From a virus, in the IMG/VR virus record IMGVR_UViG_3300020159_000786, positions 6,984 through 70,983 of that record: a DNA stretch of 64,000 nucleotides, one strand, 5' to 3'. The position numbers were made by a program, and so were the translations under genes. Position 1 is the first letter of the stretch. Each line of letters opens with the position of its first letter. Below, in pieces: positions 1 to 64,000 of this stretch. Under the pieces are notes generated by a model. That model had not been told where the DNA came from. It saw only the letters and a list, made by a program, of their open reading frames with translations, and ran no database searches.

Positions 1-105
1 TGCAAGTTCTTTAGATATTCTTGTTGGATCATTTCCCTTTAAATACTCTTCAACAACCTTATTTACTCTATCTAGATGTTGGACTAATTCTTGTTCAGTT
101 GACAT
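1..105 (-). CDS. 5' part of a gene running off the window; HTH-like protein, possibly terminase small subunit
   Basis: ATG at 105 gives MSTEQELVQHLDRVNKVVEEYLKGNDPTRISKELA, overlapping the end of the previous gene; YLKG...ISKEL resembles the start of an HTH. Confidence 0.5.
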   Translation of the reverse strand, partial: MSTEQELVQHLDRVNKVVEEYLKGNDPTRISKELA

Positions 106-1039
106 TGTTTTTTCCCTTATATATATCATACAGCATATTTGCCCACACGTAATGAAATGCTGTCCCATAGTGTCTTCCATCTCTTGCAATCATGGCAAAT
201 TTATCATCTGGATTGTTGCTAATATAGTCAAATATTTCTTTTTCTATTTTAATTAACGTGTTTTTGTCAGTAGTTACGTAATAATTATCCAAATCACACA
301 TTTTTAAAAATGAATCTGTTCCATCAACATATGAAAATATATATAACTCTATGTTGTTATTTTTACAATATACCTCTAAAAACATTAAATATTGATATAT
401 GTATATTAAAAGTGTATGAGAAAACAAAGATATGCTGCTTGGATCTTTAGCCATAGTGTGTCTATAATGTTCATTTAATAAATAAAACAGTTGACTTGGA
501 CCTACTGGCTTGTTTAAGTCTTCAGTATTTTTTGAACTTATTGCGTAAAACCTATTTAAATCTGGTAAGTCTAGAAATATAGAGTCTGGATTTCCATAAG
601 TATTAATATATTTAAATGTACTTGCAACAATATCAAAAACACCTTTCCCTGGATTTCCTATATTATAATATCCAGAAAGTTTTACATTTTTAGAAATTAA
701 ACTATAAAGCAAATATGACCATGTTTCTTTTGTGTACAACCCCTGTCCAAATGTAACCGAGCAACCATTAAACAATATGTGTTTACCAACATGTTTTTTA
801 GTAAATTCATCCGACCTAAAACCATCTTTATTTGGCAAAAATGAATCTTCTGGAAAGTCAGTCCACATACTATTATCAAATTTATTGTTACTGTTTTTAA
901 TTAAATTATCCCATCCAATTAATTTTTTTGTAAATGGAAATTCTACCTTTTGATTTTCCAGTATAGACTCATTTTTTTCTTTTGATATTTTATCAAACTC
1001 TTTATTTAAAGTTTGATATATGCTATCACTATTGCTCAT
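95..1039 (-). CDS. SGNH/GDSL-like hydrolase or acyltransferase
   Basis: Block I-like ILFNGCSVTFG, block II-like NIGNPGKG and C-terminal DGRH (DxxH). Confidence 0.6.
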   Translation of the reverse strand: MSNSDSIYQTLNKEFDKISKEKNESILENQKVEFPFTKKLIGWDNLIKNSNNKFDNSMWTDFPEDSFLPNKDGFRSDEFTKKHVGKHILFNGCSVTFGQGLYTKETWSYLLYSLISKNVKLSGYYNIGNPGKGVFDIVASTFKYINTYGNPDSIFLDLPDLNRFYAISSKNTEDLNKPVGPSQLFYLLNEHYRHTMAKDPSSISLFSHTLLIYIYQYLMFLEVYCKNNNIELYIFSYVDGTDSFLKMCDLDNYYVTTDKNTLIKIEKEIFDYISNNPDDKFAMIARDGRHYGTAFHYVWANMLYDIYKGKNNVN

Positions 1040-1040
1040 C

Positions 1041-1313
1041 TTATGTTTCCTTATTATAAATTTTTGAAACCTTTAAAAGTATTAGATATCCAATTAGATC
1101 GTCTATATCATTATCTCCATAGTATTCTGATCCTCTTGATATTCTAGAAAGTTTGTCATCAATTCTTATTTTAATTTGTTCATCTGAACTTGCTTTAGAA
1201 AAAACTCTAACTGGATCAAGTGCTGAATCCCCATATGATTTATTTTTTTCAATAAGCATACTCTTAATGTTGTCACAAATATTGGCAATTGTGTATTGAG
1301 TTGTTGTAGTCAT
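1041..1313 (-). CDS. Nucleotide-modification-associated domain 1 (DUF1599-like) protein
   Basis: KNKSYGDS...IRIDDKLSRI...DDLIGYLIL signature. Confidence 0.7.
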   Translation of the reverse strand: MTTTTQYTIANICDNIKSMLIEKNKSYGDSALDPVRVFSKASSDEQIKIRIDDKLSRISRGSEYYGDNDIDDLIGYLILLKVSKIYNKET

Positions 1314-1468
1314 CTTTTTGATTTCCTTAATCCAAACTTTGCCAAATATACGTATACTGTTTCAACACTACAGTCACACTCTTTAGCAATTTCTTCTGGT
1401 GATTTTCTATCCATAAGATATCTTTTACGCATAAAAATTTCACTAGTGTACATTTTACCAGAACTCAT
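1310..1468 (-). CDS. Small HTH DNA-binding protein (52 aa, not in ORF track)
   Basis: Manual translation MSSGKMYTSEIFMRKRYLMDRKSPEEIAKECDCSVETVYVYLAKFGLRKSKR; fills the gap exactly, with an ATGA overlap. Confidence 0.75.
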   Translation of the reverse strand: MSSGKMYTSEIFMRKRYLMDRKSPEEIAKECDCSVETVYVYLAKFGLRKSKR

Positions 1469-1469
1469 A

Positions 1470-2114
1470 TTATTTTTTATCCTCTATATCAATAATATCA
1501 TAATTATAAGAATTAGAGTCTTCTGTAACCCACTTATTATACCCTTCGACATCCCAAGCATTTGTGTTAATTAATCTATCTATTACTAAAGATTTTTTAG
1601 TAACAAACGATGGCTCATATAAACGAACTCTATTATTTGGTTGGATAGCAAAGTTACCATCATCACGTTGAATAACATGACCACACTTGTGCTGCCCTGG
1701 GTTTTCAGAGTATCCATCATCTAGCACATTACTATCTGGATTATGCCAGTCTAGCGTAAACATATATTTTCCAAAAACATTTTGTTTAGTTCTATCTAAA
1801 TAAGACATTTTCATGTTGCTTAAATTTTCAAACTTTGTTACTGATATGTGTGAACTAAAGGAATTCCAAAGAACAAGATTATACAAAGGTTGTTCTGGAG
1901 TATTTGGTTTAGTGCAAAAAGCACTGATTGGCATTCTCCACCAAAGTCCACCGTCTTCCATTAAGAAATGAAACAATGGACTTCTTGATTTTACACTTGA
2001 CACACCAAAAATTACCACAGGAAAATATTGATCATGAGAGTCTTGTTGATCTCTTAAAAAATTACCCCTAACATAACACTCTATTGGTGGAATGTTTGCA
2101 TTTAACTCTGGCAT
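1470..2114 (-). CDS. Conserved phage hypothetical protein
   Basis: 214-aa ORF coupled to its neighbours; LNANIPP...HKCGH...QPNNR motifs, function not recognised. Confidence 0.7.
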   Translation of the reverse strand: MPELNANIPPIECYVRGNFLRDQQDSHDQYFPVVIFGVSSVKSRSPLFHFLMEDGGLWWRMPISAFCTKPNTPEQPLYNLVLWNSFSSHISVTKFENLSNMKMSYLDRTKQNVFGKYMFTLDWHNPDSNVLDDGYSENPGQHKCGHVIQRDDGNFAIQPNNRVRLYEPSFVTKKSLVIDRLINTNAWDVEGYNKWVTEDSNSYNYDIIDIEDKK

Positions 2115-2701
2115 TATTCTTCAATCCTCATTGCCTTGTTCCAATTGTTAATAGCCCAATGACCTATCGCACAGGCATCAGCAACATCATTATCACTTAT
2201 ATTTTTATCATATATAGTATTAACAAACCTTATAGTTCTTTCTTTCCTTAAGTTTCTTTCATAAGTTTTATACCAAGACTCTGATTTACCAGGGTTTTGA
2301 TTTATAATTAGTATCTTTTCTTCTTTAGATATCTTCTTGTTACCTATAAAGTTTTGCCAAGTGATTGGTGATACTGATCCTACTATTGATACCCCGCAAA
2401 TTTTAAGGGCACCAATAATAGCACCCTGAACTAAGGCTAGGTCTGCAGCAGTTTTTGGACTATTCATAAACACTGTATGCTCTATAACAACAGCATCTAT
2501 TTCATAAAGATCAAATAGGGCTTGAGTTTTTATACAAGCATCTCCAACTTTTTCATAGGTTGTGTTTCCAGTAAAGTTAACTTTTCCAAAAAATCCAAGT
2601 TGTTTATTGTTATAAACAGAAAAAGCCAAATTATTTGTACTTGCATCTATTGCACAAATATTATTAGGCATAACTTCTATACCCCACTTATTCTTTGTCA
2701 T
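2114..2701 (-). CDS. ruvC: RuvC-like Holliday junction resolvase
   Basis: ICAIDASTN, VVIEH and DVADACAIG acidic catalytic motifs. Confidence 0.8.
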   Translation of the reverse strand: MTKNKWGIEVMPNNICAIDASTNNLAFSVYNNKQLGFFGKVNFTGNTTYEKVGDACIKTQALFDLYEIDAVVIEHTVFMNSPKTAADLALVQGAIIGALKICGVSIVGSVSPITWQNFIGNKKISKEEKILIINQNPGKSESWYKTYERNLRKERTIRFVNTIYDKNISDNDVADACAIGHWAINNWNKAMRIEE

Positions 2702-2972
2702 TAATAATAATCCTAAGTTTCTTTAAAGCCCTTACTACCTCTACAGGATTTATTAAACAAAATGTACATATTGGTTCATCATTATATATAGACAAATCGT
2801 TTTCACAGTTTTTACATTTTCTTACTTTTCCGATACGTTTTTGTCTTTTAGCAACAATATATCTAGAAGCAATTTTTTCTTTTGTAGCCTGTTCTCTACA
2901 GATATCGCTACAATAAATTTGATATGTTACCTTTGTTTCAAAAGTTTTTTCACATCTTTTACAATTCTTCAC
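2688..2972 (-). CDS. Zinc-finger protein
   Basis: Four Cys pairs (CKRC, CSDIC, CKNC, CTFC). Confidence 0.7.
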   Translation of the reverse strand: MKNCKRCEKTFETKVTYQIYCSDICREQATKEKIASRYIVAKRQKRIGKVRKCKNCENDLSIYNDEPICTFCLINPVEVVRALKKLRIIINDKE

Positions 2973-3798
2973 CCAAGGTCTCCAAGGAATCTATTTTAAT
3001 AGTTCCCGCATCTGCTTCAGAGCATGCTTTTTGAATTGGACATTTTGCACAAATTTTTGAGTTGGATCTATAATTTTTTTTAGGAATAGTTTTATCAACC
3101 CATGCTTTGCGAACTGTTTTCATCCAATCAAATGCCTGGTTAACCCACCTACGGTAATGATCGTTTAATTCAACAGGAAGTGTAAGTAATTCATGATTAT
3201 TTTTATTTTCATAAATTAAAACACCTTTGTCTTTTTTAAATACTTTCATATAAATAAGAATTTGTTTTAAATGATCTGTTTTTGGTTTTCTATGAATTTT
3301 CCTATACTCAAAACCTTCGCTTGGTACAGTTTTAATTTCACCAACTATATCAGTTCCATTGTAGTGAAGCATTGCATCTGCAAATCCATTTATAGGAGGA
3401 TCTTCAGATCTAACTGCTAATTCCAATGCTGGATGCTCTTGTTGGTTATACTTTCTTGGCTCTGGATCAAACTCTAAATCTTCAGCAAGAACTCCAGACT
3501 TTAATAAAGCATCTTGAATTCTACCGTGACTTAAGTTACCACCTGTTCTATTTGCAACACCATAGGCATCTGCATTGTCTTCCCATACAGTTCCTTCAAA
3601 AGCAAGATACCAAAACCTTGCACACTCTCCATGATTCCATACTATAGTTGATGGAGAAAAACTATATTTTTTTGCATACTTAGGCTTTAACCCTACAGTA
3701 TATCCTTTTTCAATTGACTCAATTAAACCCTTAGTAAAGTCTATATCGTCATTGTGTATTTCTTTTTTAACCATAACTTGCTGTAGTAAATTTTTCAT
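2959..3798 (-). CDS. Cas4-like PD-(D/E)XK exonuclease
   Basis: N-terminal ECAR, GFAD...GEIKT nuclease core, QILIY and C-terminal CAKCPIQKAC Fe-S ligands. Confidence 0.85.
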   Translation of the reverse strand: MKNLLQQVMVKKEIHNDDIDFTKGLIESIEKGYTVGLKPKYAKKYSFSPSTIVWNHGECARFWYLAFEGTVWEDNADAYGVANRTGGNLSHGRIQDALLKSGVLAEDLEFDPEPRKYNQQEHPALELAVRSEDPPINGFADAMLHYNGTDIVGEIKTVPSEGFEYRKIHRKPKTDHLKQILIYMKVFKKDKGVLIYENKNNHELLTLPVELNDHYRRWVNQAFDWMKTVRKAWVDKTIPKKNYRSNSKICAKCPIQKACSEADAGTIKIDSLETLGEEL

Positions 3799-3826
3799 TG
3801 TTATCCTTTTAGTATAGTATAGCAGA

Positions 3827-4153
3827 CTATCGTGTAATGTATTTAAGTGCAGAAACTAAATCATTAATTGATTCTGCAGCAGTATAATATATATTCTTTT
3901 TTGCCCTATCGTTTTTATCAACATTTGTCATCCAGGTTGCTTTAAAGGCCATCTTTGCTGCAATAGCCTGTAGTCTAACAATTTCTATAGTTGCTACATT
4001 CATTGGTATATCTGGTTTAATTATTACTTTTGCAATAAAGGTTAATGCTGTGGTTAACTCTTCATCTTGCATATATTCCGCTATTTCAGCAAGACCATTA
4101 ATCATTTCTAAAGTTGTTTTATTGTTTTCAATTTCCAAGACCAAAACCTCCAT
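3827..4153 (-). CDS. Hypothetical helical protein (true start probably a few codons downstream)
   Basis: 108-aa ORF in operon context. Confidence 0.65.
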   Translation of the reverse strand: MEVLVLEIENNKTTLEMINGLAEIAEYMQDEELTTALTFIAKVIIKPDIPMNVATIEIVRLQAIAAKMAFKATWMTNVDKNDRAKKNIYYTAAESINDLVSALKYITR

Positions 4154-4895
4154 TTACATTATCTAATATGCCAAGACTTCTTCCTTCTTCATGATATTGT
4201 GACCAACTTTTTTGAAATTCTGGCATCTGATTTAAGGATGTGGTATAAGCATTTCTTACCTCTGGATCTGCAAGTGGATTATTTTCCCCTGTAAATCTAT
4301 AATTGTCTATAGGACAATAATCAAAACTAACAATTTCCACAAACTCTCCTGGCTTCCAATGTCTTTTAGGTCTCCAGTGTATTTGATTAACTGCACTAAA
4401 AAGCATTGCATCACCATTTTTTAAATCATAATGTTTTCCATCAATAACTAATTGCCAATCGTCAACATTTCCACCAATTTGATAATTAAAGGTTACTAAA
4501 TTTTCGTCTGCATCTATATGTGGAGGGAGTGAGGGAGCATACACTGAGTCTCCAAACTGCATATCATATCTTATATAATTATAATGACACAGTTTTAGTT
4601 CTTCTTTATAAACTGGTATCGCATATGAATCCATAACTTCTTCAATTTGTTTAGGGCATTCAAACTCTATTAATTGTCTAGACATATGTTTGATCTTTTT
4701 AGGATAAAACCGATTCATTTTAGAAATAATCTCAGAATCTATTTCTACTAAATCATCAACCTTTATATGTTTATTTATTTCAATAGCATTTCTTAATATA
4801 GATATTTCTTCTACACTAAATGGATTATTAATATATATTGGCAACTCTTTGTTATATTTTTCAAAACTAGTCAAATATTTGTGAACTTTTGTCAT
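4128..4895 (-). CDS. 2OG-Fe(II) oxygenase family protein
   Basis: PSLPPHID (HxD) and distal QIHWRP His in a DSBH-like region. Confidence 0.75.
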   Translation of the reverse strand: MTKVHKYLTSFEKYNKELPIYINNPFSVEEISILRNAIEINKHIKVDDLVEIDSEIISKMNRFYPKKIKHMSRQLIEFECPKQIEEVMDSYAIPVYKEELKLCHYNYIRYDMQFGDSVYAPSLPPHIDADENLVTFNYQIGGNVDDWQLVIDGKHYDLKNGDAMLFSAVNQIHWRPKRHWKPGEFVEIVSFDYCPIDNYRFTGENNPLADPEVRNAYTTSLNQMPEFQKSWSQYHEEGRSLGILDNVNGGFGLGN

Positions 4896-5530
4896 TAGTA
4901 TTGTCCATGAACTGGGTTTTTAGATATTCCAAAAGTATTTAACCAAATCGTTGATTTCTCACTAACTCTCTCTCTCATTTCTTTTTTATGATCCTCAGAT
5001 AATGGTGAATCATTTTCTGCTGGAACAAAATGCATAAAAAGCATATCTAAGTATTCACCTTTTTCAAAATTACGTTTTGGTCTCCAATGAACTTGATGTG
5101 TTCCACTAAATGTTATGGCTTCGTTGTCATTTAATGTAAATGATTTTTCTGATACCCAATCATCTACGATTATGTCCCAAGAAACGTTGGAATCAAGTTG
5201 TAAATCTAAAGTAAATCTTTTGCTATCAAAAGCCTCATCTGTATGTGGATGCAACAATGGGTTATGCATCAGTGTCTTACAATCTGATATTGCCTTGTGA
5301 TATCTAGAAAGGTTATATTCCTTTAATATAAGTTTTTCTTTAGCGACTGCTTCGGCACACTCGGTTAACTTACCAATTAAACTATCAGGTAATTGAATAT
5401 GCCAACTTGTGTAGGAAAGGTCTTCTTGAAAACTTTTATTAGTTGTTTGATCTAAAATTTTATATATTTCAAAAATTTCTTCATTACTTAAAACATTTTT
5501 AATAATAACATTTGGTATGTCTTTTCTCAT
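4895..5530 (-). CDS. 2OG-Fe(II) oxygenase family protein
   Basis: PLLHPHTD and HQVHWRP; paralog of its neighbours. Confidence 0.75.
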   Translation of the reverse strand: MRKDIPNVIIKNVLSNEEIFEIYKILDQTTNKSFQEDLSYTSWHIQLPDSLIGKLTECAEAVAKEKLILKEYNLSRYHKAISDCKTLMHNPLLHPHTDEAFDSKRFTLDLQLDSNVSWDIIVDDWVSEKSFTLNDNEAITFSGTHQVHWRPKRNFEKGEYLDMLFMHFVPAENDSPLSEDHKKEMRERVSEKSTIWLNTFGISKNPVHGQY

Positions 5531-5564
5531 TTTTCTCCTTTTTATATATTATACACTATACCTT

Positions 5565-6209
5565 TTAAATCTTTATTGGCTGATTGCTTATTCCTGTACT
5601 TTGAACAAGTCTATGTGACCAATACTCTAATATTTCTTTTTGATTTTTACTCCATGGTTTTTGTTTAGCATATGCAAAATGTGCAAACAACATATCTACA
5701 CAATCATCATCTGTTAATGTTTTATTTTCTCTCCAATGTATTTGTTGAGTACCTGAAAAAATTAAAGCATCGTTGTTGTTAAAATAATAATACATTCCTT
5801 CAACTATAACTGCCCACGGAAAAGTAGAATTTAACTGAATGTCTACCGTAATTCTTTGTCCATCTTTGTCGTGTGTATCATAGTGTGGAAAGAGTTTTGG
5901 CTCATATCCAAACTTTCTTGAATATCTAGCAAAAGAGTACTCTTTTAAAACCATCTCTTCACCAATTATTTTACTAACATGTTCATTTAAATATTTTTCT
6001 AGTTCTAAAGATTTAAATGACCAAGCCCTATGTCCAACAAAATTTTGATCTATATATTTATTTTTTACTTTTTCAACTTCTTTATAAATGTGATCACTTT
6101 GTTCTTTAGAAATAATGTCTTTAATTATTAATGGACTAAAGTTTTGATTATCTACATAACCATTTTCATAATCTTCATTATATTCTGCGGGATCAAAATT
6201 ATTAGTCAT
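5565..6209 (-). CDS. 2OG-Fe(II) oxygenase family protein
   Basis: FARY...PKLFPHYD and QQIHWRE; start moved to MTNNFD at 6209 to avoid a long overlap. Confidence 0.75.
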   Translation of the reverse strand: MTNNFDPAEYNEDYENGYVDNQNFSPLIIKDIISKEQSDHIYKEVEKVKNKYIDQNFVGHRAWSFKSLELEKYLNEHVSKIIGEEMVLKEYSFARYSRKFGYEPKLFPHYDTHDKDGQRITVDIQLNSTFPWAVIVEGMYYYFNNNDALIFSGTQQIHWRENKTLTDDDCVDMLFAHFAYAKQKPWSKNQKEILEYWSHRLVQSTGISNQPIKI

Positions 6210-6753
6210 TAGCAGGCATTTCGAACCAAAAGAAGAACATGTTAAGAAATTCTTCATTTTCAAACTCTTTAGGTTTTCTTCCATGAAACTGAACGCTTGG
6301 TTGAAAGATAACAGACTGATTGTCAACTAGTTCATATTCATTTTTATCTATAACCAAAGCCCACTGAGTATTTGACTCAAACTGATAATCTAAGCAAGCA
6401 TTGTTTCCTTTTCTATCAAAATGCATTTCTAATATAGGATTGTTTCCATATTTTTTATCGTATTCGCAGTATGTTGCTCCAACATATTTACAATCTGCAT
6501 ATTCATCTTTTACAACTTTTGTTAATTTACTTATAATATTTTCTGGAATATTTATTGACTCTATTAATAACCTACCCCTGTCACCATCAATTCTTATAAC
6601 ATTGTATTCTTCTGGATCAACAATTACTCCATCATCTCCATGTATTACAACCCCCATTAATCTATTTTGTTTTTCATAAATAATTACATCTTTGAGTTGT
6701 TGTCTTTCTTCGGCACTAAGCAAAGCATTAAATACTTTATTTTTTAAAATCAT
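6202..6753 (-). CDS. 2OG-Fe(II) oxygenase family protein
   Basis: PILEMHFD and VQFHGRK; ATG at 6753 lies 6 nt after a TATAAT (leaderless). Confidence 0.7.
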   Translation of the reverse strand: MILKNKVFNALLSAEERQQLKDVIIYEKQNRLMGVVIHGDDGVIVDPEEYNVIRIDGDRGRLLIESINIPENIISKLTKVVKDEYADCKYVGATYCEYDKKYGNNPILEMHFDRKGNNACLDYQFESNTQWALVIDKNEYELVDNQSVIFQPSVQFHGRKPKEFENEEFLNMFFFWFEMPAND

Positions 6754-6760
6754 ATATATA

Positions 6761-7051
6761 TTATACACCACTATCTTTTATTAATTGTTCTAAAATATCC
6801 ATCTCAATAATAGCCAATCTAACTTTAGTATTACCTTCTCCCAAAACTACAACTATTGCTGGATCCATATTTTTTTTAATAGCATCTGTTACAGCCTTAG
6901 CCCAAACCTCTTTATTTAAAGTAAATGATTTAGATACTTCTTTAAAATCAATTACAAAGTTGTTCCAAGATGCATCACCCTTTACGGTGTTTCTTCCTGA
7001 ATTCTTGTGTTGCTTGGCATTTATTCTTTTACTTTCGCTTTTCTCGCTCAT
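6761..7051 (-). CDS. Small PD-(D/E)XK nuclease (Hjc-like resolvase)
   Basis: E...NSGR...KGD...VIDFKE motif arrangement. Confidence 0.6.
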   Translation of the reverse strand: MSEKSESKRINAKQHKNSGRNTVKGDASWNNFVIDFKEVSKSFTLNKEVWAKAVTDAIKKNMDPAIVVVLGEGNTKVRLAIIEMDILEQLIKDSGV

Positions 7052-7211
7052 AATCCTTCTTTGTTTTTGTTTTTAAAGATACCTCACTTAAGTGTTTGTC
7101 TTTACACATCCAGGTTAATTTTTGTAAATGTGGGTAACACCTTAAAGATAAAACCTCTGTTTTACAAGTATGACAAGGAAACTTACCATTAAACAATACG
7201 TAATTAGACAC
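7029..7211 (-). CDS. Small zinc-ribbon protein
   Basis: CHTC...CKDKH; overlaps both neighbours. Confidence 0.6.
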   Translation of the reverse strand: MSNYVLFNGKFPCHTCKTEVLSLRCYPHLQKLTWMCKDKHLSEVSLKTKTKKDYEREKRK

Positions 7212-8211
7212 TAAGTTTGTTCTTAATCATATCTTGAAGATCAAGATCCTCTCTTACTCTATCTATAAACGCTTCTCTACCCTGAATCTTTGTACCGTCG
7301 TCAAGTTGATACCAAGCACCTGTTCTATTTATAATCCCAACATTTTCTGCAGTATCTACAAGATCACCTATAGCATCTACACCTAGGCCATCACCTCTAA
7401 AATAAAAATCATATTCTCCTGACTGAAATCCTGGAGATGTTTTAGAAAACTGTAATTCCCATCTAATTTTTCTACCAATTTTTTCTTCTATTAATTTGTC
7501 ACCAATTTTTATCTTTCCTTTAAGTGCTTGATTATCTGATTCGGAAGAAAACAACTTAATCACACATGATGAATAAAACTTGGTAGCCTGTCCACCAGAT
7601 GGTTGTTGGCTAGTATACATTGCATTAATATTATTTCTTGATTGAGAAATAAGAACTAATAACGTTGGCTTTACTTTATTATTTGCATAATTTAACATTT
7701 TCCATGCATTACTAAAATCACGAGATTCAGCACCAATTTGTTTTGTGTTTTCTAATGCTTTCATTTCATCAGTATCTTTTTCAAAATAAATTGCAGGAAG
7801 CATAGATGTTATTGAATCAACAACAATTAAATCCACTCCAGCATTCATTAGTCCAACACCCACATCAACCATATCACTGATAGTTCTTGCTTGTGAATAA
7901 ATAAGTTTTTCTGGATCAACACCAAGCGACTTGGCCCAATCTTCAGAATATGACATTTCTGAATCAATCCAAGCACAAACCTTTCCTTCTTTTTGTGCAA
8001 GAGCAATCATTTGTAAACACATCGAAGATTTTGCAGAAGACTTGCTTCCCCAAATTAAAACCTGTCTACCATATGGAAGTCCTCCACCAAGTGCACGATT
8101 TAAACCAAAACTGGGTGTAGGTTGATATTCAAAATTTACCCCAACTCCGTTGCCAAGTCTTTTGCGTAACTTAGGATCTAACTGTGATAATACTTCTTCT
8201 ACGCTAACCAT
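7204..8211 (-). CDS. recA: RecA/UvsX-like recombinase
   Basis: LGGGLPYGR, AWIDSE, LIVVDS, GGQATKFYSS and GAWY motifs; variant Walker A GSKSSAKS. Confidence 0.92.
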   Translation of the reverse strand: MVSVEEVLSQLDPKLRKRLGNGVGVNFEYQPTPSFGLNRALGGGLPYGRQVLIWGSKSSAKSSMCLQMIALAQKEGKVCAWIDSEMSYSEDWAKSLGVDPEKLIYSQARTISDMVDVGVGLMNAGVDLIVVDSITSMLPAIYFEKDTDEMKALENTKQIGAESRDFSNAWKMLNYANNKVKPTLLVLISQSRNNINAMYTSQQPSGGQATKFYSSCVIKLFSSESDNQALKGKIKIGDKLIEEKIGRKIRWELQFSKTSPGFQSGEYDFYFRGDGLGVDAIGDLVDTAENVGIINRTGAWYQLDDGTKIQGREAFIDRVREDLDLQDMIKNKLSV

Positions 8212-11200
8212 TGATGTCCTCCAAAATTACGGTTCCGTCTTTTGTTTTACCTAAAGTAAACTTGTATGCATGTCCTTCTTCTAACTTCATGTATGCCTGT
8301 GCAAATGATGTTGGAAATACCATAACTGAATGTAAATCTCTTGATGTATCTGCCAAAGTTAGTGATGCCATTTTTTTACCTGCTTTTGTTGTTCTAGGTT
8401 TAAATGATACCACATACATCTCCTCTTCTGTAAATGGCAACTGTTTATAATTTAAAAATTTAACCAATGCATTAGATGATCCTTTAATTTGATCAACTGG
8501 AATTGCAGAAAGAATTCTGTTATCATTAACTAGTATTAAATAAGTTTGTCCAGTTTCAATGGTGGTTTGCTCTTCATCAAATATTCCAACACTACCAGTT
8601 TTATCTAAAACTTCAACTCTAGACCAACCTTTACTTCTTTTAATATTTTTTACCATACCCATAATTACAAAAGATCCTTTTTCTTCATACTCTTCTATAT
8701 CTTTTATAAAAGCATGATAGTGTGCTGGAACTGTAATATTAAATTCTGGCAAATTTAAAATTTCATAAAGATTATGACGAATATCTTCATCATTTCTAGG
8801 ATTATCTGGAAAAGTTGCAGCACCAATTAACTTTAATGCATTAAGTGCTCTACTGTTTACACCATTGCCTTTAGTAAAAGTAAATTCCTCTAATTCTTTA
8901 TATGAATTAAACGGTCTGGCATCAATATATTTTTTAGCAATATTATCAGATATGTACTTGATAGCAGAAAGTCCAAACCTAATTCCTTTACCTTCAATCT
9001 TAAAATCTATATCAGAATCATTAATGTGTGGTAACTTAACTGGAATGCCCATTCTTTTTGCTTCAATTAAATATTCAGTACGAGTATCTTTGTTGCTTTC
9101 ATTTTTAAGCAAAGCAAACATAAACTCAAGTGGATAGTAATACTTTAACCACGCTGTCCAATACGAGAGCGTAGAGTAAGCAACCGCATGAGACTTGTTG
9201 AACGAATATCCCGCATGTGCTTCAAAATCATGCCAAAGATCGCGAGCAACGTTAGGAGCAACATACTTAGAAGCACCCTCAACAAACTTTTCTTTAAAAA
9301 CATCAAACTCCCTTGCATCCTTCTTTTTACCAATAATCTTTCTAACCTTGTCTGCATCTGCCATTGTCATACCGCCAAGATGTACGCAAGCCTGCATAAC
9401 TTGTTCTTGATATAAAACACATCCGTATGTATCAGATGTAAACTCTTTCATTACTTGATGAACGTATGATACATTTTGTTTTCCATGTTTACGAGCCAAA
9501 TAATCTTTACCAATAGTATTCATGGCACCTGGTCTAACCAATGCGTTAGATGCAGCAAGTTCATTTAAATTCTTAACACCCATCTTAACTAACAAGTTTG
9601 TATATGGTGTTGCTTCACATTGAAACACACCCTTTGTATATCCATCAGAAAGCATTTCATAAACTTTGGCATCTTCCATATTAATTTTTAATGGATCTAT
9701 ATCTACATAATGATTTTCTTTAATCATATCTATAGCATCTTTAACAACACTTAGCGTTTTTAATCCAAGTGCGTCTATTTTAATTAAACCAATTCTTTCT
9801 GCTTCTTCCATATCAATACCAACTACTGGAATTCTTTCGTCACTTCCAGGTGATGATCTTGTTTCTAATGGTGCGTATCTAAAGATTGGATTTTTGCTTG
9901 TTACAACACCAGCGGCATGAATACCAGTACCACGAATTCTTCCACGCAACTGCTCTCCATAAACTTCCACCTCTGGATATTTTTCTCTAAACCAATCTGT
10001 TGATCTTGAACTGCAGTACTCTTCCCAAGTATCTACTAACTTCAAAACTTTGTTAACATCTGACAAAGGAATGTTTAAAACTCTTGATACGTCTCTAACA
10101 ACACCTTTGTCTTTAAATTGTAAAAATGTAGCAATAGATGCAACGTGTCTATATTGTCTAACTAGATAATCTTTTACTTCATCACGACGTGAATCTTGAA
10201 TATCTGTATCAATATCTGGAAAGTCATTACGTTCTGGATTAATAAATCTAAAGAAAAGCAAACCATGTTTAATTGGATCAATATCTGTAATATTTAAAGC
10301 ATAACACAAAAGTGATCCAGCAGAAGATCCTCGGCCTGGGCCTACCATAATTCCTTCTTTTTTAGCCCAGTTAATCATACTTTGTACAACTAGAAAATAT
10401 GGACCAAACTTCTTATCTTTAATTATCTCTAACTCTTCATTAAGTCTTTCTACATACACAAGGTCATTTAACAAACCTTTGTCTTTCAAACCTTGCATTG
10501 CAATTTCTTTAAGTTCTTTATCTGGATTTCTGTATTGAACTGGTAGCAAGTCCAAGCCTTCTTGTAGGTCATAATCTTCTACCTTATTAGCAATCTCTAT
10601 AGTATTGGAGTATATGTCTTCTCTAAATATACCCTGCTTTTCCATGGCATACTTAATCTCTTCATAACTTAATAGATGTATGTCAAATTTATTAAATGTT
10701 ATCTGTCTGTCTTTACCGTACAAATAGTCTAAACGTTCCATCATGTCTTTGTGTTTTTTAGATTTTTCGTATGTATGATCTTTTTCTATTTTGGCATGTG
10801 TGTTTAACAGTAGTTTAAATTCTTGAACTTCCCTTTGTTCTTTGCAACTATGATGACAGTCTGGAGTAACAACTACCTTTACACCAAATTCATCGGCAAG
10901 GGCAATAAGTTGTTTATTTATCTCAGCAGCATTGTGTGGCATTACTTCAATATAATAATCATCTTTAAAAGTATCTTTAAACCATTCAATATATTTTTTT
11001 GCTACTGCAAATGCATTTTCTTCTAAAGCCTTAACAAGCACGCTACTTGGACAAGCAGATGTGACTATAATACCTTCTGAATATTGTTTTAATATTTCAA
11101 AATCAAATCTTGGTTTTTTAAAATATCCTTCAGTCCAAGCGATTTCATTTATTTTATTTAAGTTTTCTAAACCAACTTTGTTTTTAGCGAGAAGGACTAT

Positions 11201-11476
11201 ATGGTTGTAGACTAAATCAAGTTGACCGTCTCTCTCAGACTTGTCTCTTGTATCAAATCTATCCTGACACATATAGCCTTCTACGCCAAGAATAGGCTTA
11301 ACGTTCTTTGCTTTTGCACCTCGATACAGTTCTCTATGCCCAGATAAGGTTCCGTGATCTGTGATTGCAATTGCTTGCATACCCAAATCAACTGCACGGT
11401 CTATATATTCTTCTGGAGTAGCAACACCATCAAATAATGAATAGTGTGTGTGAACGTGTAAGCCTACATAACTCAT
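8204..11476 (-). CDS. dnaE: DNA polymerase III alpha subunit (DnaE) with PHP domain
   Basis: LHVHTHYSLFDG, TDHG, GPGRGSSAGS, PDIDTD, HAAGVV, KIDALGL, YSFNKSHA. Confidence 0.97.
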   Translation of the reverse strand: MSYVGLHVHTHYSLFDGVATPEEYIDRAVDLGMQAIAITDHGTLSGHRELYRGAKAKNVKPILGVEGYMCQDRFDTRDKSERDGQLDLVYNHIVLLAKNKVGLENLNKINEIAWTEGYFKKPRFDFEILKQYSEGIIVTSACPSSVLVKALEENAFAVAKKYIEWFKDTFKDDYYIEVMPHNAAEINKQLIALADEFGVKVVVTPDCHHSCKEQREVQEFKLLLNTHAKIEKDHTYEKSKKHKDMMERLDYLYGKDRQITFNKFDIHLLSYEEIKYAMEKQGIFREDIYSNTIEIANKVEDYDLQEGLDLLPVQYRNPDKELKEIAMQGLKDKGLLNDLVYVERLNEELEIIKDKKFGPYFLVVQSMINWAKKEGIMVGPGRGSSAGSLLCYALNITDIDPIKHGLLFFRFINPERNDFPDIDTDIQDSRRDEVKDYLVRQYRHVASIATFLQFKDKGVVRDVSRVLNIPLSDVNKVLKLVDTWEEYCSSRSTDWFREKYPEVEVYGEQLRGRIRGTGIHAAGVVTSKNPIFRYAPLETRSSPGSDERIPVVGIDMEEAERIGLIKIDALGLKTLSVVKDAIDMIKENHYVDIDPLKINMEDAKVYEMLSDGYTKGVFQCEATPYTNLLVKMGVKNLNELAASNALVRPGAMNTIGKDYLARKHGKQNVSYVHQVMKEFTSDTYGCVLYQEQVMQACVHLGGMTMADADKVRKIIGKKKDAREFDVFKEKFVEGASKYVAPNVARDLWHDFEAHAGYSFNKSHAVAYSTLSYWTAWLKYYYPLEFMFALLKNESNKDTRTEYLIEAKRMGIPVKLPHINDSDIDFKIEGKGIRFGLSAIKYISDNIAKKYIDARPFNSYKELEEFTFTKGNGVNSRALNALKLIGAATFPDNPRNDEDIRHNLYEILNLPEFNITVPAHYHAFIKDIEEYEEKGSFVIMGMVKNIKRSKGWSRVEVLDKTGSVGIFDEEQTTIETGQTYLILVNDNRILSAIPVDQIKGSSNALVKFLNYKQLPFTEEEMYVVSFKPRTTKAGKKMASLTLADTSRDLHSVMVFPTSFAQAYMKLEEGHAYKFTLGKTKDGTVILEDING

Positions 11477-11479
11477 CTA

Positions 11480-12136
11480 TTACCAGTCAGTGTTTGTTGA
11501 CGAAGTAGTAGATGGAGAGTCAAACCCCAAATAGAAAGCCTCTTGTTCTGCATAAGGAACTTTCTTAAGAGCCATTTCTAATGGATAGGGTTCAATACCC
11601 TCCCAATTAAATGGTTCTTTGTCTGGAGCAGATGGAATAAGAGTGTAACTAGTTTCAGTTCCTTGACCATTACGCTTTAACTTCCATGTAATGTTTGAAA
11701 TGCTTCCTGTTTCTAAAGCATATTCACGAATTGTATTGAAGGATGATTGTTTGCTTAGCCCCATTGACCAAATTGCAACATATGGTGCTTCGATGCCATC
11801 GTCTACAAGAACGTTGCAGTAAAAACGAAGACGGCCTCTCCAGCCAGCCTTTGGATCTTTACGATGCATTTCTTCAGCCCAATCGCGGCCCTCTGTTTCC
11901 ATTGTATCTACAGCACGACGCTTGTAGTCTTTTGGATTTACGTGTTCTTTAACAACTAGTGCTAGTCCACGTTTTTCATTATAGTTGGCAGAATCTTCAT
12001 CAAGTTCTTCAATGAATCTGATTTTTGCTGATTGACCGTCTGCAAGTTTTAACCACTTTACTTTTGGTCCTGTACTTTCATACTTTGGTTTGTCGAGCAG
12101 GGCGTTGATGTTTTTTAATCCCTTTACTACGCTCAT
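11480..12136 (-). CDS. Single-stranded DNA-binding protein (gp32-like)
   Basis: WLKLADGQSAKIRF...KRNGQGTETSY pattern; lies between primase and polymerase. Confidence 0.7.
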   Translation of the reverse strand: MSVVKGLKNINALLDKPKYESTGPKVKWLKLADGQSAKIRFIEELDEDSANYNEKRGLALVVKEHVNPKDYKRRAVDTMETEGRDWAEEMHRKDPKAGWRGRLRFYCNVLVDDGIEAPYVAIWSMGLSKQSSFNTIREYALETGSISNITWKLKRNGQGTETSYTLIPSAPDKEPFNWEGIEPYPLEMALKKVPYAEQEAFYLGFDSPSTTSSTNTDW

Positions 12137-12160
12137 TCGTTCTCCTTTGTTTGTTCTATT

Positions 12161-13105
12161 CTATTTTAGCATAGCGATTATAGAGTTGTCAAATCTAAAT
12201 TCAAGTTTCTTTATAGATTCGTCATCCATATCGCCAATATCTTTATACTGTTTTTCTAACTTTATTACACTAACACGAGAGCCAAGTTTTTCCACAAGCC
12301 TGTCTTTCATGTTATTTCCTGCTTCATCATTGTCTGCAATAACAATAATATCATTAAAATATTTTTTAAGCAACTCTACCTGTTGACTAGATATTGTTGC
12401 CCCAAGTGTTGCAACTGCTGGAAATCCAACCTGATCCAATCTTATAACATCAAATGAGGATTCTACCACATAGACCTTATTAGCAGCCTTAACTCTATTA
12501 AGATTAAACAATGTTTTAGATTTTGGCATACCTGGAGTATTTTTAAATTCTTTTCCATCAATGGATCTTCCAACAAAACCAATCATCATGCCATCTGGTG
12601 AATGAACTGGTATTGTTACCATATCTTGTTTTTCAGAATAACCCAAACTAAACTTAAGTATTGATTCTTTAGTTACTTTTCTCTTAGTGTAATAATCCAT
12701 TGCCCTTGAGGACTCTAGGGCTTGATTATTTAATCTTTTAATTATTAACTCATCAAACTGAACAAAGTCTGGTTTAACAAATAATTTTTTATTAATCTGT
12801 TTTTCAATATCCATGTTTTGCTCTTTGTCTTTAATAAATCTTATGGACTCAAAATATGTCCTACCTGTAGCATGCATGACAAACTCAATTAAATCTGCTA
12901 TTTTATTACAAGAGAAACAAAAAAACATTCCAGTATTCATATTAACTTCACCTGCTGGAGTTCTGTGATTATTATGAAACGGACAAAATACAATAAATTC
13001 AGAGCCTACTTGTGACTCAATGTTTAAACCTGATCCCTCAATGACTCTTTCGATTTGTTCTTTTGTGTATATATTGGTGTTGCCTGACTTATTCCGTCTA
13101 TCCAT
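12161..13105 (-). CDS. dnaG: DNA primase (CHC2 zinc finger plus Toprim)
   Basis: CPFH...CFSC, GFVGR, VVESSFD, IADNDEAG, KDIGD. Confidence 0.9.
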   Translation of the reverse strand: MDRRNKSGNTNIYTKEQIERVIEGSGLNIESQVGSEFIVFCPFHNNHRTPAGEVNMNTGMFFCFSCNKIADLIEFVMHATGRTYFESIRFIKDKEQNMDIEKQINKKLFVKPDFVQFDELIIKRLNNQALESSRAMDYYTKRKVTKESILKFSLGYSEKQDMVTIPVHSPDGMMIGFVGRSIDGKEFKNTPGMPKSKTLFNLNRVKAANKVYVVESSFDVIRLDQVGFPAVATLGATISSQQVELLKKYFNDIIVIADNDEAGNNMKDRLVEKLGSRVSVIKLEKQYKDIGDMDDESIKKLEFRFDNSIIAMLK

Positions 13106-13350
13106 TCACTCTTTCTCTTTCCTACATATATTCCGTATATTGTTATTTCAAATTCAAAACTTTTTGTTTTCATATCATAGTCTATTGTAAAGTCAGGTTC
13201 TATGTCAAATTTGGGCACATAACCAGACAGCCTCATTTCTGATACCAGTAGTTTTATATATTCAGATTTAAGCCTTTCAATGGCTGAATCGTCGTGTATG
13301 TTTCCACTGAGGTTAAAGTTTTTAATAGGTTTATGATGATAATTGTCCAC
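13024..13350 (-). CDS. Hypothetical protein
   Basis: 108-aa ORF; GTG start 5 nt after TATAAT. Confidence 0.65.
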   Translation of the reverse strand: MDNYHHKPIKNFNLSGNIHDDSAIERLKSEYIKLLVSEMRLSGYVPKFDIEPDFTIDYDMKTKSFEFEITIYGIYVGKRKSEWIDGISQATPIYTQKNKSKESLRDQV

Positions 13351-13356
13351 ATAATA

Positions 13357-14583
13357 TTATAACTGCTTATCTTCATAATCTTTATACCTGTAATATCCTT
13401 TGTCAAAGTCTACCTGAACTAAAAACTCACCCATAAATCCATTTCTATTCTTTCTAAAAGCACACTCAATAATGTCGCTATTGGATGCACGACCAAGTGC
13501 CATCACCCAATCAGCATCATAAGCAATCTGCCTAGACCATGCAGTTTGACCCAATGTGGGAACACTGCTTAAATCATTCACATCGTCTGGAGTTGCAGAA
13601 GATATTGCAATAATAGGAATCTCTTCGCCAATAGCCATAAGTTTAAGTTCTCTTGAAAGGTTTTTCATTCGTACAGTTTCATTATCAGACCTTTGGTTTG
13701 GACTCATTAACTGCAAGTAATCCACAATAACAAAGTCTGGCTTATACTGATCTATCTTTCCACGAAGAACTGATGGATTTATCTCTCCACCATTGTCATT
13801 TGAAATAATATGAAACTCTGGCTTTCCTGAAATCTTATTGGCATGCCATTTATTAAACATGTCAAGTTCAATCTCACCCTTGCTTAATTTTCTATGTGAC
13901 CAAAGTCCTTCTCCCATAATCGTGTAGACACGATTTCTTACTTCTGCTTCACCCATTTCTAAAGATATGATTAACGGAGACTTGCCTTGTTTCCAGGCCT
14001 GTACGGCAAAATACAGGGCTAACCAAGACTTACCTATACCTGGGTATGCAAGAAACACTCCAAGTTGTCCTGGCATGATTCCTGATGGCAAATAATTGTC
14101 AAACCCTGGAAGCCCAGTAGTAATACCAACCAAGCCAAGTTCTTGTTGCTTTTTAAGATTTTCAAAGTATGCAATTGCAGACTGCAAGTCAGTAACATCA
14201 ATATCACGTATTGCGGATGTGTTCTTTTTTAATTCTGAGGTTTTTGTAATAAGATTATTTAAGGCCTCTGTGCCTTTGTTATCTGAAACATCAGATGCGG
14301 CAGATCTCAATATATCTTTAAGGCTATCATTTAAATATTCAATCTGTAACTCTTCTAAATGATGCTTTGTTGATCCTACATTTTCTACTGGTTTAAAATC
14401 TCTAAATTTTTCTACTACAAGAGATACTGGTGGAACAGAAGAGTTTTGTTCAAAATATATTCTAATAAAGTTCCAAATATCATTATGAGTTTTTAATAAA
14501 TTGTCAACGTTATTTTGAAGCAGAACATGCAGTTGTTTGTCTTGTAATACTGCAGATATTACTTTTGCTTCAACATTATTCAC
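13357..14583 (-). CDS. dnaB: DnaB-like replicative helicase
   Basis: AYPGIGKS Walker A, ISLEM, IVDYLQLM, KNRNG. Confidence 0.93.
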   Translation of the reverse strand: MNNVEAKVISAVLQDKQLHVLLQNNVDNLLKTHNDIWNFIRIYFEQNSSVPPVSLVVEKFRDFKPVENVGSTKHHLEELQIEYLNDSLKDILRSAASDVSDNKGTEALNNLITKTSELKKNTSAIRDIDVTDLQSAIAYFENLKKQQELGLVGITTGLPGFDNYLPSGIMPGQLGVFLAYPGIGKSWLALYFAVQAWKQGKSPLIISLEMGEAEVRNRVYTIMGEGLWSHRKLSKGEIELDMFNKWHANKISGKPEFHIISNDNGGEINPSVLRGKIDQYKPDFVIVDYLQLMSPNQRSDNETVRMKNLSRELKLMAIGEEIPIIAISSATPDDVNDLSSVPTLGQTAWSRQIAYDADWVMALGRASNSDIIECAFRKNRNGFMGEFLVQVDFDKGYYRYKDYEDKQL

Positions 14584-14884
14584 TTAGCCACTCCTTTGCT
14601 TTGCGTCGTCTTTCTAATCTTTCAAAGTTATCTTTTTCTTTATCTATTTTAGCATTCCAAATTTTTTCAGCATTGTATGAAAAATAGTTCCAACTAGGAC
14701 TTTGTGCTACCTTAAAATAATACTCAAGCAAATCGTAACATGTGCCCAAACCATATGATTCTATAAGGGCATCAGCAGACCATTGCTCTACCCATTTATT
14801 TATTGATGGCTGTTGCCCATACTTAACCTTATGGTGTTTAGCGTATGTTCCTAGCAAAGCCATTCGGTCTTTGCGTTCTGCCAC
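14576..14884 (-). CDS. Hypothetical protein upstream of the helicase (possible loader or initiator)
   Basis: 102-aa ORF translationally coupled to dnaB; role inferred from position only. Confidence 0.6.
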   Translation of the reverse strand: MAERKDRMALLGTYAKHHKVKYGQQPSINKWVEQWSADALIESYGLGTCYDLLEYYFKVAQSPSWNYFSYNAEKIWNAKIDKEKDNFERLERRRKAKEWLSE

Positions 14885-15093
14885 TATTCGACTATTTCTG
14901 CTTTTGCTTCTTGGATTTTTTCTGTAAGTTTACCTTCAACAAAACCATAAACTCTTTCAAATGCTTCACTAGTAGTTTCTCCGTCTTTCTTAGAATCTAC
15001 AACGCCAAGATCTAATCTTAGTGATTGAAAGTTGCCTAGATTTAATGTATAACCAAGAGTAATAGAAACCTTGGTACTATCGTTTTCTTGCAT
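14884..15093 (-). CDS. Conserved small phage protein
   Basis: LGYTLNLGNFQSLRLD motif; AAGGAG RBS before ATG 15093. Confidence 0.7.
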   Translation of the reverse strand: MQENDSTKVSITLGYTLNLGNFQSLRLDLGVVDSKKDGETTSEAFERVYGFVEGKLTEKIQEAKAEIVE

Positions 15094-15108
15094 ACCCACT
15101 CCTTATTG

Positions 15109-15654
15109 CTAGTTAATCGATTCGTTCCAAATTGGAATAAATCTACCGTCTTCCGTCTTCGTATATTTAAGTATACCATCACCCATTCTTCTAGTCAATT
15201 CTTGAGTGCTAGGCGTAATGTCATTTGTAATTAAATTATCTTTCCTTGGTCTACCTATATGGTACGAAGCAAGTATATCACGTATGTCTTTTACTTGTGA
15301 TTCTGAGTAATATGATCTTACTTGCCATCCCCTTGCCCCGCCTTTTTGTGATCCAGTGGGAAATGGTATAATCCCTCTTCTCATTAAAGAAGGCATATAT
15401 TTTTTATGCCTGTTTACTAGTTCAGCCGTTTGTCTAACTGTATATGCACGCTCTCTTTTATTTTTAAAATCAGAAATTAAACAACTTTCAATTCTATCTT
15501 TATTAATGTTGTACACAGACATTATTCCATTAGATTTATTAAAATGATGTATTCTTACCAATTCGCCATTAAGAAACCAAACCTTTTTATTGCCAGGTAT
15601 TACAGGGGCGAGATTGTATGCTTCGCTCTCAAGATTTCCTTTTCTAACAGCCAT
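15109..15654 (-). CDS. DNA-binding protein with MerR/excisionase-like HTH
   Basis: AYTVRQTAELVNR...RGIIPFP...RSYYSESQV; GGAGGA RBS before ATG 15654. Confidence 0.65.
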   Translation of the reverse strand: MAVRKGNLESEAYNLAPVIPGNKKVWFLNGELVRIHHFNKSNGIMSVYNINKDRIESCLISDFKNKRERAYTVRQTAELVNRHKKYMPSLMRRGIIPFPTGSQKGGARGWQVRSYYSESQVKDIRDILASYHIGRPRKDNLITNDITPSTQELTRRMGDGILKYTKTEDGRFIPIWNESIN

Positions 15655-15791
15655 GATCCTCCTATAACACTCTGTGGTGGGTTCATAAACTGTCTTACCC
15701 CACACGACATGCAGTACAACTCTAAATGAAGACGTGAACTATAAAGTCTGTCAACAAACATTCTTCCTTTACATTTTTTACATTTTAACAT
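15600..15791 (-). CDS. Small zinc-ribbon protein
   Basis: CKKC...CMSCG. Confidence 0.65.
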   Translation of the reverse strand: MLKCKKCKGRMFVDRLYSSRLHLELYCMSCGVRQFMNPPQSVIGGSWLLEKEILRAKHTISPL

Positions 15792-16231
15792 TAATTAGGA
15801 ATTCCAAGAGCAATAACGTTAACACCAATTGACACATTACCGCTTGATTTAAACTTAACAACCCCATCTGCCCTAGAAGTTGTTATATTTTTTAAAATAA
15901 CAGAAATATCAGAACCAGCAGAAGTTCCATCAATATTTATTGGAGTTGCTGTAACAATTGGTGTAAACTTAAAACCAGCATAGTTGATATAAAAAGAAAT
16001 TTCATTTCCAGCACTTACCGTGCTATTATTTGCAACCTCTACATAGCCACCAATCATTCTTATTTCTGAAGATTTGACGTCTTGTTTTCCAGAGGATATT
16101 GTATCAATTGTAATGTATTTGTTTAATGCTGGAGATATTTGAGTAGAAAGAGAGTTTACCGCTTCTGATATTTGATAAATATATCCAACATCAAGAGGTT
16201 GTCCACGATTTGGTAAGGGTATTCTAGCCAT
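15791..16231 (-). CDS. Putative minor tail or virion protein
   Basis: End of tail module; F..TPIVTAT...VNVIALG resembles an H-type-lectin/gp53-like beta domain. Confidence 0.55.
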   Translation of the reverse strand: MARIPLPNRGQPLDVGYIYQISEAVNSLSTQISPALNKYITIDTISSGKQDVKSSEIRMIGGYVEVANNSTVSAGNEISFYINYAGFKFTPIVTATPINIDGTSAGSDISVILKNITTSRADGVVKFKSSGNVSIGVNVIALGIPN

Positions 16232-16249
16232 GATTAATCTATTATACCA

Positions 16250-16750
16250 CTAAAGCGAATGATTAATAACTTCATATACCTTTAAAAATGAAGAATTTCG
16301 TGATACAGGATTTCCTTTTAAATATACCTCAATACTAATTCTATTAGGTGCTGATGACTGAATAACTCCATTGATGGTATATGTGCTTGGATGTGGTGTA
16401 GAATAAGCATTTCCAGCAATCCTTTGTTTATATATCCAATCTCCACCATCATTTCTATCATACCTTATCCATACATCAAAATCTACTGCAGTTCTTATTA
16501 AGTTGTTATTTTTTTTAATACCTACTGGATCCCATGAAAATGTTGTAAGACTTTGAGAACTTGATGTTCCGATTACACCCAACTCATACTCATATTCTGG
16601 ATTAAGTAAAACTATTGGCGACCAATGTGATGCTCTGTTTTTATCTTCTGAAATAATCCTATATCTTAAAAGGTATCCTTCATTTATAGAAGATATATCT
16701 GGAAAGTTTTTGTTTTCAATTATTATTTTTTTAATATTATCGTCTACCAT
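16250..16750 (-). CDS. Putative minor tail protein
   Basis: RYRIISEDKNRASHWSP FN3-like segment; tail module position. Confidence 0.55.
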   Translation of the reverse strand: MVDDNIKKIIIENKNFPDISSINEGYLLRYRIISEDKNRASHWSPIVLLNPEYEYELGVIGTSSSQSLTTFSWDPVGIKKNNNLIRTAVDFDVWIRYDRNDGGDWIYKQRIAGNAYSTPHPSTYTINGVIQSSAPNRISIEVYLKGNPVSRNSSFLKVYEVINHSL

Positions 16751-17910
16751 TAAACTACATCCAAAATAAATCTAAACTCTATATAACTATTAGTGTTTGA
16801 TAATTTTGTAATTGGTAAACTATCAATATTTCTAATTACAGTATATCCAGTTAAACCATATAAAGGATTTAGTCTATTTTGGTTTTCAAGTCTTAACGCA
16901 TCTAATGCAATATAATAATTATCATTTATTTCATTAGCAGACACAGTTCCACTTAAAACCTGTGCATATATATTAACTGTGTCAACTGCTTTCCAAGAAA
17001 AACCATTGGTTGTATTTAATTCGTTTATTTTTTTATTTACAACAAAATATCTGTTCTCATTAAAGTTATAAATATTGCTTGACAAGGAGTGGTCTACTCT
17101 GCACTCCATTCGTGAATAAGCAGATGGATCATTAGAACACAAAAATTCTACCATTATATTTACAGCAACTTTTGGCTCTACAGTTAAATCTGTTCCATCT
17201 TTATTAATTAAACTAAAGGCTATTCTTAATTCATCATTTAATGAGTTTTTTGACAAGTCTACCGAGTTACCTGAAATTTGTATAAAATTACCATCTCCAA
17301 CTAAAGACCCAGAACTTCCAGAAAATGTAGACGAATCTCCACGCATAATTATTGTGTTATTTAAAAATCTAGGTGTTTCATTTTTAATATACCTTGATTC
17401 ATTAAAAAATATAGGATTGTCTGCATTTGATTGAAATATGTCCAAAGCAACTGATGCAGAATTTACAGTAAATACATCTTTTATTACATTTAAAATAAGT
17501 GGATCATCTAGTGGTTCTGAAACAGTAATTAAACTTGTTGATCCATTGATTTTCCAATTTTCTTTAGATGTAAAAGCAAACAATGTTTTACTATCTGTGG
17601 ACCCCAAGGATGTGTTATAGCCTGCTGAATAAATTCCAACCTCAGTAATTTCATATCTTTCTTCTGTCGGTATCTCTGCAGTTAAAACTATTTTTGATAC
17701 TCCATCATCATTTACAATTCCTCTAGCAGATATTGGAACACGAAACATTTCAAAGTCTAAATCTGTTTTATTAGAATAATCTGGTAACTCTCCGTCTACA
17801 TAAGGCTCTAGTGGTTTTGCTCCACAACCTACCGCTATGTATGAAGCGTAAGATGGTGCCTGACCTAATAAATATTTAGCAATTATATTTTTTCCAACAT
17901 TTGTAATCAT
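16750..17910 (-). CDS. Putative minor tail or baseplate protein
   Basis: MITNVGKNIIAKYL...YIAVGCG...ITEVGIY N-terminus typical of fibre-anchoring baseplate proteins. Confidence 0.6.
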   Translation of the reverse strand: MITNVGKNIIAKYLLGQAPSYASYIAVGCGAKPLEPYVDGELPDYSNKTDLDFEMFRVPISARGIVNDDGVSKIVLTAEIPTEERYEITEVGIYSAGYNTSLGSTDSKTLFAFTSKENWKINGSTSLITVSEPLDDPLILNVIKDVFTVNSASVALDIFQSNADNPIFFNESRYIKNETPRFLNNTIIMRGDSSTFSGSSGSLVGDGNFIQISGNSVDLSKNSLNDELRIAFSLINKDGTDLTVEPKVAVNIMVEFLCSNDPSAYSRMECRVDHSLSSNIYNFNENRYFVVNKKINELNTTNGFSWKAVDTVNIYAQVLSGTVSANEINDNYYIALDALRLENQNRLNPLYGLTGYTVIRNIDSLPITKLSNTNSYIEFRFILDVV

Positions 17911-17925
17911 AAAAAATCTCCTAAT

Positions 17926-18417
17926 CTATATTGTATCATAGTAAGTGTTTCCATTTAATAAAATTTCAACTTCTACCTGTTCGTCTTTTTCCATATTAAT
18001 AAGTTCTATGACAATATTTCCAGTTATTTCATCTATATATATGTTAGAATTATTTGGACCGCTTGCTACATTGGGAATTTTTGATTCAAACAAAATAGGA
18101 AAATTTTTAAAATATTGAAGAGAGGTTTGATCAACTGGTGATAAGTTATATGAGTTATATTTTTGATATATTTGATTAGAATTACCTATTGGTTCGTAAA
18201 TTAAGTTTGATCCAAAAACAGTGTCGTTACGTGAAATATTAAGTATTTCTTGACTACCAATATCTTCAAATATTAATTTAGTCATTAATTCTACTGGAGT
18301 AGACTCTTCATCGAGCAGTACATATTGCGGGGTAGCGGTTTTAACAAGATTGTTGTCAACGCTAGTAGAATTATTAGAAGATATTTTTATTGGTGTATTA
18401 GGATTAGAATCAGTCAT
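17926..18417 (-). CDS. Putative minor tail protein
   Basis: Tail module position; start MTDSNP overlaps the upstream stop. Confidence 0.55.
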   Translation of the reverse strand: MTDSNPNTPIKISSNNSTSVDNNLVKTATPQYVLLDEESTPVELMTKLIFEDIGSQEILNISRNDTVFGSNLIYEPIGNSNQIYQKYNSYNLSPVDQTSLQYFKNFPILFESKIPNVASGPNNSNIYIDEITGNIVIELINMEKDEQVEVEILLNGNTYYDTI

Positions 18418-21400
18418 CTGATATCTCCATAGCATATATACTCATTAATGGGCCATCTTTTGTTCTACTATATGACATGTTGTATATAACAAACCTAACG
18501 TTTTCATTAACAAAAATATTCTTACCGTCTTTATCTTTGTAATAAATATTTACAATATCTCCAAGTTGCAATGTTGGTATTGGAAAAATGTCTAAACCTA
18601 TTGATTTTTTAGGATTTAAAGTTTTATCTACAATCCAACCCAAAAGAGATTCGGCATCTTGTTTATTTTGTACATATGGCAAATCTAATGTAAACTCTTT
18701 TTTTCCATACTTTGTTCTGCTTATTTTAATTTTATTATATTTATCTTGTTTTTTAACATTAGATCTTATTGTAGCGTCATCTAAATATTTATATTTTAAA
18801 AAATTGCTTTTATCAGAATAATAGTCATCTACAGTTATTGTATTTGTTGTTGATTGAGTAAATGCTACACCTTGAATTCTTAAATAATTTCCAGATGTTT
18901 CATCTAAACTAAGAACGGTGTCAGTTGCATTAAACAATAAAAATTCTGCACCATATGCATCTGGCAAAAATCCAGATACAGTGTATCCTTTTATTTTATT
19001 AAATGTTGGTGATATTTTTGCATATAATGCTGGGTATGCTTTATCGTATTTAATATTCATATAAGCACATTCACGCATAATTGATCCAAACTCATCAAAA
19101 TACATGCTGTACGCTGGTGGCTCATTTGAACTTAAACCAGATAAATATGTTGATTGAATAACTGAACTCATAGCATATTTTCTAAATGCATCATCTGATG
19201 TTATTTCTTGATTATCAAATATATTATTAAATGGTAAATCAATTTCTTGTGAAGTATTTTGTGAGTAGTTGCTAGTTAATGCAAATATATTTTCAAACAT
19301 AATTTTAGAAGAACCTCTTGTAAACAAGCACATGTTATTATATATTGGAAGTGGATTGTTATCATCTACGATTGCTATGATTTTGTTATTTACATATAAA
19401 TAAAATTTTCTAATATTTCCTACATCTATATACTCTACAGCAATATCATATACAGTAGGATTTTGTTCTCCAGTCATCCTATATTGTCCAGTAAACAATC
19501 CATCGTCAACAATTATGTTTGATGACCCAGACCATAGTTTTATAGGAACTGCAGTAGTACTATTACTATCTTTTAATATTTTATAAAAAACCATATTTGC
19601 AATATTTGATTCAGAAGCATACGAATTAATATTTGTATCTGTTAAAGCAATCATTTCAAAATAATACCCAACATTAGTGTTAGGGTTAACTAAAACACCT
19701 ATTCCTCCTGAGCCCCCACCAATACTAATATTTTGTGATGGGTTGGTTCCAGGAACTACATAATATGTTGTAGATCCTACAGGAGTTTGTCCACGAACCT
19801 CATTATTTTCTATTTTTCCAATAATTCTTAATCTTGTTCCAAAATGTTTAAACTTGTTATTTAATTCTTTGTTGACGTATGTTATATAATTAATTGAATC
19901 TTTATCTGTTGGAAAAACTGGTCCACTAAAAACTAATGCTGATGATTGTATAGATCCAGAACTAGTTGACAAAATTTCTTTTTTTGAATATTCTGAATTA
20001 TAGGAGTTACTCATAAAGTTTTTAATAATTCCAGACCTGTTGGACTGTTGAGCAATTACATTATCTAAACCAGCCTCACCGATGATGGTAGTTTTATCTA
20101 ATTCTTTATCTTGAAACAAATATTCAGCATACATGTTGCATGATCTTACATTATCATTATTTGTCCAATATGAATTTAATCCCGCTGTATGTGTTGCAAT
20201 CGTGGTTCCAAACTGACCTCTACCATTTTTTAAGATATCTCCGCTTTTTAACCTTAACTCATTATTTATTAATTCATAATCTGGTTCTGAATATATTCTT
20301 ACCAATCCTGTTGGATAAATTTTTCCATTAAAGGGGATGGTAGAAAAATAATATTCATATTCTTTGTCATTTGATATCCACACATTGCCTATTTTAGGTA
20401 TGTTATATTCTACCGCATCATATTTTATAATTTCTCCATTTGAATAAAAATATCCTTCATAATTGCTAATCCAATATACATTTTCTCCCAAATCTAAAAG
20501 ATTATTGACTACTGAGTTGTTAATAACTGACGGAACAGAGTCTGACAAGTTTGAATTTAATGGCATAGCACTTAAAACATAAGAAGACATAGAACTGGTA
20601 GAGTCATTCATAGTTTTTGTATTCTTTTTGCCAGACGCTTCCCATAAAAGTACTGGCTTGTAAATCCAATTTTTATCTTTATCTATAGAACTTGCTTGCT
20701 TGACAGATCCTAATGATTTTTGAACATATCTTGTAGTATAGTTAATTTTTCCATCATTAAATATTTTTTTATCAATAGAAGATATGTTAATAATATTTTC
20801 TTTTTTATTATTTTGAGAATCTTCATTTCCATATAATGTAAAAGATGTATCTCTTTGATTTATTTTTGGTAACATATATTCTTTACTCATCATAACAAAA
20901 TTATTATATTCATCAAAAAACATTGCATACTGTGATGAAATAGCAATATCGTTTAGCACTTGAGCAATAGTGGTATCTGAATTGCAAAAGAAAAATGGAA
21001 TAATTGTTTCGCTTTCTCCATCAATACTTTTAAAAACATAATTAGAAAAACCAACGTAATCCAATAAAGTTGAAACTACAAAACTTACAGAAACATTAGT
21101 AAAAAATAAACTTGGTGCTGCCAATGACTCAAAATAAAAATACATGTCTCTAAGTTCTATATCTATTGTTGCATCTTTAACATTACTTTGTGGCATACTG
21201 TCTGAATACATCGTTTTTATTGGAATCCACTGATTAAAACTTCTTAATAAATTATTTGCTTGAATAGATTCATAAAAATTAAACTTAACATTAATATCTA
21301 AAAATTCATTAATAATGCTATTTGTATTATTTTTATTAAATATTTGATTAAAATCAAAAATACTTAAATTTCCAGTAGAAGCAAGTAGTTGTCCAACTGG

Positions 21401-22678
21401 TAATCCGTTTGCTGTAGAATCTGATAAACTCTTGTTTATAGAATATTTTGAAACCATATCGGTTATGTCAGCATAAAGTCTTGGAGAAAGTTCTATTAGT
21501 TCAAAACAACTGTCAAATTTATTCATTGTTGTAACTACAATTCTAAGCCCATCAATATTTTCAAATTCTCTATATTTATTTTTATTAGTTTTAACATCAT
21601 AAAATTGAGGATAATCTATAAAACTTTTTAATAATTTTGTATTGCTTTGTATAGAATCTTCTTGTATACTCCAACCATAATTTGGAACATGTGTTTCATA
21701 TAAAGAACCATTCCATATGTATAAAGTTCCAAGATCATTCTCACTTGATATAAGTAAATATGCATTTCCAGTATTTGCACTATCTGGTATTTGACCAGTA
21801 TAAGAAATTGTATCAATTAATAAAAAGGTGTCCACATACTTACTTGGTGGTATTAATCCATACCCAATTTCTACATAACCATCTTCTTTTATTATTGAAG
21901 TTCCGTCATTTCTTTCTGATGATGAATCAAAATTTATGATATCTTCCCAGTTATTATTTATTAATTTTTGCACCTTCCAACTTATTGGTGTTGTTTGATT
22001 TGAATATCCATAAAATGGATCATCTATCTCTCCATATATTGTATTAAATGGACCTAAGTTTTTTGTTCCAACATGGGTTTGCATTTTAATAACAATCTTG
22101 TTAGTTGGTACACTTTTATTATAAATAACAAAAGGAGCAACATCGTCTATAAAATTTTGACCATTTTGTATATTTGTTGCAATTCCACACTCTTTATTGT
22201 TTTCAGTTCTATATGATGTCCAATATTTAAATAAATCTTTGTTACTGTGCATGTAATATCTTGGTCTTACTGCTAGATATTGATTGGTATTATGTAAATA
22301 ATTATTATTAAAATATCTAATTTTGTTTATTCCTGATCTAGGTCTAAACTTTTCAAAACAACTTTCTAAAGAATTTAACTGTTTTTCTTTATCTTTTTTT
22401 GATATAAATATTTGTGGTTCATCAAGATTATTAAATCCGCCATCTATTTCAATATCTGCATCTGTTGCATTTGTATAAAAGTTTCCATAATCATTTGGAT
22501 CATACGTATTATTTATTATATTATAAAGAGAGTTGCTTTCTAATGGTCTGTATCGATAGTTACCTACAGAAGATATATTTTCTGGATTATTAAAATTCCA
22601 CTCTGCTGTAACTTTTGAAATTGTACTTATACTATTTGAGGTTTCTAAGTAATTATTTATAACATTATTTGTAAACAT
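18410..22678 (-). CDS. Large minor tail protein (tail tip or hub)
   Basis: 1422 aa, two genes after the tape measure; C-terminal PTLQLGDIV hub-type motif. Confidence 0.7.
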   Translation of the reverse strand: MFTNNVINNYLETSNSISTISKVTAEWNFNNPENISSVGNYRYRPLESNSLYNIINNTYDPNDYGNFYTNATDADIEIDGGFNNLDEPQIFISKKDKEKQLNSLESCFEKFRPRSGINKIRYFNNNYLHNTNQYLAVRPRYYMHSNKDLFKYWTSYRTENNKECGIATNIQNGQNFIDDVAPFVIYNKSVPTNKIVIKMQTHVGTKNLGPFNTIYGEIDDPFYGYSNQTTPISWKVQKLINNNWEDIINFDSSSERNDGTSIIKEDGYVEIGYGLIPPSKYVDTFLLIDTISYTGQIPDSANTGNAYLLISSENDLGTLYIWNGSLYETHVPNYGWSIQEDSIQSNTKLLKSFIDYPQFYDVKTNKNKYREFENIDGLRIVVTTMNKFDSCFELIELSPRLYADITDMVSKYSINKSLSDSTANGLPVGQLLASTGNLSIFDFNQIFNKNNTNSIINEFLDINVKFNFYESIQANNLLRSFNQWIPIKTMYSDSMPQSNVKDATIDIELRDMYFYFESLAAPSLFFTNVSVSFVVSTLLDYVGFSNYVFKSIDGESETIIPFFFCNSDTTIAQVLNDIAISSQYAMFFDEYNNFVMMSKEYMLPKINQRDTSFTLYGNEDSQNNKKENIINISSIDKKIFNDGKINYTTRYVQKSLGSVKQASSIDKDKNWIYKPVLLWEASGKKNTKTMNDSTSSMSSYVLSAMPLNSNLSDSVPSVINNSVVNNLLDLGENVYWISNYEGYFYSNGEIIKYDAVEYNIPKIGNVWISNDKEYEYYFSTIPFNGKIYPTGLVRIYSEPDYELINNELRLKSGDILKNGRGQFGTTIATHTAGLNSYWTNNDNVRSCNMYAEYLFQDKELDKTTIIGEAGLDNVIAQQSNRSGIIKNFMSNSYNSEYSKKEILSTSSGSIQSSALVFSGPVFPTDKDSINYITYVNKELNNKFKHFGTRLRIIGKIENNEVRGQTPVGSTTYYVVPGTNPSQNISIGGGSGGIGVLVNPNTNVGYYFEMIALTDTNINSYASESNIANMVFYKILKDSNSTTAVPIKLWSGSSNIIVDDGLFTGQYRMTGEQNPTVYDIAVEYIDVGNIRKFYLYVNNKIIAIVDDNNPLPIYNNMCLFTRGSSKIMFENIFALTSNYSQNTSQEIDLPFNNIFDNQEITSDDAFRKYAMSSVIQSTYLSGLSSNEPPAYSMYFDEFGSIMRECAYMNIKYDKAYPALYAKISPTFNKIKGYTVSGFLPDAYGAEFLLFNATDTVLSLDETSGNYLRIQGVAFTQSTTNTITVDDYYSDKSNFLKYKYLDDATIRSNVKKQDKYNKIKISRTKYGKKEFTLDLPYVQNKQDAESLLGWIVDKTLNPKKSIGLDIFPIPTLQLGDIVNIYYKDKDGKNIFVNENVRFVIYNMSYSRTKDGPLMSIYAMEISDD

Positions 22679-23313
22679 TATGCTTCTACCAAATTTATAT
22701 TAATGTTCCAAAGATCGTAAGTTCCGCTTCCTCTCTTTACTACATCATAAGAAAAATCATTAAAAAATACTTCAACAACTTCTTGATATTCTTGCAATCT
22801 ATCATATGAACTCTCTCCAAGAGTGTTAAAGTTTGACCTTTTATCATAACACAAAAACATATAAAATGAGCCAGTTTGATTTTTATACCAGTCTAGTAAC
22901 TCGTTACCACCTGCACCACCATCTACCGTATGTGCTATTATTCCTTCAGGAACTTCTCCACTTATTGGATCAAAAGAGGGCCTATCACTATATGCTCTTG
23001 ATGGAAAATTTGTCCAAGACAAACTGAATGATCTTTTATCTGCTATGTGGTAAGATCTCATTTTTCCATTTATCATTCTTTGTTTTTGCTCTACTCTTTC
23101 ATTTGTTATGTCAATTGGCCCACGATTATGATCACTTAATATGATAAAAAAATCACTACCTTGTTCTGGAGAATCTGTATCTATTTCATATCCGTTTGGA
23201 ACGTATATATTACCTAAATCTGTAGATACTTTGCTTCCTGGATTATTAGAAAAAAGAACAGCCTGTGGTCTGTAGTATTTTTTTCTATTATTCATATATA
23301 CTAAATTAGCCAT
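22678..23313 (-). CDS. Distal tail (Dit-like) protein
   Basis: Directly after the tape measure; RMINGKMR...SLSW...WNININLVE. Confidence 0.6.
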   Translation of the reverse strand: MANLVYMNNRKKYYRPQAVLFSNNPGSKVSTDLGNIYVPNGYEIDTDSPEQGSDFFIILSDHNRGPIDITNERVEQKQRMINGKMRSYHIADKRSFSLSWTNFPSRAYSDRPSFDPISGEVPEGIIAHTVDGGAGGNELLDWYKNQTGSFYMFLCYDKRSNFNTLGESSYDRLQEYQEVVEVFFNDFSYDVVKRGSGTYDLWNININLVEA

Positions 23314-26300
23314 TATATTCTATTCCCCTTGATTCTTTGAGAATCTATTTGTTTAATCTGCATCATTACCGTTCTAGCAATTTCGTTAGGATTTGCATCA
23401 GATTTAACATTAACATTCAGATTATAATTATACACTGAAGAAGACATAGGGGCTTCGCCTTTATTAATTGCCCTTAGATTATCTACTCCAAATTTATCTA
23501 CACCATACTTACTTACAATAAACTCTCCAGGAGTTAACATTGCTGGAACGGTATCTGTGCCAACGGCAAAACCACCTGAAGCAAAATATTTATTTTTAAT
23601 TTTACTACCCAACGTAGCACCCAACGTAGTAAGGCTGTTTGGTTTTCCTAAAATATTAAGGCCGCTTGTTTTTCCTAAAGTACTAGAGCCGCTTGTTTTT
23701 ACTGGAGCATAAAAGTTTGGAGTATAGGCATAAGCGTAGATATTCGATGTTTGAGTTTTTTTAGGATCTAGTTTTTTAGGATCTATTTTTTTAGGATCTA
23801 GTTTTGTATCTACTGGTGGTGGGGGCGGCCCAGTATCAGCAGGAGGTCCTGGAATGGTTGTGCCAGAGTATCTCGCAAGTTGTTCTATAACTCTAGTCCA
23901 CATAGCATCAATTTCAGTTATGGTTGTCAAAGAGTCTTGCAATACTTTGTTATATTTTCCTGAAGCAGTTGTTGCTACATCAATTCGTACTTTTTGATCT
24001 TCCCATTGTTGTTTAGTCATTCCAGCAATGGTTAGTCCTTCTACCTGCTTTTCAATTTGTTTGTTAATTGTATCTAGTTGTACTTGTGCTAATCTTGCTT
24101 GCTCTTGTAATGGTGCAATTGTGTCTTGTTCAATTCTATAATTTTGTTTTTTTATTGCATTTACTTTTGCTTCTAGTTGATCTCTTGTTAATCCACCAGC
24201 AGTAAGTCTGTTAATTTGAGCATCTCTTGCTGCTTCCATTCCTGCTCTTTGTTGAGTAATTGCATCTTGAGCACTTTGTGCACGAAGTTCTTGAACTGCT
24301 CTTGCAGCAGCAAAAATATCTCCTTGTGATAATGCCTGAGCAACTGAAAGTCTTCCTTGTTCTTGTCTTGCAATAACTTCGTTGATTTTATTAATCTTAT
24401 CTAATGATTCAAACTGCTTTTCATATCTTTCGTTTATCTTTTCTGCTTGATCATCAATAGTTTTTAATCCATCCTCATATCTACTAATTTGATAATTATT
24501 TGTATCTATGATATTTTGTGCGGATTTTATTTGTTCTTCTGCATTTTTAATTATTAATTCTTGTTTGCTTGTTTCTGCCCTTCTTTGCATTTTTATTAAT
24601 TTTTCTTGAACATCAAAGAATTTATTGGCAGCATCATATCCAGGATCAAACGCTTGTGCATATTCTCCAAATTTAAAGAATGTCCTTAGTTTTTCAAGAT
24701 TAGATTTATTAGTTATATCAATAATCTTTTGCATATCTTTTCCAAGTTTATTAGTTGCTACTGATGAAGCAAATGCTGAATCTTGAACTGCATCATATGC
24801 ACTTGAAACATCCATTCCCGCTGCTGTTAATTTTTCAAATGCTAAGGCTTGGTTTTTAGCATCTGCAATATTCTTTTCTTGTTGATTTTGATATTCTCCA
24901 ATGGCAATTGCATCAATAACCTTTTGTAATGTTTCTATATCCTTAAACAAACCTTTATATTTATCATAATCATCTGGAGACAATCCAGTAATAAAATCGA
25001 TAACGCTTTGTGATGCCCCCTGCCCTCTAAGTTTTTGTGCCAAACCTTGAAATCCTTCAATGCCACGTTTAACTAAATTCTTTAATGCTGATGCTGATGA
25101 TTCCCAACCAATTGTAAGTTCTTGGGTAGCAGATCTTACTTCTCTTATCTTCTTTACTAGTTCATCTAGTGGCGATGATGTTGGTCCTGTACCGCCGAAA
25201 TCCTCACCCAATTCACCTGTGTTAACAGCCTCAGCCTCTACGCTAACCTTTGTTACTTGTTGAGCACCCTGAATCATATACTGTTCTGGCGATGCACCTG
25301 GGTTTGCTCTTTGCCATGCCAAAAATTCTGGACTATTGTTTCCAGTTACTTCTGCCATCGTAGTCAATGTTTGTAAATAAATCTTTTGTTGTTCTGGTGG
25401 AAGACTCATAAAATATTCTTGATCTTGCCTTAATGCTTCCATTTCTTCAGCACCAAGTATGCTTGCTGCTATTGTTAAATCAATTTTACCCTTTTGTGCT
25501 TTTATATCTGCTATTGTTTGTTCTAGTCTAGTAGCAACTTCAGGATTTTTTTGTAAAAATTCTACAGCAATTCCAGTATTTAACACTTCTCCAGTTTTTG
25601 TAATGTCTGCAAAGAAAGTCAACATCTTTTGTGCTTCTTTTGGAGTCTTTGTAGATATGTCTGCTACAAACTTTGTTTGTGCTTTCTTGTTTGGATCTCC
25701 ATTTTTATCTTGAAATGCGGATATAACTTGCACTGCTTGGTCTGCAAACTTTCCACCAAATTTTGTAGTTATATCAATGACCTTTGAAAGAGTTTCTTTA
25801 TCTTCTCCAAATTGTTCAAATAGTGATACTACTTGCATTGGATCTATTTGACCACTTGCTAACTGAAACTTTATTGTATATTGTTGTTCTTCTTTTAGTC
25901 CAGCACCGCTTATCATATCTGTTGCAAGTGGAACAATATCTTCTGATGCTGTTCCTTTATACTTTGCAGTTATTGCTTTATCTACTCCAGTCATCAATGC
26001 ATTTTGAACTGCACCACTAGCGTTTGCATAATTGTTTTGAATATCCATAGTTAATTGCGTGCCTTTTTCCAACATGGCTGCTTTTGCTTCTTCTTGTTTT
26101 AATATTAACTCATTTGCTTTTATAGTATCCCCCATTGCACGAGCAGATTCAATTCTTTTTTCATACTCTAAATCTAATGAGTCCATCAACTGTTGCTGTT
26201 GCTCTACTGCTATTTTTTGTATTGCAATAGATGCACCTGATGCTTCTCCAAGTCTTTTTTGTCTGTCTTTCATTGCATAAATTCCACCAGCAACCATTCC

Positions 26301-29300
26301 AACACCTGCACCAATTGCTGTACCAATTCCTGGAACAAATGATCCAGTTGCTGCACCCAATGTTAAGCCAGTTGCAAGACCACCAGCAATTCCTCCACCT
26401 ACACCATACAAAGCACTTTTTCCGTAATCAGAAGTCTTTGGAACACCATTGCTACCTAACATTCTATTTGCAGTTCCCATTGTCTTTCTTGTTTCATCTA
26501 TCATTTTTATTCTTACTGCCAAAGGATCTTTATTTAAGTTTTCACCATTTGGTCCAATCAAATCAATTACTTTTGCATTAACCTGTATGCCAAAAGAATA
26601 ATCTCCAAGTTCTTGTGCTATATTTTGTGCAACACTTCTTGCTTGGGCTGCAGTTAATGCTCCAGAAGAAACTGCTGTTGCTAATTGATTTACAAGTTGT
26701 GACTGTGCTCCTGAACGTCCACTTGTTTTTATTGATTCTCCAATAGATTTGATTAATTGTTTTCCTAAGTCTGATTGAACAAAACTTTGACCAAAGGTAG
26801 TTTTACCAGTTTGTATTTGAAATGGACTTAGTAAGTTTTGACGTCTTCTATCCATAATTTCAGTTGCTGTTACTTTGCCAGAAAATTTAGCAAATTCATC
26901 CATTGCTTTTTTGCCAGAACCAAGTGATTCTCCCAACTTAAGTGCTGCATCTTGTGCCGAATTAAATGCTTTTTTAACTGAGTAAATTGCAGCACCCAAT
27001 CCTGCTAGAACTAATGCAATGCCAGCAAATTTTGCAGGTAGCATAGATAGTATTGATGTTGCTGCTAACAAAGGACCAATAAGTTTTTGAGCAGTATCGC
27101 CTACCTGACCAGGGAGCATTGATGCACCCATTGCAAGGGTGCTAACTCCCATAGCAACTCCGCCTGTGCTAAATCTTCGTGTTTTTCTATCATCCATAAC
27201 ACCTTTGTTTGGATTGTATGGACTTGTTGGTCCAACCACACCTCTATTTAATTGTGAAAGTTGTGATTGTGGCATATTGTAAGCACCTTGAACAGTGCTA
27301 AGTGCTAACTTTTGTCCAGCAAATCTTGCATCATCTACATATTCTTGAGCACCTAAAATAAAACCTCTTGCCATATCTTTTCCAGATTCTTTAGTTTTTT
27401 TAGATGGTGAACTAATTTGTGCTGCTTGTTTAATTCCAACAAGAACGTCTTCTACTACACTAACGCCTAACTGTCTGGCTACGTTTTGTACTTGTTTTGA
27501 TTTTCCAGGGTTATTTAATAATTCTCTAATTGGCATTTGAGTAGGTCCATAAACATGACCCATTTGCATATTTTCAGCACCCATTCCAGTTCTTCTACCA
27601 TATAATGCTTTTGCTGATTTTCTAAGTTCTGAGTATGATGATGGTGCTCCAGATGACTTAAGGAATGCACCTCGACGAGAACGATTGTTTGCTACATCTG
27701 TTGATATGGTTCCATAAAAGTCTGGATCTAGTCCAAATGTTTTTCTAACTACACCTTTATCAACATCTTTTGTAATTTGATTAACATCTGATTCTACTGA
27801 CTTTCCTGCAGCAGTCCAAGACTTTTTAAATCTTTCGTTAGTATCTTGTATACTTGCATAAGTTTCATCAAATTCTATATTTAACCTATCAACAAATTTT
27901 TGAGTAATTGATTCATATTCGTTCATTATTGGATCAAAACTTCCTTGTCCTACTTGTGACATTGAAGGTGATATACCTCTTGCTTCTCCAACCCTTAATG
28001 CTAATGGAGATAATACTTGTGCAACATTAGCAATTCCAGATGCTCTTTGACTCATGTTTTCACTTGCATTTTGTAATCTAATTGCATATTCTGGATAAAC
28101 ACCAACATTAGGATTTCCATTTTCAAAACCAGGTATGTTTCCTGCAATAATGCCCTTTACTAAACCAGAATATTTTTTATTTTTGTCTGCTGGAATAACT
28201 GCTTCTCCTGGAGAAAGCATTGAAGGTATTATATCTCCTGCCCCCTTTGGTCCTGGCACACTTACGATGCCTTTGGCAAATCCCATTCTTGGTTGATTTG
28301 CAATACCTTTTCCTATTGAAAAATTAGTTGCAGCAGAGTTTGCTTGATTGTATGCACTTGCTAATGCTTTTACTGCCTGAGTTTCTGAAGTAAATCTTTG
28401 AGTTAAGTTTGCATGTGCTTGATCTAGTGAGGAGGCAACAGCCGCAGCCTCCAACTGTTCTTGTGTCAAGTAATTAACTTGTTCTCCAAGATACATACTA
28501 GATGTTCCAGCCTTATTAAATACAGACTTTACTCCAGTAAAAAGTTTAATAATGTTTGCTACACCGTTAGCCAACAAACCAAATGACATGATTGCTATTG
28601 GACCTATGCCAGCCAATAAAGTTGTCAAATATACTACAAACTGTTTTGTACCGTCGCTAAGATTATCAAAACGCTTTAAAAGTTTACCAAAAAACTCTAT
28701 TACTGGTGTAAGTGCTTTTAAGAACTGTTCGCCAATTGGAACTATTGCTGTTTTAAGATCTTGAACTTGCTTTTTAAATTTATACATTGGTGATTCAGAA
28801 ATTTTATTTAATTCTCGTTCAGACAATATTGCAAGTTCTTCTACGGTGGCAGTGGTTAACTCAGCAACAGTTTGTGCTTGAGTACCTTCTTTAATAACGT
28901 TTTGAAATAACGTAGATATACGTGAAAATTGAAACTTACCAAATAGTTGTTCGATTGCTCTAGCACGATTAAGTGGATCTAGTGTGTCTAATGCACTTGC
29001 TACGTCTACAACAAGTTGTTTAACATTACCCTGATTTGCATCTACTATTCCTTTTATATTAATGCCAAAGCCAGCAAGAAACTCTGATGCTCTTTTGGTT
29101 GGATTGATAATAGAAGCCAAACCAGATTTTAATGCGTTAGCACCTTCTCCAGCCTGAATACCACCTTCACGCATAGCAGTCATAAAGAATGCTAAGTCTT
29201 TAACATCTCCACCAAGTTGCTTAATTACTGGTGCTGCTTTAGGAATTGCTGTTGTTAAATCATCAATACTTAGAATTGTTTGGTTTTCTACTGCGTTTAA

Positions 29301-30266
29301 GAAGTCAATTTGTTGTGCAGTCTTTTCTGCAGTAATTCCAAAAGTAGAAGTTAAAGAAATTAGGGTGTCCAAAGATTTTTGTTGATCAATGCCACCAAGT
29401 ACAGCAAGTTTATTTGCTTGGGCAACCTGAACTAATAAATCATTTCCAACTTTACCTGTTGCTGCAACATCTGCAGCCATTTTCATAGTATCTGCAACCG
29501 CTACTCCATATTTAGTAAATTCATTTGCTAGTAATTGAACATTTTTTAATGCTTTTGTTGTTTCAGCACTAGTTGTAAACATGTCTCCGTAAACACGCTT
29601 AAATCTTATTGCTTGCTCTTCCAATTCCATAAATGTTTTTGCAGCAACTGATCCAAAATATGTTAATGGAATTGTAAAACCAACCATTAACTGTCTACCA
29701 GCCCACTGAGTATTCTTACCAAAATTTAATAACTGTGTAGATCCCTGTCTAAGTAGTTGATTTAACAATGCTTGCTTTTGTGCAGCCATTGCAGTTTTAG
29801 TTGCATAGTCATTCATGTCCAATGCTAATGGACGAATAGACATTGCCTTAAGTGCACTATTTGCATCTCTACCCATTTTAATATATTGGGTTTGTAATGT
29901 TTTTACATTTTCTCTTACAACTTTATTAATTGTATCAAACTCTGTTTTAAATAACTTACCAAAAGTTTTAGTTGAGGCACCAGCATACTTAAAGTATTGC
30001 CCCATTGTAAATTTATTTTTTTCTAATGAATCATTAAATGTATCTGTAGTTGTTTTTATTTTTTTCATTTCGGCATAGAATTTGCCGCCAGCATTTATCT
30101 GATTAACTAAGTTTTGTGCCATGTTTTGGGAAACCGCAGTACCTGCGGCCCCAGTTTTGGCCATTGTAGAATAAAAGGCTGATAGTTGACGCTGTAACGC
30201 TTTTAATTGCCGCAACGCTTCGTCAGCATCAACTCCAATTTTAATATTGGATTCTACATCAGCCAT
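23313..30266 (-). CDS. Tail tape measure protein
   Basis: 2317 aa, Ala/Gly-rich helical, TP901-type TMP core, hydrophobic segments, D.[IV]P[SA]ML[ST]PGE motif twice. Confidence 0.93.
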   Translation of the reverse strand: MADVESNIKIGVDADEALRQLKALQRQLSAFYSTMAKTGAAGTAVSQNMAQNLVNQINAGGKFYAEMKKIKTTTDTFNDSLEKNKFTMGQYFKYAGASTKTFGKLFKTEFDTINKVVRENVKTLQTQYIKMGRDANSALKAMSIRPLALDMNDYATKTAMAAQKQALLNQLLRQGSTQLLNFGKNTQWAGRQLMVGFTIPLTYFGSVAAKTFMELEEQAIRFKRVYGDMFTTSAETTKALKNVQLLANEFTKYGVAVADTMKMAADVAATGKVGNDLLVQVAQANKLAVLGGIDQQKSLDTLISLTSTFGITAEKTAQQIDFLNAVENQTILSIDDLTTAIPKAAPVIKQLGGDVKDLAFFMTAMREGGIQAGEGANALKSGLASIINPTKRASEFLAGFGINIKGIVDANQGNVKQLVVDVASALDTLDPLNRARAIEQLFGKFQFSRISTLFQNVIKEGTQAQTVAELTTATVEELAILSERELNKISESPMYKFKKQVQDLKTAIVPIGEQFLKALTPVIEFFGKLLKRFDNLSDGTKQFVVYLTTLLAGIGPIAIMSFGLLANGVANIIKLFTGVKSVFNKAGTSSMYLGEQVNYLTQEQLEAAAVASSLDQAHANLTQRFTSETQAVKALASAYNQANSAATNFSIGKGIANQPRMGFAKGIVSVPGPKGAGDIIPSMLSPGEAVIPADKNKKYSGLVKGIIAGNIPGFENGNPNVGVYPEYAIRLQNASENMSQRASGIANVAQVLSPLALRVGEARGISPSMSQVGQGSFDPIMNEYESITQKFVDRLNIEFDETYASIQDTNERFKKSWTAAGKSVESDVNQITKDVDKGVVRKTFGLDPDFYGTISTDVANNRSRRGAFLKSSGAPSSYSELRKSAKALYGRRTGMGAENMQMGHVYGPTQMPIRELLNNPGKSKQVQNVARQLGVSVVEDVLVGIKQAAQISSPSKKTKESGKDMARGFILGAQEYVDDARFAGQKLALSTVQGAYNMPQSQLSQLNRGVVGPTSPYNPNKGVMDDRKTRRFSTGGVAMGVSTLAMGASMLPGQVGDTAQKLIGPLLAATSILSMLPAKFAGIALVLAGLGAAIYSVKKAFNSAQDAALKLGESLGSGKKAMDEFAKFSGKVTATEIMDRRRQNLLSPFQIQTGKTTFGQSFVQSDLGKQLIKSIGESIKTSGRSGAQSQLVNQLATAVSSGALTAAQARSVAQNIAQELGDYSFGIQVNAKVIDLIGPNGENLNKDPLAVRIKMIDETRKTMGTANRMLGSNGVPKTSDYGKSALYGVGGGIAGGLATGLTLGAATGSFVPGIGTAIGAGVGMVAGGIYAMKDRQKRLGEASGASIAIQKIAVEQQQQLMDSLDLEYEKRIESARAMGDTIKANELILKQEEAKAAMLEKGTQLTMDIQNNYANASGAVQNALMTGVDKAITAKYKGTASEDIVPLATDMISGAGLKEEQQYTIKFQLASGQIDPMQVVSLFEQFGEDKETLSKVIDITTKFGGKFADQAVQVISAFQDKNGDPNKKAQTKFVADISTKTPKEAQKMLTFFADITKTGEVLNTGIAVEFLQKNPEVATRLEQTIADIKAQKGKIDLTIAASILGAEEMEALRQDQEYFMSLPPEQQKIYLQTLTTMAEVTGNNSPEFLAWQRANPGASPEQYMIQGAQQVTKVSVEAEAVNTGELGEDFGGTGPTSSPLDELVKKIREVRSATQELTIGWESSASALKNLVKRGIEGFQGLAQKLRGQGASQSVIDFITGLSPDDYDKYKGLFKDIETLQKVIDAIAIGEYQNQQEKNIADAKNQALAFEKLTAAGMDVSSAYDAVQDSAFASSVATNKLGKDMQKIIDITNKSNLEKLRTFFKFGEYAQAFDPGYDAANKFFDVQEKLIKMQRRAETSKQELIIKNAEEQIKSAQNIIDTNNYQISRYEDGLKTIDDQAEKINERYEKQFESLDKINKINEVIARQEQGRLSVAQALSQGDIFAAARAVQELRAQSAQDAITQQRAGMEAARDAQINRLTAGGLTRDQLEAKVNAIKKQNYRIEQDTIAPLQEQARLAQVQLDTINKQIEKQVEGLTIAGMTKQQWEDQKVRIDVATTASGKYNKVLQDSLTTITEIDAMWTRVIEQLARYSGTTIPGPPADTGPPPPPVDTKLDPKKIDPKKLDPKKTQTSNIYAYAYTPNFYAPVKTSGSSTLGKTSGLNILGKPNSLTTLGATLGSKIKNKYFASGGFAVGTDTVPAMLTPGEFIVSKYGVDKFGVDNLRAINKGEAPMSSSVYNYNLNVNVKSDANPNEIARTVMMQIKQIDSQRIKGNRI

Positions 30267-30291
30267 TCATTCTTACCTCTTTATTTTTTAT

Positions 30292-30612
30292 TTATGGAAG
30301 AGCATTAAGAAGTGCAGCATCTGCTAGTTTAACACCAGAGGCTTCTTCAATAATTTTATATACCGTTGGAAGATCCATATTTTCTTCTAACGCTGCCAAA
30401 TTTTCTGCAAGTTCTGGCTTGTATTGTTTCATTGCAATTTGAATACATTCCATTAATATATTCATTGATTTTTCGTTATCTTCTGAAACTGCCGCTACAC
30501 CTTCAAATTTTTTCATAAATTCACGTAGTAGAGAGATTTTCAGTGGTCTTACTTTTATCTTTGTACCGTCTATAAGCGTAACTGTTTTTTCTTCGTTAAC
30601 AGTAGTTGCCAT
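30292..30612 (-). CDS. Tail assembly chaperone, short (G-like) paralog
   Basis: Between tail tube and TMP; aligns by eye with the N-terminal half of 30665..31351; AGGAGG RBS. Confidence 0.75.
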   Translation of the reverse strand: MATTVNEEKTVTLIDGTKIKVRPLKISLLREFMKKFEGVAAVSEDNEKSMNILMECIQIAMKQYKPELAENLAALEENMDLPTVYKIIEEASGVKLADAALLNALP

Positions 30613-30664
30613 TTATTCCTCCTTATAAGGTTAGATATAATTATATCACAAAGAGGGATATATT

Positions 30665-31351
30665 TTAACCAACAATCTCTTCATAGTCTAAGCCATTCCC
30701 AATTCCAAACCCTGCTTTTTGTGCTTTAACGCCACGAAGGTTTGTTATATCATTAGCATCTTTTCCTTTATACAATACTCTTTTTTTCATATCTTCCCAG
30801 GCATTATCATTTTTATCTTTGTCAATATCTACTCCTTGTATTGCAGCAGAAAACTTTTTATCATTATGATCTAACTCTCTTTTTATTTCTAATGTTAAGA
30901 TTAGTTCTGGCATAGATAATGATGCCTCTAATTCTTCATAATTTTTCCAAGCACCTAGTAAAAAAACCTCAGACTCTAATTTAGCAAGATCTAGATCGTC
31001 CCAACTAGATCCTTTGTCATTTTCTGATTTTGCTTGTTGTTCTATACTGTCTTTTTTATCTTCATTTAGTTTGATACCTGCTGAAAATTCTAAAACTTTA
31101 TAAAGTTGTTTAATATCAAAGTTATCCTCAATGTCCCTTATGCTATTTGACAACTGAGGGTAAAACTGTTCCATTGATATTCTTACACATTCTAAGACTA
31201 TTTCTAAAGTTTCATCTTCGCCATCAACCTTAGATATTAATGAAAACTGATCTAATATTTTTTTTAAATATTTTATTTTTGCTGGACCTACTGTTATTTT
31301 TGTACCGTCTACTAACTCAACAATACCTTCTTTGTAAATTTTAGTGGCCAT
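30665..31351 (-). CDS. Tail assembly chaperone, long (GT-like) paralog
   Basis: G-like N-terminal half plus a C-terminal extension (WKNYEELEASLSMPEL); leaderless promoter. Confidence 0.75.
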   Translation of the reverse strand: MATKIYKEGIVELVDGTKITVGPAKIKYLKKILDQFSLISKVDGEDETLEIVLECVRISMEQFYPQLSNSIRDIEDNFDIKQLYKVLEFSAGIKLNEDKKDSIEQQAKSENDKGSSWDDLDLAKLESEVFLLGAWKNYEELEASLSMPELILTLEIKRELDHNDKKFSAAIQGVDIDKDKNDNAWEDMKKRVLYKGKDANDITNLRGVKAQKAGFGIGNGLDYEEIVG

Positions 31352-31367
31352 AAAACTATTATATCAA

Positions 31368-31395
31368 ATAGAAAAGCCCACCTTGTTAGATGGGC
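31368..31395 (-). terminator. Rho-independent terminator after the major tail gene
   Basis: Minus strand GCCCATCT-AACA-AGGTGGGC followed by TTTTCTAT. Confidence 0.7.
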
Positions 31396-31416
31396 CAGTC
31401 TATTATTTATTTTGAA

Positions 31417-32043
31417 CTAAAATGTTCTGTCAACAATCTTTCCATACTTACCATTATCTAATGGTAACATACGGAAGGTAACGTCAAACATAGATGCTGC
31501 ATCACGTTTTGCGGATGCTACTACGTTTTCGATTGACAAAGCACGGTATCCAATATAGATACGTTCTTTATCGATTGAAGGGTCACCTGTTCCTGGACCA
31601 ACTGCAACTAAGCCTCGTTCTAGAGGAACTTCGCCTAATTCTCCTGAGTTAAGGTCAAGGGTGTCGATTCCGCTTGGTGAGTTTGTAACTAATGCAGAAT
31701 CTTGTGCAGCAAGAGAAACTAATAAGTTTTCTAATGTTGCTTCTGCAAAAGATGTTGCCAAAGAAACTTGCATGCCGTCTTTGAAAAGACGTGCAACGTC
31801 AAGAACTTGATCAACTTGAACTTCACCAAAAGATGGTTGAAATGTTAATTCAATACCATTGCTGGTATAGCCAACATTTGTAAAGTCAAGATCTTCAGAC
31901 AAAGTATCTTTGTATGAAACTCCTGCTTGAAATGCTGGTAGTGGTCCACTAGCACTAGGAGCACCAGACAATGCTTCACTGTATGTGAACAATGCTGCTG
32001 CACCAACTATAATGTTATTGGACGAGCCACGGTTATATGCCAT
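31417..32043 (-). CDS. Major tail tube protein
   Basis: NIIVGAA...VGYTSNGIEL...VDQ...FAEATLENL siphovirus tube pattern; strong RBS. Confidence 0.85.
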   Translation of the reverse strand: MAYNRGSSNNIIVGAAALFTYSEALSGAPSASGPLPAFQAGVSYKDTLSEDLDFTNVGYTSNGIELTFQPSFGEVQVDQVLDVARLFKDGMQVSLATSFAEATLENLLVSLAAQDSALVTNSPSGIDTLDLNSGELGEVPLERGLVAVGPGTGDPSIDKERIYIGYRALSIENVVASAKRDAASMFDVTFRMLPLDNGKYGKIVDRTF

Positions 32044-32122
32044 TTATTTCACCTCTCCTTGTAAAGGGTTTTATTAAATTGTAAAGCGTTGTTTCCTCAA
32101 GGTTAAGTATAACACCATTTTC

Positions 32123-32656
32123 TTATCCTTTATGCCAATCATAATCAAGAATAATCTTATTTCCAGCATATGTTCTTGCTGTTCCAAAGTCTATGATGTC
32201 CCTTGTTTCTTGAAGTTGATAAGTTTTGAAAGTATGAAAGTATAAGGGAAGTGACATATCTTTAAGTGCTATATTTGGTCCAGGTATCAGTGTGTTTTGA
32301 TTATCTCTTATCCATTTATTTATATCAATAGCAGACTCATCTAATTGATTTAACAAATCTTGCATTTTTTGACTTACCACAATAGTTCTTTCCACTGCGT
32401 TTTCTCCAAAATTATAAAAATAATACATTATTTGTTCACAGTTTATGTGTGGAAATGTTTTTTTATTCATTCTAAACATTCTGTCATATACAGCAAAAGT
32501 TCCTGTTGAATTTGGAAATGTTTCAGTTAAAGCACCTATATCTGTTGGACTAGTAGGAAAAAATGGAATAGTTAAATCTTGATCAAAAAACTCACTAATC
32601 TTATTTTGTAAATAAGCATTAATTAATGATGGTGGATGGTGTATTGTAGCAGTCAT
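32123..32656 (-). CDS. Putative tail terminator
   Basis: Canonical position directly before the tube gene. Confidence 0.55.
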   Translation of the reverse strand: MTATIHHPPSLINAYLQNKISEFFDQDLTIPFFPTSPTDIGALTETFPNSTGTFAVYDRMFRMNKKTFPHINCEQIMYYFYNFGENAVERTIVVSQKMQDLLNQLDESAIDINKWIRDNQNTLIPGPNIALKDMSLPLYFHTFKTYQLQETRDIIDFGTARTYAGNKIILDYDWHKG

Positions 32657-33324
32657 TATGCAATCACCGCATTAGCAATCCACTTATATCCAGTTGAATA
32701 TCCAAAACCTTTGCCGTACTTGGCACCTGCTTTTAAATTAGTTTTAAATGCTTTTGGATTTTTAATATAATCTGATAATCCAGATGACTTTAAAAATGAT
32801 TGTTTAAAATATTGATTTAAAAATATGTCCAACACTTCTTCAAATCCACCTTGAGCATCTTCTCCTCCAGGGTTGTTAACTGTAACTGGATTTCTAGTAA
32901 ATACTGTTTCTCCATTTTCTTCAAATACTAGCACGTTAGATTTTTTAGGTCTTATTGTTACTGGTATTCCCTTTTCCATAATTCTTGCCTTACTATAAAA
33001 AGGAGTAGTTGATCCGTTTTTAATACTTGAAGATTGACTAAATGTAGAATAAATCGATAAACCCTGATTACTTACAGTATAATCAATATCAAACAACCTT
33101 GCATCTGGACTACCCACCCTATACCATTCATAGACATGTTGTAGCATTGCTGGATCTATTCTAGCATTCATATCAATAAATTCTTTTAATGTTTTTATAG
33201 TTTCACGTCCAAGATTATTAAAGAACGCTGTCTTTCCCCCTTTTACCCCTTCTAAAAATCCAATGGAGTAATCTATTATATTGTTCATTTCTTTTTTAAA
33301 TTGTCTATTATCAACCTTTATCAT
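32656..33324 (-). CDS. Putative tail completion or neck protein (HK97 gp10-like position)
   Basis: HVYEW...ARLF motif; synteny. Confidence 0.55.
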   Translation of the reverse strand: MIKVDNRQFKKEMNNIIDYSIGFLEGVKGGKTAFFNNLGRETIKTLKEFIDMNARIDPAMLQHVYEWYRVGSPDARLFDIDYTVSNQGLSIYSTFSQSSSIKNGSTTPFYSKARIMEKGIPVTIRPKKSNVLVFEENGETVFTRNPVTVNNPGGEDAQGGFEEVLDIFLNQYFKQSFLKSSGLSDYIKNPKAFKTNLKAGAKYGKGFGYSTGYKWIANAVIA

Positions 33325-33770
33325 AAATCTACCGCCTGATTATCAGACCTTTTAATTATAATTTTATAATATTCTGTTTTTCCAAATAATCCAGAATATG
33401 GTGAAAGAGTTGCAATTTCAAATAATGTAGACTTACCAGCACGAACTCCACCAGTTTCAACATAGATAGGGTTGCCTTCTCCATCTAAAATATTAGTTAT
33501 GAGTAAATTTGTTAATGCAATTCCATTATTCATATCATTAAATCTTATATCGTTTGGCACCCTTCCACTTAAAATGGTATCAAATAAAATTGCTACACCT
33601 TGTGTTTGTTGCTCTTCTTTATTTTTAATGCCTCCAGCAGCAAAATAACATGCAGTATCTTTATATTTTGACCACTGTTTTTTTATATTTCCGTATTGGC
33701 CCTGTTCAACGCTTGAATAGTAAACTTCTGCTGTCATTGGATATAAAAAATTGTCGTCTAAACATGTCAT
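33321..33770 (-). CDS. Putative head closure (stopper) protein
   Basis: Synteny; beta-rich, with QGQYGNIKKQW. Confidence 0.6.
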   Translation of the reverse strand: MTCLDDNFLYPMTAEVYYSSVEQGQYGNIKKQWSKYKDTACYFAAGGIKNKEEQQTQGVAILFDTILSGRVPNDIRFNDMNNGIALTNLLITNILDGEGNPIYVETGGVRAGKSTLFEIATLSPYSGLFGKTEYYKIIIKRSDNQAVDL

Positions 33771-34681
33771 AGTATTCCTAATCTAGTAATATTCTTAGTA
33801 TATTTTGATAGTATTTGATCAACTATAATATTACCTGTACCGTTAAACAATTTATTAGCATTAAACTTAACTTGATATTGTTCTGTTCTATATTCTTCAA
33901 CATATCTTTTATATTGATCAAGTCTTCCACATTTAATATCATTAATAAGCATTTCTGTTGCTGCTTGAATGTCTGACGGTACTGTTTTATATCCAGCATC
34001 TAAAACTAATGTGTAGTCGTATCCTGTAGGGAATGTGACTGTATCCCAACCATAATATCCTAAATCACCATAAGAAACTGGAACATTTGGGATTGTTTTT
34101 TCTAACCTATTCCATGAATTTGTAGAATCTGGTATGTATGCTTGAACTGCAGAATTGTCAAGTGTTAGTTTAAAATATTTTTCATTTACTTCTTCATCTA
34201 TATCAAAAACTAATACATCATTTTCATAAACTTTTAATACTTTATATGTATTTATCCATAAAGGTATATAGTCTAGTCCTTCTCCAACTGTTTGATATAT
34301 GATTTTTTTATTATAAAAACCATCAGTAATAAATGAATCGATTATAGATCTTGCAATAAGTTCGTTGTATGTTGCTTCTGATATTTCTGAAGCAGTTGAT
34401 CCAAGTTTGTTTGGATTGGTATATGGTCTAATTATATCTAAGTTGTCTTCAAAAATTATTTCTTCATCTGAATTTAAAATTTTGACTTCATAACTTCTAT
34501 CAAACTCTACCTTTGAAAATGGTAAGACATATGTTAATTGTAAGTTTTCATCTGAAGTTATATCAGATGTTTCAACAAAGTGTTCCACCAAATCCTGTAA
34601 TCTAAGAGTGTAGATATCTCCACTTGTTGGAACATCAAATTTTAAAACAATTGGATATGGTGGTACTCTTAAGGCTTCCAT
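33767..34681 (-). CDS. Head-to-tail adaptor
   Basis: ARSIIDSF...GYKTVPSDIQAATEML...TGNIIVDQILSKY adaptor motifs. Confidence 0.75.
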   Translation of the reverse strand: MEALRVPPYPIVLKFDVPTSGDIYTLRLQDLVEHFVETSDITSDENLQLTYVLPFSKVEFDRSYEVKILNSDEEIIFEDNLDIIRPYTNPNKLGSTASEISEATYNELIARSIIDSFITDGFYNKKIIYQTVGEGLDYIPLWINTYKVLKVYENDVLVFDIDEEVNEKYFKLTLDNSAVQAYIPDSTNSWNRLEKTIPNVPVSYGDLGYYGWDTVTFPTGYDYTLVLDAGYKTVPSDIQAATEMLINDIKCGRLDQYKRYVEEYRTEQYQVKFNANKLFNGTGNIIVDQILSKYTKNITRLGIL

Positions 34682-34996
34682 TTATAAGTTAAACTCCCTT
34701 GCTACCTCTTCTGGCGTTAGAAGAGTGATGTTTTGTTTAGTTAGCCATTTTTCTGCTTGTTCCTCTGTTACAAAATTAATACCAATTTTTACAGAGCCAA
34801 CCCCACCCCAATAAATATTATCTGCAGATCTAATTGCTACTTTTTTTAATTTTGGATGTTCTGATTGTATATCTTCTATTTTTTTAAATTCTTGTACAGT
34901 TGTACCAATAATTCCATTATGTGTATACCCCAAGGCTTGTTTTTCTGTTACCTTTTTAAAAGTATCTTGTGAACTTGTATTTTGTAAATCAAACAT
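34682..34996 (-). CDS. Hypothetical protein of the head module
   Basis: 104-aa ORF with its own promoter and RBS. Confidence 0.65.
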   Translation of the reverse strand: MFDLQNTSSQDTFKKVTEKQALGYTHNGIIGTTVQEFKKIEDIQSEHPKLKKVAIRSADNIYWGGVGSVKIGINFVTEEQAEKWLTKQNITLLTPEEVAREFNL

Positions 34997-35035
34997 TGGG
35001 CTCTCCTTTAAATATTATATCATTTTATTAAATAT

Positions 35036-35069
35036 TAAAGGGAGTAAGAAATTAATCCTACTCCCTTTA
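35036..35069 (-). terminator. Hairpin terminator after the major capsid gene
   Basis: TAAAGGGAGTA...TACTCCCTTTA inverted repeat. Confidence 0.7.
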
Positions 35070-35084
35070 AACATGCACTATAAA

Positions 35085-36224
35085 TTATGCTTGTGCGTAA
35101 GCAACTGCATCCAGTTCTTCCCATTGAATACCAAAGCGAACAAATACTGTGTATTCTACAGTATCTTTCTTTGGCTTATATTCACGGTTAACTGTGATGT
35201 CGCGTTGGAAACCCCATACACGGTTCTGTGGGAATGTCAAATCGACATATCCTGCAGGGTAGTAAGGAACTTCTTGAACATCGATTCCCAATACACGCGT
35301 TGAACGTGCACCGCCGAATGTTTGTCCTGCACCATCAAGGTATGTTTGACGGTTTGCTTGTGTACTTCCTGGAATTAATGAACCAAATGATTCAGCAATT
35401 GCATCAGCAAGAGTACCGTTATTCTTAACAATACCTTGGAATGCGTCAGTACCTGCGTAGAACTTAAGATTATTCTTAAGTGCACGGTATTTACGTGGCA
35501 TTGCCAAGATTATGTCTTGCATAACTCCTGTTGTCCAAGCATCTCCAGACACTGAAACTGATGCTTCGTGAGCACCAGATCCAACGGCTTTTGCATTATG
35601 CACAAAACCTGCCATGATGGATGTAAAGGCATTGCTACCTGAACCTACACCATTGATTGCAAGGTCTTCGATATCGTTACCGAAAGCATTAGTCATCAAT
35701 CTTACGATATGATCTTCCAATGCTGCACCTTCAATATTGTCTTCTAATGCTTCTGATGAAACTTCCCAATCTAAGCGAATTTTCTTTGTAGTCAATTCAA
35801 CTTTTGAGAATGTTGCACCTGCGTTTGTGTAATCGCCAACTGCTTGTGCTGCTGCACGAATAACACGTTCACCAACGTTAACTTTTTCAAGTTCCATTGT
35901 GTTTGCTCTCATTGTAACTCTACGACCGTCTTGGGCCAATACAGTTGCATCCCACACGTAGTCAATAAAACGACGTGCTTGTTCAGGGCGTAAGATACCG
36001 CTTCCAGTATCACCTGAAGGGTTTACTGCGTTTGGACCAGATGTGATTCCTGATATTGCATTAGGAATATTTCCTAATTCGCCACCATTGCTATAGTTAC
36101 CTGGAACATTACTGGCTGAATCAGATCCTGATGCAAATGCACCTTGACCTTGGAATAGACCAGGAGTTGTTCCTCCTAATTGTCCGCTTTCGCCAGGTTG
36201 GTTTTTAATAATTTCTTCCGACAT
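35085..36224 (-). CDS. Major capsid protein (HK97 fold)
   Basis: GILRPEQARRFID, ELTTKK...EVSSEALEDNIEG, DIEDLAING; GGAGGTG RBS. Confidence 0.92.
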   Translation of the reverse strand: MSEEIIKNQPGESGQLGGTTPGLFQGQGAFASGSDSASNVPGNYSNGGELGNIPNAISGITSGPNAVNPSGDTGSGILRPEQARRFIDYVWDATVLAQDGRRVTMRANTMELEKVNVGERVIRAAAQAVGDYTNAGATFSKVELTTKKIRLDWEVSSEALEDNIEGAALEDHIVRLMTNAFGNDIEDLAINGVGSGSNAFTSIMAGFVHNAKAVGSGAHEASVSVSGDAWTTGVMQDIILAMPRKYRALKNNLKFYAGTDAFQGIVKNNGTLADAIAESFGSLIPGSTQANRQTYLDGAGQTFGGARSTRVLGIDVQEVPYYPAGYVDLTFPQNRVWGFQRDITVNREYKPKKDTVEYTVFVRFGIQWEELDAVAYAQA

Positions 36225-36247
36225 ATATTTCACCTCCAAGTGATTTC

Positions 36248-37600
36248 TTACTTAAATAGATCGGCTGTTTTGAGGAAACGTCCGCCCCATAGGGATTTTT
36301 CAACCATTTCTGGTTGTAACTGTACGATCTCACCGAGATCGCCAGACTTTCGGAAAGCGGTATCAGATTCTACTGATTCCATTCTCTTTCCAAAATCATT
36401 TACTGCACCATTTGTTTCAACTAGTGCATTTTGTGTTTGTGCTACTTGTGATTTCACATCTCCAAGTGCTTTATTTAAATCTGCAACTTCTGTCTGTAAA
36501 GACTTTACTGTTGCAATTAGATCGCTAAAGGCTGATGTAAGAGTATTCTTAACTTCAGTTACTGCCTCAACAATAACTTCGTCTGATTTAGATACTTCTG
36601 TAGAAACTTCTTCAGCAACTTCTGCTACTGACTCTACTGTATCTGCTTTTTCAGCATCTACAACTGCTTCTGCTGCTGGTGCATCTTCTGCAACTACGTC
36701 TGCTGCTGGTGCATCTTCTGCAACAACTTCTTCTGCAACTGGAGCATCAACTACGGCATCTGCCTCTGGAGCAACCTCAACATTTTCAACTTCAACATCA
36801 GATTTTTCAACAATCTCTGATACTGATTTTTTAGTTGACTTTGTCATAGGACTTACCTCCTTAGTAATCTTAGAAGTATTAATGCCTTTAGCACTATCAA
36901 CTAAGAACTTTATCATATTAACTTTTTCGTTATCCGTTTTTTCAACGAATCCTATATTTTTCATTTCATTTCCAGTGGTGGGACTAAACTCTGTTTCATT
37001 TTCTGAAACCATAACAATTCCAGTTTCTGAATCCCAAAAAACATTTTCTAGGGTTGTATTGTCACCCTTAATTACTGCAACTCCATCTACCTTTTCAACA
37101 GACACAATGTTTGCAAACTGATTTGCTGGAGAATCAACCAAACTTAATTCAACAAGATCATAATCTTTAATAATTCTAATTTGAGAATCTAACTTCTCAT
37201 CAAAAGCATCATCCCATTTATTCATTTTGCCACCAATAGAAAAACCTGTTAATGTACCATCCAAAACCTTTTCCCATGTGTTTTGGGCACCCTTTGAAAC
37301 ATATGCGGAAACAAAAACACCGTTATAAAATTTCTTTGATTCTGAATCAAAATATTTATCTTGTTTAAATGAAACCATTTTGCCTACTGCTAATGGTTGA
37401 TGCATCTCTCTTATGTTGCCTCTAAAATTTTCAAATGCCTTCATGCTGGCTTCTGTAGTTACAATGTCCATTTGACGATCTACGTTATCTAATGAGGCAA
37501 AACCTGAAACAATGCGGCGTTCTTTATCAACCTTACTAAAAGGCATAGAAAGGCGAACATTTTCACCTTCTGTATTCCATTGGGCTTTTAATATAGACAT
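36248..37600 (-). CDS. Prohead protease fused to an acidic scaffold region
   Basis: REMH, GFSIGG and ELSLVDSPAN (HK97 protease) followed by an Ala/Glu/Val-rich region and a coiled coil. Confidence 0.9.
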   Translation of the reverse strand: MSILKAQWNTEGENVRLSMPFSKVDKERRIVSGFASLDNVDRQMDIVTTEASMKAFENFRGNIREMHQPLAVGKMVSFKQDKYFDSESKKFYNGVFVSAYVSKGAQNTWEKVLDGTLTGFSIGGKMNKWDDAFDEKLDSQIRIIKDYDLVELSLVDSPANQFANIVSVEKVDGVAVIKGDNTTLENVFWDSETGIVMVSENETEFSPTTGNEMKNIGFVEKTDNEKVNMIKFLVDSAKGINTSKITKEVSPMTKSTKKSVSEIVEKSDVEVENVEVAPEADAVVDAPVAEEVVAEDAPAADVVAEDAPAAEAVVDAEKADTVESVAEVAEEVSTEVSKSDEVIVEAVTEVKNTLTSAFSDLIATVKSLQTEVADLNKALGDVKSQVAQTQNALVETNGAVNDFGKRMESVESDTAFRKSGDLGEIVQLQPEMVEKSLWGGRFLKTADLFK

Positions 37601-37624
37601 CGTACTATACATTATAGAGCCCTT

Positions 37625-37655
37625 TTATACACAAGTTATAAACATGTTATAAACA
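37625..37655 (+). promoter_or_regulatory. Three DnaA-box-like 9-mers at 11-bp period
   Basis: TTATACACA (37625), TTATAAACA (37636), TTATAAACA (37647), upstream of the TATAAT at 37611-37616 on the minus strand. Confidence 0.5.
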
Positions 37656-37661
37656 GTGTAA

Positions 37662-39257
37662 CTAGGTTGAAGATCTACCCTCGCCCTTTGGGTTTCTACC
37701 ACTTACAGTTGCAGATCCATCGGACTGATTATTAAGTCTTTCGCCATCTCTTGCACGATTAGCATCATTATTCATTGTCTCTGGTTTGGCTACAAATGGT
37801 TCGTCTCCACCGTCTCTTTGTGGAAGACCCAGTGCAACTCTTGCTTCATTAGGCATCATAATCTGTGTTTTTACATATCGTTCAAGAATTTGTGACTGTG
37901 CTATTTCGTCTGTCAATGTCAATTCGTTAAACTTAAACTCTAAGATATCTTGCTTTTCACGTATAATCTTATTGATTTGTTTTTCTAGTTGAGCCTGTGC
38001 TGGTCTGGCTACTTGCTCTTTAAATGTTCTATCTTGAGCCAGGGCTGCTGCGATTGCACCTGAGTCTGAGCCACCCAGTTTTGAAAGTGGTACTTGATGT
38101 GCTACCAAAATATCATCACGATTTTGTTTTCTGTATTCTTTAAATGATCCTTCTTGTACACCAGATTCAATAGGCTCCATCTTGAACTCTACCTTATTAT
38201 TTTCTGTATCTCCAGGAAGAGGTATGTATAAAGTTCTATGGTTCTGACCCTTTAATCCAGTTTGTAAAAATCTAAACATCTTGTCTTCTGCATCTGCAGA
38301 TAGTTTGGCACCTTTCATGGTTACCACATATCTTGGAACTGCTTTATTGCCAAAGTAGTCTATGTTATATTGTGATGCTAATTGATCACCCTGTAACGAA
38401 GATATTGCTGAAATAATATCTGGTACTCCATAAAAGGTATTTAGTGGCGAGTATTGTTTAAAATGAATAATTTCATTTGGCCTTGGGTCTGCGGTTACTG
38501 GGTTAGCGTTTGTTGCACCAAAATTTCTAAAGTAAACAACTTTATTTGCAATAACCTGTACATACCCATCTCTTAATCTACGACAACGCATTGTGGTTGC
38601 TGGAATATGACCAACGTATCCAATTTCACCACGAGTGGTTCTACCAATTTCCATATATCCATTACCAATAGCCTGAACATCTGTGTATATCTTTTCCATT
38701 GTTGTGGTAAAAGAATCATCTCCGTTTAAACTTTCTAACCAATCACGCAATTCAATTTTGGCTCTTTCAATTCTATTTCTTGCACGACTTACCGCTGCAT
38801 CATCAGAAGATCCTTCTAATTTAAGCATTGTTCTTTTTGATACATCAAAATCATATCCCAAACCTACAATATTTTCAACCTTAGCATCAATGGCTGCGTG
38901 ATTTGCAAAAGATGTGTCATAGTAATTGGCTAGTTCATAAACATTCCATGGCGGAGTGATTACGTCAAATAGTCCATAACCATTTCTAAAAACGTTACCA
39001 GGATTTATCTGATTAGAGCGAGCACCATCAAGACCTTGTGGAACCGCTATAGAACTATCAATATAAGATTGTTGGGTTGTATCTACCAATGCTTTAGACA
39101 TTCTTGCTGCACGACGTTTAAAATTATTATCTAAACCAGAATAGTTTTTTAACTCTTCCCAGTTTTTACTAAATGGATCTGAGTTGGCAAAAGCATTTGG
39201 AGATTGTTGATTTTCATCTATTCTTGCACCAATAATATAATCAAAATCTTCACTCAT
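37662..39257 (-). CDS. Portal protein (PBSX/HK97 family)
   Basis: EIIHFKQYSP...YGVPD...YFGNKAVP...AHQVP...PNEARVALGLP. Confidence 0.92.
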   Translation of the reverse strand: MSEDFDYIIGARIDENQQSPNAFANSDPFSKNWEELKNYSGLDNNFKRRAARMSKALVDTTQQSYIDSSIAVPQGLDGARSNQINPGNVFRNGYGLFDVITPPWNVYELANYYDTSFANHAAIDAKVENIVGLGYDFDVSKRTMLKLEGSSDDAAVSRARNRIERAKIELRDWLESLNGDDSFTTTMEKIYTDVQAIGNGYMEIGRTTRGEIGYVGHIPATTMRCRRLRDGYVQVIANKVVYFRNFGATNANPVTADPRPNEIIHFKQYSPLNTFYGVPDIISAISSLQGDQLASQYNIDYFGNKAVPRYVVTMKGAKLSADAEDKMFRFLQTGLKGQNHRTLYIPLPGDTENNKVEFKMEPIESGVQEGSFKEYRKQNRDDILVAHQVPLSKLGGSDSGAIAAALAQDRTFKEQVARPAQAQLEKQINKIIREKQDILEFKFNELTLTDEIAQSQILERYVKTQIMMPNEARVALGLPQRDGGDEPFVAKPETMNNDANRARDGERLNNQSDGSATVSGRNPKGEGRSST

Positions 39258-39652
39258 TATTCTTCATCACCATATTTAGCAATTGTTGCTTTTGCTGCTG
39301 CGACTGCACCAAGATCGTTTAAGTTAGGAATTAAACCTGACTTCATTCTATCCAATTGTTCAGAATACTCTTCGTCTGAAACCCTTCCCATACCTGGAAA
39401 AAATACAGGTTCTCCGTCTGGTTCTCCATAATATGCTGCTGCTTTTTTTATTTCTGCTAGTGCGGCAATATCATTTTTCATTGCTGGTATATTTAATATA
39501 TTACCACTTCCATCAGTAAACCATCTGCCATTAGCCTTTTTCCAAACGTATATACCCCAATTATAATTTTTTTCAATCATTGTTATTTTAGAATCGCCAA
39601 TTTGGCCTTTCATGCGTGGTTTACCATTTTTGTTTATATTATTACTATTCAT
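39257..39652 (-). CDS. Conserved hypothetical protein upstream of portal
   Basis: ORF coupled to the portal; leaderless TGG-TATACT promoter. Confidence 0.7.
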   Translation of the reverse strand: MNSNNINKNGKPRMKGQIGDSKITMIEKNYNWGIYVWKKANGRWFTDGSGNILNIPAMKNDIAALAEIKKAAAYYGEPDGEPVFFPGMGRVSDEEYSEQLDRMKSGLIPNLNDLGAVAAAKATIAKYGDEE

Positions 39653-39670
39653 AACCACAAGTATACCATA

Positions 39671-42600
39671 TTATGTTGCCGATACAACATATTGTTGCCA
39701 AGATGATCCAGTATATACATTAACCTCATTAGAACCTACCGTAAATGATTTTTCTCCCTCGTTTCCAACAATTATTTTATTTGTTCCCATATAGGTTTTA
39801 TAAATGTCGGATGGAGTTGTTCCATAATCATAACTACTATTTCTTACTAAAACCCCATACCATAGATAAGAGGAATCCCAATATTGCCAATCAAAAGATA
39901 CTGGAGTTGGACTTCCTATAACGTATTGTTGCTTTACGTTGTCCCAAACTCTAGTAGAAAAGGACTGTCTTTGTTTTAAAGATGAAATCTTATAATAAGA
40001 TATATTATTAAAAGTTAATCCATTTTTTAAATTAATAGATCCAGAAAATGAATTAAATTTTAATGGATTTGCAAACGACAAACTTATAAAGTTCCAATAT
40101 TTTTTAGTAATAATTGGATTTGATACCAAAATACCATTTAAATAATAAGATATACCGTTTTCTAATTTTCCAGTTTTTGAATTTACTGCATATATTTTTG
40201 CACGATCTGCATTAGGACTATTAGCAATCATGTAAAAATTTATATTATAATTTTCTAAAACTATCTCAAAAATTGGAGTTGGAGTTGGATTAAAAAAATC
40301 CTCATCATATCTTACTGCCAACTGAACATTGTTTATTAAATAATTAGATGTTTTATTTTCATTTATTATTATCCCAATCCCTCTATCAACAAATGGGTCT
40401 ATAGACCCCCTTAAAGATATTCCACTATATCTAGATAAAAATAAATATGGAGTACTTTTTTTATAAACGCTTATGGGATTTTTACTTTTATAATTATAAT
40501 ACAAACCATTTTTTACATATGGATACAATTTTGTTCCAGATCTTGTACCAATTACACTTGGACTATTTTCATCAAAAGATTGAGATGACAACTCTAAAGA
40601 CTTTAATTTTAATTCTTTTTCAATAATTCCAGGATGGGTAAACTTTAATGCAACAACAATTGCCAAGTCATTAAAGTCAACATTTGAAGGTGGATAAATA
40701 ATACTATCGTTAACTACTTCAAATAAAGTATTTTGCCAATCTTCATAATTGTCTATATTAATTAATCCATTTTTAAGTGCTGGAGCAATATTAGTAAAAG
40801 AGTTGATGTCTTTGTTTAAACCGTCTTTTATAAACTGAAAGGAAATATATGCTTTAACTATTGACTCTCTTGTATCATATTCATACTGAAGACTTGATCT
40901 ATTATATGATAAATCATCATAACTTTTATATCCAGTATATACAGAATTATCAAGATATTCATAAGTTCTAGCAATGGGAACTGAAAAAAAATCATTTAAA
41001 TCTCCATATGTCCAATTTTCTACTTCTGTACTTGATTGAAATTTAGACGGAGATGGATAATCTAGATTAAATTGAAGATAATCCAAATCATATTTTTTTT
41101 CATTAGAATAATTTGTTGTATATTTAGCAAAATATTTTAATGGAACGTAGTCTTCCCAATACCCCTCAACACCTATGTCTAAATAATATCTGTCATAATT
41201 TATTTTTGGCAAAAAAGTATAACTGGCTATGTGATTAATTAACTCGTTTCCTAATTTTACTATGCCATTATCATTAAAATGAATAGCAATTTTTTCAAAA
41301 CCAAGTTTAGTAGAAAATCCAAAACTATAAACTTTTCCTGAATAACATGAATTTAAACTATCATCATTAAGTAACATTATTTCAAGAGAACTTGTATTTC
41401 CAAAAAATGCAGCAACGTTTTTTCCAAAACTAAGAATAAGTCTATCTATATTTATTCCTATCTGAAATTTTTCATAAGAATATTCTTCTTCATGCAATAT
41501 TGTTTCTAAACCATTCAACATAATTTTATAATATACTGATGATCCATTTAATGTTATAGAAAAGTAATCAGAGTTTATTTTATTTTTTATTAACAATAAG
41601 GTTTCAGTAGTATTTGAAAACTCATTCACTTCAAATACTCCGTATATGCAACTTATTTTATCTATTAAAACATTATATGAACTATATTTTAATATACCAT
41701 TAAAATCTGTGTCTGGTTTTAATGTAAAAAACAAAGTATCTTCATTTTGTATGTTTTTGCATTCAGAGTATAACTGATCTGTAGTTCCGTTGTCTAAAAA
41801 TATTTCTGGTAAAATATATTCTGGAGTGTGCAAAGATGATCTATCTCCAACCAAGTTATCTATTTTTGCTTGACCCCAACTTCCTATATTTGGATACGAA
41901 TAATTAACTGCATAATTAGAAAAAGTATAGTCCATTTGTGCAGAAGTTCCATTGTAAGAACTATCTATACTTTCTACAGATGAAACTGCTTGACCATATA
42001 CCCATCTTTTTTTAGCAACAACCTCTGGAACAACATATGGATAAATAGCAATACAGTCTAACTCTATAGGTAAGACATCTTCATAACAATAAAACCCTAA
42101 CCAGTCTTGATTTTTATTTGTTTCTGAATATTCTTTTGGTAAGTTAAGCAAAGAACCATCAAATGAAATTGTAAAAACATTTTCTCCATTTATGATTAAT
42201 GCTATTTGATTAATCGAATAAGTAATTTGAATTAACATTGGCTTTGACCACTCATTAATATATGCAGACTTAAAATTATTTCCAACAACTAAAGTTAAAA
42301 AAGAATCTTCAACATACAAACCATCACTAGAAGATATTGGTCCAAATATTTTTTTATTTTCTTTTGAAAAATTGGTAATTTTTGCCCACATCTCAAAAGT
42401 ATAATCTTGATATTTACCAACTTCATTTAAAAATCCAAGACCTGGAATAATTAATGATGGCTTTACGCTATTGTCTATATTTTTATTAGGATATAAGTGT
42501 GTTGTGTTGTATGCACCATATACTAAAGGTACTCCAAAATTTTTTGCTGTTAAAAAATTATTATTAGATAAATAATATCCAACATTAGTATTTGAACCAT

Positions 42601-43273
42601 AACTTTTTGCTTCAATGCCATAAGAAGACTCTAATGCTATTGAAGATGAAACATTTGAAAGTTCTAATCCAAGTGATTGTGAATTAAACTCTTCTGACCA
42701 TTGGCCAATGCTTAATCCATTAATAAAAAATTGATATTGATCTTGAAGTTCTAAACTAGGAGAATATCCAATTTTTATAACAACCCTAATATTTGTACTT
42801 TGTTGAATAATTGGAAATGTTTCTGATAAAAACATCCATTTTTCATTTACAGTAATTGGTACATTTTTTAAATTTTGAATTATTGTGCTACTGTTGACAT
42901 CTGTATATTCATAACCAATAGAAATAGAGTTTAAGTATAAACTTTCAGAATAAAAGTAACACCCTATGGAAAAAGAATCATAGTCTTGATTAAGTGAGTC
43001 AAAATTAAATAAATTATTGCTTATTAAAGTAGCAGTTTTACTTTCTGTTTCTGAAGGAATACCTTGAATAACATATCTGGCATTATCTATAAATGGTTGA
43101 TCAGATACCGTAGAAGATATAGATGCTGTACATTCTGATAAATCCCATAAAGATATATTTCTATCTACATCATTTATAAGGCTGATATAGTCTGAGTTAT
43201 CGTCTAAAGCCCAAAGAGCAGTTGGATGTTCAGAAAATATTTTTTCAGCATATAGATTGGATGGGTTATACAT
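39671..43273 (-). CDS. Large virion structural protein with LamG/concanavalin-like domains
   Basis: SEHPTALWALDD start and YTFEMW...LIING...LDCIAIY LamG pattern; 1200 aa. Confidence 0.65.
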   Translation of the reverse strand: MYNPSNLYAEKIFSEHPTALWALDDNSDYISLINDVDRNISLWDLSECTASISSTVSDQPFIDNARYVIQGIPSETESKTATLISNNLFNFDSLNQDYDSFSIGCYFYSESLYLNSISIGYEYTDVNSSTIIQNLKNVPITVNEKWMFLSETFPIIQQSTNIRVVIKIGYSPSLELQDQYQFFINGLSIGQWSEEFNSQSLGLELSNVSSSIALESSYGIEAKSYGSNTNVGYYLSNNNFLTAKNFGVPLVYGAYNTTHLYPNKNIDNSVKPSLIIPGLGFLNEVGKYQDYTFEMWAKITNFSKENKKIFGPISSSDGLYVEDSFLTLVVGNNFKSAYINEWSKPMLIQITYSINQIALIINGENVFTISFDGSLLNLPKEYSETNKNQDWLGFYCYEDVLPIELDCIAIYPYVVPEVVAKKRWVYGQAVSSVESIDSSYNGTSAQMDYTFSNYAVNYSYPNIGSWGQAKIDNLVGDRSSLHTPEYILPEIFLDNGTTDQLYSECKNIQNEDTLFFTLKPDTDFNGILKYSSYNVLIDKISCIYGVFEVNEFSNTTETLLLIKNKINSDYFSITLNGSSVYYKIMLNGLETILHEEEYSYEKFQIGINIDRLILSFGKNVAAFFGNTSSLEIMLLNDDSLNSCYSGKVYSFGFSTKLGFEKIAIHFNDNGIVKLGNELINHIASYTFLPKINYDRYYLDIGVEGYWEDYVPLKYFAKYTTNYSNEKKYDLDYLQFNLDYPSPSKFQSSTEVENWTYGDLNDFFSVPIARTYEYLDNSVYTGYKSYDDLSYNRSSLQYEYDTRESIVKAYISFQFIKDGLNKDINSFTNIAPALKNGLINIDNYEDWQNTLFEVVNDSIIYPPSNVDFNDLAIVVALKFTHPGIIEKELKLKSLELSSQSFDENSPSVIGTRSGTKLYPYVKNGLYYNYKSKNPISVYKKSTPYLFLSRYSGISLRGSIDPFVDRGIGIIINENKTSNYLINNVQLAVRYDEDFFNPTPTPIFEIVLENYNINFYMIANSPNADRAKIYAVNSKTGKLENGISYYLNGILVSNPIITKKYWNFISLSFANPLKFNSFSGSINLKNGLTFNNISYYKISSLKQRQSFSTRVWDNVKQQYVIGSPTPVSFDWQYWDSSYLWYGVLVRNSSYDYGTTPSDIYKTYMGTNKIIVGNEGEKSFTVGSNEVNVYTGSSWQQYVVSAT

Positions 43274-43293
43274 TGTTCTCCTAATCTATTTTA

Positions 43294-43824
43294 TCATAAA
43301 ATACGTGTAAACCAGCGTGGTAACGTAAACCTAACACCCTTTGATATTTGCTTAACTCCGTGAATAAAGTTTGGATTATCTGGAAAACATAAAAGGTCTC
43401 CAGGATTTGGCTTAAAGGACATGTTGTATTCTGGAAAATATATGTCTCCACCCTCATATTCATTATTTAAATAAACTAGTGTTGCTATGTCTTTTGGTCT
43501 AGATGAATCAAAGTGTTCGTGCATTCCTGCACCTTCAACAAATTTAGCAATATGTGTTTTTTCATCAATAAACGGTTCAAAACTATATTCATAGTTATTT
43601 ATAACAAAATCATATACTTTATGTGCAGTATTTTGTATAACATTAAGAATGTTTTCATCTAAACCACCTATTTCGTGGTATGTATGAACTGTAAATTCTT
43701 GTTCATTGTTTCCATAATTAGAAAACAATTCAGAGTGTTTTTTGGCATATTGAGTTATTAATTCTGCTTCACTGGGATCCATAAATCCCTCAACATACTT
43801 AATTTGAGACTTAAAGTCTTCCAT
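43294..43824 (-). CDS. Prolyl-4-hydroxylase-like 2OG-Fe(II) oxygenase
   Basis: HEHFD...IATLVYLNNEYEGGDIYF...HGVKQISKGVRFT. Confidence 0.88.
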   Translation of the reverse strand: MEDFKSQIKYVEGFMDPSEAELITQYAKKHSELFSNYGNNEQEFTVHTYHEIGGLDENILNVIQNTAHKVYDFVINNYEYSFEPFIDEKTHIAKFVEGAGMHEHFDSSRPKDIATLVYLNNEYEGGDIYFPEYNMSFKPNPGDLLCFPDNPNFIHGVKQISKGVRFTLPRWFTRIL

Positions 43825-43825
43825 A

Positions 43826-45856
43826 TTAACCTATCTTTATTTCACAAACATCAGTGGTGCAGTATGACTCACCTTGTGCTTCTAGATTTTTTACTCCATC
43901 ATAGATAGCATCCCAGTTAATCTTACCAATCTTTCCTACATAACTATTATACTCTTCTTCAGTAATTTCTGTATATGGTTGTTGTGGATATACCGTGTTT
44001 CCCATAGGCAAAAATGATACTGCCTTCAATTGTCCCTCATACATGTGTAATGCTGGAGCAACATATTTAGACTCTGTTTCTTTGTCAAAAGACAACGTTA
44101 CTGATACGCCATTGTCTGACCAATATTTTTGAGCAGTTGCTGCAAGAGCAATTTTTTCAAAAAGTGAAACATCTTTTTCAGCCCTTTGGTGCTCAGAAGC
44201 AATTGGAAAATAAACAACCTTTGTATTTGCAGAAACAACGTCATCTTCTATCTTATATCCAGCAGCCTTAAATAAATGAACCATAGGATCATTTTCACCA
44301 AATCTAATTGCTCTTATAAAGAATCTTCCACCTGGACCCCAATGAACTCCTGGAGTTGCTCCAGAAAGAATACTTACGCTACCAGAAGGTTTCACTGTTG
44401 TAACTCTGATTGATTCGCGAACACAAAGCCATTCTGAATATTGATGATCATATTTTTTAATATTTAAATATCCTTCATCCATCCATTCACGAACTGTTGG
44501 CAAACCGTGTTTATCTGAAAAAGAAGCAATTCCAGTTAAAGAAGTTCCGATTCTTCTGTTTCTTTGCATGATACCATTTGTTTGTTGCCAATGAGTTGGA
44601 ACTAGTGTAACTGTTTTTCCATATAAGTATGCAAACTTTAATGTTCTTAAAAAGTCTTCTTTATCTTCATGTCTATTTAAATGAACTTCAACCAGTGTAC
44701 ACAATTCATAAGACTCTAATGGTTGTTCTGCACATGGATTAAATCCCATAACTCTATAATCTTTGTTATCTGCTGGATCTTTTAATCTGCCGTAGTTTCT
44801 GGCAACATCTAACCATATAAAACCTGGCTCTCCGTTATTTACAATTAAATCTACATAGTCTTCGTACTTGGTTCCAACAGTTGCAGAAATAGAGTTATTA
44901 GACATCCAAGCCCAACCTGGATTATCTGAATCAAATGAATTTCTTTCTGGAAAAACCTCTGGATTTTTTAAATTAATAAAGTCTTTGTCTTCGGCAGAAC
45001 CTAATGCTAGTGTTGCTGATCTACGAACATTTCCTGCAACGACACAAGTTCCAATTAAGTTAATAACATCTACTATTGCTCTAGAATCAAGTTTCTCTCC
45101 TGTTCTATTGCCTATAACGTTATCAATTTGATTATGTAATTTTATTAATGGATCTGGTCCTGATGCTGTACCGCCAAAACCTTTAATGGGGGCACCAAAT
45201 GGTCTTATTAAATCATAATTAAATTTTTGTTTTGATTGGCCTTGTCTGAGATATGAGTTTAACAATAATCTAACAGACTCTACCCATCCCTCTCTAGTAT
45301 CTGGAATTTCATAAACCGATTCAACTTCTGATGGTGTGTATATAGAAAATTCTTTGTCTTGTCCAACGGTATCAAAACCAACTCCAATACCTAGCATAAG
45401 GGCGTCCATAACCCACGCAAACAGGGCTCCTGGATCGTTTCTATCTAGATCCTTGGTAGATACCATGGCACAGTTTTGAAGGGCTGCAGAGTTCCTTTTT
45501 TCCATTGTCATAGGGGTTCCAAATGCCCACATGCCACGACCTGGTGGTGTCCATTTAAGATTAAACATACGGTCAAATGCTTCTTGAGCAGACTTTTGAG
45601 CCTTATAGTCATTCCATGGCAATCTGTTTTCTTTTGCATGATTTTTTTGCACTGAATACATACCTTCAATTACACGCTTACAAACTTCGTACCATCTTTC
45701 TTTAGTACCATCTTCTTTAACACGAGAATATGTTCTTATAAAAGTAATCTCACCTAGTGAGTTGTTTCCAGCATCGTTAAATCCAAATGGACTATCCATG
45801 GTTGTATACTTTGCTACAAAATCCTCTGGAAGTTTAAAACTAAAAAAGTCTGACAT
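43826..45856 (-). CDS. nrdJ: Class II adenosylcobalamin-dependent ribonucleotide reductase (monomeric RTPR type)
   Basis: RTYSR, PPGRG, NCA, GNVRRSA, NPCAEQ, TTVKPSG and C-terminal YCTTDVC. Confidence 0.93.
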   Translation of the reverse strand: MSDFFSFKLPEDFVAKYTTMDSPFGFNDAGNNSLGEITFIRTYSRVKEDGTKERWYEVCKRVIEGMYSVQKNHAKENRLPWNDYKAQKSAQEAFDRMFNLKWTPPGRGMWAFGTPMTMEKRNSAALQNCAMVSTKDLDRNDPGALFAWVMDALMLGIGVGFDTVGQDKEFSIYTPSEVESVYEIPDTREGWVESVRLLLNSYLRQGQSKQKFNYDLIRPFGAPIKGFGGTASGPDPLIKLHNQIDNVIGNRTGEKLDSRAIVDVINLIGTCVVAGNVRRSATLALGSAEDKDFINLKNPEVFPERNSFDSDNPGWAWMSNNSISATVGTKYEDYVDLIVNNGEPGFIWLDVARNYGRLKDPADNKDYRVMGFNPCAEQPLESYELCTLVEVHLNRHEDKEDFLRTLKFAYLYGKTVTLVPTHWQQTNGIMQRNRRIGTSLTGIASFSDKHGLPTVREWMDEGYLNIKKYDHQYSEWLCVRESIRVTTVKPSGSVSILSGATPGVHWGPGGRFFIRAIRFGENDPMVHLFKAAGYKIEDDVVSANTKVVYFPIASEHQRAEKDVSLFEKIALAATAQKYWSDNGVSVTLSFDKETESKYVAPALHMYEGQLKAVSFLPMGNTVYPQQPYTEITEEEYNSYVGKIGKINWDAIYDGVKNLEAQGESYCTTDVCEIKIG

Positions 45857-45946
45857 TGATTTTCTCCTATTAAATGAAATTGAATAAGTACTAAGTATAA
45901 CAGAGTTTTTTAATTTTAAAAACTCTCCCCATGTTTAACTTGTGCG

Positions 45947-46075
45947 TTAGTGAAATGACATTGCTGTATGTGGTTTTGAACTACAACGTTCACATAATGT
46001 ATATGTATTTTTAGTATAAGGACATGTAATTGAATTTATTTTATGTCCAAAAATAAAACAAAGTATTTTACTCAA
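45947..46075 (-). CDS. Small Cys/His protein (DUF1660-like, 42 aa, TTG start)
   Basis: Manual translation SKILCFIFGHK...CPY...CERC; TTGA overlap with the upstream stop. Confidence 0.55.
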   Translation of the reverse strand: MSKILCFIFGHKINSITCPYTKNTYTLCERCSSKPHTAMSFH

Positions 46076-46716
46076 GGTAATGGAACCCAATGCTGTAATT
46101 CATCTCCATCCATATACATCATTGGAGATATGTCATAAGCAATTGTTATTCTTGGTTTATCAAATAACCAAGGACCTATTCCATGAGGATGACCAGTTTC
46201 AGACAAAATAGCCCTATTGTTTTTATTAATGTTTTCAATTACAGGCTTGTCTTGCCCACCTATTTTGTAATATGTAACCGATGGCTCAGCATCTACACAG
46301 TAGTATCCGTGAAAATTAGGAGCACCAGTTCCTCCTAAGTGATCATGATAATGACTTGATTCATCTACTGGTGGTTCAGCAATACCGTCGGTATTAAACC
46401 ATCCTTGTACCATATAGGCTTGTTTTTTATAGTCAATACCATAATAAACACATGCTTCCACAGTCATATCTCTTAATGCTGAAAATAATTTGTGAATTTG
46501 TGGATTATAGCATTGAAAAATATTAAACTTAGTTCCTAGGTTGTGCGTACCACCAATATTACTTGCAAACTCTTTAGAAACTTTTGGATAAATTCCGTTA
46601 AATAAATCTTTTTCTACATTTAATAAATATTGAGAAAGAGTATTTAGTTCATTGTTTAAATATTTTTCAAAAAACTTATGTGGTTGACTATTATTTTTCA
46701 CAACAGAGGAATCCAA
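46072..46716 (-). CDS. Putative 2OG-Fe(II)/cupin oxygenase (HxH type)
   Basis: QGWFN...HYHDH...FHGYYCV...GHPHG...PRITIAYD. Confidence 0.7.
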   Translation of the reverse strand: MDSSVVKNNSQPHKFFEKYLNNELNTLSQYLLNVEKDLFNGIYPKVSKEFASNIGGTHNLGTKFNIFQCYNPQIHKLFSALRDMTVEACVYYGIDYKKQAYMVQGWFNTDGIAEPPVDESSHYHDHLGGTGAPNFHGYYCVDAEPSVTYYKIGGQDKPVIENINKNNRAILSETGHPHGIGPWLFDKPRITIAYDISPMMYMDGDELQHWVPLP

Positions 46717-47360
46717 TGTTGTTCATTTTCCATTCCAAGTTGTTGTAAATCTCTTAGTGGAACAACATCGTAAGCAACAGTTATTCTTGGACCATCCCAA
46801 CTCCAATCTCCTTGTGCATGTGGATGTCCCATTTCTGAAAATATAGCACGATTATCTATATTTTTATTTATAATATCTTTACCAAAAACTTTATAATATG
46901 TTGTTGATGGTTCTGCTTTTACGCAATAATATCCATGAAAATGTGGTGCTCCTGAATGACCATGATCATGCCAATTAAGTTTTCCTTTTTTATTATAGTT
47001 AATATTAAACCATCCCTGAACCATAAATTTTTCTTTATCAAAATCTAACTCATAGTATTCGCAGGCCTCTTTAGCCATTTCGCTTATTGATTTATACAAA
47101 TTAAACAATCCAACACTATGAAATTGAAATACGTTATATTCTCTCCATTTAACTGTAGAAACACTTCCAGACTCGGTCCAAAAATCATCTTTTGTTACTG
47201 GAGTTATACCCTCTAGTTCTACTTGTTCAATTTTTTTATATCTTTCTGACAACTCTTGAGATAAAATATCAAGATCATTATTTAAAAATCTTTCAAAAAA
47301 TTTATGTGGCTTTAATGAACTCTTAATCCCAGGAATTTCTGGTGGTAAACTATTTTGCAT
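46698..47360 (-). CDS. Putative 2OG-Fe(II)/cupin oxygenase (HxH type), tandem paralog
   Basis: QGWFN...NWHDH...FHGYYCV...GHPHA...PRITVAYD; shares PHKFFE and QHW.PL with its neighbour. Confidence 0.7.
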   Translation of the reverse strand: MQNSLPPEIPGIKSSLKPHKFFERFLNNDLDILSQELSERYKKIEQVELEGITPVTKDDFWTESGSVSTVKWREYNVFQFHSVGLFNLYKSISEMAKEACEYYELDFDKEKFMVQGWFNINYNKKGKLNWHDHGHSGAPHFHGYYCVKAEPSTTYYKVFGKDIINKNIDNRAIFSEMGHPHAQGDWSWDGPRITVAYDVVPLRDLQQLGMENEQHWIPLL

Positions 47361-47382
47361 TTTATTCCTATCTGTTTAAATA

Positions 47383-47412
47383 AATTATATCACATAGAAT
47401 TATATCACATAG
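47383..47412 (-). promoter_or_regulatory. Tandemly duplicated extended -10 promoter (15 bp x2)
   Basis: CTATGTGATATAATT twice on the minus strand, upstream of the oxygenase pair. Confidence 0.65.
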
Positions 47413-47415
47413 ATT

Positions 47416-48690
47416 TTAAAGATATTCTGGATAATATTCTGGATGTGTTGTTATACCAGATGCGTTTATAAATCCTATATCTTTAAATTTATAACTATAT
47501 ACTGTTCTATCTTCTTCTATAATCTCAAAACTTTCTAATAAATATCTAAATTCTAGCCCATTAATATTTGTAACTAAATAATCTCCAACTATGAGTTTTG
47601 TTGATGTACAAAATAAATATTCTTTATTTCTATATATTAAAATTTCTTCTGAATCTGATATTCTTTTATTTATATCTTTATTAATTATGACAGTTCTTTT
47701 AACTGGTGTTATAATAATATCTTCTATCCTAGATTCTATTATTTTAAAATTATTTAAATCTTTAACTTTCCATTCTTTTAATTTTTCTACAGTATCCACA
47801 ATTGGTTTATTATCAAATGTTTGCAACAACAAACTATCTTCAATCCTAATATCTTGTGCTTTTTTCCAACCAGAAACTGTAAGAATTAAAGTATCTTGGT
47901 CTATGCATCTGATTGTTGGAGAAAAACCAAATACTCTAAATGGAGAAAAACCAAATACTTTAAATGGTGTAAATGAAAATGGAGAAAAACCAAATACTTT
48001 AAAAGGTGTAAAACTAAATACTGAAAAAGGTACAAAACTAAATACTTCAAAAGGAGAGAATCCAAAAACTCCAAATGGAGCAAAAGAAAATGTTGTGGTT
48101 ATAGTATTAGAATAATCAGAAAAAACAGAGTTTCCATTTGCATTTGTAGCATACACCCTATATGCTTGAGAGGTTCCTGCTTCTTGTCCTAATGATGCAC
48201 TTGTTGAAGTTCCAGAATTACCCGCTTTACTATCATTTGATTCCCAATAATAATTCGTAATTACTGATCCACCATTTGCAGGTGCTGACCAACTAATTTG
48301 GTCTTCATTTGCGTTTGGAGAAGATGCAGTTGGCGTGCCAGGTTTGTCTGGAACTGTTGTTGAAGTAATAGAATTAGATGCTGTTGATGCTGCTGATGTT
48401 CCATAGGTATTAGTTGCAGTTACTGTAAAGGTATATGTGGTATCTGATTGTAGACCTGTAACTGTAATTGGAGATGATGCTCCAGTTGCTGTAAAACTAC
48501 CTGGAGTTGATGTAACTGTAAAAGAATCTGCTGCATAGGTAGGATCTGCTGTAAATGTTACTGTGGCTGCACCATTGTTATATGCCCGCCCTGTTCCAAC
48601 GTTTGTTGCTGTACCAATTGTTGGTGCTTTTGGTGCTAAAAAGTCATTAGCCTGTTGTGACTTTCTTCCTGCCTTTTTTCCTGCTGCCAT
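47416..48690 (-). CDS. FN3-domain protein with Phe-rich repeats and a C-terminal Hint domain
   Basis: Two FN3 repeats (TGLQSDTTYTFTVTATN; WSAPANGGSVITNY), then F-x-V-F-[GS]-F-x-P repeats, then CIDQDT...WKKAQDIRIED...LIVGD...TVY...SGITTH. Confidence 0.85.
   Translation of the reverse strand: MAAGKKAGRKSQQANDFLAPKAPTIGTATNVGTGRAYNNGAATVTFTADPTYAADSFTVTSTPGSFTATGASSPITVTGLQSDTTYTFTVTATNTYGTSAASTASNSITSTTVPDKPGTPTASSPNANEDQISWSAPANGGSVITNYYWESNDSKAGNSGTSTSASLGQEAGTSQAYRVYATNANGNSVFSDYSNTITTTFSFAPFGVFGFSPFEVFSFVPFSVFSFTPFKVFGFSPFSFTPFKVFGFSPFRVFGFSPTIRCIDQDTLILTVSGWKKAQDIRIEDSLLLQTFDNKPIVDTVEKLKEWKVKDLNNFKIIESRIEDIIITPVKRTVIINKDINKRISDSEEILIYRNKEYLFCTSTKLIVGDYLVTNINGLEFRYLLESFEIIEEDRTVYSYKFKDIGFINASGITTHPEYYPEYL
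47917..48090 (-). repeat. Coding 24-bp (and 15-bp) tandem repeat, 58 aa
   Basis: FSFAP/FGVFGFSP/FEVFSFVP/FSVFSFTP/FKVFGFSP/FSFTP/FKVFGFSP/FRVFGFSP. Confidence 0.95.
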
Positions 48691-48721
48691 TTTTCTCCCT
48701 AAACCTTATTATATCAAACAC

Positions 48722-51361
48722 TTAGTTAGTTAGATCTCCATATGCAACCCAAGTATTTTCTGCTCTTTTAAATATAGTTGCCGAAGACCATTGTGTTCTT
48801 AATTTTAATCCTGGAGTAGCATTTATTGTTACTCCAACTTCTCCATCAATTGTTACCTGTCCTGTACCAGTTTGAAGAATATCAAGAGAAGTTCCAATTG
48901 GAAAGGCTACTGCTGAATTAAGAGGAATAGTCAATGTAGTTGGACTAGAACTACCCATTTCTATCAAATCATCTCTTTCAGTTAATGCTGACAAAGTATA
49001 ACTTGCTGTTTTTTGAATAATTGGTGTTAATGATGGGACACCTTGTAATGATTGGGTTCCGTCAGAAAATGTGATGCTTGTTGCGTTTGCTGCACCAAGA
49101 GTAGGGGTAGTAAATGAAGGACTACTTGTTCTAGCAATAGATGATGGTATTACTGTTTCGCTTATTGTTCCAGTTGTAATATTATTTGCATTAATATCGG
49201 TTATATTATTTCCACTACCTTCAAAAGAAGATGCCACAACTGTACCTAATGTAAAAGATGCATCTGCTGTATTTATTGTTCCAGTAGGTTCAGGGTCATA
49301 CTCTTTAAAAAATTTAAACTTGTCATCACTAACATCAAAAAACATTCCAAGATGTGTATATCCAGTGCCAGTATTACCAGTATTTCTATTGCCAATAAAA
49401 GCGATGTCTAAATTAACTGGAGATGCTGTACCAGACCAAATATCATCAAGAATATGTCCGTGATCTTCTATAAAAGAAACTTTAATACCGTCACTAAGTG
49501 CGTACTCTACTCCTGGCTCAATTAAAATATCTGAACCATTGTTTGTTACAAAGTTATCTACTGACCATCTAAATGAATCTGGATTGCTTCCACTACCGTT
49601 TATTGTAATCTTAACTTTAAAAGTTTTAGTTGTTGTTCCATCATAATGACCAACAAGTGTTGCATCATCTACACCAGTTCCAGAGAAAGTAGTTCCTAAT
49701 GCTCCAATGGTATCTCCACTATTCAAATAAATAAAATTATTTGAAACAGAAAGATTAGTTAATTGTAATTCAGATTGAGAACCAATTAATGTAAAATCTC
49801 CACCAACTATTAAGTCTCCATCAATATATGCACCATCTATAACTCTTATTCTTTCAAAAGCATGATCAACAATATGAACATACACACTCCCATCAATATC
49901 ATCTGATGTTAAACAAATTCCAAGGTCTGTTGGGAAATTCGGGTATTCTGGAGCATCTGCAACTATTTGTCCAGGAGATTCAAAACCTAAATGAAAGCGT
50001 CCACCACTAGTGAGTGCAGAAGTATCTATTCCTTTTAAGTATCCACGAACAACAACATATCCAAATGAGTTTGAATTAATACTTTCACCAGTTAATCCAA
50101 TAATATTAGTTTTAGTTCCATCTGTTGCGTCTCCTATATCAATAGTTGGGCAGTGTCCATAAACTGGATCTCCAGAAATATGTACTCCATTTATATATAC
50201 TGGTGTACCTTTAGGAATTGTTGTTAATGTTGAATTTCTACACCTTACCCACTCTCTTTGTCCTAAACTCATTTCAAAATTTGTTCCACTGCCTTGACCA
50301 ATAAATGTTTTTTCGTCATCACTATAATAAAAATTACCTTCTTGCCATGTTGGGTAATTTGCACTTGCTGATGGAGTCAAATGTATGTAATCATTTACTT
50401 CAAAACTGTCTACAGTTACTGTATTGCTAAAAGTTGGGCCATTTAAGTTTGCTTTTAAATCTAAAGCACTTTGTTGTGCAGTTGATACTGGCTTATTCAA
50501 ATCTGAGGTATTATCTACATCACCTAAACCAACATCTGATTTAGTTATTCCCAAAGGAGATTGTATAGTTTTATTTGTAAGTGTTTGTGTGCCGTCAAGT
50601 GTAACTAAGTTTGCTGTATTTACTATTCCGTGTACATTTTCTGTTAAAAGATTGTGAGCATTTACCTTATCTAAAGAATCTTGTGCTGCTGTGTTTATTG
50701 CACCCAAAACTTGTGTATTTCTGGCTTCAGCCTCTGCATAAATTAATTGATAAGCATAACAAGCAGATGATGTTTGAGATTCCTCAATAGACAAAGAAAG
50801 TGATGCACTTACGTCTAATAAATCTTGTGAAACACTGCTAATTAATGCATTTGTAGCAAAAAATTCATCACTTACTAAATTTGAATAAAGTGCTATTGAA
50901 CCATCAGTGTATGATGCACTTGTTGCTATTCCATCTATAATGTTATTATTAATCTGTTCAATGTCTATTGTGTTTGCTAATGCTGTTACACTTTCGTCTG
51001 TATAAAAATTTGAACTACTTATTGCATCATACACACTAAGAGTAAGCGTTTCATTTACATTTTCAAGTTGTTGATAAACATAATTATATGAAGCAGAAAC
51101 TTGAGACATTCTTGCTATGTCAGAAGATATTTGCTCATCTGGAACAACAACTAGTCCATTTAATGTTGCAACACCATTAGCAGCACCCTTTTCTGAATAT
51201 GGGATTCCACCAGATGAAACTAGCGTATCATCTACATATTCTTTAGTGGCAGCATGATTATCTTGTGTAGGTGTACCTACTACTACGCTGCCACCAAAGG
51301 ATCCGCCATTGGTAACTAGAAGACCATTTTTGACTTTAAAGTCTTTATTATTAGTCGTCAA
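48722..51361 (-). CDS. Multidomain fibre protein
   Basis: KDFKVKNGL N-terminus, HAATKEYVD, KSDVGLGDVDNTSDLNKPVSTAQ fibre repeat, cement-like middle domain, C-terminal AFPIG...GDL domain. Confidence 0.8.
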   Translation of the reverse strand: MTTNNKDFKVKNGLLVTNGGSFGGSVVVGTPTQDNHAATKEYVDDTLVSSGGIPYSEKGAANGVATLNGLVVVPDEQISSDIARMSQVSASYNYVYQQLENVNETLTLSVYDAISSSNFYTDESVTALANTIDIEQINNNIIDGIATSASYTDGSIALYSNLVSDEFFATNALISSVSQDLLDVSASLSLSIEESQTSSACYAYQLIYAEAEARNTQVLGAINTAAQDSLDKVNAHNLLTENVHGIVNTANLVTLDGTQTLTNKTIQSPLGITKSDVGLGDVDNTSDLNKPVSTAQQSALDLKANLNGPTFSNTVTVDSFEVNDYIHLTPSASANYPTWQEGNFYYSDDEKTFIGQGSGTNFEMSLGQREWVRCRNSTLTTIPKGTPVYINGVHISGDPVYGHCPTIDIGDATDGTKTNIIGLTGESINSNSFGYVVVRGYLKGIDTSALTSGGRFHLGFESPGQIVADAPEYPNFPTDLGICLTSDDIDGSVYVHIVDHAFERIRVIDGAYIDGDLIVGGDFTLIGSQSELQLTNLSVSNNFIYLNSGDTIGALGTTFSGTGVDDATLVGHYDGTTTKTFKVKITINGSGSNPDSFRWSVDNFVTNNGSDILIEPGVEYALSDGIKVSFIEDHGHILDDIWSGTASPVNLDIAFIGNRNTGNTGTGYTHLGMFFDVSDDKFKFFKEYDPEPTGTINTADASFTLGTVVASSFEGSGNNITDINANNITTGTISETVIPSSIARTSSPSFTTPTLGAANATSITFSDGTQSLQGVPSLTPIIQKTASYTLSALTERDDLIEMGSSSPTTLTIPLNSAVAFPIGTSLDILQTGTGQVTIDGEVGVTINATPGLKLRTQWSSATIFKRAENTWVAYGDLTN

Positions 51362-51385
51362 ACTATAGCCTCCTTAAGTTATTTA

Positions 51386-53869
51386 CTAAACTAACAATGT
51401 GCCAACAACTGTTACATCTGAGTTATTGTTTAATGTTGTTACTCTTAGTCTTACATCTGTTCCAGATACGTCTGCAGAAATGCTGGATGAAGATCCATTT
51501 GTTCCTACAATTGCGTACTCTGTAATTGCTATGTTGTCTGAAGTATCAAGAGTTAACATAACTTTTGATATTTCTGTGTGCGTGCTATAAGCAACCTTTA
51601 CTAAAAATTCTGCTGAGCGAAATGATGCTTTTGCCCAATCGAATGCTGTAATTGTGCTTGCTGTTGCAACTTCTACTGTTGCTGCAACTTGTCTAGCAAC
51701 ACTATTAACATCAATTTCAGTGAAATTAGGAACTACTGCTTCAAGAGCATCTACTGCACGTTGATCTGTGAAGTAAAGGTTTGTTGTTCCTTCAGTTAGA
51801 TCATCTGTATCAGAATCTGCTACACCATTTTCTGCGGTAATAGTAAGTCCTGAACCTGAGCCTGTGATTGTAATGTTTGTTAGTGTTGCATTTGTTAACA
51901 AATCTGCTGCAGAACCTTTAGCACGAGCATCGGTAAAATATTGATTATTTGTACCTTCGTCTAAATCATCTGTAGTAGAGTCTTCTACTCCGTTTTCTGC
52001 AGTAATGATCAATTCACCAGAAACTTCAGTGATAGAGATGTTTGTTTGGGTTGAACCAGTTAATACGTCTCTAACTCTTTGTGCTGTGAAATATTGATTT
52101 GTTGTACCTTCTGCTACATCATCAGTATCTTGGTCATCTACATATTGCTGAGTTGCAATTTCATTTCCAGATGCTGCTGATCCAAGGTATGAAGTACCAT
52201 CTGCATTAAGAATAATGTCGCCATTATTAGTAGTTAGTACTATATCATCACTACCATCAATTTTTAAATTATCTGCATTTGCATAAATTGCAGAATAATT
52301 ATTTATGCCATCTTGAAAATGAAGTGAATCTGTAATTGTTTTATTGGAAAGACTTTGAGTATCTGATGTTCCAACAATATTACCAGAAACTCCGTGTGTT
52401 GAAGTTAAATCAGCATGTGTTGAAATAGCACCTGCTGGTTCGTACCAAGTATCAACAGTTGTACGATCTACTGAAACTTCTAGACCATCTACTGTAATGC
52501 CTGATCCTGCTGTTACAGAACCTGAACCAGAGAACTGTGTCCAGTTTTGTGCTGTAAAATCAGTTAGGTAAGCATTGCTTTGTACCCAAGAAGTTGCACC
52601 ATATTGGTCTCCTTCTGCAACATAAACTGCTGCACCAAGAAGTTCTGTGTATACATCTGCATCTGCTGAACGAGTTAAAACTACATCCCCATCAACGTTA
52701 GAAATAACATAGATACCATTTTGTGATCCTGTTGTCTGCCCTACAAGAAGTACTCTAAGTCCAGCATCTGCTGTAGTAAGAACATGTCCATCGTATGTTC
52801 CAGCGGCATCTAAAAGATCGCTAATGTTTGAATCAATCTTTACGTGTACTGCATTCTTCCAGTCAAGACCAGAAATTGCGTTATCTACATATGAGTGAGT
52901 TGCAATCTCGTTACCTGCTGATGATCCACCAATGTATGAATTTCCATCTGCATCAAGGATTATATCTCCACTATCTGAAATAATTTTAACATCAGCACCA
53001 GACGCTACTGTTTTAAGATCAAGATCTCCATAATTAGCCTTAATCTCAAACTCATGGTTTGGAGAAAGAATAGAAATTTGTCCTTCATCATTTACTGTTA
53101 CACCATCTGTAAAATATGTTGTATCAATAAATCTTTTATTTGAAAGATCTTGTGTATCAGTTGTTCCAACTACTGAACCAGTTACTCCGTGTACTCCAGA
53201 AGTTAAACCTTCGTGTGTTGAAAGATCTCCAGCAACATCGCTTGCTGCTCCGTTTGCATCATACCAAGTATCTACTGTTGTACGATCAATTTTAATTTGT
53301 GCAGCATCAATATGAAGACCACCAGACACATCAGCAGATATATCTCCAGTTGTATCATTAAATGAAATTCCATCTCCACCTGTAAGTGTATCTCGAACAC
53401 GTTGTTCTGTAAAGTACTTGTTTGTTGTGCCTTCTTCTAAATCATCAGTTGTAGAATCGTCCACACCGTTTTCTGCAGTGATGTGTAAGTCTCCATCAAC
53501 TTCTGTTATAGAAATATTAGTTTGTGTTGATCCAGTCAAAACATTCTTTACACGTTGTGCTGTAAAGTATTGATTTGTTGAACCTTCTGTTAAATCATCA
53601 GTATCGTGATTAGAGATATCTGATACTTGACCAAGAACGTCTCCTATAAGATCTGCTGAGATTTCTCTTGCAGCAAAATCTCCATTTGCATCACGTATTA
53701 CTACTTTTAAAGCAGTGCTTGCTGAGGTAGCAGCACCTTCAATAAGATCAATAAGATAATCTTGATCATCTTGTTTTTTTGTAAGAATGTCATAGTTGTT
53801 AATAGTACCTGTGGTACCTTCTACTACTAAACCACTCTTTACTTTGAAATTTTTTGTTACTGTTGCCAT
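51386..53869 (-). CDS. Acidic repeat-containing fibre protein
   Basis: KNFKVKSGL N-terminus; five TDD[LV]xEGxxNxYFTxxR repeats; RVLLVGQTTGSQNGIY; C-terminal RSAEFLV...TEY domain. Confidence 0.8.
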   Translation of the reverse strand: MATVTKNFKVKSGLVVEGTTGTINNYDILTKKQDDQDYLIDLIEGAATSASTALKVVIRDANGDFAAREISADLIGDVLGQVSDISNHDTDDLTEGSTNQYFTAQRVKNVLTGSTQTNISITEVDGDLHITAENGVDDSTTDDLEEGTTNKYFTEQRVRDTLTGGDGISFNDTTGDISADVSGGLHIDAAQIKIDRTTVDTWYDANGAASDVAGDLSTHEGLTSGVHGVTGSVVGTTDTQDLSNKRFIDTTYFTDGVTVNDEGQISILSPNHEFEIKANYGDLDLKTVASGADVKIISDSGDIILDADGNSYIGGSSAGNEIATHSYVDNAISGLDWKNAVHVKIDSNISDLLDAAGTYDGHVLTTADAGLRVLLVGQTTGSQNGIYVISNVDGDVVLTRSADADVYTELLGAAVYVAEGDQYGATSWVQSNAYLTDFTAQNWTQFSGSGSVTAGSGITVDGLEVSVDRTTVDTWYEPAGAISTHADLTSTHGVSGNIVGTSDTQSLSNKTITDSLHFQDGINNYSAIYANADNLKIDGSDDIVLTTNNGDIILNADGTSYLGSAASGNEIATQQYVDDQDTDDVAEGTTNQYFTAQRVRDVLTGSTQTNISITEVSGELIITAENGVEDSTTDDLDEGTNNQYFTDARAKGSAADLLTNATLTNITITGSGSGLTITAENGVADSDTDDLTEGTTNLYFTDQRAVDALEAVVPNFTEIDVNSVARQVAATVEVATASTITAFDWAKASFRSAEFLVKVAYSTHTEISKVMLTLDTSDNIAITEYAIVGTNGSSSSISADVSGTDVRLRVTTLNNNSDVTVVGTLLV

Positions 53870-53885
53870 TGCTTATCTTCTCCTT

Positions 53886-54332
53886 TTATGCCTTAAGTCC
53901 TATACGTGCGTAACGTACAGTGACTGGCTTGATTGTTGGATGTGGGGTAAAGTTTAAACTAACCACACTTCCAGATCTAGATATATCAATGGTGCCAATA
54001 TTCCCATCATTATCTATTGTTCCATATTCGGTTACATTGAGATTTATCCCATCAACCAATACGGTCAACTCTGTTGCATAGTAGTAGTTATCTCCTTGTG
54101 TTTTTTTAGAAATTGAAACAAGGTATTTAACTACTCTCCATTCTGTAGAATTAAATGTATCTATTACTGTAAAATTATCTATTTCAGAAATTGTGTTATC
54201 ATTATTTCCATAAGTTCCTAATCTGGTGGCCTGCGAAGAAGTAGTGTCAATTAAATCTTCATAGTCTTGTTGAGATGGCCTATCGCCAGTCTCATAACGT
54301 GATTTTATTGTAGGAATAGATATTTGTGCCAT
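53886..54332 (-). CDS. Virion protein; probable fibre anchor
   Basis: ETGDRPSQQDYEDLID N-terminus; C-terminal domain resembles that of 51386..53869. Confidence 0.65.
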   Translation of the reverse strand: MAQISIPTIKSRYETGDRPSQQDYEDLIDTTSSQATRLGTYGNNDNTISEIDNFTVIDTFNSTEWRVVKYLVSISKKTQGDNYYYATELTVLVDGINLNVTEYGTIDNDGNIGTIDISRSGSVVSLNFTPHPTIKPVTVRYARIGLKA

Positions 54333-54364
54333 ACTTAGATTATAACATAATTTTGATTTTTACA

Positions 54365-54589
54365 TTATAATATATAGTTGCTAAATCCAATTATTTGAAG
54401 GGGTATTGGTGGTACATTATTTGGACCATATCCTTCTATTGTTATGGTAGTAAATCTTATTCTAAAAGGTAGGGTGTAGTTTATTTCTACCGTGTTGGGT
54501 TTGTAGGATATGTTGGTTTTGTAATAATCTGACGTTTCAATACGTCTTAATTTTTGTTTATTATTATCAATAATAATTGCTGTTGCCAT
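54365..54589 (-). CDS. Small hypothetical virion-module protein
   Basis: 74-aa ORF coupled to the upstream gene. Confidence 0.6.
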   Translation of the reverse strand: MATAIIIDNNKQKLRRIETSDYYKTNISYKPNTVEINYTLPFRIRFTTITIEGYGPNNVPPIPLQIIGFSNYIL

Positions 54590-54996
54590 TAATCAGTTAC
54601 ATCTTCAAGGATAATCATGCTACCTTGTGCTACTGTCCATACTGTATCTGCATTAGATAACTCGATATCAAAGATATCTCCTGTTTGAAGATTATGTGAT
54701 TCTTCTGCTAAAAGTCTAACTGTAAATTCTCCATCTAAATCATCTGCATCTGCTGCTGGATTTAAAGCCATAACAGTGGTTGCGTTGTCTGTAATTACTC
54801 CAAGATCTGCAACATCATTTGGTCTTTTAATTTTCATAGCAATGTCCCAATCTTCTATTACTAAGGGAGATTGTTGATCATCTGTTACGTAAACCTTAAA
54901 TGCTGAGGTATCACCACGAACTACTGTCCATTTAACAGTTGGGGGTTTTGCACCTACGTTATATAAATCTTGAGAAGAGTTTCTAAGAGTGGCCAT
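54589..54996 (-). CDS. BppU-N-like beta-sandwich virion protein (paralog 1)
   Basis: WTVVRGDT...FDIEL...TVAQGSMIILEDVT. Confidence 0.6.
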   Translation of the reverse strand: MATLRNSSQDLYNVGAKPPTVKWTVVRGDTSAFKVYVTDDQQSPLVIEDWDIAMKIKRPNDVADLGVITDNATTVMALNPAADADDLDGEFTVRLLAEESHNLQTGDIFDIELSNADTVWTVAQGSMIILEDVTD

Positions 54997-55026
54997 ATCA
55001 TAATTATATCATCTTTGAAGAAATAA

Positions 55027-55545
55027 TTATGAAAGACCGTTCTTTAATGCTCCCCAAGTACCGTTACCTTTAGCGGTAACTACTAAAATTCCATTTGTTG
55101 CATCAGAATATGCACATATAGCAATTGCACCAGCACCACTAGATGGACGTGTTGCCGTTAATCCTCCACCATCTTTAACGTATAAAATATCTCCTGCTAC
55201 AAATGATGATGTATTTACTCCAGGAAGAACTCCAGATACCACGCACACCCCATCAGCGTTATTAGATGTTGTTGATCTCATTAATCCAAGTATTGGAGCA
55301 GTTGTTTCTGGTAATGCTTTTGCAACAGTAGTTTTAGTAGAAAAACCAGTTACATATACAGGATATCCAGCATTAATTGAGGTTCCGCTAATATTTTTAA
55401 CATCCAACTTCATGTAAGAAAGACCTAGACCAGCAAGGGTTGTATCTAAAGTAGAAGTTAAAGACTCTATATCTCCGTGAACATTTACATAATCATCAAC
55501 CTGTGGAAATGGTAAGTTATATGTTCCTGATAATCCTGTTGCCAT
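55027..55545 (-). CDS. Virion protein with a cement/decoration-like domain
   Basis: YNLPFP N-terminus; VKNISGTSINAGYPVYV...NTSSFVAGDILYV, shared with the middle of 48722..51361. Confidence 0.6.
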   Translation of the reverse strand: MATGLSGTYNLPFPQVDDYVNVHGDIESLTSTLDTTLAGLGLSYMKLDVKNISGTSINAGYPVYVTGFSTKTTVAKALPETTAPILGLMRSTTSNNADGVCVVSGVLPGVNTSSFVAGDILYVKDGGGLTATRPSSGAGAIAICAYSDATNGILVVTAKGNGTWGALKNGLS

Positions 55546-55607
55546 ATAAATATTATATCATTTTAAATAATTTTTTTTAATTATCTTACTAATATAACAT
55601 TTTTAAT

Positions 55608-55636
55608 TTGACATGCTGGCAAATAGATGTTATACT
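55608..55636 (+). promoter_or_regulatory. Near-consensus sigma70/SigA promoter
   Basis: TTGACA-N17-TATACT with a TGn extension. Confidence 0.85.
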
Positions 55637-55684
55637 TGATATATGACACCTACCAAGGGTGTCATGTTTTCTTAGGAGAGAACT

Positions 55685-56260
55685 ATGAAAAAAGATAAAA
55701 AATTTTTAATAGGATTGCTCGCAAGTCTTGGATTGTTTTCAGTATTCTTGAATATTTCTAATGCTCAAGGTGTTGAAACTAACCTGAAAAACGATAAATA
55801 TGCAACATTTACCGCTGAGGCGGTTTTTTTGCTTTCTAGGCCAGATCACCTAGACAAACCATCTAGAGATAACGTAAGGACCCTTGCTGAGTATCAGGAC
55901 AAAGGACAATTTACAGATATTGAATTAAAAACTTTGCTATCTGCTTGTGGATTTGAAGATAGGCGTTTAGTTGAAGCCTGGGCTATTGTTAAAAAAGAAT
56001 CAATGGGCAATGCTCTAGCCTTTAACGGTAATAAGAAAACTGGAGACAGTTCTTATGGTTTATTTCAAATCAACATGATTGGTGCTTTAAATGATGATAG
56101 AAAAGAAAAATATAATTTAGATTACACTAGTCAACTATTAAATCCATCTATTAATTGTCAGGTTGCTTATATTATGAGTGATGGTGGTAATGATTGGGGA
56201 CCTTGGAAAGGTATTACATCAAAAACTAGAGAGTTTATGTATCAGTTTCCAAAAGATTAA
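55685..56260 (+). CDS. Secreted or membrane-anchored lytic transglycosylase (SLT/lysozyme-like)
   Basis: Basic-hydrophobic signal sequence; AWAIVKKES catalytic Glu, SYGLFQIN, LLNPSIN, WGPW; AGGAG RBS. Confidence 0.85.
   Translation: MKKDKKFLIGLLASLGLFSVFLNISNAQGVETNLKNDKYATFTAEAVFLLSRPDHLDKPSRDNVRTLAEYQDKGQFTDIELKTLLSACGFEDRRLVEAWAIVKKESMGNALAFNGNKKTGDSSYGLFQINMIGALNDDRKEKYNLDYTSQLLNPSINCQVAYIMSDGGNDWGPWKGITSKTREFMYQFPKD
55811..55830 (+). terminator. Terminator-like hairpin inside the transglycosylase CDS
   Basis: ACCGC-TGAG-GCGGT followed by TTTTTT. Confidence 0.5.
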
Positions 56261-57198
56261 TCTATTGGGTAGGCATTGTATACATATAATGAATCTGCTA
56301 CTATTAATCCAAATGGCTCTCTTATAAAATCATAAACTTCTCTATCTTCTTTTACAATTTGAATAGAGTCAATATTGCAATAAGGAACAGTTGTTTCATC
56401 TATGTCTTTAACTATCTTATCTCCTGATTGTAAATCAGAAGAAACTATAAATTTTAATTTTCCATCTCTTATTGTTAATATATCTTCTTGAGTTGAAAAT
56501 CTTTTAAATTTATCACTATTAACTATTACTGTTTCTGAAACTTTTGTTATTTCAATATTTTTAACTTCAGATTCTAAAGTTTGATATTCTTTGTTTAATT
56601 CAGATGACCAATTTTTTAAACCATTGTGATCTGTTATTGGTAAATCTTCAAATATTTTAGTTATTAAAATATCACCAATCTTAATATCTTTTGCCAACAC
56701 ATAACCATTTTTTGTTAAAACTGGAGTATCTTGGTCTATACATACTGGGACTGCTGGAGAAAAACCAAATACTTTAAATGGAGAAAATCCAAATGGAGAA
56801 AAACCAAATACTTTAAAAGGTGTAAAACTAAATACTGAAAAAGGTGTAAAACTAAATACTGAAAAAGGTGTAAAACTAAATACTGAAAAAGGTGCAAAAC
56901 TAAATACTGCAAATGGAGAAAATCCAAAAACACCGAATGGAGCAAAAGAAAATGTCCTTATTGTTAAATCTACTGGTGTTTCATAATTAGCAATTGTTGC
57001 TGCTGACGGATTCTGATCAACAACTTGACCTGTATATGGTTGTTGTCCAGCATCTCCAGATAGTGATTCTGTAACATTTCCAACAATAAAACCTTCAGAA
57101 ACTACATCAGATTGTGCAGTTGCACTAGTTCTTCCTATAAAGTTGGGAAGAATTTTCATTCCTTTTGCTACGACATATTTAACTAATTTACCAAACAT
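56257..57198 (-). CDS. PASTA-domain protein with Phe-rich repeats and a C-terminal Hint domain
   Basis: LPNFIGRT...GFIVG...GQVVDQNPSA...VDLTI (PASTA), then repeats, then CIDQDTPVLTKNGYVLAKDIKIGD...LQSGD...VYDF...VYN. Confidence 0.85.
   Translation of the reverse strand: MFGKLVKYVVAKGMKILPNFIGRTSATAQSDVVSEGFIVGNVTESLSGDAGQQPYTGQVVDQNPSAATIANYETPVDLTIRTFSFAPFGVFGFSPFAVFSFAPFSVFSFTPFSVFSFTPFSVFSFTPFKVFGFSPFGFSPFKVFGFSPAVPVCIDQDTPVLTKNGYVLAKDIKIGDILITKIFEDLPITDHNGLKNWSSELNKEYQTLESEVKNIEITKVSETVIVNSDKFKRFSTQEDILTIRDGKLKFIVSSDLQSGDKIVKDIDETTVPYCNIDSIQIVKEDREVYDFIREPFGLIVADSLYVYNAYPID
56755..56952 (-). repeat. Coding 24-bp (and 15-bp) tandem repeat, 66 aa
   Basis: FSFAP/FGVFGFSP/FAVFSFAP/FSVFSFTP x3/FKVFGFSP/FGFSP/FKVFGFSP. 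Confidence 0.95.
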
Positions 57199-57205
57199 GT
57201 TGTAC

Positions 57206-57856
57206 CTACGCTATCAAATCACCAACAAGTAGCCAAGTGTTTGTGTCAATTTTAAATATTGATGCACCTGTATACCTTGCTGCAATTGACTTGTTTGAAT
57301 TCTTACTATTTATAGTTACACCAGAATTTGGAGAAAATGTTACAGAACCTGTGTTCATTCTAAAAACATCTATCTCTGATCCTATTGGAAATGCTACTTC
57401 TGAGTTTGCTGGAATATTTATAGTATAGGTAAAGGTAGAATCAAATGTTATAGTTTTTCCAATATCATTTAAACTTATATCATAAGAAGTATTGCTTGAG
57501 GCTGTTTGTGCATTAAGTGTAACTGTTCCTCCGTGTGGAACCCATCTTGTACCGTCATAATATTGTATTTGATTAATAGCAACAGCATCAGAATTTTGTC
57601 TAATAAAACAAACCGTTCCTCTTACTGGAGAAGTAAGTGCACCATCTCTTGCTGCAGGATTTAAAAAGTTATTAACTCCAGCCTTTGCCTGAACCACAGA
57701 ATTAATGTCTTCAAAAACAACGTTATTTAAAAAATTATGTGTTCCAGTCCATTCATAATTAGATCCAGTATTAATATTGCCACCGATTGCATACCAGGTA
57801 TCTGTTCCTTCGTCATAGACGTAGGCAACTTTGCCAGAATTATTTAATGTTGCCAT
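57206..57856 (-). CDS. Fibre adaptor protein with C-terminal AFPIG...GDL domain
   Basis: AARDGALTSP...QYYDGTRW segment, then IPANSEVAFPIGSEI...NTWLLVGDL, paralogous to the 48722 C-terminus. Confidence 0.7.
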   Translation of the reverse strand: MATLNNSGKVAYVYDEGTDTWYAIGGNINTGSNYEWTGTHNFLNNVVFEDINSVVQAKAGVNNFLNPAARDGALTSPVRGTVCFIRQNSDAVAINQIQYYDGTRWVPHGGTVTLNAQTASSNTSYDISLNDIGKTITFDSTFTYTINIPANSEVAFPIGSEIDVFRMNTGSVTFSPNSGVTINSKNSNKSIAARYTGASIFKIDTNTWLLVGDLIA

Positions 57857-57957
57857 TATACATTCAGCCCCAATGATCTTAATTCTGCTTCAGTTAATCC
57901 TAGTGCAACTAATTTAGCAATTGCTATTTCTCGTAAAATCTCATCATTATTAGACAT
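57856..57957 (-). CDS. 33-aa protein (AIAKLVALGLTEAEL)
   Basis: Manual translation MSNNDEILREIAIAKLVALGLTEAELRSLGLNV; TAATG overlaps on both sides. Confidence 0.7.
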   Translation of the reverse strand: MSNNDEILREIAIAKLVALGLTEAELRSLGLNV

Positions 57958-58397
57958 TATTCACCTATTGTTTTCCATATTCCAGCACCATTATCATAAA
58001 TTTTTAATAATAAAGGGTCTGATCCTTTTACAACCCACAAAGTTCCATCAGTTGGTGTAGATGGTTCTGAAGAAGTATATATTGCTGTTGGATTTGTTGG
58101 TGTTGAGTTTGGAGAAGAGTCGGTATCTAACCAAAGGTATCCTTCTGGCTTACCTGTTGGCATTGTTGTTTGTGCTATGGCTCCAGTGCCTAATGTATTA
58201 ATTGCATCTATTGAATCTTGAATATTTTTTAAATGATAGGCAATTGATGGATTTACTAATTGTTCTTCGTCAGAATTTCCTGTATTATAAGTACTAGATC
58301 CATAATGATACGTTCTTAGAGCAGCCTGAATATCTGCAGCATCGTCATAGCCTGGAATTTTAGTTGAATAAAGATTTCCTATACTAGTATCAGCCAT
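57957..58397 (-). CDS. Virion fibre-module protein
   Basis: KIPGYDDAADIQAALRTYHYG and P...G.LW repeats typical of fibre segments. Confidence 0.65.
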   Translation of the reverse strand: MADTSIGNLYSTKIPGYDDAADIQAALRTYHYGSSTYNTGNSDEEQLVNPSIAYHLKNIQDSIDAINTLGTGAIAQTTMPTGKPEGYLWLDTDSSPNSTPTNPTAIYTSSEPSTPTDGTLWVVKGSDPLLLKIYDNGAGIWKTIGE

Positions 58398-58415
58398 TGT
58401 TAATCACCATCATCA

Positions 58416-59000
58416 TTATACCACGATAGATATTGAGAAATGTACTGATTTTGAACCACTCAAATCTAACCAATCTGATCCATCAAAATAAACTGCATTT
58501 ACTGTTATTGGTAAAACATAAGTATCTGTTTCTGGATCTGTGATCAATGATCCAACTTGAAAAGATGTTGCCACTGGATATTCATTTTGAATGTTTAAAT
58601 TAATATTAAAATTAGAACTAGTTAAGGTTTCTGCTGTAGATAAATCTACTATATTTACAACTGGAATATTAAAAGTTTTTTCTCCATCAACAAAAGTTCC
58701 ACTTAAATTTGCGTGGTATTGATTTGGATTTAGTTTTATTAATGGATACCATTGATATATACCATCTATTCCAGCATTATATTGATATAGATATGAATAG
58801 TTGTCATCTGTTTGTAAAATATTTATACATAAATCTTTTGGATTTATACCTTCAATTGTTAATGCTTCATTTGGATTACCAACTGATGCGTATATTAAAC
58901 TTCCACGATCTCCTTGGGGACCAAAATCAATCTGTACGTCAATCTGTTCTGGCCCACCAAGAACCAATAAGTCTTCTGTTGATAATACTACCTCTGCCAA
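58416..59000 (-). CDS. Virion module protein
   Basis: 194-aa ORF with a short GPQGDRGS collagen-like motif. Confidence 0.6.
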   Translation of the reverse strand: MAEVVLSTEDLLVLGGPEQIDVQIDFGPQGDRGSLIYASVGNPNEALTIEGINPKDLCINILQTDDNYSYLYQYNAGIDGIYQWYPLIKLNPNQYHANLSGTFVDGEKTFNIPVVNIVDLSTAETLTSSNFNINLNIQNEYPVATSFQVGSLITDPETDTYVLPITVNAVYFDGSDWLDLSGSKSVHFSISIVV

Positions 59001-59001
59001 C

Positions 59002-59349
59002 TTATGCTCCTGTTACGTCTGCTTCTACGCTTATGGTTCCTTTTAATAATGTATAAACTTTATCTGAACCATTTGATATTTGAACGTCATAATAGTATGT
59101 TGTTCCCGCAACCAACTGTCTACCTACTGACGGCAATATTACACAAGTTACTTTTGTTTTTTGTGCATTAATTTCTGCTTCTCCACCAACTAAAAATGAT
59201 GGTGAAGGTCCAGTTGCTGATGCAATATTAAATGAAGAGGAATATCCGTTTAAATCAAACGATGCACCAGATGCTATTTTGGGATAAATAGCAAACTCAA
59301 AAGTGTCGCCTTCATAATAATTAAAATTTTTAGTACCTGGAAATGACAT
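59002..59349 (-). CDS. BppU-N-like beta-sandwich virion protein (paralog 2)
   Basis: YYEGDTF...YDVQI...TLLKGTISVEADVT. Confidence 0.6.
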   Translation of the reverse strand: MSFPGTKNFNYYEGDTFEFAIYPKIASGASFDLNGYSSSFNIASATGPSPSFLVGGEAEINAQKTKVTCVILPSVGRQLVAGTTYYYDVQISNGSDKVYTLLKGTISVEADVTGA

Positions 59350-59385
59350 ACTTCCTCCTAATTTATTATATCATTAATCTATTAT

Positions 59386-59487
59386 TTATTTTTTTATTTT
59401 TATGGTTTTTGACAAACCTGCTGAATCTGTTATTTTTATAACAGGAGGTAAATCATTTTTAATATTTGATATTTTAATTATTGGCAT
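59386..59487 (-). CDS. 33-aa basic protein
   Basis: Manual translation MPIIKISNIKNDLPPVIKITDSAGLSKTIKIKK; TAATG overlap with the upstream gene. Confidence 0.45.
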   Translation of the reverse strand: MPIIKISNIKNDLPPVIKITDSAGLSKTIKIKK

Positions 59488-59861
59488 TATAGAGTTCCAC
59501 TTACATCGCCAAGTACTGTGATAGTTCCTATAACTGGTGTCCAAACAGTATCGTCGATTGTAACTTCTAAGTCAAATATAAGTTCAGCAACGTTAGAACG
59601 GTACGTAGAACCCCAATAAGCAGACAAACTTGGGTCTACCTTTATCTGGACATACCCTGAGCCTGAAACTACTGTCAGAGGGTCGATTATTTCGGTTTTA
59701 GGGTCATATGCGGAGGCAAGGTAAGTCCATCCTGTTGTGTCGTAATGAGTTGCTTCGTCGTTTTGTAAAAAGTCAATTCTTATGAGAGAAGAGTCTCCAC
59801 GAATTATTTGCCATTTGATGGTGGCGGGGTCAGATCCAAATTTTTCTACGGTTGTACACAT
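59487..59861 (-). CDS. BppU-N-like beta-sandwich virion protein (paralog 3)
   Basis: WQIIRGDS...FDLEV...TPVIGTITVLGDVS. Confidence 0.6.
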   Translation of the reverse strand: MCTTVEKFGSDPATIKWQIIRGDSSLIRIDFLQNDEATHYDTTGWTYLASAYDPKTEIIDPLTVVSGSGYVQIKVDPSLSAYWGSTYRSNVAELIFDLEVTIDDTVWTPVIGTITVLGDVSGTL

Positions 59862-59887
59862 ATTAGCATTATATCATTTTATTAAAT

Positions 59888-59943
59888 TAAAAAGTCCAAC
59901 ACCTAAGAAGCGGTGGGTATCGAGAGCAACTCAGGTGTTAGAT
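59888..59943 (-). ncRNA. Candidate ~55-nt small RNA
   Basis: TGA-TATAAT at 59949-59957, then a 13-bp stem TCTAACACCTGAG/CTTAGGTGTTGGA around a 22-nt loop, then a T-run. Confidence 0.45.
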
Positions 59944-60165
59944 ATAAAATTATATCATGCCAGGTATATAGAAGGGTTGTGGATAAGTTGTTAATAAAGA
60001 ATTCACCAAATCGTTATAATTGGTTTTTAAGGTTTGTGAGGGAAATTATATTAAGCCAGGAAAACAATGTGTATAATTAATATATATAAAGAAAAAAAGA
60101 ATATCCTAATACCTTAGATATCTTATATATATTATATATAAAGATATATTATATATAGATCGAAA

Positions 60166-60387
60166 TTATTTTTTAGGCTTAGAAGGTTTTTTAGAGTTTG
60201 ACAATAAGATGTCATAGATGATTTCTACCTTTTGCTCTAAGCGGTTTACTTGATCTTTGATTGATGATCCTGAGTTCGGACGAAGTTCGCTGAGATAATG
60301 TTTTACCATCCATCTAACGCCTAAAGCGAGAGATCCGATTATGGATATAACACTCACGATAAGTTCGGCAGCCATTCTGATTTCCAT
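60166..60387 (-). CDS. Small membrane protein (holin-like or DUF2746-like)
   Basis: Single TM helix, then ELRPNSGSSIKDQVNRLE coiled coil and a basic tail; TGT-TATAAT upstream. Confidence 0.6.
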   Translation of the reverse strand: MEIRMAAELIVSVISIIGSLALGVRWMVKHYLSELRPNSGSSIKDQVNRLEQKVEIIYDILLSNSKKPSKPKK

Positions 60388-60567
60388 TGTAGTAAAATTA
60401 TAACAGCGTTTTACATTTTTTTGAACGGTAGTTCGATCGCCCGACAAATAGAAGTAACAAACCTTAACATTGACAATCTCTGCATGACACATGCTAACAT
60501 GTCAAAGGTATTGGTTAATATCTATGGATACGCTATAATGGTAACAAGACCGAGAAAGGGTATAAAA

Positions 60568-60753
60568 ATGTATAGAGATGAAGCCGTACAACTAATGTGT
60601 GACACTGTTAATAATTACAATAGAAGTCTTGTAGATTCTGGTGCTATTTCTTTAACAGAACTAGAACAATTTATTGAACAGGGTGCTGAACAATTAAACT
60701 TTATGAATGGTTTGTTATATGACACATTAAAAGATCATGGTGTGATTTCGTAA
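60568..60753 (+). CDS. Small hypothetical protein
   Basis: MYRDEAVQ start with GAAAGGG RBS and TATAAT upstream. Confidence 0.65.
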   Translation: MYRDEAVQLMCDTVNNYNRSLVDSGAISLTELEQFIEQGAEQLNFMNGLLYDTLKDHGVIS

Positions 60754-61371
60754 TTGAGTAAGTATAAAGATATTAAGCCAGCAATATTAAACAATTTTTT
60801 TACACCAGCAGAATATGGTGCTTTATACCGTCAAATAGTTGATGCATATTCAAAAGAAAAAACTGTTATACCAGATACTGGTTATTTTGCTGTTGTTGAT
60901 TTTATCAAACCTAATATCAAAAATATTTTAATATCTAAAATGAAAGAAGCAACCAAAGATGACATTGTGGATGTTTATGTACACTATGCCAGATATACGT
61001 TAGAAACAGGATATAAACCAATATTAGCCCCACACTTTGATAGGGGTTTGGAGTATGCTAGTTATACGTTTACTATTGTGTTAGATACTACGTTAGATTG
61101 GCCAATAAGTGTTGAAGGCGTTGAATTCAATCCCCGCCAAAATGATGCAATTTTGTTTTCAGGATCACACCATGTTCACTGGAGACCACACATAGAATTT
61201 AAAGAAAAAGATTATTATGATATAATTGTTTGTCAATTTGTAGATAACAAACCCTTACATCTTACAGAAGAGTTTAAAGACGATATGGACAATAACTTTG
61301 TAAAATATGTGAGACAATGGGAAGAAGAGTTTGGATCAATTGATCTAGCAGGAGGAAAATATGAGCATTAA
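60754..61371 (+). CDS. 2OG-Fe(II) oxygenase family protein
   Basis: YARY...PILAPHFD...FSGSHHVHWRP; same family as the 4.1-6.8 kb cluster. Confidence 0.75.
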   Translation: MSKYKDIKPAILNNFFTPAEYGALYRQIVDAYSKEKTVIPDTGYFAVVDFIKPNIKNILISKMKEATKDDIVDVYVHYARYTLETGYKPILAPHFDRGLEYASYTFTIVLDTTLDWPISVEGVEFNPRQNDAILFSGSHHVHWRPHIEFKEKDYYDIIVCQFVDNKPLHLTEEFKDDMDNNFVKYVRQWEEEFGSIDLAGGKYEH

Positions 61372-62029
61372 ACCAGAACCACATGTAGAAGATAATTTCT
61401 TTAGCCCAGAAGAATATGGTGCTATTTATGATACCGTCGTAAAAACCATGCAAAGAGGTTTAGACGAAGCAGGAGACAAGTATGCTTATATGACCAATGT
61501 AACAAATAATGGGTTTTTTGTTTTAACTGAAGATGAAGAAGGAAAAGTTAAATTTCCAGACTCTATTAAAGAAAAAATTAGAAAAAAAATGGAAATATTA
61601 GTTCAAGAACCAGTTCAACCTATTGGCCTCATGTTTGCTAGATACACACATGATTCATCACTTCCTAGCCTAATGCCACATTGTGACAAGCATCATAAAA
61701 AACAACACATTACAGTAAGTATTCAACTAAACAAAACAGTTGATTGGGACTTTTGGGTTGAAGATAATGTTTACCAAACCGAAAAGAATCAAGGTGTTTG
61801 GTTTTCTGGATCCCATCACAATCATTTTAGACCAGACTCTAATTTTGGTCCAGAAGACTATTACGATATTTTCTTATGTTCTTCTCAAAGAATTAATGAT
61901 ACTGGGGAAGATTTAACTCCAGAGTGGTTTGATAAACAAGAAGAAAACTTTAGTATAGCCTTTGATAAATATAAACATTTATTTCCAAAAGGACTACAAA
62001 AACAATATGAAGTAGACGGCTGTCAGTAA
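61361..62029 (+). CDS. 2OG-Fe(II) oxygenase family protein
   Basis: FARY...PSLMPHCD...FSGSHHNHFRP; shares NFF.P.EYGA with its neighbour. Confidence 0.75.
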   Translation: MSIKPEPHVEDNFFSPEEYGAIYDTVVKTMQRGLDEAGDKYAYMTNVTNNGFFVLTEDEEGKVKFPDSIKEKIRKKMEILVQEPVQPIGLMFARYTHDSSLPSLMPHCDKHHKKQHITVSIQLNKTVDWDFWVEDNVYQTEKNQGVWFSGSHHNHFRPDSNFGPEDYYDIFLCSSQRINDTGEDLTPEWFDKQEENFSIAFDKYKHLFPKGLQKQYEVDGCQ

Positions 62030-62044
62030 AAATCTGAAAAATTT

Positions 62045-62155
62045 TTAATTTGGCTTTTCTTCGTTATCTTCCCATAATTTAAGTTGACCTATACAGTCAG
62101 TATCGTACACACAACAATCACAACTAACTACCTCGAAATATTTATCGTATAGCAT
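62045..62155 (-). CDS. 36-aa Cys-rich acidic protein
   Basis: Manual translation MLYDKYFEVVSCDCCVYDTDCIGQLKLWEDNEEKPN; TATACT 9 nt upstream. Confidence 0.45.
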   Translation of the reverse strand: MLYDKYFEVVSCDCCVYDTDCIGQLKLWEDNEEKPN

Positions 62156-62386
62156 GATGCTTATAGTATACACCCAAATAAATACCCCCAACGTACCAAA
62201 GGCAGAGGATGGGGGCCTGGTTCTCAGAGAGCATGTCCCTTACTAGATCCGTATAAAATATTATAAAACCATTTTTACTAAAATCTGAATATTTTGTTTA
62301 GATGTACGATGCACGATTTAAAAAAATAATTTAACAAAATATAGTGAGCACTTTTTATAGCACCCACTACACACCCTGCTTGATTT

Positions 62387-62665
62387 TTAAATTAGTCCTT
62401 CATTTTTTAAACAAGGAAAAACTACAGACACTTCACCTGTTGCGTCATATTCTTCCCACCCACCTTGATTGTATATAGCAGTAATGGCTCTATCTACTTC
62501 GATACCCTCGCCATATAGAAACACATTTGATAGTGTCTCTGCTGTGTATTTATCTACGCAATTACTGGTGTTGAAATACTTATGCCAAACCCCTATCGCT
62601 AGTATCGTGAACACTATTGTGTATCCTACTAGGCGTAGGTTCTTGCCTCGTTGTGTTAGTTTCAT
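62387..62665 (-). CDS. Small membrane-anchored protein
   Basis: MKLTQRGK followed by a TM helix; ATGA overlap. Confidence 0.7.
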   Translation of the reverse strand: MKLTQRGKNLRLVGYTIVFTILAIGVWHKYFNTSNCVDKYTAETLSNVFLYGEGIEVDRAITAIYNQGGWEEYDATGEVSVVFPCLKNEGLI

Positions 62666-62811
62666 TTAATCACTACCTCGCTTATTTCTGCACCTAGTGC
62701 AATAGTATTTTGGATAATCTCTAAAGCGTGAGCAATAGAGTGTGTTTCGTAGATGAAAGGCACATCTAGGCCGTCACCTAGTACGCTAGTAATACTTATT
62801 GAGGATATCAT
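62662..62811 (-). CDS. 49-aa hypothetical protein
   Basis: Manual translation MISSISITSVLGDGLDVPFIYETHSIAHALEIIQNTIALGAEISEVVIK; ATGA overlaps on both sides. Confidence 0.65.
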   Translation of the reverse strand: MISSISITSVLGDGLDVPFIYETHSIAHALEIIQNTIALGAEISEVVIK

Positions 62812-62984
62812 TTTGCTACCTTTCTTGATAGTCTAGTTAGATGACAATCGTAGCATGTTGCTATATTGTGTAATTCCTTAGTATTCAATACTAAGTTTTT
62901 TATTCTGGTGCTTAGCACCATTTTGGTAATAGGTGTTTCGCATATCATGCAAACACAACTAATGTCTATAATTTGTGTATTCAT
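62808..62984 (-). CDS. 58-aa zinc-finger protein
   Basis: Manual translation contains CMIC...CYDC; GAAAGGA RBS. Confidence 0.65.
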   Translation of the reverse strand: MNTQIIDISCVCMICETPITKMVLSTRIKNLVLNTKELHNIATCYDCHLTRLSRKVAK

Positions 62985-63029
62985 ATTTTAATCCTTTCAA
63001 GATTTTGTTTAATTTAATTCTTGGGGGTC

Positions 63030-63076
63030 TTATTTGCTAGGCTCACCCTCTTGAAGAGGTTTATTTGCTAGGCTCA
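63030..63076 (-). repeat. 16-bp direct repeat flanking a hairpin in a 5' leader
   Basis: TGAGCCTAGCAAATAA twice, separated by ACCTCTTCAAGAGGG. Confidence 0.85.
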
Positions 63077-63109
63077 TACCCTTGCACATCTCTATTTAGT
63101 TATATTCTA

Positions 63110-63138
63110 AACCTATCATGCTACCCTGACAAAGTCAA
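63110..63138 (-). promoter_or_regulatory. Early-type promoter P1
   Basis: TTGACT-N17-TAGGTT containing TGTCAG-N10-(-10); GTGTC just upstream. Confidence 0.7.
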
Positions 63139-63162
63139 GACGACACGCCGTAGGTTAGTCAC

Positions 63163-63249
63163 TTATTTAGTGTGACTTTCCTCACTTAGTCTAGATTCCT
63201 CTAGTCTAGTAAGGGCTTCCCATATATGGGCTGGTACTTTGTTATCCAT
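63163..63249 (-). CDS. 28-aa protein
   Basis: MDNKVPAHIWEALTRLEESRLSEESHTK with an AAGGAGG RBS and its own promoter. Confidence 0.6.
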   Translation of the reverse strand: MDNKVPAHIWEALTRLEESRLSEESHTK

Positions 63250-63279
63250 TTGTACCTCCTTAATTTCTTTCATACTTTA

Positions 63280-63301
63280 ACTCTAGCAGGGGGGTCTGAC
63301 A
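63280..63301 (-). promoter_or_regulatory. Early-type promoter P2
   Basis: TGTCAG-N10-TAGAGT. Confidence 0.6.
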
Positions 63302-63355
63302 TTTTTGACCTATTTAGATGAACGCAAGGTTAACTCTAGATGAACTAATTTAGGG

Positions 63356-63421
63356 TTATCAACAGGCAACACGCTGCAATGTGCATAAGGTTATACACAC
63401 CTGTGGATATCCTGTGGATTC
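63356..63421. promoter_or_regulatory. Cluster of five DnaA-box-like 9-mers
   Basis: TTATCAACA, TGTGCATAA, TTATACACA, TGTGGATAT, TGTGGATTC compared with consensus TTWTNCACA. Confidence 0.6.
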
Positions 63422-63496
63422 GCCCGAGCCCTCGCTGATCATAGCGTATGCTTTACGTACGAACTTAAGTACCCCCCTCTCAGGGGGCAGGGTGTG

Positions 63497-63688
63497 TTAC
63501 AACCTAACGAATGTAGGCCAGGTAATTCCACAAGCCTCTTGAAACTTAGCGTCATTGAATCTTTCATTTTCAGCCAAGAACAAATCGCCAAATTCCATAA
63601 CGATTTCTTCAAAAGTAGTTTGAGGAATTTCATCTCTAAATTCTTTTAGTAAAGAAGCAACTTTTTCGAAGTGTTGTCTAGTCATCAT
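63497..63688 (-). CDS. Conserved small phage protein (MTRxHF...NxRFxxxKFxxAC type)
   Basis: Recognisable small-phage-protein motif; AAGGA RBS; promoter P3 upstream. Confidence 0.75.
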   Translation of the reverse strand: MMTRQHFEKVASLLKEFRDEIPQTTFEEIVMEFGDLFLAENERFNDAKFQEACGITWPTFVRL

Positions 63689-63717
63689 TTTTATTTCCTT
63701 TGTTTGTAGTTATTTTT

Positions 63718-63739
63718 ACTTTATCACATACCACTGACA
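63718..63739 (-). promoter_or_regulatory. Early-type promoter P3
   Basis: TGTCAG-N10-TAAAGT with GTGTC upstream. Confidence 0.65.
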
Positions 63740-63818
63740 AAAAGCCACTCGACACGCTCGGGCAAAATCGGACATTTTGTTTATTTACGTACGACACGCC
63801 GACCCCCCTCCCCCAATT

Positions 63819-63840
63819 TGTCAGACCCCTGTGGTAGGCT
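63819..63840 (+). promoter_or_regulatory. Early-type promoter P4, divergent from P3
   Basis: TGTCAG-N10-TAGGCT. Confidence 0.65.
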
Positions 63841-63871
63841 GAAAGCATAAGGTAAAAGTTAGGATATAAAA

Positions 63872-64000
63872 ATGGGTTTTATAGAAATAGTAGATATAGA
63901 CGAGAACGGCGTGTCCGTTACAGATTTGTCAGAGGCTTCTGATATTGTAAGATTAGAATTGTGGTTAGCACTACAAAATGAAATGAAAGGTAATAAATAA
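63872..64000 (+). CDS. 42-aa acidic hypothetical protein
   Basis: MGFIEIVDIDENGVSVTDLSEASDIVRLELWLALQNEMKGNK, TAA at 63998-64000; AGGA RBS. Confidence 0.6.
   Translation: MGFIEIVDIDENGVSVTDLSEASDIVRLELWLALQNEMKGNK

What the first reader, a model, noticed from the sequence alone, without database searches (positions are those of the whole stretch)
47416..57856. Candidate new system: self-processing Phe-rich repeat-Hint proteins, present twice, each behind the same docking-domain gene
Seen: two genes about 8 kb apart (47416..48690 and 56257..57198) have unrelated heads (2x FN3 versus PASTA). Both heads are followed by the same repeat tract, F-x-V-F-[GS]-F-[STAV]-P (58 and 66 aa), and then a Hint domain starting CIDQDT. 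Each gene lies immediately downstream of a gene ending in the same AFPIG...TW...GDL domain (48722..51361 and 57206..57856). Known: Hedgehog- and BIL-type Hint domains use Cys1 to form a thioester, which is hydrolysed or transferred to a nucleophile, releasing the N-terminal part. Inference: the mature product is a fibre-tip protein whose C-terminus is a highly hydrophobic Phe/Pro repeat, possibly ligated to a lipid, glycan or another protein. The Hint would act as a removable solubility or folding cap. A RiPP-like repeated-core precursor is an alternative. I know of no description of this architecture.
Basis: partly seen in the sequence, partly recalled or inferred. Interest (0 to 1): 0.9.

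Follow-up and report, generated by a model that had tools for sequence, protein, structure and literature searches.

The report
Phage fibre partners with Hint cap
An uncultured lake phage makes two tail-fibre-module proteins, each a binding head plus a greasy phenylalanine/proline repeat capped by an intein-like (Hint) domain that probably cuts itself off, and related phages encode the same proteins without the cap.

Summary
Two genes (FN3x2 head; PASTA head) share a Phe/Pro octapeptide tract of 58 and 66 aa and a terminal domain beginning CIDQDT. Each lies 31 or 7 nt behind a fibre gene ending in the same ~125-aa domain.

The terminal domain has a Hint fold. Its best structural matches are inteins, bacterial intein-like (BIL) domains and Hedgehog. 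Cys1 is kept in 50 of 50 distinct relatives. Both window copies have Glu where inteins have the block B His.

New here: of the 80 best viral contigs with the FN3 head, 51 carry the Hint and 26 are complete genes that stop 0-26 residues after the repeat, in otherwise identical synteny. At least 8 gains or losses are needed on the head tree. The Hint is therefore a facultative, most likely self-removing cap, and head plus repeat is the working product.

The "docking domain" is a generic fibre end domain. It occurs in 248 cultured-phage records that lack this partner and has a gp9/gp10 XD1-like fold. Docking rests on synteny alone. No chemistry is shown.

This scan has met the family before on other genomes. 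I found no description in print. I class it as a new variant of a known kind.

The parts
57206..57856 (-). 216-aa small tail-fibre protein. Its last ~125 aa (nt 57209-57598) form the shared fibre end domain ('AFPIG...W...GDL').
   Evidence: (PHROG tail families 21510, 8780, 21978). AF2 model pLDDT 83.7. XD1-like fold.
56257..57198 (-). 313-aa PASTA-head + repeat + Hint protein (P0002).
56959..57153 (-). PASTA head (residues 16-80).
   Evidence: Pfam PF03793, E 1e-6, above cut-off.
56755..56952 (-). 66-aa Phe/Pro octapeptide repeat, F-x-P-F-x-V-F-[GS] (residues 83-148).
   Evidence: 24-nt DNA period, 94% matches. pLDDT about 30 as a monomer. F and P positions at least 90% conserved in 47 sequences.
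56260..56742 (-). Hint domain (residues 153-313). Cys1 codon at 56740-56742. Block B reads S235-x-x-E238. The end reads Y-N-A-Y-P-I-D.
   Evidence: AF2 block means of pLDDT 73-95 over residues 151-310, most of them 85-95. Foldseek matches to inteins, BIL and Hedgehog..
48722..51361 (-). 879-aa tail-fibre protein. Its last ~125 aa (nt 48725-49114) form the same fibre end domain.
   Evidence: (phrog_8780 minor tail protein, E 5.7e-23).
47416..48690 (-). 424-aa FN3x2-head + repeat + Hint protein (P0001).
47917..48090 (-). 58-aa Phe/Pro octapeptide repeat (residues 201-258).
47419..47907 (-). Hint domain (residues 262-424). Cys1 codon at 47905-47907. Block B reads S-x-x-E. There is no terminal Asn (..T-T-H-P-E-Y-Y-P-E-Y-L).
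   Evidence: (Hint HMM, E 1.3e-54).

Best explanation
Both genes belong to the tail-fibre module of an uncultured freshwater phage.

What is encoded. Each gene encodes an accessory appendage protein with three parts:
- a small binding head (two FN3 domains, or one PASTA domain);
- a strongly conserved, very hydrophobic Phe/Pro repeat;
- a C-terminal Hint domain of the bacterial-intein-like / Hedgehog kind.

Proposed mechanism. The Hint most likely makes an N-to-S acyl shift at the X|Cys1 bond. The resulting thioester is then resolved, by water as the default. The Hint is thereby cut off, and head + repeat with a free C-terminus is the working protein.

Role of the Hint. It is a facultative cap, since sister phages encode the end product directly. 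Why a cap is useful is not known. Masking an aggregation-prone or degradation-prone hydrophobic C-terminus during synthesis is one possibility.

The upstream gene. It is a tail fibre whose shared C-terminal domain is a generic fibre end domain. That the repeat protein mounts on it is suggested only by the tight, conserved gene pairing.

Shown: fold, invariant Cys1, architecture, synteny, natural Hint-less forms.
Inferred: cleavage, its timing, virion location, partnership with the fibre.
For: Fold. AF2 with 47 homologues gives block means of pLDDT 73-95 for residues 151-310, most of them 85-95. Foldseek against PDB gives 57 matches at E<=1e-3. The listed matches are inteins, intein-like (BIL) domains and the Hedgehog autoprocessing domain. 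They include 6rpq 1.3e-7, C. thermocellum BIL 2lwy 6.8e-7 (TMt 0.75), BIL2 6tmm and Hedgehog 1at0 5.7e-6.

Homology. Relatives found with the family profile are recognised by Pfam intein/Hint models: Intein_splicing in 23 of 87, Hint_2 in 5 of 87.

Catalytic residues.
- Cys1 is kept in 50 of 50 distinct locus/window ORFs.
- Among library representatives that reach that column, 97 have Cys and 1 has Ser.
- The block B first residue is Ser/Thr in 49 of 50.
- No copy with a lost Cys1 was seen; the domain is either intact or wholly absent.

Terminal position. Nothing follows the Hint: 0-9 residues in the loci. Cys1-to-end is at most 200 aa in 98 of 99 representatives.

Natural Hint-less forms. Of the 80 best of 368 IMG/VR relatives of the FN3 head:
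- 51 have the Hint fused;
- 1 has it in another frame;
- 26 are complete ORFs ending 0-26 aa after the repeat, with no Hint in at least 513 nt downstream;
- 2 run off the locus.
In L061, L074 and L075 the next gene is the same one as in the window. Some Hint-less ends (..FGFSPPFR..VFGFR) resemble the predicted cleavage product of the window gene (..FGFSPTIR|C).

Evolutionary lability. The head tree needs at least 8 Hint/no-Hint changes, at least 5 of them forced by well-supported branches.

Modularity. P0006 has a head 93% identical to the window's FN3 head. Its Hint is 98% identical to the window's PASTA-gene Hint and only 38% identical to the FN3 gene's own.

Synteny. A fibre gene ending in the shared domain lies directly upstream of:
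- 13 of 16 evaluable distinct Hint ORFs;
- 47 of 48 Hint-bearing FN3 loci as scored;
- 24 of 26 Hint-less FN3 loci; the other two, like the one unscored Hint-bearing locus, lack upstream sequence.

Precedent. Self-cleavage by BIL domains that lack a +1 nucleophile is described in PMC5874633, passages read.
Against: - No cleavage, thioester or virion protein has been observed.
- Both window Hints have Glu at the block B His position (E in 24, Q in 16, H in 10 of 50). That His normally promotes the acyl shift. Compensation is known for some inteins, but I saw this only as reference titles.
- The block F Asp column is not conserved (D in 12 of 50).
- P0001 has no terminal Asn.
- Hint-less orthologues show the Hint is dispensable. 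That equally fits an optional extra function, such as ligation, rather than plain removal.
- 13 of 13 PASTA-head loci sampled keep the Hint, so facultativeness is shown only for the FN3 lineage.
- The repeat is unmodelled (pLDDT about 30).
- The shared fibre end domain also occurs without any such partner: the second fibre in L021 and 248 cultured-phage records.
Confidence: 0.6

Rival explanations
1. Hint-mediated ligation. The thioester at the end of the repeat is captured by a specific nucleophile rather than by water. Candidates are a lysine of the fibre end domain, a lipid, a cell-wall amine or a glycan. The head + repeat would then be grafted covalently, as Hedgehog is to cholesterol or the Tetrahymena BIL2 product to lysines.
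For: - The Hint chemistry allows it. BIL2 forms an isopeptide bond to substrate lysines (PMC8616854, section 2.4, passage read), and BIL2 is among the best fold matches.
- The gene pairing with the fibre is tight.
- The fibre end domain has an invariant Lys (K116 of alignment A4).
Against: - 26 of 80 FN3-head orthologues have no Hint yet keep the same synteny. A Hint-made bond therefore cannot be essential.
- The invariant Lys is also present in Gordonia phage Baddon and Marinobacter phage PS6, which have no Hint partner. It is probably structural.
- There is no sterol-recognition-like region after the Hint.
Confidence: 0.12
2. The Hint is retained. It would be a degenerate, non-cleaving Hint fold serving as a structural or binding end domain of the appendage.
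For: - The block B His is replaced by Glu in both window copies.
- The terminal Asn is missing in P0001.
- The block F Asp is not conserved.
Against: - Cys1 is kept in 50 of 50 ORFs and in 97 of 98 representatives (the other has Ser), while other catalytic positions drift.
- The Ser/Thr of block B is kept in 49 of 50.
- The domain is lost cleanly and repeatedly rather than decaying.
- Relatives keep the canonical T/S-x-x-H and H-N motifs.
Confidence: 0.15
3. Selfish or near-neutral passenger. The Hint persists because it removes itself. It spreads among repeat-bearing genes by recombination within the repetitive DNA, with no benefit to the phage.
For: - At least 8 gains or losses are needed on the head tree.
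- A cassette swap occurred between the two paralogous genes (P0006).
- The repeat DNA is a 24-nt tandem array with 84-96% matches, which is a ready recombination joint.
Against: - No homing endonuclease or other drive is present.
- The Hint family is large and old: 329 clusters at E<=1e-10.
- It is nearly always terminal and preceded by an aromatic/Pro tract: 88 of 96 representatives. That suggests a selected pairing.
Confidence: 0.08
4. RiPP-like precursor. The repeat units would be cores that are excised and released as small peptides.
For: The only support is the repeated, conserved short units.
Against: - The genes sit in the virion/tail-fibre block behind fibre genes.
- The heads are folded binding domains.
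- No protease, cyclase or radical-SAM family was found in the neighbours I scanned. Only part of the window was scanned.
- Repeat type varies widely between relatives (FFPP, YSFTP, poly-Pro, NFY).
Confidence: 0.02

Closest known systems
A-type bacterial intein-like (BIL) domains, e.g. Clostridium thermocellum BIL (PDB 2lwy)
   Same: - Hint fold: 2lwy E 6.8e-7, TMt 0.75.
- N-terminal Cys.
- No +1 Cys/Ser/Thr nucleophile in most members.
- Self-cleavage rather than obligatory splicing is expected (PMC5874633, passages read).
- Relatives in L009-L019, L021 and L022 end in His-Asn plus 1-4 residues.
   Different: - The host is a phage virion-module protein, not a bacterial secreted protein.
- The domain is always at the extreme C-terminus, behind an aromatic/Pro repeat.
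- The two window copies have Glu for the block B His, and Tyr-Asn or no Asn at the end.
- Pfam models do not detect them.
Hedgehog C-terminal autoprocessing (Hog) domain (PDB 1at0)
   Same: - A C-terminal Hint releases the N-terminal part through a Cys1 thioester.
- Fold match: E 5.7e-6, TMt 0.69.
   Different: - There is no sterol-recognition region after the Hint, only 0-9 residues.
- There is no Gly-Cys-Phe junction.
- No adduct is known.
Tetrahymena BUBL BIL2 domain (PDB 6tmm/6y75)
   Same: Fold match at E 1.9e-6. It is a precedent for a Hint passing its N-terminal cargo to a lysine (PMC8616854, passage read).
   Different: The cargo here is a fibre appendage, not a ubiquitin-like domain. 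Hint-less orthologues argue against obligatory conjugation.
C-terminal intramolecular chaperone domains of phage tailspikes and fibres (Peptidase_S74 type). This comparison is recalled and comes from no call.
   Same: A functional analogy only: a C-terminal domain of a phage appendage protein that cuts itself off after doing its job.
   Different: The fold and chemistry are unrelated. No Pfam match to that family was found in either protein at E<=1.
XD1 domain of T4 gp9/gp10 and CBA120 TSP4; C-terminal domain of the Pseudomonas phage Pa223 capsid spike (for the shared upstream domain)
   Same: Beta-sandwich fold:
- Pa223 9ny6_C residues 195-293: Z 14.3, rmsd 2.1, 99 aligned.
- KP1 baseplate protein: Z 10.4.
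- TSP4 residues 79-182: Z 8.6.
- CpaA: Z 7.8. StcE: Z 6.0.
   Different: Here the domain ends the fibre. In TSP4 and gp10 the documented docking modules are XD2 and XD3, and the role of XD1 is called unclear (PMC8825819, passages read).

Membership tests
Hint superfamily | Horseshoe-like Hint fold. | tested here: met
   AF2 block means of pLDDT 73-95 over residues 151-310. There are 57 PDB matches at E<=1e-3; those listed are inteins, BIL domains and the Hedgehog autoprocessing domain.
Hint superfamily | Nucleophile (Cys/Ser) as first residue. | tested here: met
   Cys at residue 262 (P0001) and residue 153 (P0002). Cys in 50 of 50 distinct relatives.
Hint superfamily | Block B Thr-x-x-His. 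| tested here: not met
   Both window copies read Ser-x-x-Glu. Across 50 relatives the first position is S/T in 49, and the His position is E 24, Q 16, H 10.
Hint superfamily | Autoprocessing activity. | not testable with these tools
   This needs expression of wild type against a Cys1-to-Ala mutant.
Canonical (splicing) intein | Terminal Asn/Gln followed by a +1 Cys/Ser/Thr, and a functional C-extein. | tested here: not met
   P0001 ends ..T-H-P-E-Y-Y-P-E-Y-L with no Asn. P0002 ends ..Y-N-A-Y-P-I-D, so +1 is Ala. Only 5-9 residues follow the Hint.
Canonical (splicing) intein | Insertion in a conserved site of a host protein, often with a homing endonuclease. | tested here: not met
   The domain is terminal, 161-163 aa from Cys1 to the end, with no endonuclease insert. 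The true inteins picked up in the same scan (L026-L029, L032, L033) look different.
A-type BIL domain | N-terminal Cys, C-terminal His-Asn, usually no +1 nucleophile. | tested here: inconclusive
   Met by relatives L009-L019, L021 and L022. The window copies have Tyr-Asn-Ala or no Asn. No dedicated BIL profile was available to score membership.
Hedgehog-type Hog domain | Hint followed by a sterol-recognition region; Gly-Cys-Phe junction. | tested here: not met
   Nothing follows the Hint. The junction residues are Arg|Cys-Ile and Val|Cys-Ile.
Peptidase_S74 intramolecular chaperone | Sequence family of the C-terminal autocleaving chaperone. | tested here: not met
   No Pfam match at E<=1 in either protein.
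gp10-type docking modules (XD2/XD3) | Jelly-roll XD2/XD3 fold that binds a trimeric partner. | tested here: inconclusive
   The shared upstream domain aligns to TSP4 residues 79-182, which is XD1 rather than XD2/XD3 (PMC8825819). Binding is untested.

The most novel reading that the evidence does not exclude
The aromatic/proline repeat is a previously unrecognised kind of phage appendage polymer that is finished chemically after translation. Its C-terminus would be set by one of three interchangeable end modules: nothing, a Cys-rich ~20-aa knot, or a self-cleaving Hint whose thioester can also be handed to a nucleophile. Its prolines or aromatics would be tailored by the oxygenase-like enzymes encoded next door. 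That would make this a phage-encoded protein-tailoring system for fibre tips.
Probability: 0.2. Interest if true: 0.8.

Novelty: new variant of a known kind. Interest (0 to 1): 0.62.

Why it matters
Hint domains are known as inteins, as Hedgehog processing domains, and as BIL or pretoxin modules of bacteria. A large, Cys1-invariant Hint family that always terminates phage tail-fibre-module proteins behind an aromatic/proline repeat would be a new biological use of this chemistry.

The family is large: 329 clusters at 50% identity with E<=1e-10, and 368 relatives of the FN3 head in IMG/VR.

It offers three things:
- a simple, testable case of self-processing in virion assembly;
- natural with/without-Hint pairs for comparison;
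- possibly compact C-terminal cleavage tags that work without the block B histidine.

It also flags an unstudied, very hydrophobic repeat as a likely host-contact or assembly element in abundant freshwater phages.

Tried and rejected
Sequence searches that did not detect the Hint.
- Pfam found no Hint family in either window protein at E<=1.
- phmmer against PDB gave nothing for P0003, and only a weak TFIIB mini-intein hit (5o9j, E 0.26) for P0004.
- The fold search was therefore needed.

GenBank phages.
- tblastn of P0001, and of the L012 homologue, found nothing at E<=1e-5 and E<=1e-3 respectively.
- P0004 found only an intein-domain protein of Phage NCTB.
- The low-complexity filter was on.

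Complex prediction (P0002 alignment with the fibre end-domain alignment) gave no verdict (score 0.00). This is neither support nor evidence against binding.

Synteny was studied with the search for related loci instead.

Sequencing runs.
- The look-up of sequencing runs listed no RNA holder, so it says nothing on expression.
- Read laying was run on contigs of 4 runs. Contigs break at the repeat.
- A joint 47312>47915 appears in 3 runs, with unknown letters between and 39-letter sides at 85% likeness. It comes from patchily aligning relatives, and I do not interpret it as a Hint-less allele.

Ideas I dropped.
- The invariant Lys of the fibre end domain as the ligation nucleophile. It is also present in Baddon and PS6, which have no partner.
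- The claim that block F Asp is conserved. It is D in only 12 of 50.
- My first guess that PASTA loci L119-L124 carry the FN3-gene type of Hint. Identity is only 34-36%.

The two downstream paralogues.
- My working label for them, '2OG oxygenase', is not backed by Pfam, PHROGs or PDB profile searches.
- It rests only on language-model features.

Corrections to my notebook and scripts.
- My notebook calls the window's clade 'marine'. The run labels say freshwater or lake.
- The script picked the wrong ORF in L059, L065, L066 and L087. Counts in this report are corrected.

Literature.
- Searches found no description of this architecture.
- The phiCbK and CBB papers mention only ordinary inteins.
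- No supplements were asked for or seen.
Full report
OBSERVATION.
The window is the right-hand 64 kb of a 70,983-base viral record judged 64% complete. Its G+C content is 26-37%. It carries a portal, a head protease and a capsid-like protein at 35-39 kb.
The two genes are as described:
- 47416..48690 (-) encodes 424 aa with fn3 (E 1.2e-7, two stretches).
- 56257..57198 (-) encodes 313 aa with PASTA (E 1e-6).
They align only over the repeat and the C-terminal domain: 41% identity over 285 columns, E 3e-58.
The repeat tracts are 58 aa (22 Phe, 8 Pro) and 66 aa (25 Phe, 9 Pro). They are followed after 3-4 residues by Cys-Ile-Asp-Gln-Asp-Thr.
At DNA level the repeats are 24-nt tandem arrays with 84-96% matches.
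The genes directly upstream (879 aa, 31 nt away; 216 aa, 7 nt away) share a C-terminal domain: 36% identity over 118 residues, E 8e-16.
The window holds exactly two copies each of the end domain, the Hint and the F/P tract.

THE C-TERMINAL DOMAIN IS A HINT.
Pfam did not detect it.
With an alignment of 47 homologues, AlphaFold2 models residues 151-310 of P0002 with block means of pLDDT 73-95, most of them 85-95. The repeat (residues 84-150) stays below 50.
Foldseek against PDB returns 57 matches at E<=1e-3. The listed matches are inteins, bacterial intein-like domains and the Hedgehog autoprocessing domain. Examples are 6rpq 1.3e-7, 2lwy 6.8e-7 (TMt 0.75), 6tmm 1.9e-6 and 1at0 5.7e-6.
More distant relatives in viral contigs show classical motifs:
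- block B S/T-x-x-His in L017, L019, L020, L021 and L022;
- ends of the type ..I-V-V-H-N plus 1-4 residues.
Of 87 full-length library relatives, Pfam recognises Intein_splicing in 23 and Hint_2 in 5.

CATALYTIC POSITIONS (hmmalign to the family profile).
- Cys1: 50 of 50 distinct ORFs from loci and window. Among library representatives, 97 have Cys and 1 has Ser; 51 are fragments without that column.
- Block B first residue: Ser/Thr in 49 of 50.
- Block B His position: Glu 24, Gln 16, His 10. Both window copies have Glu.
- Terminal Asn: 33 of 50. P0002 has Tyr-Asn-Ala. P0001 has none.
- The +1 residue is mostly Lys and rarely a nucleophile.
- The block F Asp column is not conserved (12 of 50).
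This is therefore not a splicing intein. It is closest in logic to A-type BIL domains and to Hedgehog, where N-terminal cleavage is driven by Cys1. The window copies have an unusual Glu for the block B His.

SIZE AND SHAPE OF THE FAMILY.
A profile of 14 diverse Hint domains was searched against 1.84 billion representatives. It finds 2159 proteins at E<=1e-3 (the weak end includes ordinary inteins), 329 at E<=1e-10 and 58 at E<=1e-30.
In the best 150, the Hint ends the protein: Cys1-to-end is at most 200 aa in 98 of 99.
Of the 96 representatives with at least 20 residues upstream of Cys1, the count with a given share of Phe+Pro+Tyr+Trp in the 30 residues before Cys1 is:
- 88 with at least 30%;
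- 78 with at least 40%;
- 62 with at least 50%.
The tract varies: FFPP, FFAPPG, FGFSPFxV, YSFTP, WFPWFPP, poly-Pro, PVAPTP, NFYNYY.
Heads among 87 full-length representatives are fn3 in 37 and PASTA in 20.
Within the window's own clade, the Phe and Pro positions of the repeat are at least 90% conserved across 47 sequences whose Hints are only 37-98% identical. The tract is therefore constrained and is not a mere linker.
UniProt holds auto-named members from uncultured Caudovirales. The names include 'PASTA_pknB domain containing', 'Fibronectin type III' and 'Hint domain containing'.
None was found in 50,697 GenBank phage records.

THE HINT IS FACULTATIVE (the main new result).
Searching IMG/VR with the FN3 head alone gave 368 relatives, of which the best 80 were fetched. 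Their makeup is:
- 51 have the Hint fused.
- 1 (L059) has it in an overlapping frame after a shift inside the repeat.
- 26 are complete ORFs that stop 0-26 residues after the repeat, with no Hint-profile hit anywhere in at least 513 nt downstream.
- 2 run off the locus (four mis-picked ORFs corrected by hand).
Hint-less ends come in two kinds:
- short, such as ..FGFSPPFR, ..VFGFR and ..FSPFYPGRND;
- a Cys-rich tail of about 9-24 residues.
Several Hint-less forms recur in independent contigs, e.g. L110-L116 apart from L113, and L100/L102.
In L061, L074 and L075 the next gene, about 45 nt on, is the homologue of the window's next gene. The absence is therefore clean.
A maximum-likelihood tree of the head was built from 77 rows. 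Four loci were left out because my head motif did not find them, and three rows were unlabelled. The tree needs at least 8 changes of Hint/no-Hint, at least 5 of them forced by starred branches. Label shuffles average 18.
Modules also recombine. P0006 has the window's FN3 head (93% identity) but the window's PASTA-gene Hint (98%; 38% to the FN3 gene's own).
For PASTA heads, only 13 close loci were found, and all keep the Hint.
I read this as follows. Head + repeat is the functional product, and the Hint is a cap that is either removed chemically or simply not encoded. The lack of any copy with a lost Cys1 fits selection against an uncleavable cap.

THE UPSTREAM 'DOCKING' DOMAIN.
A fibre gene ending in this domain lies directly upstream of:
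- 13 of 16 evaluable distinct Hint ORFs of the first scan. The exceptions are the second of two tandem Hint genes in L020 and two variants of a 750-aa form.
- 47 of 48 Hint-bearing FN3 loci as scored.
- 24 of 26 Hint-less FN3 loci. The other two, like the one unscored Hint-bearing locus, lack upstream sequence.
The pairing is therefore with the head + repeat protein, not with the Hint.
The domain is generic, however:
- It matches PHROG tail families.
- It occurs in 248 GenBank phage records, 223 of them Gordonia phages, and none of these has this partner.
- In L021 a second fibre with it has no such neighbour.
- In Baddon and PS6 the next gene overlaps by 4 nt but is unrelated.
Its model has pLDDT 83.7. 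The best structural matches are the Pa223 capsid-spike end domain (Z 14.3), a KP1 baseplate protein (Z 10.4) and CBA120 TSP4 residues 79-182 (Z 8.6).
The last of these is the XD1 domain, also seen in T4 gp9/gp10, CpaA and StcE. Its role is called unclear, while XD2 and XD3 are the documented docking modules (PMC8825819, passages read).
Docking thus remains an inference from synteny.

MECHANISM, WITH STATUS OF EACH STEP.
1. Translation of head-repeat-Hint. This is read directly from the sequence.
2. N-to-S acyl shift at Arg261|Cys262 and Val152|Cys153. Inferred from the fold and the invariant Cys1.
3. Resolution of the thioester, by water as the default, releasing an ~18-kDa Hint. Inferred. The Hint-less orthologues support this indirectly.
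4. Head + repeat acts in the tail-fibre apparatus, perhaps mounted on the preceding fibre. Inferred from gene order only.
Rival readings are ligation, a retained inactive Hint, a selfish passenger and a RiPP precursor. They are weighed in their own sections.

HABITAT AND PRIOR NOTES.
A 1-kb stretch of the FN3 gene is held, at half or more of its sampled words, by 18 runs. Two of these may be the source of this DNA. The 16 others come from 11 coded studies (one of them the possible source's own), labelled freshwater or lake-water metagenome, plain metagenome, or by a coded organism name. Four of them were laid and hold contigs at least 99% alike in parts.
This scan has met the same family on other genomes. 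Earlier follow-ups reached the same fold assignment and the same closest known family. They also report prolyl-hydroxylase-like genes next to the repeat genes.
I checked that lead only partly:
- In FFPP-type Hint-less loci, 4 of the 7 downstream ORFs tested carry PF13640.
- The window has a PF13640 protein at 43294-43824.
- The two paralogues directly downstream of the FN3 gene match no Pfam, PHROG or PDB profile. They resemble 2OG-FeII_Oxy_5 clusters only by language-model features.

LITERATURE.
Four searches found no description of a terminal Hint behind an aromatic/Pro repeat in phage fibre-module proteins.
Papers used, as passages found with paper reading:
- PMC5874633 for BIL types;
- PMC8616854 section 2.4 for BIL2 isopeptide formation;
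- PMC8825819 for XD domains.
Amitai 2003, Dassa 2004, Tori 2012 and Friedel 2019 were seen only as reference-list entries.

VERDICT.
This is a real, widespread and apparently undescribed architecture built on a known autoprocessing fold, with natural evidence that the Hint is a dispensable cap. No chemistry has been shown.

Noticed in passing
L082 2992-3999; L100 2955-3980; L101; L102; L109; L117; also L091/L093 and L075/L076: Hint-less FN3 + repeat orthologues end in a Cys-rich tail of about 9-24 residues, with up to about 10 Cys. This is a third kind of end module after the repeat. Its function is unknown; a metal or disulfide knot is possible.
   Followed up: partly
L059 2305-3084 and 2852-3637: Head + repeat and Hint lie in two overlapping frames, with the shift inside the repeat. 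This is either an assembly error in the repetitive DNA or a natural frameshift that uncouples the Hint.
   Followed up: no
window 46072-46716 and 46698-47360 (-): Two paralogous 214/220-aa proteins lie directly downstream of the FN3-repeat-Hint gene. They have invariant His residues (H-D-H...H...H). They match no Pfam, PHROG or PDB profile but resemble viral 2OG-FeII_Oxy_5 clusters by language-model features (score 0.96). Homologues occupy the same position in L038, L044, L061, L074 and L075, which is 5 of the 16 loci checked; L086 holds one a gene further on.
   Followed up: partly
window 43294-43824 (-); L110 3886-4623 and 5399-6091; L082 4510-5238; L063 4987-5733: 2OG-FeII_Oxy_3 (PF13640, the prolyl-hydroxylase-type family) genes sit near the repeat genes, including in Hint-less loci. 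L063 4188-5015 also has a glycosyltransferase-like match (Gb3_synth, E 4.2e-5). They are candidate tailoring enzymes for the Pro-rich tract.
   Followed up: partly
window 55685-56260 (+): A lysozyme-like SLT_3/SLT protein (E 4.6e-13) with a hydrophobic N-terminus lies on the opposite strand inside the fibre block. Its end overlaps the end of the PASTA-repeat-Hint gene by 4 nt. A homologue lies in the same block of L021 (8549-9148, opposite strand).
   Followed up: no
L020 9500-10450 and 10481-11410: Two repeat-Hint genes stand in tandem behind one fibre gene.
   Followed up: no
P0006 (library protein, 431 aa): Its FN3 head is 93% identical to the window's, but its Hint is 98% identical to the window's PASTA-gene Hint. 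This indicates recombination or gene conversion between the two cassettes, probably through the repeat DNA.
   Followed up: yes
BFVD entry A0A6J5QMR4 (rank 29): A protein of an uncultured Caudovirales phage, named 'Collagen triple helix repeat', matches the Hint model. This suggests Hint caps also follow other repetitive fibre segments.
   Followed up: no
L023-L025, L031 (750-aa ORF, e.g. L023 8213-10462): A large form has three Cys-rich repeated modules, then a Pro/Phe tract and a Hint. It is not preceded by a fibre gene with the shared end domain.
   Followed up: no
window 47312 / 47915: Contigs of three lake metagenome runs align on both sides of the FN3 gene's Hint, with unknown letters between (table 5). 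They are divergent relatives, and the joint cannot be interpreted at 85% likeness.
   Followed up: no
window 23313-30266, 18410-22678, 39671-43273 (-): Very large ORFs of 2317, 1422 and 1200 aa. The 1200-aa one has no PHROG match at E<=1e-5. They were not studied.
   Followed up: no
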